Shown: positions 1-64,000 of the stretch, piece by piece | How positions within the stretch are numbered: position 1 is the stretch's first letter | How the letters are laid out: every line of letters starts with the position of its first letter | Assembly: GCF_013167455.1 (NCBI RefSeq) | Contig: NZ_CP038328.1 | Source: Escherichia coli O157:H7 | Lineage (GTDB): Bacteria; Pseudomonadota; Gammaproteobacteria; Enterobacterales; Enterobacteriaceae | DNA: 64,000 nucleotides | Direction: 5' to 3' (one strand) | The notes under the pieces: model-generated | Told to the model about the DNA's origin: nothing | The model's database searches: none | Seen by the model: the letters and a program-made list of their open reading frames with translations, nothing else | Program-made: the position numbers and the translations under genes

Positions 1-35111: not shown

Positions 35112-38026
35112 TATGCAAGCCTCACAATGTAGTTAAATGCGATGTTTTTGACAGTGTTTTCCGCGTTACCCGCAGCGTTAACGGTGATGGTGTGTCCATG
35201 TGAGCCAATCGCAACAGAGTGCGTATGAGCACCAATACCGACAGTATGTGCGTGAGCACCTGCAGATGCAGCTGTGCCGCTGACACTATGAGTGTGCGCT
35301 CCTGCAGCACTTGTATTCACACTGGCCGCAGACACTACCTTATGTACTGACCCATTTTGTGACCACTGGCTGACTGCTGATGCGCCTGTGACACTATGAG
35401 TATGGTTTCCGGCACTTGCGGCTGTACCGCTCACACTGTGCGTGTGCGCCCCGGTGTTATTCGTGGATTTAGTGCCGTAATCAAACGACGATGTGGTTTT
35501 CGTCCCCAAATCCGTACTGGATGCGCTGGCGCTGTGGGTGTGCGATTTAATGCCGTCCTGTTCCTGAGACAATACGGCCCGACCACTGGCAGGTTTGCCC
35601 TTAATCGTCCAGCCACGCATATCAGGGATCACGCCTGACGGATAAGCGGCTGCAAGTTTCGGGTATGCAGATTTGTCAAAAGTCTGCCCCTGCATCAGGG
35701 CATAGCCAGACGGAACGGTATCTGATGGCCACGGGATTGGTGCGCCAGGCGGATAAAACTGCTCTGATGGCGTATAGAGTGAATAAACTGTACCGTCCGT
35801 TAACCCTTCCGGCTTATTAGCAGAATATGCTGGTGACGTATGAATCGTCACGCTGGCATTACTGGTATAATCCCATTGAATATTTACACCAGTCGCATAA
35901 TTTCCGATTGCAACGTAAATATCGTAAGTATCACCAGATGTATTGACCCAGGCAAAATTTGTAAACCCTGTCGATGTGCGCTGCCATAAAGCACCAGTAA
36001 TCCCCTTCGGATTACCATTACCTGCACGCAAAACAAGTTCAGATATACCTGCCTGTTGAGGTGACCCCACGTTAAATCCCGCGCCACCAATCAACGTAAT
36101 TGAAACAACAGAACTCGCCTGTGGCATGGTTACCGTTGCTAATTTGAACCAACCAGCACCACCGCTGAATGACATTGTTGTTGAGTTAAGCGTACCAATA
36201 TCTTTCGGCGTCAGTGTTATATCCGATGAAAGCGCCTTACCATTCACCTTACGGGCAGAAGGTACCCGACCATTCGCATTATCATTAGCTGCTTTCACTG
36301 CTTTCGGTGTCGCGGCAAGCGTTTCAGATGCGCTGTTGGTTGCACTACTGAGCTGGACAATTCCTTTTTGTGCTGTCGTAGCGTCCTGAGCAGTATATTT
36401 CCCGTTAGCAAGGTCATAGGCTGCCTTTACCGACTTTGGCGTTGCCGCCAGCATTTCAGATGTGCTGTTGGTCGCGTTGCTAAGCTGAACTATCCCTTTC
36501 TGTGCTGTCGTTGCATCCTGTGCGGTGTATTTCCCGTTAGCCAGCTCATACGCGGCCTTAACGGCTTTTGGCGTTGCCGCCAGTGACTCGGAAGTGCTGT
36601 TAGTCGCACTGCTGAGCTGTACTATCCCCTTTTTCGTCGTGCTCGCATCCTCAAGCGCCACGGCGGATGCAATATCCTCTGCCCGTTTTGCCGCTGTCTC
36701 AGCGCGCGTTGCTGCAGATTCCGCCGTACTTTTGCTCTGAGCTGCTGCCGTCGCACTACCAGCTGCCTCTGTCGCCTTCGTGGATGCCGTCGTGGCGCTG
36801 CTCTTCGCTGCTGACGCTTGTCTGGTCGCCTCATCTTTTGAAGCAGACGCAGATGATGCCGATGACGCCGCCGAACTGGCTGACGATGCGGCAGCCGTTT
36901 TTGAGGATTCTGCGCTGGTTTCCGACGCTTTCGCGTTCGTTTCGGATGTCTTCGCTGCGGAAGCAGAACTCGCTGCTGCGCTGGCCTGTTCAGTGGCTTC
37001 GCCAGCCTTCGTTGTGGCTGTTGAAGCAGACGATGCGGCACTTTCTGCCGATTTTCCGGCGGCGGTGGCACTGGCTGAGGCCTGCCCGGCACTTGTTGAC
37101 GCGGCACTGGCAGATAATGCAGCCGCTGTTTTTGAGCCTGCTGCTGCGGAGGCACTCTGTTCTGCTGCCGTTTCAGAGGACTTAGCGTTTGTCTCAGACG
37201 TTTTGGCCGCCTTCGCGGAATTGCCTGCCGCCGTTGCCGAGGAGGCTGCACTACTGGCGCTCGAGGCTGCGCTCGTTTCTGATGATTTTGCCGCCTCTTT
37301 TGAAGCCGACGCATCCCTGGCTGAGGAGGCAGCTTCTGACGCTTTCGTGGTCGCGGTGGATGCAGAAGTGGCGGCTGATTGTTGTGACACTGCCGCATTC
37401 GTTTCTGACGTTTTCGCCGCACCGGCACTGGTAGCCGCCGCGCTTTTTGAGGACTCTGCAGCGGCAGCACTTTTTGATGCTTCAGTAGCCTTTGTTGATG
37501 CCGTTCCTGCGCTGGAAGACGCTGACTGAGCCGACGACGCGGCCTGTCCGGCTGACGTGCTGGCTGCGCGTGCTGAGTCCGCAGCATCAGTCGCATGGGT
37601 TGCCGCCTCACGGGCTGATGTGCTGGCATCGCTGGCTGACTTCTTCGCGGCTGCCGTGTTCTGTGCCACCGCGGACGCGTTACGCGCCACCTCTTCCACC
37701 ATCAGCTCAAAACGGCGCAGTGCCTCCGGACGGACATCATCCTCAGTCATGGCACCAAGAAAATCATTCAGCGTACCGGGTTGAGAATCTTCATACACGG
37801 TGATGGTCCCGGCATGTGACGGCGGGAACCCTTCCACCAACAGAATAACGCTGTACTGACCGTACTCAACGTCCATGCTGTAACGACCGGCTTCATCCGG
37901 ATTTTCAGAGGCCACCGTGTTCACCACCACCGTGGCGCTGTTACGTCTGGCTTTCAGTTGAATGGTGCAGTTCTCTACCGGTTTTCCTGTGCCGTCTTTC
38001 AGTACACCTGAAATCTTTACTGCCAT
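35111..38026 (-). CDS. stf: Side tail fiber protein (lambda Stf family)
   Basis: ORF-track protein contains [38 protein letters not shown]... (lambda Stf N-terminus); Ala/Ser/Thr-rich low-complexity region; ~44-aa tandem repeats; HTHS-repeat C-terminus. Confidence 0.9.
36220..36650 (-). repeat. About three tandem copies of a ~132-bp (44-codon) repeat inside stf
   Basis: Protein repeats ...[44 protein letters not shown]... x3; visible as near-identical DNA blocks. Confidence 0.8.
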
Positions 38027-38090
38027 ATTCACCCCACAAAAAAGCCCGCCTGAACCGGCGGGCTGTCATAACACTGTGTTACCTGGCTAA

Positions 38091-38690
38091 TCAGAACTTA
38101 TAACCGACACCCACGATGAAACCGTCAGTGCGCCAGTCGCCACTGCCGGAGCCTTCATAAGCAATATCAATGGCCACGGATTCGGTCGGGTTAAACTGCA
38201 CGCCAGCCCCCCACGCCAGAGACGTGTTGCTGTGGCGACCGTCATCACTTCCGGTCAGCACATCGTGCGTTTTCCCCTTGTTGTCAGTTACGCGAAGATA
38301 ATCCCCGGAGAAAGTCGACACACGGCTGTAAGCCACACCCGCCATCGCATACGCGCTGAACCATTCATTCACGCGCACAGACGGCCCCGCCATTACGCTG
38401 AACCAGCGGTTACGAACGGAATCTTCATGCCAGCGGGTATCGCTGTAACGGGTAAGCTGGCGATTCTTGTCTCCTGCATAGCTGAATGACGTCACCAGCC
38501 CCAGCGTATCCGTAAACTCATAACGGTATTTCACGTTAATCCCGTTCAGATCATCACTGCCGGGAACGTTGGTCCGGGCATGAAGATACCCCGCGCTCAG
38601 CGTGGACTGATGTTCAGATGCCCATGCAGGCGCACCGGATACGGCCAGACAAATGGCTGCGGACAAAATGGCGGCATAAAGTTTACGCAT
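38091..38690 (-). CDS. lom: Lom/Ail-family outer membrane beta-barrel protein
   Basis: 199 aa with signal peptide and C-terminal ...GVGYKF; lambda lom position after J. Confidence 0.9.
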
Positions 38691-38756
38691 AATTACCTCT
38701 CGCTTTTCTGCAATAAAAAAGGCGTCATTTCTGACGCCCGTTCTGGGTTATAAAAT

Positions 38757-42158
<3,402 letters not shown>

Positions 42159-42215
42159 TCATGCTCCATAAACGATAAAACCGCCCGGAGGCGGTTTCAC
42201 ATAAAACATTTTGCA

Positions 42216-42887
42216 TCAGCGACCAATCACCACAACCTGACCACCGTCCCCTTCGTCTGCCGTGCTGATCTCTTGAGAAACCACGCGTGACCCCACGCGC
42301 ATTTCACCGTACAGAACCGGCAGAACATTGCCCTGGGCAACCATGTTATCCAGTGAGGAGAAATAGGTGTTCTGTTTGCCGTTATCCGTTGTCTGTGTAC
42401 GGGGAGTTCTGGCTTTCGGTGCCAGCATCTGCGCCACACCACCGAGCACCATACTGGCACCGAGAGAAAACAGGATGCCGGTCATACCACCGGCCCCAAT
42501 GGCTGCCCCCCATGCTGCAAGGGTGGCTCCGGCGGTAAAGAATGATCCGGCAATGGCGGCAGCCCCCAGGACAATCTGGAATACGCCACCTGACTTGGCC
42601 CCGGCGACTCTGGGAACAATATGAATCACAGCGCCATCAGGCAGAGTCTCATGTAACTGCGCCGTTAACCCGGACGTGCTGACGTCCCGCCCGGTAATCC
42701 GTACCTGATACCAGCCGTCGCTCAGCTTCTGACGAAACACCGGGAGCTGTGTGGCCAGTGCGCGGATGGCTTCAGCCCCCGTTTTCACACGAAGGTCGAT
42801 GCGGCGGCCAAATCGTTGCAAATCCCCGTAAAGGCAGATGCGCGCCATGCCCGGTGACGCCAGAGGGAGTGTGTGCGTCGCTGCCAT
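42216..42887 (-). CDS. I: Tail assembly protein I
   Basis: 223 aa MAATHTLPLASPGMARICLYGDLQRFGRRIDLRV... Confidence 0.9.
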   Translation of the reverse strand: MAATHTLPLASPGMARICLYGDLQRFGRRIDLRVKTGAEAIRALATQLPVFRQKLSDGWYQVRITGRDVSTSGLTAQLHETLPDGAVIHIVPRVAGAKSGGVFQIVLGAAAIAGSFFTAGATLAAWGAAIGAGGMTGILFSLGASMVLGGVAQMLAPKARTPRTQTTDNGKQNTYFSSLDNMVAQGNVLPVLYGEMRVGSRVVSQEISTADEGDGGQVVVIGR

Positions 42888-43528
42888 TTGTCGGTATACC
42901 TCTCTCGTTTGCTCAGTTGTTCAGGAATATGGTGCAGCAGCTCGCCATCACCACAGTAAATGGCGGCATGATTCGGCACCGATGAACCAAAACAGCACAG
43001 CAGCACATCGCCCGGTTGTGCTGATGACAACGGCACCTGATACAGCCCTGTGGCCTCCAGATTATCCAGATAGAGATTCTGACCGTGACGCCACCAGTCA
43101 TCCTCGCGATGAAAATCCGGCATCTCAATCCCCGCCAGATGATAAGCATCCCGGAACAGCGTGTAACAGTCCGTCACCCCGTGCTCAAAGCGCCGCCCGG
43201 TGAGATGCGGCACACAGCGGAACTTATGAATCGTCCCCCGGCAGACCAGCCACCACGGCAAATCACTCTGCACCTGCAGCCGCCGGTCGGCCTCACTCAG
43301 CCAGGGCAGACCACCGGGGTGGCTGTGGACCAGCGCCACAATCTCACCCTGCATTTCTGCCTGCAGCCAGTCTTCCGGCGACATACGGAAATACGCCTCC
43401 GGCTCACCGGAGATATTCACGCAGGGGAAATATCTTTCCCCCTCCGGCGTGCTTACCACGAAGCCGCACGACTCCGCTGGCGCACATCGCCGGGCGTGCG
43501 CCAGAATCGCTGATTCTGTCTGTGTCAT
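42785..43528 (-). CDS. K: Tail assembly protein K (NlpC/P60 plus JAB/MPN-like); true start may be internal
   Basis: MTQTESAILAHARRCAPAESCGFVV...HSHPGG (JAMM-like) and Cys-His peptidase segment; overlaps I. Confidence 0.85.
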   Translation of the reverse strand: MTQTESAILAHARRCAPAESCGFVVSTPEGERYFPCVNISGEPEAYFRMSPEDWLQAEMQGEIVALVHSHPGGLPWLSEADRRLQVQSDLPWWLVCRGTIHKFRCVPHLTGRRFEHGVTDCYTLFRDAYHLAGIEMPDFHREDDWWRHGQNLYLDNLEATGLYQVPLSSAQPGDVLLCCFGSSVPNHAAIYCGDGELLHHIPEQLSKRERYTDKWQRRTHSLWRHRAWRASAFTGICNDLAAASTFV

Positions 43529-43533
43529 GGGAT

Positions 43534-44232
43534 TTACTGCGAAAGTTTGTTAATGGAAAGGAAGCCGCCAAAGTTGCCGACGTTATTGCGGAACTTACAA
43601 CCGCTCAGGCATTTGCTGCATTTATCCTTCGTGATATCGGACGTTGGCTGGTCATATTCATCCGCGACCGCCGGACCGTGATAACCGCACTCATCGCCGC
43701 GATAGGTCCAGGTGCAGGTGTTGGCCAGCATGATACGTCCCGGAAAAACAGCGCCGTCCGTTTCCGTCGGCGTGGACAGTACAAAAGAGGCACTCACCGC
43801 GCTCAGTTCGCTGCACTGCTCAATGCGCCAGCGGCTGATCACCTCCTGCTCCGGATCGGCGTCACTGTTTCCGTTGACGAAGTTCACCGCATCCAGAAAA
43901 CGGGCGTAAACCTTACGCCGGACCACCGTTCCGCCGACCAGACTCTGCAGATCTTCCGCCATCCCGGTGACCATACCGTACAGGTTAGAAACCGTCAGCG
44001 TGGGGCGCGTACTGGTGCCTTTGCCATTCAGTTCAAAACCACTCCCCTGAATGGGATACGGCTGATACTGTCGCCCCTGCCAGGTGACCGGCTCACCTTT
44101 TTCGTTCTGCTCATTACAGAAAAAATAACGTTCTCCACCGACCTCTGTCAGATCGATTTCCCAGAGCACCACGCTGGCCGACTGCTCCGCACGGGTGCAT
44201 TCATTCAGTGTTTCCTGCCGGATATCCTGCAT
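43534..44232 (-). CDS. L: Tail tip assembly protein L
   Basis: 232 aa MQDIRQETLNECTRAEQSASVVLWEIDLTEVGGERYFF... Confidence 0.93.
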   Translation of the reverse strand: MQDIRQETLNECTRAEQSASVVLWEIDLTEVGGERYFFCNEQNEKGEPVTWQGRQYQPYPIQGSGFELNGKGTSTRPTLTVSNLYGMVTGMAEDLQSLVGGTVVRRKVYARFLDAVNFVNGNSDADPEQEVISRWRIEQCSELSAVSASFVLSTPTETDGAVFPGRIMLANTCTWTYRGDECGYHGPAVADEYDQPTSDITKDKCSKCLSGCKFRNNVGNFGGFLSINKLSQ

Positions 44233-44561
44233 CAGTTCACCACCTGTTCAAACTCTGCGCTGAACTCAACACGCAGCATACTGACCCGCGACGACCATTT
44301 TGCGCAGGTCACCTTTATCTGCCGCCACTCATAAGGCGGCGTCCACAGAAAGGCCTTCCAGCCCCCGAGCTCAGCCAGAAACGACTCAAGCGCCGTGGCC
44401 TCCCAACGGGGAACAGAAAGCGTCACGCTGTACGTTTTCAGGTCGGCATTCAGCCCGGCAGGCGCTCGCTGGGAATAGCCATCACCAAAGCGCACCTTTC
44501 TTACGGAAGGGGCCGAAGCCACATCCATACCGGGTTTCACTTTCCAGCGGAAGGTTTTCAT
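44232..44561 (-). CDS. M: Tail tip protein M
   Basis: 109 aa MKTFRWKVKPGMDVASAPSVRKVRFGDGYSQRA... Confidence 0.93.
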   Translation of the reverse strand: MKTFRWKVKPGMDVASAPSVRKVRFGDGYSQRAPAGLNADLKTYSVTLSVPRWEATALESFLAELGGWKAFLWTPPYEWRQIKVTCAKWSSRVSMLRVEFSAEFEQVVN

Positions 44562-47107
44562 CGTCCACCTCCGGAGAACAGACCACCATCGCGCATCTGC
44601 CCGGTCACAACATCCATTGCCGCCTTACGGGCTACGTCATAAACCGCCTTCAGTGCCTGTGGCCCTATCTGACCGTTCGTGCCGTCGTTGTTAATCACCA
44701 CATGGTTATTCTGCTCAAACGTCCCGGACGCCTGCGACCGGCTGTCCGCCATGCTGCCCGGTGTACCGACATAACCGCCGGTGGCATAGCCGCGCATCAG
44801 CCGGTAAAGATTTCCTACGCCAATCCGGCTGGTTGCCTCCTTCGTGAAGACAAATTCACCACGGTGAACAATCCCCGCTGGCTCATATTTGCCGCCGGTT
44901 CCCGTAAACCCTCCGGCCGCAAAATGGAATTTCGCCGCAGCTGCCTGAATGGCTGTACCGCCTGACGCTGATGCGCCGCCGCCAATGGCGCTGCCTATAC
45001 TTCCGACAATCCCCACCATTGCCTGCTTAAGCAGAATTTCTGTCATCATGGACAGCACGGAACGGGTGAAGCTGCGCCAGTTCTGTTCACTGCCGGTCAG
45101 CATCGCCGCCATATTCTGTGCAATACCATCAAAGGTCTGCGTGGCAGCACTTTTAACCTGCGACATACTGTCCGTGGCGCTCTCTTCCCACTCACTCCAG
45201 CCTGACCTGAGGCCTGCCATCCAGCTCCCGCGAAGCTGGTCTTCAGCTGCCCAGGTCTTTTTCTGCTCTGACATGACGTTATTCAGCGCCAGAGGATTAT
45301 CGCCATACTGTTCCTTCAGGCGCTGTTCCGTGGCTTCCCGCGCTGCCTGCCGGTCAGTCAGCCCCCGGTTTTTTGCATCAATGGCGGCCCGTTTTGCCCG
45401 TTGTTGCTGTGCGAATTTATCCGCCTGCTGTGCCAGCGCGTTCAGGTGCTCCTGATAGGTGACCTTGTCGCCAAGTACAGCCAGCTGGCGTTTGTACTCC
45501 AGCGTCTCGTCTTTATGCGCCAGCAGGGATTTCTCCTGTGCGGACAGCTGGCGACGTTGTGCCGCCTCCTCCAGTACCGCGAACTGACTTTCTGCCTTCC
45601 ACAAATCCCGGCGCTGCTGGCTGATTTTCTCATTCGCTCCGGCATGCTTCTCCAGCATCCGGAGTTCTGCCTGAAGCGTCAGCAGGGCAGCATGAGCACT
45701 GTCTTCCTGACGATCGCCCGCAGACACCTTCACGCCGGACTGTTTCGGCTTTTTCAGCGTCGCTTCATAGTCCTTTTTCGCCGCCGCCATCAGCGTGTTG
45801 TAATCTGCCTGCAGGATTTTCCCGTCTTTCAGTGCCTTATTCAGTTCTTCCTGACGGGCGGTATATTTCTCCAGCGGCGTCTGCAGGCGTTCGTAAGCCT
45901 TCTGCGCCTCTTCGGTATATTTCAGCCGTGACGCTTCGGTATCGCTCTGTTGCTGCGCATTTTTGTCCTGTTGACTCTGCTGCTCAGCCTTCTTTCGGGC
46001 GGCTTCAAGCGCAAGACGGGCCTTTTCACGATCATCCCAGTAACGCGCCCGCGCTTCATCGTTAACAAAATAATCATCCTTGCGCAGATTCCAGATATCG
46101 TCCGCTTTCTTAAACGCGGCCTCTGCCTTAATCAGCATCTCCTGCGCGGTATCAGGACGACCAATATCCAGCACCGCATCCCACATGGATTTGAATGCCC
46201 GTGCTGTCCTGTCTGCCCAGGTTTCCAGCGTGCCCATGTTCTCTTTCAGGCGGCGGGTCTGGTCATCAAACCCTTTCGTCGCGGCCTCGTTCGCCGCCTG
46301 CAATGCCCCGGCTTCTTCGCCGGAACGCTGCAACTGAGCAACATACGCAATCTGCTCCGCCGTCACGTTATGGAACTGGCGCGCCATCGCTGTCAGCCCC
46401 GACGTCGGGTCAGTGGTCAGCTTCCCGAAGGCTTCAGCGACCTTGTCCACCTCCACGCCTGATGCAGAGGAGAAACGCGCCACACTCTGGCTGATGGACG
46501 CAATCTGAGCCTCACCGCTTACCCCCGCCTTAACCAGTGCGCTGAGTGACTCGCTGGTCTGGTTAAACGTCAGCCCTGCCGCCTGCCCGGCTCTGGACAG
46601 GACCAGCATACGATCTGCCGTCAGCCCGGCCTGATTGCCGGAAAGGACCAGCGTTTTGTTGAAATCGGACAGGGTTGAGTTGCCCTGATACCAGGCATAC
46701 GCCAGCGCACCGGTCGCCACCGCCAGCGAGGTGGCCCCCACCATCGGCAGGGTGATCGCACCGGCAAGCCCCCGGAACATGGGGATCATCCCGCCGAAGG
46801 AGTCCTTCACCTGCCCCCCCTGTTGCAGCAGGATCAGCCACGGACTTTGCCCACCTGCAAGCTGCGTGGCCACGTCAGTGAACTGCGCAGGCAGCATACG
46901 CATGGCGGCTTTATACTGCCCGACGGAAATTCCCGCTTTCTGTGCAGCCAGCGCCTGCCGGCTCATCGACTGTTCAACGACTGCCGCTGTTTTTTTCGCA
47001 TCACTTTCCGTACCGGAAAAATGACGCCTGACTCTGGCCATCTGCTCGTCAAATCTGGCCGCATCCAGACTTAAATCAACGACCAGATCGCCTACCGGTT
47101 CAGCCAT
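44558..47107 (-). CDS. H: Tail tape measure protein H
   Basis: 849 aa, coiled-coil rich with Gly-rich C-terminus; between T and M. Confidence 0.93.
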   Translation of the reverse strand: MAEPVGDLVVDLSLDAARFDEQMARVRRHFSGTESDAKKTAAVVEQSMSRQALAAQKAGISVGQYKAAMRMLPAQFTDVATQLAGGQSPWLILLQQGGQVKDSFGGMIPMFRGLAGAITLPMVGATSLAVATGALAYAWYQGNSTLSDFNKTLVLSGNQAGLTADRMLVLSRAGQAAGLTFNQTSESLSALVKAGVSGEAQIASISQSVARFSSASGVEVDKVAEAFGKLTTDPTSGLTAMARQFHNVTAEQIAYVAQLQRSGEEAGALQAANEAATKGFDDQTRRLKENMGTLETWADRTARAFKSMWDAVLDIGRPDTAQEMLIKAEAAFKKADDIWNLRKDDYFVNDEARARYWDDREKARLALEAARKKAEQQSQQDKNAQQQSDTEASRLKYTEEAQKAYERLQTPLEKYTARQEELNKALKDGKILQADYNTLMAAAKKDYEATLKKPKQSGVKVSAGDRQEDSAHAALLTLQAELRMLEKHAGANEKISQQRRDLWKAESQFAVLEEAAQRRQLSAQEKSLLAHKDETLEYKRQLAVLGDKVTYQEHLNALAQQADKFAQQQRAKRAAIDAKNRGLTDRQAAREATEQRLKEQYGDNPLALNNVMSEQKKTWAAEDQLRGSWMAGLRSGWSEWEESATDSMSQVKSAATQTFDGIAQNMAAMLTGSEQNWRSFTRSVLSMMTEILLKQAMVGIVGSIGSAIGGGASASGGTAIQAAAAKFHFAAGGFTGTGGKYEPAGIVHRGEFVFTKEATSRIGVGNLYRLMRGYATGGYVGTPGSMADSRSQASGTFEQNNHVVINNDGTNGQIGPQALKAVYDVARKAAMDVVTGQMRDGGLFSGGGR

Positions 47108-47534
47108 ACCGGACTCCTCCTGCGATCCCTTCTGATACTGTCATCAGCATTACGTCATCCTCCGTCATGTCCGCCACATCCGGGGAAGCGGGGATAACTT
47201 CATTCCCGTCCGGGCCAAAACGAACGCCTCCAGCAAGCCCTGCCGCTTTCTGCATCAGCACATCATCTTCAGGCTCTTCGTCAGCCTCACGCCGGTTCAG
47301 CAGACTGAAATCCAGCGGATGCATATCCGGATCGCTGAAAAACAGGCTGAGCACGGTGTACGTCAGCCCGGAAAAGTGCATATCCAGCAGAACATCATGA
47401 AAATAATGGGTACTGTAAAAGCGGTGCCAGTCGGCATACTCCGTGGATGACATCCCGGCAAGCATGGCACGCCAGTCGGGTCGCCCCATCTCGCGCGCCA
47501 GTTTCAGGGCAAAACTCAGCTCACCGTCGAACAC
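47100..47534 (-). CDS. T: T reading frame of tail assembly chaperone, expressed as a G-T fusion by -1 frameshift
   Basis: ORF-track frame (V)FDGELSFALKLAREMGRPDWRAMLAGMSSTEYADWHRFY...; entered from G via the slippery site. Confidence 0.85.
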   Translation of the reverse strand: MFDGELSFALKLAREMGRPDWRAMLAGMSSTEYADWHRFYSTHYFHDVLLDMHFSGLTYTVLSLFFSDPDMHPLDFSLLNRREADEEPEDDVLMQKAAGLAGGVRFGPDGNEVIPASPDVADMTEDDVMLMTVSEGIAGGVRYG

Positions 47535-47938
47535 TTTCCCGCAGAAACAGGCTCTGCAGGCCCGGCGTCCTCTGCCTGTTCAGGGGCATCATTCACCACA
47601 AACTCATACATACCGGACAGCCGGTACACCACGTTTTCAGCATGAGAAATTGCCTCCGCGGGCCAGGTGGTAAGCACTTCCTGCTCAATCTGTTTAACGG
47701 CTTCATTCATGGACGGCATCTGCGTCTTCTTCGGATGGTTATGCCACAGGGACATCGCCACCACAAAAGCGCCGGTTCTGATGGCGTCTTCCACAGTAAA
47801 CTTCCGGTTGCTGTCTGACTCCGCCTGTTCTGCCTGCCGTTTCATCAGGGCGAGATGCTCAATACGCTGCAGGGCTGACAGTTCAGAAAGCGTGACGGTC
47901 ACGCCGTTATGTTCAAATGATTCGGTTTTCAGGAACAT
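47516..47938 (-). CDS. G: Tail assembly chaperone G
   Basis: 140 aa MFLKTESFEHNGVTVTLSELSALQRIEHLALMKRQ... Confidence 0.93.
   Translation of the reverse strand: MFLKTESFEHNGVTVTLSELSALQRIEHLALMKRQAEQAESDSNRKFTVEDAIRTGAFVVAMSLWHNHPKKTQMPSMNEAVKQIEQEVLTTWPAEAISHAENVVYRLSGMYEFVVNDAPEQAEDAGPAEPVSAGKCSTVS
47534..47540 (-). other. Programmed -1 ribosomal frameshift slippery heptamer G-GGA-AAG for G-T fusion
   Basis: Minus strand reads GCG GGA AAG TGT in the G frame; the -1 frame continues as the T ORF. Confidence 0.8.
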
Positions 47939-47953
47939 CGCTGATTCTCCGGA

Positions 47954-48724
47954 TTAACTGGCGGTGACGTTGATTTCTGCAACCGCAGCAAACTCACCAT
48001 TACCGGATACGACCGGAATGTTGACCTTGCCTGCAGCAACACCTTTCACGGTGATGGTCATACCACTGACCGACACGGTGGCTTTTGTTTTATCCGCAGA
48101 CACCGCACGGAAGCTCTTGTCGGTTGCGCCTTCCGGCTGGAATGCCACGGTCAGCGTCGTGCTCTGCCCTTTCACCACCGAGGTGCTGGCAGGCGTCACG
48201 GTCATGCCGGTTGCCGCTGTTACCGTGCTGCGATCTTCTGCCATCGACGGACGTCCCACGTTGGTGACTTTCACCGTGCGGGTGATCACTTCCTTCGCCG
48301 TCACCGCCTTACCGATACTGCTGACCCAGCCGCGGAACACATCGACCGTGCCGTTCGGGAAGCGGATTTTATAGGCACGGGTATCACCTTCATTAAACCA
48401 CGCCAGCAGCGCCTGCTGCCCCTGCTCTCCGGGCATCCACGCCAGCGTGAAGCTGGTATCTCCAGCGGATTTCTGCCCCTGTCCGGTCGCGGCCCAGTCC
48501 GCATCTTCATCATCGAGATAACTGTCGTCATAGGACTCAGCGGTCAGTTCGCCGGGCGTCAGGTCTTTAACCTTTGCCAGACGCGACCAGTCATTGTCTG
48601 AAAGCGGGTTTGCATATGGGTCGCCGTTCCCGTTATAAACCCACAGTGTGGTCCCGGCCCCTTTCACCGGTGCCAGAGGATTTGGTGTTGGCATATCGTC
48701 CTCACATTTCATAGGTAATGACAT
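47954..48724 (-). CDS. V: Major tail protein V (with C-terminal Ig-like domain)
   Basis: 256 aa [32 protein letters not shown]... Confidence 0.93.
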
Positions 48725-49097
48725 AAGTCAGATCGGCTGAACTCCACAGGCCCGCATCATCGTCGCGCCGGTAGTCATAGCCACTGGCCACCATACTGGT
48801 GATCAAATCTGATAGTGCCGGGATATCGCTCATCACCGGATAAATCCGGGACTCCATCCACGCATCCAGCTCTGAATCCGGCACCTGAGCAGGCAGGAAA
48901 ACTTCGATATGCAGCTCCGCCTGCCAGGTATCGCTGTCCAGCTCTTCGCCCGTGTATTCAGCGCCGGTGAGATAAACGGCAACTGCCGGAAAATCCGCCT
49001 CATCAAAAACAGCGGGGCGACCATCAAAAAACGTCGCCCCGGTGTCATGCTTCTCCAGTGCATCCAGTACGGCTGCACGGAGTTCAGTATGTTTCAT
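48702..49097 (-). CDS. U: Tail terminator protein U
   Basis: 131 aa [43 protein letters not shown]... Confidence 0.93.
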
Positions 49098-49672
49098 CGC
49101 TTTATTACCATTCTCAGTTGATGCTGCAGCGCATAGCCCAGCTCTTTCGGAAGACGTTCACGCCGTATCCGCTCAATATTCTGTTTAAACGCCGTGGTCA
49201 GCGGCACCGCCATCGGGATTTTCACCACATCAATGGGGTAACGGTTTTTCCCGGCCACACGCTGCATGACATGCCACCGGCCATTTTTCAGTTGCTGAAT
49301 AAACGCGCCGGGAATACGACGGTTTCCCACCACAAGCACGCTGCCGCCACCTTTCAGGGATGAACGCTGCCCCTTTTTACGACGCCTGCGTCGGGACAGG
49401 ACAACCCGCGCGTTACCCAGCTTGATTACGGGCAAATCCCCCCGGTTAACCTTGATTCTGGCCTGCGGATTTTTAACCGTGGCCCTTTTCAGCCTGGCCC
49501 TTTCCTTTACCAGTTTCCGGCGTACTCTTGTCTCACGGGCAACCTGTGACGCCGACTGCGATATCGCGGATGAAGCAACGCGGTTAATGGCCATTGCTGA
49601 CGCACCAGGCACCGCCGTTTTGCTGATACGACTGAGGTTTTCAACGGCCTGCTCAAGACCTTTTATGGCCAT
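49094..49672 (-). CDS. Z: Tail completion protein Z
   Basis: 192 aa, lambda gene order. Confidence 0.9.
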   Translation of the reverse strand: MAIKGLEQAVENLSRISKTAVPGASAMAINRVASSAISQSASQVARETRVRRKLVKERARLKRATVKNPQARIKVNRGDLPVIKLGNARVVLSRRRRRKKGQRSSLKGGGSVLVVGNRRIPGAFIQQLKNGRWHVMQRVAGKNRYPIDVVKIPMAVPLTTAFKQNIERIRRERLPKELGYALQHQLRMVIKR

Positions 49673-49683
49673 ACATCCCCCCT

Positions 49684-50037
49684 TCAGCGACGACGGTTAA
49701 CGGCAGGCGGTACGCCCCGCCCAAGCCAGAGATGACAGCTTCCGCCATCATCCGTCGAAATCCGGTCTATCCAGAAGTTTTCCTCACCGATGGTCAGCGT
49801 GTCTCCACGCCGCAGTTGCCGCACATCATCAGTCCGGACAAACAGGGACGGGCTGGAGCCTTCAACACGCACGCCCTGTCCGGCATAGCTGATATTTTCA
49901 GGGTCATCAAAAACACCACGTATTACTGCGCCGGACTGCTCACCGGATGTCATGGTGGCTGACGTTCCCATGTACCCGCGTATCGTTTCATCGGCGCGGG
50001 CAATGGCAGCATCGAACAGGTTATCGAAATCAGCCAC
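49684..50037 (-). CDS. FII: Head-tail joining protein FII
   Basis: 117 aa MADFDNLFDAAIARADETIRGYMGTSATM... Confidence 0.93.
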   Translation of the reverse strand: MADFDNLFDAAIARADETIRGYMGTSATMTSGEQSGAVIRGVFDDPENISYAGQGVRVEGSSPSLFVRTDDVRQLRRGDTLTIGEENFWIDRISTDDGGSCHLWLGRGVPPAVNRRR

Positions 50038-50048
50038 AGCGCCTCCCG

Positions 50049-50447
50049 TTATTGCATTCTGGCCAGGCCGCGCTCTGTCATTTCGGCTGCCACACCGGCA
50101 GAGACACGAAACGCCGTTCCCGGCAGCACAAATGCCACAGGTTCATCCCGCGTGACGTGAAGTGCATCAGTATGCAGCTTCACCAGTGCCACGACCGTGA
50201 CCAGTTCAGACGTATCCAGAATCACGGTATCCGGCTGCGCTGATCCCACCTCATTTTCATGTCCGGTCAGCACATTTTCCCGGCTGAGAGGGGTGTCCTG
50301 ACCGGCAGTTTCATCCGTGTCATCAAGCTCCTCTTCCAGCTCTGCCACACGGAGCGCCAGTTCTTCTTTCGTCCCCGTCAGGCTGACATCACGGTTCAGT
50401 TGTTCACCCAGCGAGCGGAGACGGGCAATCAGTTCATCTTTCGTCAT
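50049..50447 (-). CDS. FI: DNA packaging protein FI
   Basis: ORF-track protein contains MTKDELIARLRSLGEQLNRDVSLTGTKEELALRVAEL...; start trimmed to give 132 aa. Confidence 0.9.
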   Translation of the reverse strand: MTKDELIARLRSLGEQLNRDVSLTGTKEELALRVAELEEELDDTDETAGQDTPLSRENVLTGHENEVGSAQPDTVILDTSELVTVVALVKLHTDALHVTRDEPVAFVLPGTAFRVSAGVAAEMTERGLARMQ

Positions 50448-50488
50448 GGACTCCTCCACAGAAAAACAATGGCCCCGAAGGGCCATGA

Positions 50489-51514
50489 TTACGCCAGTTG
50501 TACGGACACGAACTCATCAGGGTCAGCCAGCAGCATCAGCGGTGCTGACTGAATCATGGTGAACTCACGCGCCGGATCGCCGGTGGTCACCCAGTTTTTC
50601 GGGTAACGGGCAGAGGCGTTAATGCCTTCGCGCTGTGCGTCCGCATCCTGAATGCAGCCATAGGTGCGCAGACCGCGTGCCTGAGTGTTCCCCAGCACCA
50701 TCGTGTTGTCCGGCAGGAAGTTCTTTTTGACGCCGTTTTCCACGTACTGTCCGGAATACACGACGATGGCCACATCGCCATACATTCCCTTATAAGACAC
50801 CGCTTTGCCCAGGTCTTTTACCGCTGTCTCCAGTTCGGAATGAGAGCCGCGACGGGTATCCAGCTTCTCCCTGACGGCTTTGAAGGAACGGAACAGCGCC
50901 CAGCCTTTCGGGTCAAACACGATGATATTCACCACGCCGCTGGCGTTCAGCGCGTAGGCTTCGATATCGTCGGTCGGGTCATACGTGGACTTGTCACGCT
51001 TGCTCCACTCCGTGCCGCCGGACTGCGTGATGTTGTTCGCCGCACTGCGGCCCATATCCACCTCAACCGGATCGAAGGCTTCACCGGTCATGGTGTATTT
51101 GCCCTTGAGCACGGCAGAAACTGCCTGCATCTCTTCGACCTGAGCAATGGCCAGCTCTTCGTCACGCATGTTCTGCATGATGATGCGACGGCGGCGGTAA
51201 GCCGGGTCCGCCAGATTCTGCGGATCTTCATCCGGCAGGCGACGCAGGGTCATCTGCGGATTCACTTCATGCTTCGGCTTGACATATCCCGGCGTAAATT
51301 CAGAGGTGGAGCCGCCACGGGAACGGATAACCTCACCAGAAACAATCGGCGAAACGTACAGCGCCATGTTTACCAGTCCCGGAATTTGTGAGAGATAGAC
51401 TTTCTCCGTGGTGAAGGGATAGCTCTCACGGAAAAAGAGACGCAGAAACAGCGGATCAAACTTAAATTTCTGCTCATTTGCCGCCAGCAGTTGGGCGGTT
51501 GTGTACATCGACAT
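50489..51514 (-). CDS. E: Major capsid protein E
   Basis: ORF-track protein contains MSMYTTAQLLAANEQKFKFDPLFLRLFFRESYPFTTEKVY...; start trimmed to give 341 aa. Confidence 0.95.
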   Translation of the reverse strand: MSMYTTAQLLAANEQKFKFDPLFLRLFFRESYPFTTEKVYLSQIPGLVNMALYVSPIVSGEVIRSRGGSTSEFTPGYVKPKHEVNPQMTLRRLPDEDPQNLADPAYRRRRIIMQNMRDEELAIAQVEEMQAVSAVLKGKYTMTGEAFDPVEVDMGRSAANNITQSGGTEWSKRDKSTYDPTDDIEAYALNASGVVNIIVFDPKGWALFRSFKAVREKLDTRRGSHSELETAVKDLGKAVSYKGMYGDVAIVVYSGQYVENGVKKNFLPDNTMVLGNTQARGLRTYGCIQDADAQREGINASARYPKNWVTTGDPAREFTMIQSAPLMLLADPDEFVSVQLA

Positions 51515-51569
51515 AAAAAAATCCCGTAAAAAAAGCCGCACAGGCGGCCTTTAGTGATGAAGGGTCAGG

Positions 51570-51902
51570 TTAAACGATGCTGATTGCCGTTCCGGCAAAC
51601 GCGGTCCGTTTTTTCGTCTCGTCGCTGGCAGCCTCCGGCCAGAGCACATCCTCATAACGGAACGTGCCGGACTTGTAGAACGTCAGCGTGGTGCTGGTCT
51701 GGTCAGCAGCAACCGCAAGAATGCCAACGGCAGCACCGTCGGTGGTGCCATCCCACGCAACCAGCTTACGGCTGGAGGTGTCCAGCATCAGCGGGGTCAT
51801 TGCAGGCGCTTTCGCACTCAATCCGCCGGGCGCGGTTGCGGTATGAGCCGGGTCACTGTTGCCCAGCGGCTGGTAATGGGTAAAGGTTTCTTTGCTCGTC
51901 AT
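51570..51902 (-). CDS. D: Head decoration protein D
   Basis: ORF-track protein contains [42 protein letters not shown]... Confidence 0.95.
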
Positions 51903-51911
51903 AAACATCCC

Positions 51912-53211
51912 TTACACTGGTGTGTTCAGCAAATCGTTAACGGCATCAGATGCCGGGTTACCTGCAGCCAGCGGTGCCGGTGCCCCCTGCATCAGACGAT
52001 CCAGCGCAGTATCACTGCGCGCCTGTGCACTCTGTGGTGCTGCGGCCAGAATGCGGCGGGCCGTTTCCACGGTCATACCGGGGGTTTCTGCCAGCACGCG
52101 GGCCTGTTCTTCGCGTCCGTGAGCCTCCTCACAGTTGAGGATCCCCATAATGCGGCTGTTTTCTGCCGCAACCGCAGCGGTGATCTGCGCGTTCACGTCC
52201 GGCTGCGCCGCGCTGGCGTTTTCGCCCTCCGTCGCTGGCACCACGCCAGTAACGTCAGCCTGCGAAGCAGTGGCTGAAACAGTTGTTGATTGAGTCTCTT
52301 TGGTCATTCGCCCTCCTGAGAGACGGGATTTACGTGCATCCAGTGCATCACGCATAACGGTGATCGCATCGGTGCTGTTGACAAGTTCATCAGCCAGTCC
52401 GGCATCAATGGCCTCCTGACCGCTGTACACTGCAGCCTCGGTATCCAGCACAGCCTGCACGGACAGGCCGGTATATGCCGACACCTTCTGCGCAAACATC
52501 CGGCGGGTTGCATCCATCCGGGACTGCAGTGTTTCCCGGACATCACCCGGTAGATGGCTGTAGGGGTTGCCATCCACCTTATGGCTGCCGCTGTAAATCA
52601 GCGTGATTTCCACGCCCTGTTTCTCCAGGGCAGCACCGTAATTACTGTGAGCCATCATGACGCCGATGGAGCCTGTCCGGGCGGTCTGCGTGACCAGACG
52701 CCGGGAGGCGGCGCTGGCAAGCAGCTGACCTGCACTGCAGTTCATGTCGTTGGCCAGCGCCCATACCGGTTTTATGTCTCGCACACGGGCGATGATGTCA
52801 GCACAGTCAAATGCTCCCGCCACCATCCCGCCCGGTGTGTCCATATCGAGCAGAATGCCGTCCACCATCGGATCGCTGGCAGCCTGTTGCAGACGGGCGA
52901 TAATGCCGTTGTAACCGGTCATTCCCGAATACGGCTGCAGCGCCCGCGTCCGGCTGACCAGCGTACCGGACACCGGCAGCACGGCGATGCCGTTCATGAC
53001 CTGATAACTCCGGGCCTGTCGTGGTCCGTCATCATCACCGGATAACGCCAGCGCCGCGGGTGCCTCTCCGGCAGTCAGGCTGTCGCCGGATACTGCATCC
53101 GTCAGGCGGCTGATCCCAAGCTGGCCTGCAAGCGCACAAAAGAAAACCCGCGCATAGGCGGGTTCAAGCATCAGCGGCTCATTAAAAGCCATGCTGGCAA
53201 TATGCGGGAGA

Positions 53212-53231
<20 letters not shown>
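51912..53231 (-). CDS. C: Prohead protease/minor capsid protein C (scaffold Nu3 nested in-frame in its 3' part)
   Basis: ORF-track protein contains (V)TAELRNLPHIASMAFNEPLMLEPAYARVFFCALAGQL...; start assumed at the GTG giving 439 aa. Confidence 0.85.
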
Positions 53232-56912
<3,681 letters not shown>

Positions 56913-56938
<26 letters not shown>

Positions 56939-57458
56939 TCAGCAACCCCGGTATCAGTTCATCCAGCGCGGCTGCTTTGTTCATGGCTTTGATGATATCC
57001 CGTTTCAGGAAATCAACATGTCGGTTTTCCAGTTCCGGAAAACGCCGCTGCACCGACAGGGGGATCCCGTCGAGAATACTGGCAATTTCACCTGCGATCC
57101 GCGACAGCACGAAAGTACAGAATGCGGTTTCCACCACTTCAGCTGAGTCTCTGGCATTCTTCAGTTCCTGTGCGTCGGCCTGCGCACGCGTAAGTCGATG
57201 GCGTTCGTACTCAATAGTCCCTGGCTGGAGATCTGTCTCGCTGTCCTGCCTCAGTTCTTCAACTTCCCGGCGCAGCTTTTCGTTCTCAATTTCAGCATCC
57301 CTTTCGGCATACCATTTTATGGCGGCGGCAGAGTCATAAAGTACCTCATTACCCTTGCCACCACCCCGCAGAACGGGCATTCCCTGCTCCTGCCAGTTCT
57401 GAATGGTACGGATACTCGCGCCGAAAATGTCAGCCAGCTGCTTTTTGTTGACTTCCAT
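56913..57458 (-). CDS. Nu1: Terminase small subunit Nu1
   Basis: 181 aa MEVNKKQLADIFGASIRTIQNWQEQGMPVLRGGGKGNEVLYDSAAAIKWY... Confidence 0.95.
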
Positions 57459-57635
57459 TGTTCATTCCACGGACAAAAACAGAGAAAGGAAACGACAGAG
57501 GCCAAAAAGCCCGTTTTCAGCACCTGTCGTTTCCTTTCTTTTCAGGGGGTGTTTTAAATAAAAACATTAGGTTACGGCGAAGAAGAACGGAAACGCCTTA
57601 AACCGGAAAATTTTCATAAATAGTGAAAAACCGCG

Positions 57636-57647
57636 AGGTCGCCGCCC
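57636..57647 (-). other. cosN: lambda 12-nt cohesive-end sequence (cosB lies between here and Nu1, cosQ on the other side)
   Basis: Plus-strand AGGTCGCCGCCC is the reverse complement of 5'-GGGCGGCGACCT-3'; surrounding sequence matches lambda cos as recalled. Confidence 0.85.
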
Positions 57648-57846
57648 CGTAACCTGTCGGATCGCCGGAAAGGACCCGCAAAATGATAATAATTATCATC
57701 TACATGTCACAACGTGCATCTACGCCATCAAACCACGTCAAATAATCAATTATGACGCAGGTATCGTATTAATTGATCCGCATCAACTTAACGTAAAAAC
57801 AACTTCAGACAATACAAATCAGCGACACTGAATACGGGGCAACCTC

Positions 57847-58041
57847 ATGTCAACGAAGAACAGAACCCGCAGAACAACAACCCGCAACATCCGCTTTCCT
57901 AACCAAATGATTGAACAAATTAACATCGCTCTTGATCAAAAAGGGTCCGGAAATTTCTCAGCCTGGGTCATTGAAGCCTGCCGTCGGAGGCTAACGTCAG
58001 AAAAGAGAGCATATACATCAATTAAAAGTGATGAAGAATGA
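57847..58041 (+). CDS. Small conserved protein at the phage right end (YlcI/DUF3950-like)
   Basis: 64 aa MSTKNRTRRTTTRNIRFPNQMIEQINIALDQKGSGNFSAWVIEACRRRL...; same position as the unnamed ORF near the lambda right end. Confidence 0.6.
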   Translation: MSTKNRTRRTTTRNIRFPNQMIEQINIALDQKGSGNFSAWVIEACRRRLTSEKRAYTSIKSDEE

Positions 58042-58205
58042 ACATCCCGCGTTCTTCCCTCCGAACAGGACGATATTGTAAATTCACTTAATTACGAGGG
58101 CATTGCAGTAATTGAGTTGCAGTTTTACCACTTTCCTGACAGTGACAGACTGCGTGTTGGCTCTGTCACAGGTTAAGTAGTTTGAATGATTAGCAGTTAT
58201 GGTGA

Positions 58206-58412
58206 TCAGTCAACCACCAGGGAATAATCCTTCATATTATTATCGTGCTTCACCAACGCTGCCTCAATTGCCCTGAATGCTTCCAGAGACACCTTATGTT
58301 CTATACATGCAATTACAACATCAGGGTAACTCATAGAAATGGTGCTATTAAGCATATTTTTTACACGAATCAGATCCACGGAGGGATCATCAGCAGATTG
58401 TTCTTTATTCAT
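58206..58412 (-). CDS. Hypothetical prophage protein (YbcW-like)
   Basis: 68-aa ORF in the bor-proximal region; family assignment from memory only. Confidence 0.45.
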
Positions 58413-58697
58413 TTTGTCGCTCCATGCGCTTGCTCTTCATCTAGCGGTTAAAATATTACTTCAAATCTTTCTGTATGAAGATTTGAGCACGTTGGCCTTA
58501 CATACATCTGTCGGTTGTATTTCCCTCCAGAATGCCAGCAGGACCGCACTTTGTTACGCAACCAATACTATTAATTGAAAACATTCCTAATATTTGACAT
58601 AAATCATCAACAAAACACAAAGAGGTCAGACCAGATTGAAACGATAAAAACGATAATGCAAACTACGCGCCCTCGTATCACATGGAAGGTTTTACCA

Positions 58698-59108
58698 ATG
58701 GCTCAGGTTGCCATTTTTAAAGAAATATTCGATCAAGTGCGAAAAGATTTAAACTGTGAATTGTTTTATTCTGAACTAAAACGTCACAATGTCTCACATT
58801 ATATTTACTATCTAGCCACAGATAATATTCACATTGTGTTAGAAAACGATAACACTGTGTTAATAAAAGGACTTAAAAAGGTTGTGAATGTTAAATTCTC
58901 AAGAAATACGCATCTTATAGAAACGTCCTATGATAGGTTGAAATCAAGAGAAATCACATTTCAGCAATACAGGGAAAATCTTGCTAAAGCAGGAGTTTTC
59001 CGATGGGTTACAAATATCCACGAACATAAAAGATATTACTATGCCTTTGATAATTCATTACTATTTACTGAGAGCATTCAGAACACTACACAAATCTTTC
59101 CACGCTAA
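58698..59108 (+). CDS. DUF1398-family prophage protein (YbcV-like)
   Basis: ORF-track protein contains [30 protein letters not shown]...; start set at the internal ATG with GGAAGG upstream. Confidence 0.6.
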
Positions 59109-59399
59109 ATCATCACGTCCGGTTTCTTCCGTGTCAGCACCGGGGCGTTGGCATAATGCAATACGTGTACGCGCTAAACCCTGTGTGCATCGTTATTAAT
59201 TATTCCCGGACACTCCCGCAGAGGAGTTTCCCTGTCAGGGCTGCGGACATAGTTAATCCGGGAATACAGTGACGATCCTTCGCATCTGACATACATTAAT
59301 AAATATTAACAATATGAGATTTCAACTCATTGTTTAGGGTTTGTTTAATTTTCTACACATACGATTCTGCGAACTTTAAAAAGCATCGGGAATAACACC

Positions 59400-59693
59400 A
59401 TGAAAAAAATGCTACTCGCTACTGCGCTGGCCCTGCTTATTACAGGATGTGCCCAACAGACGTTTACTGTTCAAAACAAACCGGCAGCAGTAACACCAAA
59501 GGAAACCATCACCCACCATTTCTTCGTCTCTGGAATTGGGCAGAAGAAAACTGTCGATGCAGCTAAAATTTGTGGCGGCGCAGAAAATGTTGTTAAAACA
59601 GAAACCCAGCAAACATTCGTAAATGGATTGCTCGGTTTTATTACTTTAGGCATTTATACTCCGCTGGAAGCGCGTGTGTATTGCTCACAATAA
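59400..59693 (+). CDS. bor: Bor lipoprotein (serum-resistance protein of lambdoid phages)
   Basis: 97 aa MKKMLLATALALLITGCAQQTFTVQNKPAAVTPKETITHHFFVSGIGQKK...; lipobox LITGC; opposite strand to lysis genes as in lambda. Confidence 0.93.
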   Translation: MKKMLLATALALLITGCAQQTFTVQNKPAAVTPKETITHHFFVSGIGQKKTVDAAKICGGAENVVKTETQQTFVNGLLGFITLGIYTPLEARVYCSQ

Positions 59694-59724
59694 TTGCATG
59701 AGCTGCCCATCGATATGGGCAGCT

Positions 59725-60186
59725 CTATCTGCACTGCTCATTAATATACTTCTGGGTTCCTTCCAGTTGTTTTTGCATAGTGATCAGCCTCTCTCTGAGG
59801 GTGAAATAATCCCGTTCAGCGGTGTCTGCCAGTCGGGGGGAGGCTGCATTATCCACGCCGGAGGCGGTGGTGGCTTCACGCACTGACTGACAGACTGCTT
59901 TGATGTGCAACCGACGACGACCAGCGGCAACATCATCATGCAGAGCATCATTTTCAGCTTTCGCATCAGCTAACTCCTTCGTGTATTTTGCATCGAGCGC
60001 AGCAACATCACGCTGACGCATCTGCATGTCAGTAATTGCCACGTTCGCCAGCTTCAGTTCTCTGGCATTTTTGTCGCGCTGGGCTTTGTAGGTAATGGCG
60101 TTATCACGGTAATGATTAACAGCCCATGACAGGCAGACGATGATGCAGATGAGCAGAGCGGAGATAATCGCGGTTATTCTGCTCAT
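59725..60186 (-). CDS. Rz: Spanin inner-membrane subunit Rz
   Basis: 153 aa with N-terminal TM and coiled coil; follows R. Confidence 0.93.
59784..59966 (-). CDS. Rz1: Spanin outer-membrane lipoprotein Rz1, embedded in Rz in the +1 frame
   Basis: 60 aa [46 protein letters not shown]... with lipobox and Pro-rich segment. Confidence 0.9.
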
Positions 60187-60659
60187 ACCTCACTCTCTCT
60201 GACCGTTCCGCCAGCTTCTTTGAATTTTGCAATCAGGCTGTCAGCCTTATGCTCGAACTGACCATAACCAGCGCCCGGCAGTGAAGCCCAGATATTACTG
60301 CAACGGTCGATTGCCTGACGGATATCACCGCGATCAATCATAGGTAAAGCACCACGCTCTTTAATCTGCTGCAATGCCACTGCGTCCTGGCTTTTGGGGG
60401 AGAAGTCTTTCAAACCAAGCTGTTTACGGTAAGCATCCCACCAGCGTGAAAGAAGCTGATAACGTCCGGCGGCTGTTGATTTGAGTTTGGGGTGTAGCGT
60501 GACAAGTTTGCGAGGGTGATCGGAGTAATCAGTAAACAGTTCGCCGCCAACAATAACATCATAACCGTGGTTACGTGTCGGTTGTCGCCCGTTATCCGTT
60601 CCTTCTGACCACGCCAACATATCGAGGAAGGCTTTACGCTGAGGATTAAGATTTTGCAT
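60183..60659 (-). CDS. R: Endolysin R (lytic transglycosylase), lambda R-like with divergent N-terminus
   Basis: 158 aa; ...[20 protein letters not shown]...[18 protein letters not shown]... matches lambda R except the first ~7 residues. Confidence 0.93.
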
Positions 60660-60963
60660 TTTTCACCCCTGTCAGTCGTTCCCAGAAGTACGTCAGTGCA
60701 ACCGAACCCATCGCACCACTAATCCCCGCTGTCGCGAGAATCATGTAAATACTGAATCCACTTTCGATGCTGATCAGGCCACCAATAACACCGGTGAATC
60801 CTGATACCACTATTTGAGCCAGAGCATTTATCCAACTCCACGTTGCTTTACTCTGCTTCACATCTATCAGGTAGCGGACCAGACCGCCCCAACCTGCGAT
60901 GATCAGCAAAACGAGCCAGAACGCTCCGGCAAGGCTCTCTTTTTCGTGCATATGAATAGCCAA
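60646..60963 (-). CDS. Holin (three-TM class, non-lambda S type)
   Basis: 105 aa with three hydrophobic segments and charged C-terminus; immediately upstream of and overlapping R; possible dual start MAIHM. Confidence 0.7.
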   Translation of the reverse strand: MAIHMHEKESLAGAFWLVLLIIAGWGGLVRYLIDVKQSKATWSWINALAQIVVSGFTGVIGGLISIESGFSIYMILATAGISGAMGSVALTYFWERLTGVKNAKS

Positions 60964-61164
60964 TGTTTCGCCGCCGACAAAAGGCCGGGACGTTAAATGT
61001 CAGAAATCAGGCTCACGGGGTAATTTAACGACAAAGCACGGAGTTGATGCTCCCCACAAGCCTGGAATAAAAAAGCCAGCATGTAGCTGGCAACAGAGGG
61101 CTAAGCAATATCAACTCAACAGCTGAAGACCCCCTGGCTGGGGTAGGTTGGAAGGCTACTCACC

Positions 61165-61205
61165 GTTCAGAAACAGAAAAGCCCAAGGCTTTAAACCTCG
61201 GGCTT
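61165..61205 (-). terminator. Rho-independent terminator between Q and the lysis genes (tR'-like)
   Basis: Minus strand AAGCCCGAGG-UUUAAAG-CCUUGGGCUU followed by UUUCUGUUUCUG. Confidence 0.55.
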
Positions 61206-61272
61206 GAATTTGGATTACTGCCAGTGCGTACAACATTGGCAAAATATCAGATTTACATAAAATATATGATTT

Positions 61273-61962
61273 TTAATCCAGTTTTGCAATATCTTGCTGT
61301 GAAAATGTGGTCTTTTGTTTTGAACGTGTTTTCGTTAAAAGCAATAAAGCTTGGCTATCAAGCTGTAGAAAAATGTGTTTCATTGCAACCCAGCGTTCAG
61401 TAAATGTCTCAGACCAGTTTTTTGATGTCACTCCCACCAGTGATGCCAGCTCCTGGTATTCATAGGTCTTACGCCCTGCCAGCTCGTTCTTCACATCCTG
61501 TGCCGCCAGCCAGATCAACTTCTTCAAACGTTCCAGTGTCTTACCTGCAATTTTCCTGGTACCCAACAGAGTCTTAAACTCGCTCCATGCCCACTGCGTT
61601 ATGGTGACCTGATGTTCCCAGCGAACACTTTCGCTGTAACTCCACAGCAACCACGCTTTCTGATGTTCTTCGAGAGACAGAACCGCGCGGCGCCATGACG
61701 AGGTTGAGAACTCAACCTGGCTGACCAGTGCAATGGATGAACCTTTTGCGTACGACTGCTTACCGGAAATCGGCGGATTATCCAGCGTAATCATCCTGCC
61801 AGTTACCTCATCCAGAATGCGCGGCTTCTTTCGTTTGTATGTACCAGTATCAAATTGTGCATGCTCCAGCCAGGCTTCAAGCTGTCCTTTCGTTGCTCCG
61901 CTCAAATCAGCGGTAGCCACAATGAGTTGCTCGCGGACATACTGTAAATATTGGGTATTCAT
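61273..61962 (-). CDS. Putative late-gene antiterminator Q (non-lambda type); assignment mainly positional
   Basis: 229-aa ORF between rusA/ylcG and the terminator-holin region; not similar to lambda Q as recalled. Confidence 0.5.
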   Translation of the reverse strand: MNTQYLQYVREQLIVATADLSGATKGQLEAWLEHAQFDTGTYKRKKPRILDEVTGRMITLDNPPISGKQSYAKGSSIALVSQVEFSTSSWRRAVLSLEEHQKAWLLWSYSESVRWEHQVTITQWAWSEFKTLLGTRKIAGKTLERLKKLIWLAAQDVKNELAGRKTYEYQELASLVGVTSKNWSETFTERWVAMKHIFLQLDSQALLLLTKTRSKQKTTFSQQDIAKLD

Positions 61963-62081
61963 GCGGCAGCTCCTTTCAGTGTTTTGGCGTAATTCTTCAG
62001 TATCCGGTAATCGGTCAAAACAGAACCAGGAAAACGATATAAGCGCAGGCGCATCCAGCGGTGGCGAAGACGTTCTGCCAT
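61959..62081 (-). CDS. Small protein YlcG-like (40 aa)
   Basis: Hand translation MAERLRHRWMRLRLYRFPGSVLTDYRILKNYAKTLKGAAA; stop overlaps Q start. Confidence 0.5.
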   Translation of the reverse strand: MAERLRHRWMRLRLYRFPGSVLTDYRILKNYAKTLKGAAA

Positions 62082-62095
62082 ATAAGACTCAAACA

Positions 62096-62458
62096 TCATT
62101 CATTCCCCAGTTCGGTGATGGTCAGCTCCAGCTTCCCACCTTTGGTAACGGGCATCTTCACAACACGGTAATCAACGACCTGAGCATCATCCAGCCAGAA
62201 ACCTGCTTTGGTGAGTGCGTCAAAAGCGGCTTTTTGCAGATTATCCAGGTCACGGCGACGGCGATCCGGCATGTGGCACTCAATACGGATTTTCACTGGC
62301 ATAGCCAGGCCGATATCCAGCATGGAGCCTTTGATGATTCGGGCGACGTTATCACGGTATGCCTGCCCTTCTGCGCTGATGTGCGTGCGCCCGCGATTAT
62401 GCCGGTAGTAGCGATTATTGCTCGGAGGCCAGGGTAATGTGATGCTGTAGGTATTCAC
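62096..62458 (-). CDS. rusA: Holliday junction resolvase RusA
   Basis: 120 aa [44 protein letters not shown]... Confidence 0.93.
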
Positions 62459-62745
62459 GCCTTAATAACCCCCTCTTTCAGCCAGATAACCTGTGTTCTC
62501 GCCATACCTTCCAGCGCGCATTCTTTTGCATATGCAGCATCGACAAAATGTGTGCGGCGGTCGATTTCGTCGTGGCAGGCAGAACATGCAATGGTGGCAA
62601 TCAAGTCTGGCGGTTTGGTACCGGTGCCGCACAATCCAGTCAGCCGGATATGTGCCAGTACAGACGTTTCAGGGTTGCCATTACATACGCCAGGGATTCT
62701 TACTTGGCATTCCCGACTACGCGCTGCTTTTCTCAAATCAGCCAT
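62455..62745 (-). CDS. DUF1364-family Cys-rich protein (YbcO-like, putative nuclease)
   Basis: ORF-track protein contains [42 protein letters not shown]...; start at the ATG with GGAGG 5 nt upstream. Confidence 0.75.
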
Positions 62746-62908
62746 GATTCCTCCTTGCTGCCAGTCGCAACCATTTTTTATCAACCAGGCTGGCGGTATA
62801 TCCGAGCAGTGTTGGTATTTCGGATGGCTTCAGCTCAGGTTTACGCTTACGACGATTTGGTACTTTGTAGATGTGTCCGTTCATGACACGAATAAGCGGT
62901 GTAGCCAT
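62738..62908 (-). CDS. ninE: NinE-like protein (56 aa)
   Basis: Hand translation [61 protein letters not shown] overlap with ybcN stop. Confidence 0.6.
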   Translation of the reverse strand: MATPLIRVMNGHIYKVPNRRKRKPELKPSEIPTLLGYTASLVDKKWLRLAARRNHG

Positions 62909-63363
62909 TACGCCTCCTGCTTGTCACGCAGCAGCTGGAACTCGCAGCTCTGTGGAATAGTCAGGTGGCAGCCAATATTCATCGCCCAGGCTTCAACCTT
63001 ACACAGGAAGACATACATCTCTCCGGTACCAAGATCGGAGGTATGGCGTAACGACTGGATAGTAGTGATTTCGCCGGTTACGACATCAACCAGGTCCTTG
63101 GTTTCATAACCGAGGTATGTGTGTTTGAGAGCATCTTTTACCCATGCTGAAGTAGCGAACGATTTCCCCCTGCTGATGAGGTATTCACTGATTTCGCTGT
63201 ACCACATGTGGCTGAGTGCATTCTGGGAAAGACTGCGTCTCTCGCGCCACGGTTTAAGCACCATGCGAAAGCATTTGCCGTCTTCCAGATAAGTCTGGAT
63301 CTGCTGACCGACAGCGGTGAAGTTACCGCGATGTAATTTGATGCCATCTTGTGGGAGGTTCAC
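62908..63363 (-). CDS. DUF1367-family protein (YbcN-like, DNA-binding)
   Basis: 151 aa [55 protein letters not shown]... Confidence 0.75.

Positions 63364-64000: not shown

Follow-up and report, generated by a model that had tools for sequence, protein, structure and literature searches.

The closest described systems for the gene analysed here are the Ur-lambda side tail fibre protein Stf (orf-401 + orf-314) and StfR of the E. coli K-12 Rac prophage. Cryo-EM combined with AlphaFold3 modelling portrays Ur-lambda Stf as a trimer that comprises a solved collar (residues 1-91), a linker (92-101), a modelled proximal coiled coil (102-393), a hinge (394-422) and a distal part that shares homology with T4 gp37; the collar consists of a beta-sheet plus a helix around the gpV/gpM junction (PMC12617516). 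The present stf gene, located in the 64-kb stretch of DNA that was analysed in full (64,000 nucleotides; hereafter, the window), shares with both of these systems the same collar domain (94 aa, 9e7m), an Ala/Ser-rich heptad shaft that leads straight into a PF03406 unit, a tip resembling that of T4 gp37, a downstream gene for the Tfa chaperone, and the J-lom-stf-tfa gene order. What sets it apart from both is its set of three PF03406 units together with a 151-aa middle module. In lambda, a single unit follows 37 heptads and begins at aa 356, compared to 461 here; in StfR, a single unit follows 52 heptads, and the middle part is different and longer (the entire protein is 1120 aa long). The likeness to T4 gp37 is limited to the tip (2xgf), where the 228 C-terminal residues align end to end, His-x-His repeats included; outside the tip, gp37 and the Stf shaft are unrelated.

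The PF03406 unit is spread far beyond the lambda-type fibres. A search with one 44-residue unit against 1.84 billion cluster representatives (E ≤ 1e-3) matched 2217 proteins; the best 150 of these 2217, in a ranking that favours multi-copy proteins, contain 2-15 units each, with a 44-residue spacing being the most common, followed by 56. Some P2- or P1-like fibres hold 11-12 almost identical units, and some other PF03406 arrays, unlike the present stf, alternate 44- and 56-residue near-identical units, which looks like a sign of recent expansion. The sequenced phages with the array include P2-like myophages, lambda, Mu-like phages and Stx phages. The P2-like myophage Chuche has the same three-unit layout, with 84% protein identity, directly after the baseplate-attachment domain; this is the arrangement of the P2-like (gpH type) fibres, which have no coiled-coil shaft. 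Residues 100-157 of the Mu tail fibre S (PDB 5yvq, 8ju3) align to unit 3 (E about 5e-8); our search of the literature for this region of the Mu S structure, or for fibres with an Ala-core heptad, found no specific description. All parts of the present protein belong to known families (lambda Stf, PF03406, gp37-like tip), and the additions reported below are small, namely, an allele with an exact unequal crossover, whole-heptad indels in the shaft, and an antisense ORF that is represented as a family in databases.

Gene, prophage neighbourhood and terminal domains

The stf gene (35111..38026, minus strand, 971 aa; Pfam PF08400, three copies of PF03406, PF07484 and PF03335) is a side tail fibre gene of the lambda type and lies in a lambda-like E. 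coli prophage, in agreement with the preliminary description of this locus, which had identified it as stf. The prophage tail fibre N-terminal domain PF08400 is matched over its entire profile (E 3.1e-72, positions 1-134 of 134), an annotated prophage gene of E. coli CDC#03-98 shows 100% identity, and the order J-lom-stf-tfa, with all four genes on the minus strand, is that of a lambda-type Stf, a class of fibre that is trimeric on the virion and speeds up adsorption. Upstream of stf are J (38757-42155), part of a lambda-like tail module, and lom (38091-38690; Pfam Ail/Lom); downstream is tfa (34530..35111), annotated as a tail fibre assembly protein of 193 aa and matching PF02413 (Caudo_TAP; E 3.4e-45). 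The start of stf was assigned to the ATG at 38026, and the GTG at 38032 that was picked by the ORF finder (973 aa, 35111-38032) was set aside, because the PGAP annotation of the identical gene (WP_000268883.1) places the start 6 nt inside that of the ORF finder, and the lambda homologue points to the same position, with the Ur-lambda Stf structure chain beginning with MAVKIS. Parts of stf are present in 5063 of the 5426 complete E. coli genomes, at up to 17 places per genome.

The N-terminal collar, the virion attachment domain, spans aa 1-96 (37739..38026, minus strand) and was identified by a phmmer match to residues 1-94 of Ur-lambda Stf (PDB 9e7m/9mgh; E 7.6e-52). For comparison of the other parts, we used 16 E. 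coli stf loci picked for differing gene length; this sample, like the other samples of relatives, is similarity-ranked and non-random, so that the frequencies are rough. The receptor-binding tip (aa 744-971 plus the stop codon; 35111..35797, minus strand; phmmer, PF07484 (Collar), PF03335) matches the tip of the T4 long tail fibre gp37 (PDB 2xgf) with E 2.5e-88 over 228 aa, carries the His-x-His repeats, with DNA repeats at 42-nt spacing at 35225-35456, and is 76-100% identical among the 16 relatives. The middle module (aa 593-743, 151 aa; 35798..36250, minus strand), delineated by segment-wise blastp, is found in some relatives only, with 83-100% identity in 8 of the 16, and is absent from the other 8.

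The heptad shaft and its length

The tract between the collar and the first PF03406 unit (aa 97-460, 52 heptads; 36647..37738, minus strand) was analysed by composition, 7-residue autocorrelation and a heptad table. It had been described as a low-complexity Ala/Ser/Thr region of ~300 residues; such a region is indeed present (aa 117-455: 38% Ala, 25% Ser, 12% Thr; entropy of 2.6 bits vs about 4.0 in the rest of Stf), but it is by no means featureless, being strictly heptad-periodic. Residue identity at lags 7, 14 and so on to 56 is 0.39-0.45, compared to 0.23 expected and 0.14-0.27 at other lags. When written in sevens, aa 97-460 resolve into 52 xxAxxSA heptads with zero register breaks over 364 aa, in which position 3 is Ala in 98% of cases, position 6 is Ser in 77% and position 7 is Ala in 71%; positions 3 and 7 reproduce, without interruption, the 4/3 spacing of a coiled-coil core. 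The end of the 52nd heptad is the exact start of the first PF03406 unit, and the DNA repeats inside the tract recur at intervals that are multiples of 21 nt. Given this periodicity, together with the collar and gp37-tip matches to the Ur-lambda Stf layout, we infer that aa 97-460 form the proximal trimeric coiled-coil shaft, an ordered element that the preliminary description missed. A coiled-coil helix rises by about 0.148 nm per residue, and the 364-residue shaft would span about 54 nm.

Shaft length was compared across 120 database homologues and lambda. The database search, run with aa 1-470, returned only proteins of ≤823 aa, many of them partial, which would bias any count of units, and was used for shaft-length classes alone. 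The first unit starts at residue 461 in most of these proteins, and at 447, 412, 356 (lambda and others) or 349 in the rest. Pairwise alignment with the 52-heptad form yielded nine distinct single shaft deletions: 14 aa (2 heptads), 28 aa (4 heptads), 49 aa (7 heptads), 105 aa (15 heptads; two different events), 112 aa (16 heptads), and three deletions of 18, 29 and 30 aa that are not whole heptads and each come from a single-sequence cluster only. Thus, 6 of the 9 distinct deletions remove whole heptads; for arbitrary sizes, the binomial probability of this would be about 5e-4. The deletion endpoints sit at short direct repeats, for example, AAK(S/T)SET and AASSAS. Because the DNA repeats of the tract lie at multiples of 21 nt, this preference for whole heptads may stem from the mechanism in addition to selection. 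These natural whole-heptad indels provide a small testable point on how coiled-coil fibres tolerate changes in length.

The three PF03406 units

The array consists of three tandem 132-bp (44-codon) units at 36251-36646 on the minus strand. Units 1 (aa 461-504; 36515..36646) and 2 (aa 505-548; 36383..36514) were delineated by repeat finding, Pfam and codon-register alignment, and unit 3 (aa 549-592; 36251..36382), the last third of which is of the downstream module type, by codon-register alignment. TRF reported a single array (36318-36628; period 132, 2.4 copies, 80% matches, no indels, score 405), and a second repeat search found three in-register copies of 132 nt. The repeat signal is far beyond chance because PF03406 (Phage_fiber_2) matches three stretches of Stf with E 1.2e-51 (172.4 bits vs the cutoff of 22); the copies are exactly 44 aa apart, between the N- and C-terminal tail fibre domains, and the best stretch, aa 464-504, covers profile positions 1-41 of 42.

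The feature is of a known kind and was correctly spotted in the preliminary description, which had placed about three 44-codon repeats with a ~132-bp period at 36220-36650, but was also partly over-described there. The units had been called near-identical; in fact, they are 60-76% identical in DNA and 68-84% in protein, so that their similarity and, by implication, the rate of change were overstated. Units 1 and 2 show 76% nucleotide and 84% amino-acid identity, units 2 and 3 show 67% and 73%, and units 1 and 3 only 60% and 68%, respectively; the longest exact in-register run common to any two units is 17 nt. The differences within unit pairs fall mostly at codon position 3 (25-35, vs 3-12 at positions 1 and 2). 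That these differences are mostly synonymous indicates long independent histories: the units are old duplicates whose protein similarity has been held by purifying selection. An AlphaFold2 monomer model of aa 431-640, built from a 13-sequence alignment, is of too low confidence to be used (mean pLDDT 39.7, pTM 0.17), its only recurring feature being a short low-confidence helix in each unit; the same model, at this pLDDT of 39.7, places a helix at residues 4-29. The units would presumably play a structural role in the fibre.

Unit number among relatives

The number of units differs among the 16 E. coli relatives; aa 1-460 are colinear in all 16 (91-100% identity). There is one unit in K-12 StfR and six other loci, two units in three loci, three units in five loci as well as in the present stf, and four units in strain N58; the copy number, which the preliminary description had proposed to check across related prophages, is therefore not invariant. 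The last unit ends in a tail that changes together with the module downstream of it and reads …ANDNANGRV, …NAEKRL or …VMDETNKKAP.

The four-unit allele of strain N58 (L002) is the most informative. Positions 3-42 of its extra unit match unit 3 at 10 of 10 informative sites, and positions 52-132 match unit 2 at 34 of 34; both halves are 100% identical to units 3 and 2 of the present stf, and the switch between the two falls within a 9-nt identity block. The 750 nt downstream of the array are 99-100% identical to those of the present gene. The extra unit is what would be expected from one out-of-register crossover between unit 3 on one copy and unit 2 on a second. The two-unit allele of strain 41EC2 (L019) consists of unit 1 and then an exact copy of unit 3. 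The direction of the changes, from three to four units and from a long to a short shaft, is suggested by parsimony.

A 601-nt query containing the array and its flanks matched 3635 genomes. Among 60 rows sampled down the ranking, about 17 contained the three-unit form, about a dozen contained two-unit forms, and about two dozen matched through unit 1 only. Across these 601 nt, several independent O157:H7 genomes show 100% identity and 433 records ≥99%. Since the allele forms differ while several O157:H7 genomes are 100% identical, the unit number is polymorphic among alleles and stable within lineages. The copy-number variants lie between diverged alleles, with one exception, the N58 allele, where the distal flank is 99-100% identical.

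Recombination and fibre length

These observations fit a model that we consider probable, in which the junction region of Stf has the anatomy outlined above and is subject to slow recombination that changes the numbers of units and heptads. The Stf chain, presumably a homotrimer, runs from a collar at the tail tip through the 52-heptad shaft with an Ala/Ser core, the PF03406 units and the middle module to a gp37-like receptor-binding tip that would be folded with the help of Tfa. The PF03406 unit, being common to the fibres of lambda-like, P2-like, Mu and Stx phages, would act as a shared homology patch, such that fibre parts could be exchanged at this shared homology, and out-of-register pairing would now and then add or remove whole units. 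In the shaft, recombination between short in-phase repeats would add or remove whole heptads. Both processes would change the fibre length in quantal steps while keeping the fold intact, and, on the scale of strain lineages, such changes would be rare, without a slippage switch. The claim that recombination in the tract and the repeats alters fibre length is in line with the differences in both shaft length and unit number among relatives, and such changes in length might be of adaptive value.

A further reading, more speculative and in our estimate rather doubtful, is that the shaft and the PF03406 array serve as two independent quantised length rulers, one graduated in heptads (about 1 nm each) and the other in 44-residue units, and that, jointly with this, in-phase recombination resets the rulers and selection keeps mainly the register-preserving products. 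If that were the case, the distance over which the side fibre can reach would be matched to how thick the O-antigen or capsule layer on the host surface is across E. coli lineages.

With respect to the recombination machinery, the classical slippage or RecA pathways should be inefficient here because the units share short and imperfect homology. De Paepe et al. found experimentally that lambda recombines with the stf/tfa regions of Rac and Qin at about 2e-6, across sequences that are 88-96% identical, and credited phage recombinases of the Rad52-like type, which act on diverged sequence (PMC3945230). Rad52-like recombinases or, alternatively, template switching would fit the 9-nt crossover interval of the N58 allele.

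Alternatively, the unit number might change only through wholesale swaps of distal modules, for example, invertase-associated ones, and never within the array. The co-variation of the last-unit tail with the downstream module is compatible with this possibility, as is the coming and going of middle modules as blocks, and ancient stf exchange has been attributed to invertases (PMC3945230). Such swaps as the sole route are nevertheless unlikely, because the N58 allele differs by one exact unit-3/unit-2 chimera only, the sequence to either side of it being 99-100% identical, and the 41EC2 allele is short of exactly one unit. No Mu gix-like crossover site with ≤3 mismatches was found in the 64-kb window, and the annotation shows no invertase gene adjoining tfa at this locus.

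Less likely still is a role of the 132-bp array as a hypermutable contingency locus, at which slippage or RecA recombination between near-identical units would generate phase-like variation in host range. The range of 1-4 units among relatives and the long arrays in other fibres, with as many as 12 near-identical units, would be in keeping with such a locus, but the stf units show only 60-76% identity with exact runs of at most 17 nt, their mostly synonymous differences imply long independent histories, and all 601 nt of the array region are identical in several O157:H7 genomes. Given this identity, the array is better regarded as a probable site of slow recombination than as a slippage hotspot. 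The original proposal of a site of slippage or recombination thus survives in its second half, supported by the crossover product in strain N58, whereas slippage is unlikely, the array being invariant within lineages.

Under the favoured model of slow recombination, the unit array and the heptad shaft would represent natural fold-preserving junctions for the construction of Stf chimeras with varied length or specificity. Beyond such phage engineering and annotation hygiene, the importance of the feature is small.

Alternative-frame ORFs in the shaft tract

The tract contains long open runs in three alternative frames, of 351, 262 and 178 codons, compared to 45-85 codons in a stretch of the same size from the C-terminal half of stf. 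When the codons of the tract are shuffled, these frames contain open runs that average 201, 238 and 103 codons. With a G+C content of 61% and a preponderance of GCN, TCN and ACN codons, the tract thus owes its open alternative frames to composition, and the suggestion that it spawns long spurious antisense ORFs is borne out. The ORFs in question are an antisense ORF of 249 aa (36780..37529, plus strand) located inside the heptad tract, which we judge to be a by-product of composition, a second antisense ORF of 172 aa (36667-37185, plus strand), and an Arg/Pro/Gln-rich ORF of 335 aa in another frame of the minus strand (36622..37629), judged spurious. The 335-aa ORF had zero PHROG matches; in its frame, the observed run of 351 codons compares with a shuffled mean of 201 (SD 64), p about 0.04 uncorrected.

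The 249-aa antisense ORF matches phrog_560 over its full length (E 4e-120), and its lambda counterpart is annotated as orf206b. That this ORF is a real overlapping gene, with the tract constrained by two frames, seems highly improbable: it is open in 17 of 17 sequences, with the full-length PHROG match and an apparent dN/dS of 0.17, near the 0.14 of the sense frame, but it shares its wobble positions with stf, which makes a low dN/dS automatic, shuffled tracts average 238 codons vs 262 observed in that frame, two relatives have GTT in place of the GTG start, no function is known for the PHROG family, and antisense-changing transversions are not depleted (7/45 vs 13/78, p = 1). The latter comparison used sites that are four-fold degenerate in stf, split by whether or not the antisense amino acid changes, and took the place of dN/dS and codon-position counts, which cannot judge the antisense ORF because the wobble positions are shared with stf. 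Very probably, the 249-aa ORF is not a gene, and orf206b and phrog_560, both already in databases, are best treated as probable artefacts. Another matter of annotation concerns the repetitive 5' part of stf: it occurs up to 17 times per genome and the database holds many truncated entries, which suggests that it breaks draft assemblies.

Repeat arrays and the receptor-binding tip

Some P2- or P1-like fibres (P0121, P0122, and P0124 among the database proteins found in the family search) contain a higher-order repeat of 6–12 PF03406 (Phage_fiber_2) units, in which 44- and 56-residue units alternate, the longer one including a AGKAPSSHTHPWNQITGVPT linker. This alternation and the near identity of the copies within these arrays indicate that arrays elsewhere in the PF03406 family have expanded recently. 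The receptor-binding tip of the side tail fibre protein Stf (residues 744–971) can be aligned end to end with the tip of the T4 long tail fibre protein gp37 (PDB 2xgf, E 2.5e-88); within the part of stf that encodes the tip, DNA repeats with a 42-nt spacing (35225–35456, minus strand) code for GAHTHS-type His-x-His motifs (PF03335).

Annotation of stf and its surroundings

Most of the database homologues of the N-terminal half of Stf are labeled “partial” and end at differing positions within the protein, and stf-like sequence is present in up to 17 copies per genome; together, these observations suggest that stf often breaks short-read assemblies. The start of stf is GTG 38032 in the mechanical ORF list (MNMAVK…) and ATG 38026 in both the RefSeq annotation and the lambda structure (MAVKIS…). 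The Ala/Ser/Thr-rich shaft region of the gene also encompasses an antisense ORF (36780–37529, plus strand) of 249 codons, the product of which matches phrog_560 (“unknown function” in PHROG) over all 249 amino acids (E 4e-120). The lambda reference genome lists the counterpart of this ORF under the name orf206b. The ORF is probably spurious and has been propagated via phage annotation.

Next past tfa, on the opposite strand, lies a manganese catalase family gene (33520–34410, plus strand), followed by a ferritin-like gene (32995–33501, plus strand). In strain CDC#03-98, whose prophage stf is identical to the one analyzed here, this pair is followed by a second ferritin-like gene, genes for a general stress protein and a SAM-dependent methyltransferase, what remains of a tfa pseudogene, and IS66 elements. 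The catalase and ferritin-like genes (32995–34410) may be either prophage-end cargo or part of the neighbouring chromosome.

Fused and interrupted relatives of stf

In the 1056-residue database protein P0238, the N-terminal part of a terminase large subunit is joined directly to the final portion of the Stf heptad shaft, which is followed by units and tip. This terminase-Stf fusion looks like the product of a big internal prophage deletion with an endpoint in the repetitive shaft. A comparable “terminase … tfaQ” annotation coincides with a partial match in one genome, NZ_CP122929.1. In O157:H7 strain 2571 (NZ_CP038425.1), stf, otherwise 99.6% identical, is split by the IS3-family element IS1203.

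Follow-up and report, generated by a model that had tools for sequence, protein, structure and literature searches.

Does the overlap of tail genes G and T in a lambda-like prophage of Escherichia coli O157:H7 contain a working programmed −1 ribosomal frameshift site, of the kind that joins these two genes in phage lambda, and are both genes intact? An earlier note, made from the letters of the DNA, had placed a slippery heptamer shortly before the G stop codon and taken the tail assembly chaperone pair to be intact. We followed it up in a stretch of 64,000 nt of the O157:H7 chromosome (contig NZ_CP038328.1), referred to in what follows as the window. The site is almost certainly where ribosomes undergo programmed −1 frameshifting in the G/T chaperone genes of a lambda-like prophage in this chromosome. 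The G-T frameshift site is already known as the textbook lambda case, and the prophage is an ordinary one. Beyond the quality of annotation the significance is therefore slight: an intact chaperone pair and a recoding signal identical to that of lambda.

In lambda, gpG is the normal product of the region, and about 4% of ribosome passages over GGGAAAG end in a −1 shift (~96% versus 4%) that makes gpGT. Tail assembly requires a ratio of gpG to gpGT of ~30:1; the tape measure protein is bound by the G parts and the major tail protein by the T domain, and the virion contains neither gpG nor gpGT. The slip depends on tRNA-Lys carrying the mnm5s2U34 modification, and few heptamers in E. coli are as prone to shifting as G_GGA_AAG (PMC3296357, PMC5009743, PMC7618472, PMC4493119 for all of these statements). 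The lambda G/T frameshift was described by Levin, Hendrix & Casjens 1993 and by Xu, Hendrix & Duda 2004, 2013 and 2014 (as cited in PMC5009743); our statements on rate and mechanism are drawn from reviews and from Maynard 2012.

The first part of the window (1–24000) consists of host genes, among them cvrA, nhaB, dadA and umuC, and matches O157:H7 genomes at 100%. A lambdoid prophage lies on the minus strand and adjoins ompT. Window positions 39210–57647 correspond to lambda 18450–1 at 97% identity, with cos at 57647/57648, and positions 24207–62683 are 99.98% identical to NZ_CP066753, where the annotation shows every head and tail gene intact. Unlike phage lambda, the prophage copy resides in the O157:H7 chromosome.

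Gene G (47516..47938, minus strand, including the stop codon TGA at 47516–47518) encodes the tail assembly chaperone gpG of 140 aa, as found from the list of open reading frames, its translation and a Pfam search. The protein matches PF06894 (Phage_TAC_2) with an E-value of 1.8e-59 and 199.5 bits (curated cut-off, 27), and the equivalent CDS at the 99.98% identical RefSeq locus is named ‘phage tail assembly chaperone G’. A Shine-Dalgarno sequence, GGAG at 47950–47947, stands 8 nt ahead of its ATG. Directly upstream is the gene for the major tail protein V, which forms the tail tube (47954..48694, minus strand; PF16461, E 2.7e-70, plus Big_2); its limits were carried over from the RefSeq annotation with an offset of +22683. 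Beyond T comes the gene for the tape measure protein H, of 849 aa (44558..47107, minus strand; open reading frame list, PF06791 with E 7e-70 and PF09718 with E 3e-21), whose first 8 nt overlap the end of T. On the minus strand the genes thus follow the order V–G–T–H, with the G/T pair between the major tail and tape measure genes. A search of the PDB by sequence with G/GT returned no matching solved structure.

The heptamer was located by direct reading and by pattern search. Up to the G stop the minus strand reads ...CCT GTT TCT GCG GGA AAG TGT TCG ACG GTG AGC TGA, in which GGGAAAG occupies 47540→47534 (feature 47534..47540, minus strand) in the 0-frame register of G, as G GGA AAG. Five sense codons follow it, for Cys-Ser-Thr-Val-Ser, and then the TGA at 47518–47516, so that the 0 frame translates to a protein with the C-terminus ...PVSAGKCSTVS. 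Read in the −1 frame from GGG, 146 codons run without a stop, translating as GKVFDGELSFALKLAREMGRPDWR...GGVRYG and ending at the stop codon 47102–47100; this T reading frame (47100..47540, minus strand) matches PF06223 (Phage_tail_T, minor tail protein T) with an E-value of 2.2e-14 and 54.1 bits (curated cut-off, 25.9). We constructed the fusion from residues 1–135 of G, a −1 shift at the heptamer and 144 residues of T, which gives a gpGT of 279 aa from a composite coding region at 47100..47938 (minus strand), with the junction peptide ...PVSAGKVFDGELSFALK; the same construction in lambda gives the same length. The span 47516-47540 in the earlier note covers the stretch from heptamer to stop exactly, on a strand (the minus) that it left unstated, and its spacing of five codons proved correct. 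Its further statements, that the −1 frame continues as T and that the chaperone pair is intact, hold at the level of sequence: the −1 frame meets no early stop, and neither open reading frame is interrupted.

The likeness to lambda that the note had also claimed is close. Over 1 kb the G-T region is 97.9% identical in nucleotides to phage lambda J02459, and around the heptamer the two agree at every position over 17 nt upstream and 40 nt downstream. Lambda and the prophage share the heptamer G GGA AAG, the next five codons and the TGA, as well as the V–G–T–H order, the T/H overlap and the 279-aa fusion. G plus T show 16 nucleotide differences. All six of those in the T frame are at third positions and synonymous, leaving the T part identical at 144 of 144 residues, and G is identical at 135 of 140, with five conservative substitutions (L59V, Q70K, T94A, N117D and T122A). 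H has 849 aa in the prophage, four fewer than the 853 aa of lambda H, and under the tape-measure rule this would mean a very slight shortening of the tail.

The heptamer as a bare string says little. GGGAAAG occurs in the window at chance frequency, 10 times on the two strands against 8.0 ± 2.7 expected from shuffles. Its setting is rarer. We filtered heptamers of the form XXXYYYZ by three requirements: the 0 frame had to be open for 80 codons or more upstream and to reach a stop at most 30 codons on, and the −1 frame had to be open for 100 codons or more. Only 2 of the 562 in the window, both strands counted, passed all three. G GGA AAG is the sole one with this architecture inside a real gene. 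The other, TTTCCCC at 43435–43441 on the plus strand, is antisense to tail gene K and outside any gene, and was dismissed. Since the bare heptamer is not enriched, the case for a frameshift site rests on its register, its architecture and its conservation.

Conservation was followed outwards from O157:H7. The kilobase around G-T is 100% identical in many E. coli O157:H7 genomes, and a match over at least 80% of its length is present in 3685 of 5426 complete E. coli genomes, making it about as common as any phage feature. Among 79 related loci in IMG/VR the heptamer is GGGAAAG in 77 and AAAAAAG in 2, and in all of them it stands five codons before the stop. Relatives at ~77% nucleotide identity (PhiR12_4 and an Stx2a phage) carry two substitutions within the 19-nt overlap of G and T, both silent in the T frame (Val, Gly) and both altering the G tail (Cys→Ser, Val→Ala). 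The same relatives retain the heptamer and tttctgcGGGAAAG, even though the C-terminal part of their G immediately ahead of the site has an unrelated sequence. A tblastn search with the 279-aa fusion found 185 phage records, and among the matches listed (40 of 185) all were split into two frames.

Further out the exact heptamer gives way to variants whose common core is AAAG or an A-run. In an alignment of 11 sequences AAAG is invariant down to ~37% protein identity. Other lambdoid phages (Stx1/Stx2 phages, ASU11, HK225/N15-like phages, phi80, Gifsy-1, Tritos) have the same gene order, an invariant AAAG core and a conserved N-terminus of T (LARExxRxDWRxML), and from a slip site at the G 3′ end onwards their −1 frame is likewise open. 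Three arrangements occur among their sites: A AAA AAG where lambda has its heptamer, G GAA AAG a codon ahead of the stop, and GCA AAA TAG / GGA AAA TAG, in which the stop follows the A run directly; the prophage in the window, unlike these, has the exact lambda version. The more distant relatives (HK225, phi80, Gifsy-1 and Tritos, together with 67 further IMG/VR loci), with G GAA AAG or an A-run that adjoins the stop, have about 111–124 open codons in the −1 frame and a conserved N-terminus of T. A site ending in A AAG is kept in distant relatives, with a −1 frame of 115–154 open codons. Sequence anatomy, homology, synteny and frame-specific conservation are established for the G-T site, and no feature of the sequence speaks against it.

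One related record departs from this pattern of open frames. In ‘Escherichia phage 204576’ (CP025907.1 5733–7267) the heptamer is intact and the G and T frames are both interrupted, the N-terminus of G being lost and T being open for 75 codons only; this may reflect either a decayed copy or sequencing errors.

Experiments on the identical site in lambda suggest how the prophage site would work, in slip, in rate and in the use made of the products. Most ribosomes would stay in the 0 frame through G and terminate five codons past G GGA AAG, giving gpG (140 aa). A small fraction, a few percent, would slip back by one base at the heptamer, where tRNA-Gly would re-pair from GGA to GGG and tRNA-Lys from AAG to AAA, and the slipped ribosomes would carry on in the T frame to give gpGT (279 aa). 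The frequency of the slip would set a ratio of gpG to gpGT of ~30:1 that correct tail assembly would need, and both proteins would be absent from the finished virion. The chaperone roles of the prophage G and T, taken over from the lambda literature, are likewise presumed. A site and flanks identical to those of lambda, together with a GTG that lacks a Shine-Dalgarno sequence, point to production of gpGT at a low percentage with no free gpT; T would then be expressed solely as the C-terminal part of gpGT.

Three other explanations of the locus can be weighed. The one that survives best is that the site is a fossil in a cryptic prophage, with a G-T signal retained by recent descent without current function. 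This is unlikely, though it has some evidence on its side: in another O157:H7 strain the same prophage lacks its early region, has a pseudogenised side tail fibre and has taken an IS insertion, and in the window too IS elements lie near the prophage end. Against it, in the 99.98% identical RefSeq locus the series of head and tail genes, from Nu1 to the gene for tail fibre assembly, is annotated throughout as intact CDSs, and G and T are of full length. The purely synonymous differences from lambda in the T frame, moreover, argue for purifying selection up to recent time. The fossil explanation bears in any case on the present use of the site, not on its identity as the G-T frameshift signal.

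The second is that T is an independent gene, started at the GTG at 47534–47532, with the heptamer incidental. The annotations favour it at first sight. Both GenBank J02459 and the RefSeq PGAP annotation draw T as a separate 144-aa CDS from this GTG, which overlaps the heptamer (47100–47534 in the window, minus strand; 24417–24851 in the RefSeq locus and 967–1401 in the J02459 segment), and our list of open reading frames starts T there too. Such a drawing is an annotation convention and not evidence, and the GTG makes a poor start: a Shine-Dalgarno sequence is missing within usable distance, the sole purine-rich stretch being the heptamer itself, 2 nt away, in contrast to G with its GGAG 8 nt upstream of the start. 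In relatives the GTG is not conserved (GTC, GCA and GCG stand in its place), whereas the AAAG slip core is, and the lambda literature describes gpG and the fusion gpGT only. An independent T is thus very improbable. Because T is annotated as a stand-alone gene, the 279-aa fusion is missing from the J02459 and RefSeq records; automated catalogues list a T protein that is probably never made alone, and do not list the fusion.

The third, that RNA polymerase makes the longer product possible by transcriptional slippage on the A run, can hardly be entertained: the AAA run within the site is all the support that we found, efficient transcriptional slippage requires much longer homopolymer runs than the three bases that are the longest here, and the proportion of gpG to gpGT in lambda depends on the modification of tRNA-Lys, which points to the ribosome (PMC3296357).

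Ribosomal slippage at the heptamer being the preferred explanation, a remaining question is whether RNA structure contributes to the signal. The 94 nt past the heptamer are predicted to form a GC-rich fold of −40.3 kcal/mol (z −2.28 against dinucleotide shuffles), in which a predicted hairpin (47526→47456, minus strand; RNA fold prediction), with the outer stem CGGUGAGC/GCUUGCCG, begins 8 nt downstream of the heptamer. In the alignment of 11 sequences, 84.5% of the hairpin cells were paired and six pairs had changed on both sides, a result reached by 0 of 500 shuffles. This covariation vanished with 59 distinct sequences: distant relatives, which do not keep the hairpin, paired in 51.8% of cells, versus 50.4% in a control slid by +1, and the slid controls had equal counts of compensatory pairs. 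In the lambda-type group 94.5% of cells are paired, but the sequences are almost invariant, hence uninformative on covariation, and within the lambda lineage conservation of the hairpin is inseparable from conservation of the protein. The hairpin is marginal against shuffles and also against synonymous-codon randomisation (z −1.8, p about 0.04–0.05), and of all 94-nt windows along the V–H mRNA 2.9% fold equally well or better. We accordingly rejected the hairpin as part of the frameshift signal. It is a doubtful proposal that in lambda-type phages the hairpin stimulates or tunes the rate of frameshifting as a lineage-specific element, and the literature cited here describes no stimulator or tuner of this kind. 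Levin et al. are said to have found no requirement for a simple downstream structure.

Other features of the window were noted in passing. Within the host part, two copies of an IS3-family element (766–2080 and 5796–7105), ~95% identical to IS1203 and inverted with respect to each other, flank ~3.7 kb in a layout that resembles a composite transposon. Near ompT the window has a 2.4-kb insertion (28301–30743) relative to phage PhiR26_1 and strain PV15-279; it corresponds to an IS66-family ISEc8 (tnpA, tnpB and a 512-aa transposase at 28338–29876) and sits in a remnant of tail-fibre-assembly sequence. From the tail fibre genes to ompT, at ~31031–34410 on the plus strand (placed via the RefSeq annotation, offset +22683), there is non-phage cargo consisting of genes for a SAM-dependent methyltransferase, a general stress protein, two ferritin-like proteins and a manganese catalase.

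Toward the 3′ end of gene J, at ~38774–39210 on the minus strand, the nucleotide sequence ceases to resemble lambda and PhiR26_1. The break falls in the C-terminal part of the tail tip protein, at lambda ~18450 (J, 15505–18903), and the loss of similarity suggests a different receptor-binding domain.

Strain PV15-279 carries a 99.8% identical copy of the prophage next to icd (NZ_AP018488 1494889–1535889, compared with window 34577–62053). In that copy the early region is deleted, the side tail fibre gene has an internal stop and IS1203 has inserted; set beside the window, it indicates that the same prophage type occupies different loci in O157:H7 and is found there in different states of decay.

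Follow-up and report, generated by a model that had tools for sequence, protein, structure and literature searches.

Identification of a lambda-like cos site

Does a lambda cohesive-end sequence in the chromosome of Escherichia coli O157:H7 belong to a complete cos, and if it does, of which packaging specificity? We addressed this question in a stretch of 64,000 nucleotides (referred to here as the window), in which the 12-mer GGGCGGCGACCT, identical to lambda bp 1–12, occurs as a single exact copy, on the minus strand at positions 57636–57647. The 12-nt lambda cohesive end that had originally been predicted on this strand is thus present. An exact 12-mer is expected by chance about 0.008 times in 2 × 64 kb; when one mismatch is allowed, 29 of 100 shuffles gave a match, so that the 12-mer alone is not significant. 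A chance origin is ruled out by the 600-bp colinear alignment in which the 12-mer is embedded. The minus strand of 57348–57950 is colinear with lambda 48200–48502 joined to 1–300, with 579 of 604 columns identical and one 1-bp indel. The original prediction required the likeness to lambda to extend outside the 12-mer, and it does so at 96% over 600 bp. In megablast, the cos region matches lambda, DE3 and many lambdoid phages with E = 0, at 95–98% over the full 700 bp, and the DE3 match carries an annotated cos site. An Rfam scan gave no match at cos.

The packaging-termination signal cosQ is found as the heptamer GGGTCCT on the minus strand at 57671–57677, with 0/7 differences from lambda 48473–48479, which we take to be the cosQ coordinates of Wieczorek & Feiss 2001. 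The cosQ element is 7 bp long and strongly conserved (PMC4669245). It is followed by a spacer (57653–57670) of 18 bp, a length equal to that in lambda, with one difference in the 18 positions. The spacer leads to cosN, a site of about 22 bp (PMC4856287). In the window, the 22-bp nicking site TTACGGGGCGGCGACCTCGCGG (57631–57652) has 0/22 differences from lambda, two-fold symmetry at 10 of its 22 positions, and CG at both nick sites. By analogy with lambda, the nicks are predicted to fall at 57648/57647 on the minus strand and at 57635/57636 on the plus strand.

In the description of the Feiss laboratory, I2 occupies bp 18–50, cosB comprises about 120 bp with the order R3-I1-R2-R1, and the functional fragment is lambda 48446–182 (PMC4856287, PMC4669245). 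Their counterparts in the window all lie on the minus strand. Between cosN and cosB, the AT-rich and bent I2 segment (57598–57630) has 2/33 differences and unchanged length. The small-subunit binding site nearest cosN, R3 (57582–57597), has 0/16 differences, including at bp 56, 58 and 59. The other two terminase-binding sites of cosB, R2 (57524–57539; inverted relative to R3 and R1) and R1 (57483–57498), also have 0/16 differences each. A repeat search independently recovers the R3/R1 direct repeat, at 101-bp spacing, and the inverted R2. The claim that the cohesive end is surrounded by cosB- and cosQ-like sequence is therefore well founded, in that cosQ, cosN and all three R sites are those of lambda.

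Between R3 and R2, the IHF-binding and bend segment I1 (57540–57581) carries 5 substitutions in 42 positions and no indel. Both of its IHF-consensus matches are kept: AATAAAAACATTA with one mismatch, and AAACATTAGGTTA with two mismatches and its change within the NNNN part. As the stretch from cosN to R2 is free of indels, the cosN–R3 spacing is preserved. Overall, lambda and the window share sub-site order, orientation and spacing, and their 25 differences in 604 columns all lie outside the protein-binding cores, those in I2 and the I1 region among them. Also among the 25 are another allele of the Fur box upstream of cosQ (see below) and, in the window, a 1-bp deletion between R2 and R1. This deletion is common to every sampled natural variant except lambda, which is the outlier. 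The cos of the Stx1a-converting phage (O157 Sp15 type) is identical to the window over lambda bp 25–200, that is, in all cosB-side variants including all five in the I1 region, whereas near cosN it has G15A in place of the window's G18T and G24A, and upstream of the Fur box it is unrelated.

The palindrome adjoining cosQ

A perfect 17-bp palindrome, ATGATAATAATTATCAT, had been placed at 57681–57698, likened to lambda, and offered among the evidence for lambda-type packaging specificity. The sequence is indeed present, but at 57683–57699. Its two 8-nt arms are perfect and enclose one base (ATGATAAT-A-ATTATCAT); this central base is unpaired, and the reverse complement differs there. As the palindrome is a 17-mer, full self-complementarity is impossible. 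The likeness to lambda is approximate only, since lambda TGATAATCATTATCA is built as 7+1+7 and departs from the window in the central base and, in one arm, in the outermost base. As evidence for cos, the palindrome has to be set aside, being a predicted Fur-binding site that adjoins cos. It is not a known cos sub-site either, as published descriptions list only cosQ, cosN, I2 and cosB (PMC4669245, PMC4856287).

By consensus match, spacing and allele, the palindrome is the same Fur box that has been reported for K-12 ahead of nohA and nohB. It is the best match to the 19-bp Fur consensus GATAATGATAATCATTATC in the 64-kb window, with 16/19 and 15/19 positions in overlapping registers (extended matches, 57679–57703), so that the E. 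coli Fur box and the palindrome are alike at 15–16 of 19 consensus positions. In the Qin prophage, a gel-shift-positive Fur site that had earlier been selected in vivo (FURTA) lies 233 bp upstream of nohA, and in DLP12 a Fur cluster of 25.3 bits is predicted at nohB (Chen et al. 2007). In the window, 233 bp likewise separate the palindrome centre (57691) from the Nu1 ATG (57458) downstream of it. In an alignment, the window carries the DLP12 allele base for base, and lambda carries the Qin allele.

Binding of Fur to this type of sequence has been observed in vivo. A nine-strain Fur ChIP-exo study reports, for CFT073, an iron-replete peak (P53) in the nohD intergenic region, and this peak falls exactly on the sequence homologous to the palindrome, just 5′ of cosQ. 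Fur binding is thus documented for homologous alleles only, that of Qin in vitro and by FURTA and that of CFT073 in vivo. In Fur ChIP-exo of strain Sakai, no peak is reported at the cos of the corresponding prophage, Sp8, which is uninformative because the region is a repeat of 6–9 copies that confounds read mapping. The ChIP-exo study does report a peak specific to iron starvation, which lies upstream of ECs1621–1624, the lysis genes of Sp8 (Sakai NC_002695.1, 1625832–1625844); this peak is on the Q/holin side of Sp8, not at cos. The accessible portion of the mBio 2015 Fur ChIP paper makes no mention of noh-region genes.

No derepression of nohD was seen in K-12 fur deletion strains, where log2(fur deletion/wild type), at read counts below 4, was −0.14 for MG1655 and −2.76 for W3110. 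RNA from ylcI, ybcW and ynfO was also lower in the fur deletion, a pattern unlike that of simple repression. A sigma-70-like promoter match (GTGACA, 16-nt spacer, TATCAT; 57683–57710, minus strand), a consensus match only with 10/12 positions, overlaps the Fur box and points toward cos and nu1. Reading the palindrome as a promoter is weakly supported, because other lineages do not keep the −35 element and many of them have TATCGT for TATCAT.

Three small genes are located between cos and bor, at 57847–58041 (plus strand), 58206–58412 (minus strand) and 58698–59108 (plus strand). They encode a ylcI-like DUF3950 protein, ybcW (no Pfam match) and a ybcV-like DUF1398 protein, and their order is that of K-12 DLP12. 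Their K-12 homologues had lower RNA in the W3110 fur deletion, at very low read counts.

Conservation of the Fur-box core beside cosQ

To survey other lambda-like cos sites, viral contigs were scanned with a cosQ–cosN pattern that excluded the palindrome, which gave 120 loci. In about 105 of them, the Fur core GATAAYNATTATC (at most 2 mismatches) is found 4–9 bp upstream of cosQ, and the loci with the core span at least five types of small-terminase N-terminus. The phi80 16-mer is identical to that of the window, and N15, lambda and the CFT073 prophage also carry the core. The core is not obligatory, since 13 loci in about six contexts have cosQ–cosN without it. In 61 distinct haplotypes, mean information is 1.73 bits per position in the core, compared with 0.44 at positions 11–30 further upstream, a contrast that is inflated by the selection of haplotypes at 2 or fewer mismatches.

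One reading, which we put forward tentatively and regard as unlikely though by no means negligible, is that the Fur box serves lambda-like cos sites as a conserved accessory element, irrespective of their type of cosB and small terminase, and that host Fur, and with it iron status, would modulate something at cos. Candidate targets are cosQ termination, terminase access, and transcription entering nu1. No paper in the searched literature, with the cosQ-mapping papers outside its reach, contains both "cosQ" and "Fur", and Chen et al. 2007 do not mention lambda, prophage or cos. The link between Fur and cosQ thus appears to be undrawn in the packaging or Fur literature searched, and it is a lead rather than a result.

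The same conservation could have another cause. The palindrome could belong to cos as a part so far unrecognised, with a role in packaging termination beside cosQ, its likeness to a Fur box and the binding of Fur being incidental. The nearly fixed distance between core and cosQ across several terminase types, and the drop in conservation beyond the core, would fit such a role, and the standard functional cos fragment, lambda 48446–182, happens to include the palindrome. However, the published cosQ is 7 bp with no upstream element listed (PMC4669245, PMC4856287), cosQ–cosN occurs without the core in the 13 loci noted above, the conservation figure is inflated, and binding of Fur to homologous alleles is an experimental result. 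We consider a packaging role of this kind improbable, and the palindrome is treated in what follows as a Fur box next to cos.

The I2 allele

I2 lies between cosN and R3 and is essential in lambda (PMC4856287). The two substitutions in the window are G18T (57630) and G24A (57624). No full-length match among 50,697 phage records carries this T18/A24 allele, which is limited to at most 592 E. coli chromosome records, and lambda, N15 and phi80 all have G at position 24. Together with the lethality of I2 replacement in lambda, which reduces yield to about 1e-5 (PMC4856287), and with the residence of this cos in a defective prophage without selection for lytic growth, such a distribution might be taken to mean that the site is a decaying relic, in which G18T and G24A impair the post-recognition step of I2 and leave an inefficient packaging origin. 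Nevertheless, only 2 of 33 I2 positions are changed, and G18T lengthens a T-tract, so that the AT-rich character is kept. Position 18 is naturally variable, being A in N15 and phi80. The same T18/A24 allele is also found in the cos of a CFT073 prophage, beside a different cosB and small-terminase type, which points to a circulating allele and not to private decay. All other sub-sites and the 20-odd late genes are intact. Decay of the site is thus very improbable in our estimation, although the I2 allele could cause a quantitative packaging defect.

Terminase genes and packaging specificity

Both terminase genes lie directly downstream of cosB on the minus strand. The small subunit is encoded by nu1 (nohD in RefSeq; 56913–57458), whose 181-aa product is 97.8% identical to lambda Nu1 over its full length, with V46A, A72D, A75T and L132I as the differences, and matches Pfam Phage_Nu1 with 332 bits. 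The large subunit is encoded by A (55013–56938); its 641 aa are 99.2% identical to lambda gpA (5 substitutions) and match Pfam GpA_ATPase and GpA_nuclease. W, B, C/Nu3, D, E, FI, FII, Z, U, V, G, T, H, M, L, K and I are full-length and colinear with lambda. The proteins from Nu1 to I are 93.6–100% identical to those of lambda, with matching Pfam domains, and J is 89.9% identical. The slippery heptamer GGGAAAG of the lambda G/T programmed frameshift is kept at the G–T junction (about 47501–47560, minus strand).

In cosQ and cosN, lambda and phage 21 do not differ; they are told apart by R3 bp 56 (T.A versus G.C), 58 and 59 and by small-terminase residues 20 and 24 (PMC4669245). In the window, R3 has T56 (T.A), C58 (C.G) and C59, all as in lambda. 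The recognition helix of Nu1 has Q20 and E24, and residues 1–45 are identical to lambda. The left ends of N15 and phi80 part from the window sequence beyond about bp 42–50. Packaging specificity of the phage 21, N15 or phi80 type behind a lambda cohesive end, conceivable in that the 12-mer alone cannot separate lambda from phage 21, is refuted at the sequence level by these features of R3 and of the small-terminase recognition helix, as well as by the lambda R2 and R1, and has practically no chance of being correct. Lambda packaging specificity is supported, every checkable published determinant being present along with near-identical Nu1 and gpA; on this point the original prediction is upheld, as a statement about sequence.

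The host prophage

The window is part of the E. coli O157:H7 chromosome and is 100% identical to many strains. In a sister strain, the prophage extends from icd through int, xis, truncated O, P, ren, emrE, ybcK, nin genes, Q, lysis genes, bor, ybcV, ybcW and ylcI up to cos; beyond cos it runs from Nu1 to J, lom, stf and tfa, and then into a cargo block with a manganese catalase. By its integration at icd and its putative catalase (ECs1652), the prophage corresponds to Sakai prophage Sp8. In Sakai, Sp8 is without cI and cro, and has an intact terminase and, like only two other lambdoid prophages of that strain, a full set of morphogenesis genes; circularisation, replication and packaging were all negative with or without mitomycin C (Asadulghani et al. 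2009). The Stx1 prophage of Sakai, Sp15, is inducible, packaged and transferred (Asadulghani et al. 2009).

The early region of the icd prophage varies between O157 strains (L004 14258–16678 versus L006 9568–16938). In PV15-279, the same prophage has a larger early-region deletion, with int-xis joined almost directly to ylcG/Q, and the icd prophage of Balcarce_24.2 retains truncated O, P, ren, emrE, ybcK and the nin genes. These differences suggest ongoing deletional decay.

ISEc8 (IS66 family; 28338–30671) abuts a fragment of a tail-fibre-assembly gene (30744–30896). The cargo block (31031–34410) encodes a methyltransferase, a general stress protein, two ferritin-like proteins and the manganese catalase, and is followed by an intact tfa (34530–35111). 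The layout of 28338–35111 looks like a moron cassette between duplicated tfa ends. Rfam matches elsewhere in the window comprise two ALIL pseudoknots (IS3-family frameshift elements; 1103–1219, plus strand, and 6654–6770, minus strand), which are inverted and about 5.5 kb apart, the C0299 sRNA (16665–16743, minus strand), and the IS009 RNA family inside tfa (34570–34768, minus strand). Outside the window, about 8 kb beyond icd, a satellite-like element of about 10 kb (L006 25710–36146) is located between phoQ and roxA. With genes for an integrase, a RepA-family helicase, major capsid and head decoration proteins and a small terminase, it resembles a capsid-forming phage-inducible island.

The cos region is present in 4561 of 5426 complete E. 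coli genomes, in up to 13 copies per genome and in 6–9 copies in O157. In K-12, DLP12 (nohD, formerly nohB) and Qin (nohA) have the same cos sequence and the same ylcI/ynfO–cos–noh arrangement as the window. They have lost their large-subunit terminase and structural genes to deletion or pseudogene formation (for example aaaD), whereas the morphogenesis module of the window is intact. Taken together, the results indicate that window positions 57483–57677 (minus strand) are very probably a complete cos of lambda packaging specificity, forming part of the lambda-like late region in a defective O157:H7 prophage of the Sp8 type, integrated at icd.

Proposed working and likely activity of the site

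Following the lambda paradigm, Nu1 dimers would bind R3 and R2 across an IHF-bent I1, and would also bind R1. The large subunit gpA would thereby be positioned to introduce staggered nicks 12 bp apart in cosN, which would give 5′ GGGCGGCGACCT overhangs. Terminase would remain on the cosB end, dock on a prohead, and translocate DNA in the direction from Nu1 to J, that is, toward lower window coordinates. Termination would require cosQ and cosN of the next cos. The site looks competent for these steps in its sequence, and by analogy with lambda it would be cut.

Within its own prophage, cos is probably idle, since the prophage is without cI and cro and is not induced in Sakai, and virion DNA ends from it may never be seen. 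The window extends 57.6 kb downstream of this cos and contains no second one. With only one cos in the window, in situ packaging from an unexcised prophage could not terminate within the capacity of the lambda capsid, for which we use the established limits. A more realistic activity, which we consider plausible, would be in trans, through the near-identical terminases of other lambdoid prophages in the cell, or would follow recombination into those prophages. A co-resident terminase should recognise the window's cos, because its cosB is that of the Stx1a-converting phage and Sp15 is induced and packaged.

Significance

The anatomy and mechanism of cos are already known and are textbook biology, and as a cos site this locus matters little, being one among thousands of near-identical copies in E. 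coli. Because Sp8 combines a complete morphogenesis set with an intact terminase and cos of lambda specificity, it could supply packaging or structural functions to defective Stx-carrying prophages in the same cell, or recombine with them. The only element with some potential for novelty is the Fur box next to cosQ, which, if functional, would add a host iron-sensing input to a much-studied packaging site.

Follow-up and report, generated by a model that had tools for sequence, protein, structure and literature searches.

A conserved element with covarying helices, about 170 nt long, between lysis and packaging genes in lambda and in related prophages of Escherichia coli

The nested palindrome found upstream of bor in a prophage of Escherichia coli O157:H7 is the core of the main hairpin, P3, of a folded and conserved unit of about 170 nt. 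This element is conserved independently of its neighbours, has covarying helices, carries neither coding potential nor the features of a terminator, and is anchored between Rz, the last gene of the lysis cassette, and the small-terminase gene terS. It is an unannotated covarying element of phage lambda and of most E. coli genomes; the structure is conserved and probably regulatory, and is neither a site for bor nor a terminator.

The palindrome and the unit around it

The window—the whole stretch of 64,000 nucleotides of contig NZ_CP038328.1 (assembly GCF_013167455.1) that was analysed—does contain the nested inverted repeats claimed by the original prediction. The outer arms, TATTCCCGGA and TCCGGGAATA, are 10 nt long, 100% complementary and separated by a spacer of 46 nt, which encloses a second tier (CCGCAG/CTGCGG) and an apical tier (CCCT/AGGG) closed by the loop GTC; their positions are those of P3b, P3c and P3d in Table 1. 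The span first given, 59192-59258, lay about 9 nt too far left, the actual one being 59201-59266; the innermost repeat, announced as CCCTG/CAGGG, does pair at the tip, but over 4 bp instead of 5, since pairing the full motif leaves a loop of 1 nt. The distances announced hold: the palindrome ends 134 nt before the ATG of bor (59400) and starts 93 nt past the stop of ybcV (59108). Chance does not explain it. The motif TTCCCGGA-N36-56-TCCGGGAA has one occurrence in the window, where 100 shuffles give an expectation of 0.00, and the 91-nt stretch holding the palindrome folds at -35.3 kcal/mol on the plus strand (z -3.98) and at -33.6 kcal/mol on the minus strand (z -3.86), with 0 of 200 shuffles as good on either strand.

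The unit that surrounds the palindrome is recognised by our covariance model R1 on the minus strand, with 152.6 bits and an E value of 6e-42, and has a single copy in the window. Its borders are sharp: among 63 distinct copies aligned with their flanks, conservation starts and stops abruptly and the flanks are unrelated. The copy of phage lambda lies at 46866-47034, where the reference record has no annotated feature. P3 is a long imperfect hairpin, whose tiers P3b to P3d form the palindrome; once stacked, P3a-d amount to 25 pairs—about two helical turns of duplex—broken up by internal loops (CACTC, GTTAAT, GATTAT) which are almost unchanged across copies. The second conserved hairpin, H1, has a loop of 17 nt containing an invariant TTTCTTC, i.e. 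GAAGAAA on the late strand. Between them, the middle segment forms a different short hairpin in each sequence type (CCGCG/CGCGG, CAGC/GCTG or CACGT/ACGTG), so that it is not reliably alignable across types and was left out of the pair scoring.

Table 1. Positions in the window of the element, its parts and the neighbouring features
Feature	Position	Strand	Basis	Remarks
Whole conserved unit (P3, variable middle, H1), ~170 nt	59116-59286	minus (better-supported folding strand; sense of the Q-dependent late transcript)	covariance model R1 and sharp borders	
P3, four-tier hairpin	59187-59278	minus	folding of the window copy and covariation	
P3a	59187-59193 / 59272-59278			
P3b	59201-59210 / 59257-59266			
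P3c	59216-59221 / 59241-59246			
P3d	59230-59233 / 59237-59240			
H1 hairpin	59118-59144	minus	pair changes on both sides	stem 59118-59122 / 59140-59144
Variable middle segment, then conserved linker AAACCC(T/G)GTGTGC	59145-59186	minus	sequences differ by type	
Predicted bor promoter, outside the element	59331-59365	plus	sequence and direct repeat D8	PhoP box TGTTTA-GGGTT-TGTTTA (59331-59347), 12-nt spacer, -10-like TACGAT (59360-59365)
ybcV (DUF1398)	58698-59108	plus		moron opposite to the late operon; stop 9 nt from the H1 border
bor	59400-59693	plus		serum-resistance lipoprotein; moron opposite to the late operon
Rz	59725-60186	minus		spanin, last gene of the lysis cassette; constant upstream neighbour of the element in the late direction

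A model of 32 pairs (H1 and P3a-d) was scored on 27 diverse representatives. Twelve pairs changed on both sides with pairing kept in the minus-strand alignment A3, and 15 in the plus-strand alignment A2; none of 500 column shuffles reached the observed percentage of paired cells or the covariation score, and sliding the partners by 1-3 columns left 28-55% of cells paired, compared with 89-95% for the model structure. The changes are spread over several helices: 5 of the 7 pairs of H1 change on both sides (CCGG/CCGG, CCTG/CAGG, CTCGA/TCGAG), as do 5 of the 10 pairs of P3b and 2 of the 5 of P3c. P3b thus exists as TTCCCGGA/TCCGGGAA in the window and lambda, as TTCCCGCA/TGCGGGAA in its commonest form, as TCATTGCA/TGCGATGA in the ES18 type and as TCTCCACA/TGTGGAGA at one further locus, L263. 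While the stems covary, the internal loops and the H1 loop are near-invariant from Salmonella to E. coli phages. With compensatory stem changes above the controls, the unit would belong, on these alignments, to conserved structured RNA motifs in the generic sense. The folding energy of the whole unit is no better than that of shuffled sequences on either strand (mean z about -0.4), so the case rests on covariation. A coding sequence or small ORF is rejected: no in-register frame is free of stops in all 27 representatives (the best is open in 17 of the 27, over P3), the candidate ATG is not conserved, and the lengths of the copies, from 167 to 184 nt, differ by non-multiples of 3.

A BLAST search with 59100-59400 finds full-length matches in lambda and its relatives at 96% identity; the structure is thus present upstream of bor in lambda, the locus which had been named beforehand for comparison. 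The core of about 110 bp (roughly 59176-59287) matches 371 phage records at 73-84% identity, and about 10,755 places, mostly unannotated, in 4,565 of 5,426 complete E. coli genomes. A genome has 1 to 10 such places, with a median of 2, which looks like the usual count of lambdoid prophages; and the contexts inspected are all lambdoid, either late regions or remnants beside iss. The whole unit is present in lambda, 933W, phage 21, ES18 and POCJ13. About 100 further copies came from IMG/VR, and a dozen from species genomes, where a loose gapped pattern returned 120 loci, 108 of them chance matches; the taxonomic range covered is that of Escherichia, Shigella and Salmonella. The query behind most IMG/VR copies was an 18-nt motif from P3a and the junction next to it, so that the invariance of this part is partly by construction; as the copies are related and many are near-identical, the counts overstate the number of independent events, and the effective sequence number in the covariance model is only 1.9. 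Salmonella ES18-type and E. coli copies nevertheless keep about 75% identity between flanks that cannot be aligned.

A fixed piece of the late region, with bor as an occasional neighbour

Along the plus strand of the window come ylcI, ybcV, the palindrome and bor. The minus strand carries the late operon—Q, holin, endolysin and Rz, followed at some distance by the cos region and nohD/terminase—so that late transcription from PR' crosses the palindrome on the minus strand. From this position inside the PR'-Q late unit, with Q, S, R and Rz upstream on the same strand, we infer that the element is transcribed as minus-strand RNA.

A lambda-type Rz is found on the late strand, 20-2778 nt upstream, at 101 of the 106 loci whose sequence extends for 2 kb or more on the bor side. 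The opposite side is covered over 2 kb or more at 81 loci, of which 70 carry one of four unrelated terS families. The most compact loci have the element 10-20 nt past the stop of Rz and 55-113 nt ahead of terS. This synteny makes the element a fixed piece of the phage backbone between the lysis cassette and the packaging genes, with insertion points for morons on both sides, and bor, rha, ybcV and ylcI are indeed inserted on one side or the other: ybcV is present at 31 and ylcI at 45 of the 81 loci with at least 2 kb on the terS side, bor at 38 of the 106 loci of the bor side, and the element lies upstream of bor in 933W and ev017, downstream of rha with no bor in ES18 and POCJ13. In lambda-type phages it is 1.5 kb from Nu1, therefore a role which needs adjacency to terS cannot be general. 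At loci L004 to L123, either of two opposite-strand genes ends next to this one H1 border, ybcV at 9 nt or ylcI at 4 nt depending on the prophage, which suggests either a preferred insertion point for morons or the use of H1 as their 3' end.

The mosaic structure also reaches into the element. The 933W copy (L244, 2927-3110) is a recombinant: H1, the middle segment and the 5' half of P3 are POCJ13-like, whereas the 3' half resembles lambda, as does the bor promoter. The crossover falls within the hairpin, where it leaves a C.C mismatch in P3b. Relaxed homologous recombination across stretches of roughly 80% identity is an established route to lambdoid mosaicism (PMC3945230), and the element as a crossover joint, with the 933W recombinant, fits this model.

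As for bor itself, the structure is found at the related loci of 933W and ev017 and at plasmid iss, so its absence there, which would have told against the original prediction, is not observed. A link with bor nevertheless fails as an explanation, because the element occurs at loci without bor, bor appears to have a promoter of its own, the copy beside iss is decayed, and no U-tract follows the hairpin. A regulatory site specific for bor is rejected on the same grounds (bor at 38 of 106 loci against 101 for Rz, and absent at ES18 and POCJ13); the regulatory role suggested for the palindrome does not stand for bor, and may stand in a broader sense, for the late operon. Reportedly, E. coli borD is activated by PhoP, the work being attributed to Minagawa et al. 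in 2003. Between the element and bor, the stretch 59331-59365 resembles a complete PhoP-type promoter for bor, as read from the sequence: it lies 65 nt beyond the palindrome, with some 35 nt left before the ATG of bor, and lambda and 933W have the identical sequence; its PhoP box is a perfect match to the consensus, and it has the 12-nt spacing of the "architecture I" PhoP promoters (PMC3335776). A promoter scan near the site returned a single promoter-like match, at 59286-59313 on the plus strand, which is weak and distinct from this PhoP-type promoter.

On ColV-type plasmids the element lies upstream of iss, a working homologue of bor, and beside pseudogenes of Rz and Rz1. There it is decayed, scoring 85 bits against 138-183 for phage copies, keeping 24 of the 32 pairs and having lost H1. 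Plasmid pLH13-b-A (L246, 2436-3357), for example, holds a lambdoid late fragment made of the decayed element, iss and the Rz1 and Rz pseudogenes, flanked by IS remnants.

Several other features of this region of the window deserve mention. The prophage, which is identical to one at icd in E. coli O157:H7 PV15-279, is defective: at about 61270-63700 (L001, 8174-10594) Q gives way directly to ylcG fragments and a DUF4222 gene, then to xis, int and icd, so that nothing is left of the early region (N, cI, cro, O, P), and the late region including the element is 96% identical to lambda. Between Q and the holin gene, 61178-61257 on the minus strand gives a sub-threshold Rfam match to the Hfq-binding sRNA IsrJ (30.4 bits for a gathering score of 37, E 0.009), at the PR'-proximal spot which in other lambdoid prophages holds StxS, Pas and the anti-sRNA genes. 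A perfect 10-bp palindrome, GAGCTGCCCA-TCGATA-TGGGCAGCTC, occupies 59700-59725, where bor (stop at 59693) and Rz (stop codon 59725-59727) converge; no T-run follows, and it may serve as a 3'-end hairpin shared by both genes. Just upstream of nohD, a long inverted repeat at 57477-57544 (GAGAAAGGAAACGACAG ... CTGTCGTTTCCTTTCT) gives weak matches to miRNA families in Rfam; we take it to be the inverted terminase-binding R sites of lambda cosB.

Known classes compared with the element

A non-canonical terminator had also been suggested. The element is not a terminator in the usual sense: the scan for intrinsic terminators finds none at the palindrome on either strand, the hairpin runs into ACAGTGACG on the plus strand, into AATTAATAACGATG on the minus strand, and other variants have a U5 run that is set off from the stem by 8-10 nt. 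With GUUUGU behind it, the middle hairpin might have formed a weak terminator, which is not a conserved feature since lambda-type and window-type copies do not have it.

Searching 57000-61500 with cmscan against Rfam 15 at E<=10 returned nothing overlapping the unit, all known ribozyme and riboswitch classes included. Dispersed repeats of the REP/BIME type are rejected, with 1 to 10 places per genome in contexts which are all lambdoid. A boxB of the nut type is rejected as well: the apical stem has 3-4 bp and a GUC/GAC triloop, it is deleted outright in POCJ13, and no boxA was seen. The known lambdoid sRNAs (LPR1/PreS, LPR2, 6S, svsR, EcOnc/AgvB/AsxR, Pas, STnc6030 and the Gifsy ncRNAs) are mapped elsewhere or not described here: LPR1/PreS lies between ea10 and ral, LPR2, 6S, StxS, Pas and AgvB/AsxR near PR', and svsR in cI; the Hfq RIL-seq study of lambda names LPR1/PreS, LPR2 and 6S, and nothing at the position of the element. 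Two alternative pairings inside the unit were discarded: a stem GUGUGC/GCACAC competing with P3 is broken in lambda-type copies and weakened in ES18-type ones without compensation, and for a pairing of the H1 loop (GAAGAAA) with the apical loop of P3, which is rich in pyrimidines, there is neither covariation nor a contiguous complement. By eye, none of the consensus sequences of IHF, DnaA, LexA, CRP or Ter fits the element. Nothing is described at this position in Rfam or in the open-access literature searched, and an older description behind subscription is possible. A CRISPRi survey of lambda (PMC10695390) counts bor, p78 and p79 among the genes dispensable for plaque formation, a list that does not bear directly on the element.

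Strand and possible role in the late transcript

As the palindrome folds on both strands, an asymmetry between them was searched for in the pairing. Across the family, the same helices have 95.1% of their cells paired on the minus strand against 89.4% on the plus strand; the non-Watson-Crick cells comprise 70 C.A on the plus strand, i.e. G.U on the minus, against 18 G.T on the plus. RNAalifold finds on the minus strand a structure of -25.85 kcal/mol with 29 pairs, 11 of them compensated, and on the plus strand one of -11.99 kcal/mol with 18 pairs, 4 compensated, from which H1 is missing. A few G.U pairs of lambda-type and ES18-type copies favour the plus strand, where a five-pair extension of P3a (U.G, U.G, U.G/U-A, G-C) forms exclusively and where the window copy folds slightly better (-60.2 versus -53.9 for the whole unit). 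Altogether the late-transcript sense, i.e. the minus strand, is favoured, and the preference is moderate.

We infer that RNA, specifically that of the minus strand, is the active form, and that its function lies in processing or stability. The full statement we would make, and make tentatively as it falls a little short of being probable, is that the element is an intercistronic processing and stability element separating the lysis and morphogenesis segments of the late mRNA. It would most likely act as RNA inside the Q-antiterminated late transcript: the stems P3a-d and H1 would hold the near-invariant loop sequences in a fixed geometry, and a host or phage factor would recognise them in a sequence-specific manner. 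The element would thereby mark the boundary between lysis and morphogenesis within the 27-kb late mRNA, shielding either the S-R-Rz segment before it at the 3' end or the terminase segment after it at the 5' end, and the levels of the two segments could be set separately. We read the element as a cis-acting RNA recognised by its sequence because the Q-dependent late mRNA would be the one transcript to include it at all loci, and because it fills the sole long untranslated gap between Rz and terS, keeps its helices with frozen loops, and decays outside phages.

Some known systems resemble this arrangement. RNase III sites, like R1.1 of T7 or sib of lambda, are long imperfect intercistronic hairpins with internal loops in a long phage transcript, and the full transcription of the element would need an antiterminated polymerase. 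The 25 pairs of the stacked tiers, although broken up by internal loops, would suit an RNase III site, which calls for some 20 bp of nearly unbroken duplex. The likeness is one of predicted fold: the element has no sequence similarity to these sites, has two further hairpins (H1 and the variable middle), and has loops far stricter than RNase III needs. REP/BIME stabilisers, as between malE and malF, are stable palindromes between the genes of an operon, and like them the element could block 3'-exonucleases and set the levels of cistrons, but it is five times longer, has a fixed position and is not a dispersed chromosomal repeat. Hammerhead ribozymes of prophages, also conserved structured RNAs of intergenic regions, stand on either side of gene blocks, and a role in cleaving long phage transcripts into shorter mRNAs was proposed for them (PMC3088659); the element has no hammerhead or other known ribozyme core, as it matches no Rfam family. 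Since a plain RNase III or stabiliser hairpin needs no invariant loops, the true mechanism may be more specific than any of these.

This leads to a specialised RNA of the late strand: a self-cleaving ribozyme, a platform for protein binding, a switch that senses a ligand or a protein and thereby governs whether the packaging genes are reached by readthrough or by translation, or a precursor from which a trans-acting RNA is freed out of the late transcript. The covarying helices frame near-invariant loops (UUAAC, GAGUGUG, AUAAUCAA and GAAGAAA in the loop of H1) from Salmonella to E. coli phages, a pattern which is the signature of a specific tertiary structure or partner and not of a simple hairpin, and in minimal loci the element stands directly upstream of terS. 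Set against this, no Rfam family matches at E<=10, inspection reveals no convincing pseudoknot or loop-loop covariation, the Hfq RIL-seq of lambda has nothing at the position, and there is no conserved promoter or terminator to set off an RNA gene of its own. The lambdoid sRNAs—6S/StxS/Pas/AgvB-AsxR near PR', LPR1/PreS, OOP, svsR—are likewise non-coding and kept at conserved prophage positions; most are short Hfq binders with a promoter and a terminator, and the element has neither. As for cis-acting stem-loops with conserved loops in lambdoid transcripts, i.e. boxA/boxB of nut and put of HK022, the apical hairpin GCCCUGACAGGG faintly recalls boxB, but it has a GAC triloop where boxB has a GNRA-like pentaloop, the element lies about 2 kb downstream of PR', after the lysis genes, and not just downstream of an early promoter, and the late operon already uses Q. 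We regard a specialised RNA as unlikely, and equally unlikely its most far-reaching form: an undescribed class of structured RNA that lambda itself has and that prophages bring into most E. coli genomes, ribozyme or factor- or ligand-sensing switch, gating the packaging and head genes or uncoupling them from the lysis genes, which could for instance keep the terminase silent during read-through without Q.

RNA of the plus strand could be active instead, as a 3'-UTR, 3'-end or insulating structure for ybcV and ylcI, or as a structure that regulates or insulates bor from upstream, the latter being close to the original prediction. In about 60% of the sampled loci the stop of ybcV or ylcI comes 4-9 nt before the H1 border, bor or iss is found 115-150 nt beyond the element in about a third of them, and both the slightly better folding of the window copy (-35.3 vs -33.6 for the palindrome, besides the whole unit) and the P3a extension speak for this strand. 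This is rather unlikely to be the right explanation, as loci of the ES18, POCJ13 and L012 types are flanked by no plus-strand gene, the hairpins are not followed by a U-tract, the family-wide pairing and RNAalifold favour the minus strand, the predicted PhoP-box promoter of bor lies downstream of the element, and the iss-side copy is decayed.

The element could also work at the level of DNA, as a protein-binding site, a cruciform, or a conserved linker, i.e. a recombination joint between the lysis and packaging modules. Both its borders are mosaic junctions with unrelated flanks, the crossover of the 933W copy falls within P3, relaxed homologous recombination is a known route to such mosaicism (PMC3945230), and the very high conservation of the unpaired parts could reflect recognition of DNA. 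Neither a linker nor a duplex site, however, predicts compensatory double changes in five helices or a G.U bias on one strand, and no consensus of IHF, DnaA, LexA, CRP or Ter was matched by eye. The capability to form a cruciform, part of the original prediction, does not hold up well: perfect arms of 10 bp with a 46-nt spacer are poor at extrusion, and the pattern of wobble pairs points to RNA. A role in DNA appears decidedly unlikely. A relic without present function, kept by recent common descent and frequent lambdoid recombination, is most improbable: the many near-identical copies with an effective sequence number of 1.9 and the listing of the surrounding lambda genes bor, p78 and p79 as non-essential would suit it, but identity of about 75% persists across unalignable flanks, the stems are kept by compensatory changes, and the copy outside phages has decayed.

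For annotation, the palindrome is not to be read as a control site of bor. Lambda is probably the most closely studied virus, and its reference record is featureless between bor and lambdap78, where this element lies; over 80% of the complete E. coli genomes have the element as well, and so do Stx-converting phages, for whose reshuffling a recombination joint between lysis and packaging matters. If it does act as a processing and stability element of the late mRNA, it would give a handle on an old question: how lysis and morphogenetic messages that come from one late transcript of 27 kb can differ so much in amount and lifetime.

Follow-up and report, generated by a model that had tools for sequence, protein, structure and literature searches.

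The locus examined here is very probably a late-gene control region with its lysis cassette, carried by a lambda-like prophage of the Escherichia coli O157:H7 chromosome, a mosaic whose modules derive from different lambdoid lineages. A phage-82-type Q gene and a holin gene of the Salmonella-phage type are joined to lambda-type R, Rz and bor genes at the overlap between the holin and R genes. The genes concerned, and the joint itself, are located as follows in the window (the entire stretch of 64,000 nucleotides that was analyzed), with the source of each assignment in parentheses:

61959..63363, minus strand: non-lambda nin region upstream of Q, with NinB/YbcN-like, NinE, YbcO, RusA and YlcG genes (Pfam and NCBIfam)
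61273..61962, minus strand: Q antiterminator of the Q82 family, 229 aa (Pfam PF06323, PHROG 304)
60646..60963, minus strand: holin of the LydA or PS3-ST64T gp13 type (Pfam PF16083, PHROG 785)
60641..60659, minus strand: module junction (alignment with lambda)
60183..60659, minus strand: endolysin R, a lambda-type lytic transglycosylase, 158 aa (BLASTP, PDB)
59725..60186, minus strand: Rz (i-spanin) with embedded Rz1 (o-spanin, 59966-59784) (PF03245, PF06085)
59400..59693, plus strand: bor, a serum-resistance lipoprotein (PF06291, E 1e-30)

The open reading frames of Q, the holin and R, which the earlier note had placed at the same positions, all lie on the minus strand. Three modules would make up the mosaic: a nin region of the DLP12/82 type that closes with a Q82-family antiterminator and its own cis-acting site (a late promoter, pR', whose -35 element and presumed Q-binding element, QBE, overlap the 3' end of Q; a sigma70 pause element in the initial 25 nt of the transcript; and a pair of intrinsic terminators); a holin with three transmembrane (TM) helices that belongs to the PS3/ST64T gp13 (LydA) family; and lambda-type R, Rz/Rz1, bor, cos and structural genes.

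The family memberships and the positions of the joints are direct observations. In a BLASTN comparison with the lambda genome (NC_001416), the part of the window from J to Nu1 (39199-57647) is 97% identical and the part with cos, bor, Rz and R (57648-60654) 96.5% identical, and there is no lambda match in 60655-64000, which includes the nin region at 61959..63363; no remnant of a lambda-like S or Q was seen within 60655-61962. In a sliding comparison, identity to lambda is 80-100% downstream of about 60664 and 40-53% upstream of it; about 15 nt or less from the R start codon, it drops from 80-87% to the lower level, and the homology ends. The start codon of R lies at 60659, the holin and R genes overlap by 14 nt (60659-60646), and the first lambda-like bases, CAGCGTAAAG, begin at about 60641. 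The earlier note had proposed a non-lambda Q and holin beside lambda-type R, Rz, bor, cos and structural genes, with a recombination junction at the S/R boundary; Pfam, BLASTN, sliding identity and BLASTP all agree with this picture, the end of the BLASTN match (60654) and the drop in identity near 60664 placing the junction where the note had put it.

It is highly improbable that there is no recombination joint and that Q and the holin are extremely diverged versions of lambda Q and S. The nucleotide identity falls from about 85% to the random level within about 15 nt, abruptly rather than gradually, and both proteins belong to Pfam families other than those of their lambda counterparts: Q to PF06323, a family unrelated in sequence to that of lambda Q (PF03589), and the holin to PF16083, with no Pfam match to the lambda S family (PF05106). 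BLASTP comparisons gave E-values of 9 for the holin against S and 3.9 for Q against lambda Q, so that Q is not lambda-like and the holin does not resemble S on alignment, and profile-profile comparison (hhalign) gave probabilities of 0.1% and 9% for the respective families. Furthermore, identical holin and Q types are paired with other partners in other phages. The architecture as such is that of lambda: in both, Q is followed by pR' and its terminated leader, then by the holin gene, an endolysin gene that overlaps the holin stop codon, Rz/Rz1, bor and cos. R, Rz and bor are 94-98% identical to those of lambda, whereas the spacer between Q and the holin measures 309 bp in the window, without orf-64, compared to 676 bp in lambda.

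The R protein is 94% identical to lambda R in amino acid sequence (BLASTP) and matches lambda lysozyme in the PDB (1AM7, E 2e-100). Like the lambda transglycosylase, to which it is closely similar, it has the catalytic Glu19, in the motif WSEGT, and no signal-anchor (SAR) N-terminus, its N-terminal sequence MQNLNPQRK being polar. No Pfam family was found for R at E ≤ 0.01, and its identity was settled by BLASTP and the PDB; in NCBIfam, Q, R and Rz matched no family and the holin produced only a noise-level match. As the earlier note had remarked, the N-terminus of R differs from that of lambda; BLASTP shows changes in 4 of the first 6 residues (MQNLNPQ versus MVEINNQ in lambda). Because the joint between lambda and non-lambda sequence falls at the 14-nt overlap, the first five or six R codons, in or beside this overlap, can be assigned to the holin module, with which they would travel, hence the divergent N-terminus. 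Holins of this family precede five different types of endolysin, and 4 of the 5 other types found behind the family begin with ATGCAAA within the overlap; in other E. coli genomes, the homology of R to the window likewise begins at R nucleotides 15-18. The variable N-terminus of R thus appears as a by-product of the holin/R overlap. Farther into the gene, identity to lambda is 84.5% in nucleotides 19-270 (33 synonymous and 3 non-synonymous codon changes) and 96.1% in nucleotides 271-477, and this step near 60390 points to a second, homologous crossover within R. The genes that follow are close to lambda throughout: Rz (PF03245, E 5e-53; 98.5% nucleotide identity) contains Rz1 (PF06085, E 3e-20) in the +1 frame, the arrangement of a two-component spanin, and bor is 98.3% identical at the nucleotide level.

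The distribution of the block, also observed directly, bears on the reality of the joint. The block, 1780 bp long, is found uninterrupted in 829 of the 5426 complete E. coli genomes and is 100% identical in several independently finished O157:H7 chromosomes, and it occurs in an isolated phage genome as well, observations that reduce to a practically negligible level the chance that a chimeric assembly, or some artefact of a single sequence, produced the joint. The phage in question, PhiR47_2 (PV340567.1), shares the nin gene order and the genes beyond it (NinB-NinE-YbcO-RusA-YlcG-Q-holin-R-Rz-bor), with 97% nucleotide identity over 3.2 kb, and carries the same TTG/AIH allele of the holin; it differs in the sequence downstream of bor and in a 1-nt deletion in a run of C that splits its R into two coding sequences.

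Whether the cassette still works is a separate matter. Many defective lambdoid prophages reside in O157:H7, a point in favor of a dead remnant that no longer serves as a lysis switch, and so are the second copy at icd in strain PV15-279, in which the nin region is missing and YlcG truncated, and the weak start signals of the holin. Such decay is nevertheless unlikely for the window: Q, holin, R, Rz, Rz1 and bor are all intact open reading frames with full-length family matches, the cis elements are intact and conserved, and PhiR47_2, deposited as a complete phage genome, has the matching Q, promoter and holin allele.

Q is, as judged by profile searches, a full-length antiterminator of the Q82 family. 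It matches Pfam PF06323 with E 1.4e-94 and 316 bits (cut-off 25), residues 4-220 of the protein aligning with positions 1-217 of the 220 in the profile, and PHROG 304 (“anti-termination protein Q-like”) with E 1.5e-108; PF06323 is the Q82 family (PMC9388147). Chance cannot account for matches as strong as this one and that of the holin to PF16083. Q is 87% identical to a protein of phage 434 annotated as “Q82-like” and 70% identical to Q of Gifsy-1, the annotation of which cites REGQ_BP82. The earlier note had called Q by position only; with the full-length PF06323 match, and with the similarity to the phage 434 protein, the call becomes homology-based. The position itself is that of a Q gene, with the nin region upstream and the lysis genes downstream (RusA-YlcG-Q-pR'-terminators-holin). 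No lambda-, 21- or 82-type Q was detected elsewhere in the window; Q has no Pfam match to the Q21 family (PF06530), and the 21-like Q of phage ST64T, used as a TBLASTN query, retrieved nothing from the window (best E 0.35). The AlphaFold2 model of Q (pLDDT 87.8) finds its best PDB fold matches in Qlambda and AlpA, a likeness that is not new because it was already proposed from AlphaFold models (Wen et al. 2022). Homology between the Q82 and Qlambda families was considered and rejected, the profile-profile signal being too weak for the claim. A single-sequence search of the PDB with Q produced no matches, and a profile search produced only a TetR helix-turn-helix (E 1.6).

Between the Q coding region and the holin gene, partly overlapping the end of Q, lie the putative control elements of the late operon:

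61261..61289, minus strand: predicted late promoter pR' (promoter scan)
61230..61254, minus strand: initially transcribed region with a predicted sigma70-dependent pause element (read from the sequence)
61169..61205, minus strand: first intrinsic terminator, tR'-like (terminator scan)
61065..61091, minus strand: second intrinsic terminator, GCCAGC-TACAT-GCTGGC followed by UUUUUUAUUC (terminator scan)

The predicted pR' consists of a -35 element TTGCAA (61289-61284), the 17-nt spacer AACTGGATTAAAAATCA and a -10 element TATATT (61266-61261), with the -35 element and part of the spacer falling within the last codons and the stop codon of Q. The promoter scan by itself is weak (2 sites versus 0.8 expected by chance). 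Conservation, which is seen directly in the alignment, adds to it: phage 434 and Gifsy-1 carry the block ATTGCAAAACTGGATTAAAA exactly as in the window, and it is mostly retained across the 7 Q82-family loci compared for cis elements, the Q proteins of which are just 48-100% identical. In phage 82, the QBE is located between the -35 and -10 elements, within -31 to +30 (PMC4914094); the conserved block of the window sits at the same place, and the spacer AACTGGATTAAAAATCA is presumed to contain the QBE. The sequence AACTGGATTAAAA would be needed for Q-dependent readthrough. The predicted transcription start is the A at 61254. Downstream of it come an extended -10-like element, TGATATTTT, at +6 to +14 (61249-61241), then GCC at +15-17 (61240-61238), and at +25 a U (61230). 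For 82 pR', an element resembling an extended -10 has been described together with GCC at +15-17 and a pause at +25 that ends on U (PMC5001585), and the candidate sigma70 pause element of the window fits this description; the TG.TAT of the element is invariant in the 7 loci. At the level of sequence, then, the QBE position, the pause element, the GCC and the +25 position of an 82-type cognate site are all present in the window.

The assignment of Q and pR' to the 82 type is based on Pfam, third-party annotations and the verbal description of 82 pR', so that the promoter-proximal features, all found at the expected spacing, are compared with 82 by description. The nin region with RusA and YlcG, a feature of phage 82 according to the Gifsy-1 annotation, is another common trait, whereas the holin and R downstream are of types other than those of phage 82. 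The first terminator has a 12-bp stem followed by UUCUGUUUCU and closes a predicted leader RNA of about 80 nt, for which folding from +1 to the T-tract gave -27.6 kcal/mol (z -4.1). There is no tRNA gene in the entire window and therefore none between Q and the holin. An additional module junction suspected at 61094 from strain NR1441 turned out to be an insertion of an IS66-family element.

From these features, we infer promoter use, pausing and antitermination at the locus. In the lysogen, pR' would fire and transcription would stop at the first terminator, yielding the leader RNA. After induction, Q would bind its own site while sigma70 holds RNA polymerase at +25, and would then load onto the polymerase, resulting in readthrough of both terminators into the holin, R and Rz/Rz1 genes and, across cos, into the head and tail genes. 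The soluble transglycosylase R would escape through the holes that the holin forms, and disruption of the outer membrane would fall to the spanins Rz and Rz1.

The holin comprises 105 aa when counted from TTG 60963 or 101 aa from ATG 60951. It matches Pfam PF16083 (E 8.2e-22, 77.6 bits, cut-off 28.4) and a holin family in PHROG (785), and shows the features of LydA-type holins, namely, this profile, small size with several TM segments, a charged C-terminus and a gene adjoining that of the endolysin. Hydropathy analysis predicts three TM helices (about 11-29, 42-64 and 69-93), the net charge being +2 both in the loop 30-41 and in the C-terminal residues 94-105; under the positive-inside rule, the predicted topology is N-out/C-in. 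The closest known counterparts are the gp13 proteins of phages PS3, ST64T, L and ST160, of equal length and 73% identical in amino acid sequence (ST64T and PS3 among them), the genes of which also precede the endolysin gene and overlap it by 14 nt. These holins differ in starting with MAKRM behind a GGAGG Shine-Dalgarno sequence and in preceding an endolysin of another type (132 aa), and in ST64T the Q upstream of the holin is 21-like.

The start of the holin deserves separate consideration. The earlier note had read its N-terminus, MAIHM, as a possible dual-start holin/antiholin motif; the first “M” is in fact a TTG codon rather than ATG, the start region of the window allele being TTG-GCT-ATT-CAT-ATG. 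For the family, the idea stands, with a clear motif (MAKRM, MAKHM, MKRM or MRM) behind GGAGG in the relatives, and for the window allele it finds little support, with TTG, GGCGG and no Lys or Arg. A working dual start, in which a 105-aa antiholin initiated at TTG 60963 and a 101-aa holin initiated at ATG 60951 would both be made in the manner of lambda S107/S105, is doubtful. It would be in keeping with the motif of the relatives, with the record of Serratia phage Eta, which mentions a “possible dual start motif,” with the ability of TTG to initiate translation and with the 105-aa form annotated in the PhiR47_2 record. However, every feature of the upstream start is altered in the window allele (ATG to TTG, GGAGG to GGCGG, Lys3 to Ile and Arg4 to His), and NCBI PGAP annotates the 101-aa form only. 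At least one Lys or Arg is present in the N-terminal extension of 81 of the 83 long-form relatives, compared to none in the extension AIH of the window. In lambda, it is the positive charge in the S107 extension that makes the longer form an antiholin. No recognizable Shine-Dalgarno sequence was found at either the TTG or the ATG of the holin, and the choice between the two start codons is judged here from sequence. The RNA around the holin start is predicted to fold no more stably than shuffled sequences do (z 0.26), and a lambda-like sdi structure is not claimed. A small hairpin beside the holin Shine-Dalgarno position recurs in relatives.

The leader of pR' resembles IsrJ, a small RNA of Gifsy-1. 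Over its entire length (61257-61178), it aligns with model positions 1-75 (full length) of Rfam isrJ (RF01393) at 30.4 bits, below the gathering threshold of 37, with E-values of 0.013 in a 6.6-kb search and 0.0004 in a 221-nt search, so that by the Rfam threshold it is not a member of the family. The predicted leader and Gifsy-1 IsrJ align end to end and share the 5' UGUAAAUCUGAUAU, the CAAAUUCAAGCC motif and the terminator hairpin, and isrJ is preceded by a matching promoter block; they differ in the middle of the RNA, and in Gifsy-1 the isrJ unit is separated from Q by an insertion that carries c4/IsrK and the antirepressor. The homology to IsrJ and the leader identity, taken without any role in trans, are likely. 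The broader proposal, that the short terminated transcript (about 61254 to 61170, minus strand) is the E. coli counterpart of IsrJ with a trans-acting role and that IsrJ is a displaced pR' leader of Gifsy-1, is tentative and on balance improbable. The pR' leader of Stx phages, StxS, acts in trans. Were the broader proposal true, constitutive synthesis of an IsrJ-like RNA that might act in trans would be expected in O157:H7 and in about 15% of the finished E. coli genomes.

The arrangement as a whole is a common, already annotated and ordinary case of lambdoid mosaicism; that lambdoid phages swap Q, holin and endolysin modules where one gene meets the next is textbook knowledge. The exact block is already present in the RefSeq annotation and in one deposited phage genome, and carries little weight as a discovery. 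Its use lies in a clean annotation: the holin allele can be flagged as one that seems to have lost the antiholin start, and the type of the late-gene switch, an 82-type Q with its pR', is fixed for one O157:H7 prophage. It is the switch type that decides which Q proteins of co-resident prophages, Stx phages included, could cross-activate the late genes of this prophage.

The window carries a lambdoid prophage that reads on the minus strand and is adjoined by minCDE and ompT; the DNA belongs to the E. coli O157:H7 chromosome, and several finished genomes match it at 100% identity. The open reading frames (ORFs) found in the lysis region (Q, holin, R, Rz/Rz1, and bor) are those laid out in the earlier note.

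Features of the Q-holin-R region and its surroundings
Upstream of Q: YlcG, RusA, YbcO, NinE, and a NinB/YbcN-like gene
61962-61273, minus strand: Q, 229-aa ORF
61289-61284 and 61266-61261, minus strand: predicted late promoter pR' (-35 TTGCAA, 17-nt spacer, TATATT)
61205-61179, minus strand: first intrinsic terminator
61091-61075, minus strand: second intrinsic terminator
60963-60646, minus strand: holin, 105 aa if counted from TTG
60659-60183, minus strand: R (endolysin), 158-aa ORF
60186-59725, minus strand: Rz, with Rz1 nested at 59966-59784
59400-59693, plus strand: bor

In a blastn comparison of the whole window with lambda, 39199-57647 (J back to Nu1) matched at 97% identity and 57648-60654 (cos, the ybcV/ybcW region, bor, Rz, and R) at 96.5%, in line with the reading of R, Rz/Rz1, bor, cos, and the head and tail genes as close lambda homologs; 60655-64000 produced no lambda matches. 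Pairwise alignment (identity computed in sliding windows of 30 columns) located the break at ~60664-60650, with 40–53% identity to lambda upstream and 80–87% from ~60650 on. The break fell at the same place in a three-way alignment of the window, lambda, and PhiR47_2 (PV340567.1), a deposited phage genome with the same gene arrangement; here, the first recognizable lambda sequence is CAGCGTAAAG, at R codon 7 (~60641). The holin gene runs 14 nt into R, from the R start codon (60659) to the end of its own stop codon (60646), and its 3' end thus encodes R codons 1–5. This overlap accounts for the altered start of R that had been pointed out, where 4 of the first 6 residues differ from lambda R.

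Behind a member of this holin family, five other phages each carry an endolysin of their own kind: the PS3/ST64T type, a Gifsy-2-like lysozyme, two further lysozymes that differ from each other, and a GH19 enzyme. Four of these five have an ATGCAAA start within the overlap, and homology stops just past the holin stop codon. In other E. coli genomes, R homology to the window likewise starts at R nucleotides 15-18, behind other holins. The holin/endolysin overlap is therefore a recurrent exchange point, which bears out the junction placed by the earlier note at the boundary between R and the holin gene (S in lambda).

At the protein level, R shares 94% identity with its lambda counterpart; it matches two structures of lambda lysozyme (1AM7 and 3D3D) and retains Glu19. 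The divergence from lambda is unevenly distributed along the gene.

Identity to lambda and codon changes along R and in the neighboring genes
R nt 1-18: 55.6% identity; 4 non-synonymous
R nt 19-270: 84.5% identity; 33 synonymous, 3 non-synonymous
R nt 271-477: 96.1% identity; 6 synonymous, 2 non-synonymous
Rz: 98.5% identity; 1 synonymous, 4 non-synonymous
bor: 98.3% identity; 4 synonymous, 1 non-synonymous

E. coli WP7-S17-ESBL-04 has a 95.2% identical copy of the diverged 5' half of R, located after a holin of the lambda family. This half thus comes from another R lineage, and the pattern indicates a homologous crossover inside the gene near 60390.

The assignment of Q, originally positional only, is now backed by a full-length match to PF06323 (E = 1.4e-94), the Q82 family, as distinct from PF03589 (Qlambda) and PF06530 (Q21) (Yin et al., PMC9388147). 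The protein also matches PHROG 304 and is 87% identical to a phage 434 protein annotated as 'Q82-like' and 70% identical to the Q of Gifsy-1, the annotation of which cites phage 82 Q. Similarity to lambda Q is absent, as had been noted. The alternative, that the 229-aa protein belongs to a non-antiterminator family and Q lies elsewhere, was looked for and did not materialize; no lambda-, 21-, or 82-type Q was found elsewhere in the window.

The holin matches PF16083 (LydA holin family, E = 8e-22) and PHROG 785 and shares 73% identity with the gp13 proteins of the Salmonella phages ST64T, PS3, L, and ST160; neither BLASTP (E = 9) nor profile comparison (probability 0.1%) shows similarity to lambda S, again in keeping with the initial reading. 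Hydropathy analysis delineates three hydrophobic segments (~11-29, 42-64, and 69-93); together with a first loop of net charge +2 and a basic C-terminus, these suggest, by the positive-inside rule, an N-out/C-in topology, the class of lambda S105. R lacks a signal-anchor N-terminus and therefore would need a hole-forming holin.

The proposal that the MAIHM start is a dual-start motif holds for the family and falters for this allele. Relatives start with MAKRM, MAKHM, MKRM, or MRM downstream of a GGAGG Shine-Dalgarno sequence, and Lys or Arg is present within the extension (two to four residues) in 81 of 83 annotated long-form representatives. In the window and PhiR47_2, the start reads GGCGGCGAAACA-TTG-GCT-ATT-CAT-ATG; compared with the family (60949-60985, minus strand), GGAGG has become GGCGG, ATG has become TTG, Lys3 is Ile, and Arg4 is His. 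The NCBI pipeline, PGAP, calls the 101-aa form. The ATG of that form (60951) has no recognizable Shine-Dalgarno sequence either. Judging from the sequence, the motif looks decayed here, and it is unlikely that this holin still acts as a holin/antiholin pair. A small hairpin that adjoins or includes the holin Shine-Dalgarno sequence (60964-61010, minus strand; also 1454-1500 in the relatives' loci L004 and L005) is present not only in the window but also in a Klebsiella phage and in ST64T, some of the differences being compensatory; it is reminiscent of lambda sdi, yet folds no more stably than shuffled sequence.

The -35 element and part of the spacer of the predicted pR' lie within the final Q codons and the stop codon. 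With +1 taken as the A at 61254, +6 to +14 is TGATATTTT, an extended -10-like element, followed by GCC at +15-17 and U at +25. Compared by description, these are the published features of 82 pR': a -10-like element with an extended -10, GCC at +15-17, and a pause at +25/26 with U at the pause end (Bird et al., PMC5001585). The 82 Q-binding element lies between -35 and -10, within -31 to +30 (Wells et al., PMC4914094). The ATTGCAAAACTGGATTAAAA block is identical across the window, phage 434, and Gifsy-1, and TTG.AAAA, ATT, and TG.TAT are invariant in seven loci with Q proteins 48–100% identical. Prophages of the phage 434 type are homologous to the window up to ~+15 and have unrelated genes beyond; Q and its promoter therefore behave as one unit.

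The first terminator ends a well-folded leader of ~80 nt (z = -4.1). The predicted leader (61257-61178, minus strand) is a full-length, sub-threshold match to the Rfam family isrJ, a Salmonella sRNA (30.4 bits vs 37). Gifsy-1 has an IsrK/c4-antirepressor insertion after Q and then the true isrJ (100 bits; 3990-4121 of locus L011), directly behind the promoter block also present in the window. Judging by this position, IsrJ appears to be a late-promoter leader of the Q82 type that ends at a terminator, a statement that we did not find in the literature searched; an Stx-phage pR' leader acts as an sRNA (Sy et al., PMC7547250).

The Q-holin-R block (1780 bp) is present in 829 of the 5426 complete E. 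coli genomes (coverage at least 80%) and in 687 records at 99% identity or more; RefSeq labels its products 'bacteriophage antitermination protein Q', 'phage holin family protein', and 'glycoside hydrolase family 24 protein'. PhiR47_2 has the identical arrangement at 97% identity; a 1-nt deletion within a C-run of its R (L001 4842-5317), whether a genuine frameshift or a sequencing artifact, splits the gene into two annotated 'lysozyme R' CDS. O157:H7 PV15-279 carries a second copy (L009 3778-5780) in a prophage remnant at icd, with the nin region deleted and YlcG truncated; hence there are two copies of the 82-type late switch in O157:H7. Elsewhere in the window, a cargo block (30750-35260) encoding a SAM methyltransferase, two ferritin-like proteins, and a manganese catalase has on either side a copy of the 3' portion of a lambda-type tail-fiber-assembly gene (30750-30881 and 34547-35260), with an ISEc8 element adjoining; the arrangement suggests that the end of the tail-fiber region underwent an insertion or a duplication.

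The mosaic joint is thus confirmed as an observation. Its original interpretation is likewise supported and gains three refinements: the overlap as the source of the R N-terminus, a second joint in R, and the seemingly decayed dual start. As lambdoid modular exchange goes, the Q-holin-R feature is ordinary; it is widespread and has already been annotated.

Follow-up and report, generated by a model that had tools for sequence, protein, structure and literature searches.

A probable ninR-type gene block of the phage 82/DLP12 lineage in a prophage of Escherichia coli O157:H7, with a possible structured leader at its entry

What does a run of minus-strand genes, packed stop to start around a Holliday junction resolvase in Escherichia coli O157:H7, represent, are its smallest members genuine genes, and do the overlaps couple the translation of each gene to the next? 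An earlier note had described the run as a tightly overlapped nin-region module of six genes that includes RusA, and had read the overlaps as an indication of translational coupling. Here, we analyzed the locus within its window, i.e., the whole 64,000-nucleotide stretch of contig NZ_CP038328.1. All six genes are present, consecutive, on the minus strand and with intact reading frames, as follows.

63363..62908, minus strand: ybcN, 151 aa, GTG start, predicted recombination mediator of the Orf/NinB family
62908..62738, minus strand: ninE, 56 aa, ATG start
62745..62455, minus strand: ybcO, 96 aa, ATG start, DUF1364 putative nuclease
62458..62096, minus strand: rusA, 120 aa, GTG start, predicted Holliday junction resolvase
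62099..61959, minus strand: ylcG, 46 aa, ATG start, small basic protein
61962..61273, minus strand: Q, 229 aa, ATG start, predicted late-gene antiterminator of the phage 82 type

Stop and start codons overlap at every junction, by 1 nt between ybcN and ninE (TAATG), 8 nt between ninE and ybcO (ATGGCTGA), and 4 nt each between ybcO and rusA (GTGA), rusA and ylcG (ATGA), and ylcG and Q (ATGA). The two junction types named beforehand, TAATG and ATGA, both occur, whereas the GTGA type and the 8-nt overlap had gone unmentioned. The list of six also missed a seventh overlapped ORF, a RefSeq-annotated ylcH-like frame of 32 aa that joins ybcN by another 4-nt GTGA overlap. An SD-like motif lies 5-10 nt 5' of each start codon. 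The coordinates of Q fall outside the interval 61959-63363 that had been given for the module.

The O157:H7 chromosome very probably carries here the ninR-type delayed-early genes of a lambdoid prophage belonging to the phage 82/DLP12 lineage. Their layout is that of the lambdoid ninR "chain of interlinked genes": they share one strand, are linked throughout by stop/start overlaps and fill the space from the replication genes to Q. The closest counterpart is phage 82 (X92588.1), in which the order orf33-orf151-orf56-orf96-rus-orf45-Q matches gene for gene, the overlaps of 4, 1, 8, 4, 4 and 4 nt are the same, and DNA identity reaches 94.6% over 1.6 kb. Amino acid identities to phage 82 are 100% for NinE, 98.3% for Q, 97.9% for YbcO, 96.7% for RusA, 94.0% for YbcN and 93.5% for YlcG, and upstream both share a putative promoter and an inverted repeat. 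The two differ in the sequence type of ylcH/orf33 and of the second leader hairpin described below (phi80/CobraSix type; 71% amino acid identity). Unlike phage 82, the O157:H7 copy belongs to a resident prophage and adjoins ybcK. In the K-12 prophage DLP12 (ylcH-ybcN-ninE-ybcO-rusA-ylcG-quuD), the first six genes and their overlap lengths up to ylcG are likewise those of O157:H7; amino acid identity is 69% for ylcH and 85-98% for the other five. DLP12 differs at both ends: ybcL and ybcM stand between ybcK and ylcH, and the Q allele encodes the 127-aa QuuD, 85 nt past ylcG and without overlap, whereas O157:H7 carries the Q82 type. Both alleles are common among 80 IMG/VR relatives, 34 of which have the Q82 type with the 4-nt overlap and 42 the QuuD type with a gap.

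The lambda ninR region (ninB-ninC-ninD-ninE-ninF-ninG/rap-ninH-ninI-Q) occupies the same place between replication genes and Q, also lies on one strand with an overlap at every junction, and likewise holds an Orf-family gene, NinE and a Holliday junction resolvase. Its description as "a chain of interlinked genes" is quoted in PMC7166090 from Kroger and Hobom 1982, and the same paper gives PR as the source of their early expression. Lambda differs in having Rap for RusA, NinH in the YlcG slot, no YbcO and a Q of another family. Directly 5' of ninB, lambda has the intrinsic terminator tR2, whereas the O157:H7 block is preceded by a promoter-like site, a leader with four hairpins and the ylcH ORF. 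The block DNA is 100% identical to that of many O157:H7 genomes, in which all seven ORFs are annotated (RefSeq/PGAP). The module is already known and ordinary, as RefSeq annotates every gene and the X92588.1 record dates from the 1990s; its rediscovery in itself matters little. Upstream of the block, a 63-aa ORF matches PHROG 2559, and a tblastn search of the phage collection with this ORF gave no match.

Family assignments bear out the nin-region reading and the presence of RusA. Except for ylcH, every gene of the block is under purifying selection, with pN/pS among close relatives of 0.12-0.16 for ybcN, ninE, ybcO and rusA and 0.43 for ylcG. By its profile matches, YbcN is a member of the Orf/NinB family, YbcN subgroup PRK09741: it matches NCBIfam NF007281 (272 bits) and PHROG 72 "NinB/Orf" (5.9e-51), scores just under the cut-off of the Pfam NinB model (22.5 versus 23.8 bits) and is 93-94% identical to K-12 YbcN and phage 82 orf151. 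K-12 YbcN has itself been placed in the Orf family by PSI-BLAST and biochemistry, and the lambda Orf fold was recognised in it by Phyre2 (PMC4118853). The O157:H7 protein may accordingly be described as a putative mediator that binds ssDNA and SSB; a PDB sequence search with it returned no matches. Of the two DUF labels proposed earlier, DUF1364 holds for YbcO, while DUF1367 does not hold for YbcN, which had no DUF1367 match at E<=0.01. In phages of Klebsiella and Erwinia, the place of ybcN is taken by DUF1367-annotated proteins, of which the full-length one from a Klebsiella phage has about 199 aa.

YbcO matches PF07102 (DUF1364) over its full length with 140.6 bits against a cut-off of 29.9, PDB entry 3G27 at 3.4e-62 and PHROG 131, which is labelled "HNH endonuclease", and is best regarded as a putative nuclease. 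A longer ORF with a TTG start at 62784 was not adopted; the ATG at 62745 agrees with RefSeq and with the length of the PDB protein. Over its full length, RusA passes Pfam PF05866 (77.4 bits, cut-off 22.8) and NCBIfam NF007305 (277 bits, cut-off 200) and matches PDB entries 1Q8R and 2H8C at about 1e-77 (1Q8R 5e-78). The residues reported as catalytic, D70, D72, K76 and D90/D91 (PMC1636454), are all present (D70, D72, K76, D90, D91). Since it shares 96% of its residues with the enzyme characterised from K-12, the protein would cleave DNA in a junction-specific manner.

The two smallest genes lie below usual ORF size cut-offs and had been recovered by hand translation. This raises the alternative that ninE and ylcG are chance, non-coding ORFs in spacers between real genes, with which the Pfam results alone would agree: YlcG has no Pfam match, and NinE reaches 23.6 bits against the lambda-based PF05322, just below the threshold of 25. 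The curated NCBIfam models, however, are passed by wide margins, NF007245 by NinE (141 bits, cut-off 88) and NF033498 by YlcG over residues 3-42 (80.5 bits, cut-off 30), and both proteins have PHROG matches (288 at 2e-35 and 2705, respectively). NinE is identical to phage 82 orf56 and lies directly 3' of an Orf/NinB-type gene, as expected for its family. NinE homologues were found by tblastn in 53 phage records, and YlcG homologues occur in 77; these are full-length, and frame and length persist even where identity drops to about 45-55%. For YlcG, at least 591 IMG/VR loci add to this count. In both genes, nonsynonymous substitution lags far behind synonymous substitution, with a pN/pS of 0.15 for ninE, dN/dS of 0.15-0.19 for ninE versus phi80 and CobraSix, and dN/dS of 0.14 for ylcG versus mEp237. 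A 2026 paper furthermore reports a stationary-phase rise of rusA-ylcG mRNA in K-12 (PMC12844172), with Hemm et al. 2008 among the sources that it cites for ylcG induction. The earlier note would have doubted the small ORFs had they lacked homologues and expression; with these homologues and this purifying selection, the chance-ORF explanation is so improbable that we consider it effectively refuted. By conservation of their coding sequence, NinE and YlcG are real protein-coding genes, and hand translation recovered two genuine small genes that ORF size cut-offs had missed. The size of 56 aa proposed for NinE was correct, whereas YlcG has 46 aa and not 40: the Met7 start is not conserved among homologues, while the ATG overlapping the upstream stop is. 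An AlphaFold model of YlcG shows a helical hairpin at moderate confidence (pLDDT 70). YlcG always follows a junction resolvase, whether RusA or Rap, and precedes Q.

The last gene of the chain matches PF06323 above its cut-off (316 bits) and the X92588.1 protein annotated as "phage 82 Q antiterminator"; a PDB sequence search with Q returned no matches. Promoter and terminator scans delimit a candidate site of Q action 3' of the gene:

61178..61289, minus strand: putative late promoter region, analogous to PR'-tR'

It comprises a promoter-like TTGCAA-17-TATATT at 61289..61261 and a terminator hairpin at 61205..61179. At this promoter just downstream of its own gene, Q would turn on transcription of the late (lysis, morphogenesis) genes. 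An Rfam match to isrJ at 61178-61257 stayed below the gathering score (30.4 versus 37 bits), and a search for tRNA genes downstream of Q found none.

Whether the block is ever used in this chromosome is a separate matter. K-12 rusA is quiescent unless an IS insertion brings a promoter (PMC1636454, PMC4118853), and by analogy little expression of the block would be expected in the lysogen. The replication gene O of the prophage, located outside the window and seen in an identical genome, is truncated, so the element may never run a lytic programme. The HusR boxes that have been reported 5' of rusA in K-12 recur here, each with one mismatch. These observations agree with the view that the block is a silent relic in a defective prophage, currently without function for this host and persisting only since it is young or reshuffled with active phages. 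Against it stand the seven intact frames and the occurrence of the same block in the viable phages phage 82, 4A7 and PhiR34_1. We regard relic status as a serious possibility, though short of probable; it is compatible with the assignment as a nin block, as it concerns expression in the lysogen and not the identity of the module.

The overlaps themselves are, judged by their persistence across phages, conserved architecture and not chance. Short overlaps of similar size also occur in Klebsiella, Enterobacter, Salmonella and Erwinia phages, and the rusA/ylcG overlap is 4 nt in all 78 scorable IMG/VR relatives. In distant phages the overlaps stay at 1-11 nt despite swaps of neighbours, with YlcG following RusA or Rap and preceding at least four types of Q. 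Translational coupling along the block is plausible, and we infer the following scheme. A single polycistronic early transcript would carry all block genes, and the overlaps of 1-8 nt would allow terminating ribosomes to reinitiate on the next gene; such reinitiation would hold the products in fixed ratios and bring ribosomes down to Q.

Coupling need not be of the same kind at each junction. The predicted ribosome binding sites of ylcG and Q are open (probability unpaired 0.69-0.73), whereas ylcH and ybcN have closed sites (0.25-0.31). For this reason, obligatory coupling is best supported at the first junction only, from ylcH to ybcN, where the folding models make it most likely; at ylcG and Q, with their predicted unstructured sites, it need not be obligatory. 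Independent initiation is possible since each gene has its own SD, and the overlaps could even reflect genome compaction only, with every gene initiating at its own SD and coupling having no regulatory role. The good SD motif before every start fits this explanation, as do the binding sites of ninE, ybcO, rusA, ylcG and Q, which are 44-73% unpaired and no more structured than shuffled sequences, and the overlaps that are also common elsewhere in this prophage, among its head, tail and lysis genes. It is harder to reconcile with overlaps that remain at 1-11 nt in distant phages where the neighbours come from different families, and with the SD and start of ybcN, which are buried in a hairpin that pairs the SD in 96% of 49 alleles, a burial that speaks for ribosome-dependent opening. 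We therefore consider compaction alone rather unlikely. Under the coupling scheme, a ribosome translating ylcH would melt the hairpin over the ybcN SD and GUG, and downstream of this first junction, where binding sites are open, coupling would probably be just facilitating.

This hairpin is the last of four in a candidate leader 5' of ybcN, whose predicted elements are:

63515..63543, minus strand: promoter-like site TTGATT-17-CATAAT, from a promoter scan
63362..63511, minus strand: putative structured leader RNA with four hairpins, from folding and covariation
63511..63483, minus strand: leader hairpin 1, at the predicted 5' end
63477..63454, minus strand: leader hairpin 2, with the ylcH SD in the loop and the ylcH AUG in the stem
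63429..63402, minus strand: leader hairpin 3, with a GAAA loop
63389..63362, minus strand: leader hairpin 4, concealing the ybcN SD and GUG
63458..63360, minus strand: ylcH-like ORF, 32 aa, hypothetical protein in RefSeq

A palindrome, TTGAT-N8-ATCAA, spans the -35 element and spacer of the promoter-like site. The X92588.1 record annotates a putative -35/-10 at the equivalent position, the site is conserved in phi80, CobraSix and others, and homology among 39 alleles starts abruptly at the -35. The leader folds with a z-score of -4.56. In hairpins 1-3, 96.3% of cells are paired and 21 of 30 pairs show changes on both sides, a level of covariation that none of 500 shuffles reached; hairpin 2 occurs in several fully compensated sequence types. 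Between hairpins 1 and 2 lies an invariant CUUCUGCGC, and a U run follows hairpin 3 in many alleles. Hairpin 4 has a minimum free energy of -15.0 kcal/mol versus -7.5 in shuffles. No Rfam family matches the leader, and the literature on prophage sRNAs yielded nothing at the nin leader, the known sRNAs lying near PR' moron sites. Two readings of hairpin 1 were rejected. Against a DNA operator stands the variant seen most often, a U-G wobble that keeps RNA pairing and loses DNA symmetry; against a strong intrinsic terminator, hairpin 1 has a sense tail of UUCUGCGC, and only the antisense strand passes the terminator scan.

The ylcH-like ORF, annotated as orf33 in phage 82 and ylcH in K-12, keeps its frame and not its peptide. 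The ORF with its 4-nt overlap is retained in 89 of 101 leaders, while its pN/pS of 0.85-1.03 and the spread of variable sites over the three codon positions (12/12/14) indicate that the peptide is without amino acid constraint. Probably it acts as a leader or coupling ORF and does not encode a functional peptide; a literature search for ylcH returned irrelevant matches only. We tentatively propose, without rating it as the probable outcome, that nin blocks of the phage 82/DLP12/phi80 type open with their own promoter-like site and a structured leader RNA of about 150 nt that is not a known RNA family, and that ylcH translation opens the chain. Translation of the 31-33 codons itself, and not the peptide, would then open the first gene. 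The leader could also be an attenuator (hairpin 3 with the U run), a put-like processivity element or a 5' stabiliser, or could merely be a conserved sequence at a recombination boundary.

What the locus could add to the biology of lambdoid phages is modest and concerns its entry: many of them carry, in front of their recombination genes, a leader that covaries strongly and contains an ORF of non-conserved sequence. If true, gating by this leader would offer an explanation for the control of access to the nin operon and, in the end, of the dosage of Q. It could also be the reason for the quiescence of rusA in K-12.

The nin-region module comprises seven consecutive ORFs on the minus strand (window 61273-63458), and all seven starts are preceded by a Shine-Dalgarno (SD)-like motif at 5-10 nt:

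63458..63360, minus strand: ylcH-like, 32 aa, ATG start; 4-nt overlap (GTGA) with ybcN
63363..62908, minus strand: ybcN, 151 aa, GTG start; 1-nt overlap (TAATG) with ninE
62908..62738, minus strand: ninE, 56 aa, ATG start; 8-nt overlap (ATGGCTGA) with ybcO
62745..62455, minus strand: ybcO, 96 aa, ATG start; 4-nt overlap (GTGA) with rusA
62458..62096, minus strand: rusA, 120 aa, GTG start; 4-nt overlap (ATGA) with ylcG
62099..61959, minus strand: ylcG, 46 aa, ATG start; 4-nt overlap (ATGA) with Q
61962..61273, minus strand: Q, 229 aa, ATG start; overlaps no further ORF

The earlier note had described six overlapped minus-strand genes, which is correct because their ORFs, overlaps and SD-like motifs are found in the window; the seventh, ylcH-like ORF and two junction types had been overlooked. 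Apart from three small errors, and with translational coupling as an inference, that interpretation is essentially right. The ATG at 62745 is the ybcO start in RefSeq, in phage 82 (GenBank X92588.1) and in the PDB construct. Mechanical extension of this ORF reaches a TTG at 62784 (window 62455-62784, 109 aa), and the record of Klebsiella phage GZ7 annotates the long ybcO form along with a truncated ybcN.

The module is known and annotated, and the finding is a rediscovery because counterparts exist in phage 82, K-12 DLP12 and lambda ninR as well as in RefSeq annotation. Many E. coli O157:H7 chromosomes match the 2.6 kb around it at 100% identity, and 3924 of 5426 complete E. coli genomes carry some version. 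In an identical genome, RefSeq annotates the seven ORFs, in order, as hypothetical protein, YbcN family, NinE family, DUF1364, RusA, YlcG family and antitermination protein Q. The module's neighbours there are ybcK, emrE, ren and P at one end and, at the other, holin, lysozyme, Rz, bor and a complete lambda-like head and tail module. Colinearity with this genome extends over window 24207-64000, at 99.95% identity. IS3-family copies lie at window 5796-7108 and 768-2077; the former, in the chromosomal ycg region, is an extra insertion relative to strain FORC_044, by which the first 24 kb are shifted. CP-933X is the name given to the O157:H7 prophage with a 93%-identical YbcN (PMC4118853).

Phage 82 shares 94.6% DNA identity over 1.6 kb, with the same gene order and overlaps, and its record is titled 'Bacteriophage 82 orf33, orf151, orf56, orf96, rus, orf45, and Q genes'. 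Amino acid identity to phage 82 is 100% for NinE, 98.3% for Q, 97.9% for YbcO, 96.7% for RusA, 94.0% for YbcN, 93.5% for YlcG and 71% for YlcH. In K-12 DLP12, genes and junctions agree with this module from ylcH through ylcG, but the Q there is a different one, quuD (127 aa), set off by an 85-nt gap; this DLP12 version is also carried by viable phages such as 4A7. The lambda ninR genes likewise overlap at all junctions, and were termed a 'chain of interlinked genes' by Kroger and Hobom 1982, as cited in PMC7166090.

The larger genes are readily identified. The assignment of RusA to the module is borne out by Pfam and NCBIfam scores well over the cut-offs, by matches to PDB 1Q8R/2H8C at about 1e-77, and by the presence of all five residues D70, D72, K76, D90 and D91 (listed in PMC1636454). 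YbcO matches PF07102 (DUF1364, 'putative nuclease') and PDB 3G27, and Q matches PF06323 with 316 bits. YbcN had been taken for a DUF1367 protein, which fails: NCBIfam PRK09741 and PHROG 72 'NinB/Orf' place it in NinB/Orf, with a Pfam NinB score slightly under threshold. Curtis et al. (PMC4118853) showed that YbcN of K-12 is a diverged member of the Orf family, with binding to ssDNA and to SSB. DUF1367 proteins fill the ybcN slot in some Klebsiella and Erwinia phages, which probably explains the slip.

As judged from sequence comparison, ninE and ylcG are genes. Both pass their NCBIfam models: NF007245 gives NinE 141 bits (cut-off 88), and NF033498 gives YlcG 80.5 bits (cut-off 30). The homology check proposed for these small ORFs returned tblastn matches in 53 (NinE) and 77 (YlcG) isolated phage genomes from Escherichia, Klebsiella, Enterobacter, Cronobacter, Salmonella and Erwinia, down to about 45-55% identity at unchanged length; IMG/VR holds at least 591 YlcG loci. 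The dN/dS ratio is far below 1, at 0.15-0.19 for ninE (versus CobraSix and phi80) and 0.14 for ylcG (versus mEp237). In a set of 80 close relatives, ninE has a pN/pS of 0.15 and ylcG of 0.43, compared with 0.12-0.16 for the larger genes. YlcG starts at the ATG overlapping the upstream stop and is 46 aa long, not 40 aa from Met7 as previously read, a residue that is V, T, L, I or F in homologues. It is modelled with moderate confidence as a helical hairpin. In K-12, the rusA-ylcG mRNA is reported to be HusR-activated in stationary phase (2026 study, PMC12844172); Hemm et al. 2008 is among the sources which that study cites for ylcG induction. Each of the two HusR boxes described for K-12 rusA has a counterpart with one mismatch, at window 62691-62706 and 62340-62355; the mismatch in the first is G to A at a consensus position.

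Comparison of window 61959-62099 with fetched phage loci (L004, L009-L013) placed ylcG in every phage directly 3' of a Holliday junction resolvase, either RusA or the unrelated Rap/NinG, and directly 5' of Q, of which at least four types occur; in one case a PAPS reductase gene lies between ylcG and Q. The resolvase/ylcG overlap is 4 nt throughout, as is that with the next gene where the two abut (SEN34: 11 nt). Among 80 IMG/VR relatives, RusA with a 4-nt overlap lies upstream in all 78 that could be scored, and downstream are Q82-type genes with a 4-nt overlap (34) or QuuD-type genes with a gap (42). Because the downstream Q alternates between these types, the ylcG/Q junction is a mosaic boundary.

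In lambda, PR drives early expression of the ninR genes (PMC7166090). By analogy, the block would form part of the delayed-early rightward transcript, and Q, its last gene, would activate the late promoter directly downstream. Downstream of Q lie a promoter-like TTGCAA-17-TATATT (61289..61261, minus strand), a strong terminator hairpin (61205..61179, minus strand) and a second terminator (61091..61075). A sub-threshold Rfam isrJ match (30.4 bits versus 37) covers exactly the short promoter-to-terminator transcript (window 61178-61289), which suggests that the isrJ-like RNA is a PR'-tR' leader of a Q82-type late operon. The rusA gene of K-12 is described as 'normally quiescent', except where IS2 or IS10 provides a promoter (PMC1636454; PMC4118853). 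The identical O157 genome has a truncated O gene, and in the lysogen the block is probably silent.

Translational coupling via the overlaps can reasonably be inferred because these are strictly conserved though neighbours are otherwise reshuffled. Predicted ribosome-binding sites (RBS) are mostly paired for ylcH and ybcN (P unpaired 0.25-0.31), intermediate for ninE, ybcO and rusA (0.4-0.6) and open for ylcG and Q (0.69-0.73), with the Q region less structured than shuffles. Obligatory coupling is therefore best supported, in these folding models, at the first junction only.

Upstream of this junction lies a conserved, structured leader:

63362-63543, minus strand: leader and promoter-like site, four hairpins 5' of ylcH/ybcN
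63511..63483, minus strand: hairpin 1, conserved loop
between hairpins 1 and 2, minus strand: invariant CUUCUGCGC
63477..63454, minus strand: hairpin 2, GGGA loop carries the ylcH SD, 3' arm the ylcH start codon
63429..63402, minus strand: hairpin 3, GAAA loop
63389..63362, minus strand: hairpin 4, pairs the ybcN SD and GUG

Homology of 39 aligned alleles begins abruptly at a -35-like TTGATT, overlapped by a palindrome (TTGAT-N8-ATCAA) and followed 17 nt further on by CATAAT; the X92588.1 record already marks these sites as putative promoter and 'possible regulator-binding site'. The stretch between ybcK and the leader holds a 63-aa ORF (window 63554-63745, minus strand) with a full-length match to PHROG 2559 (E 4e-51); RefSeq leaves it unannotated in the identical genome. 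Only 5 of 94 fetched loci have this ORF, K-12 and phage 82 lack it, and tblastn against the phage collection gave no match.

The leader region folds with z = -4.56. Hairpin 2 occurs in several sequence types, every one fully compensated, and hairpin 1 of phi80 has an entirely different stem with an unchanged loop. A covariance model of hairpins 1-3 found the element 90 times in 100 sources, including K-12, phage 82, phi80, CobraSix and a Klebsiella phage; overall, it is found in K-12 DLP12, phage 82, phi80, CobraSix, Klebsiella GZ7 and more than 120 IMG/VR contigs. Covariation is strong: in the alignment, whose fitting to the model favours structure, 96.3% of cells are paired and 21 of 30 pairs show changes on both sides, pairing matched by 0 of 500 shuffles and reaching 27-33% in slid controls. 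For hairpin 4, 49 distinct alleles were folded: in 96% of them at least 80% of the ybcN SD is paired, and the MFE is -15.0 versus -7.5 kcal/mol for shuffles. An Rfam search with the leader returned no matching family, and lambda differs in having terminator tR2 at this place.

The ylcH ORF, annotated in RefSeq and K-12, is by its substitution pattern without amino-acid constraint (pN/pS 0.85-1.03; 12/12/14 variable sites by codon position). Its C-terminus tracks the SD of whichever gene comes next, and the copy here belongs to the phi80/CobraSix type in the N-terminal half and to the phage 82 type in the C-terminal part. The records of phi80 and CobraSix do not annotate their corresponding 31-aa ORF. 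Where classifiable, the gene after the leader is Orf-family, of YbcN or lambda NinB type (86 of 115 loci); in 89 of 101 cases it shares a 4-nt overlap with the 31-33-codon ORF. In our tentative reading, the leader is a translational gate and ylcH a leader ORF or coupling ORF, a proposal on which the odds lean slightly against us. The leader might instead be an attenuator, a put-like element or a 5' stabiliser, or else a recombination boundary sequence. The leader may also act as such a boundary, since paired copies flank inserted genes in two viral contigs, L114 (6850-6980 and 10953-11083) and L147 (446-572 and 1923-2054). The second L114 copy is directly 5' of a Q-like gene, with the nin genes missing. 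Within this otherwise known module, experimental work might be worthwhile on the leader alone.
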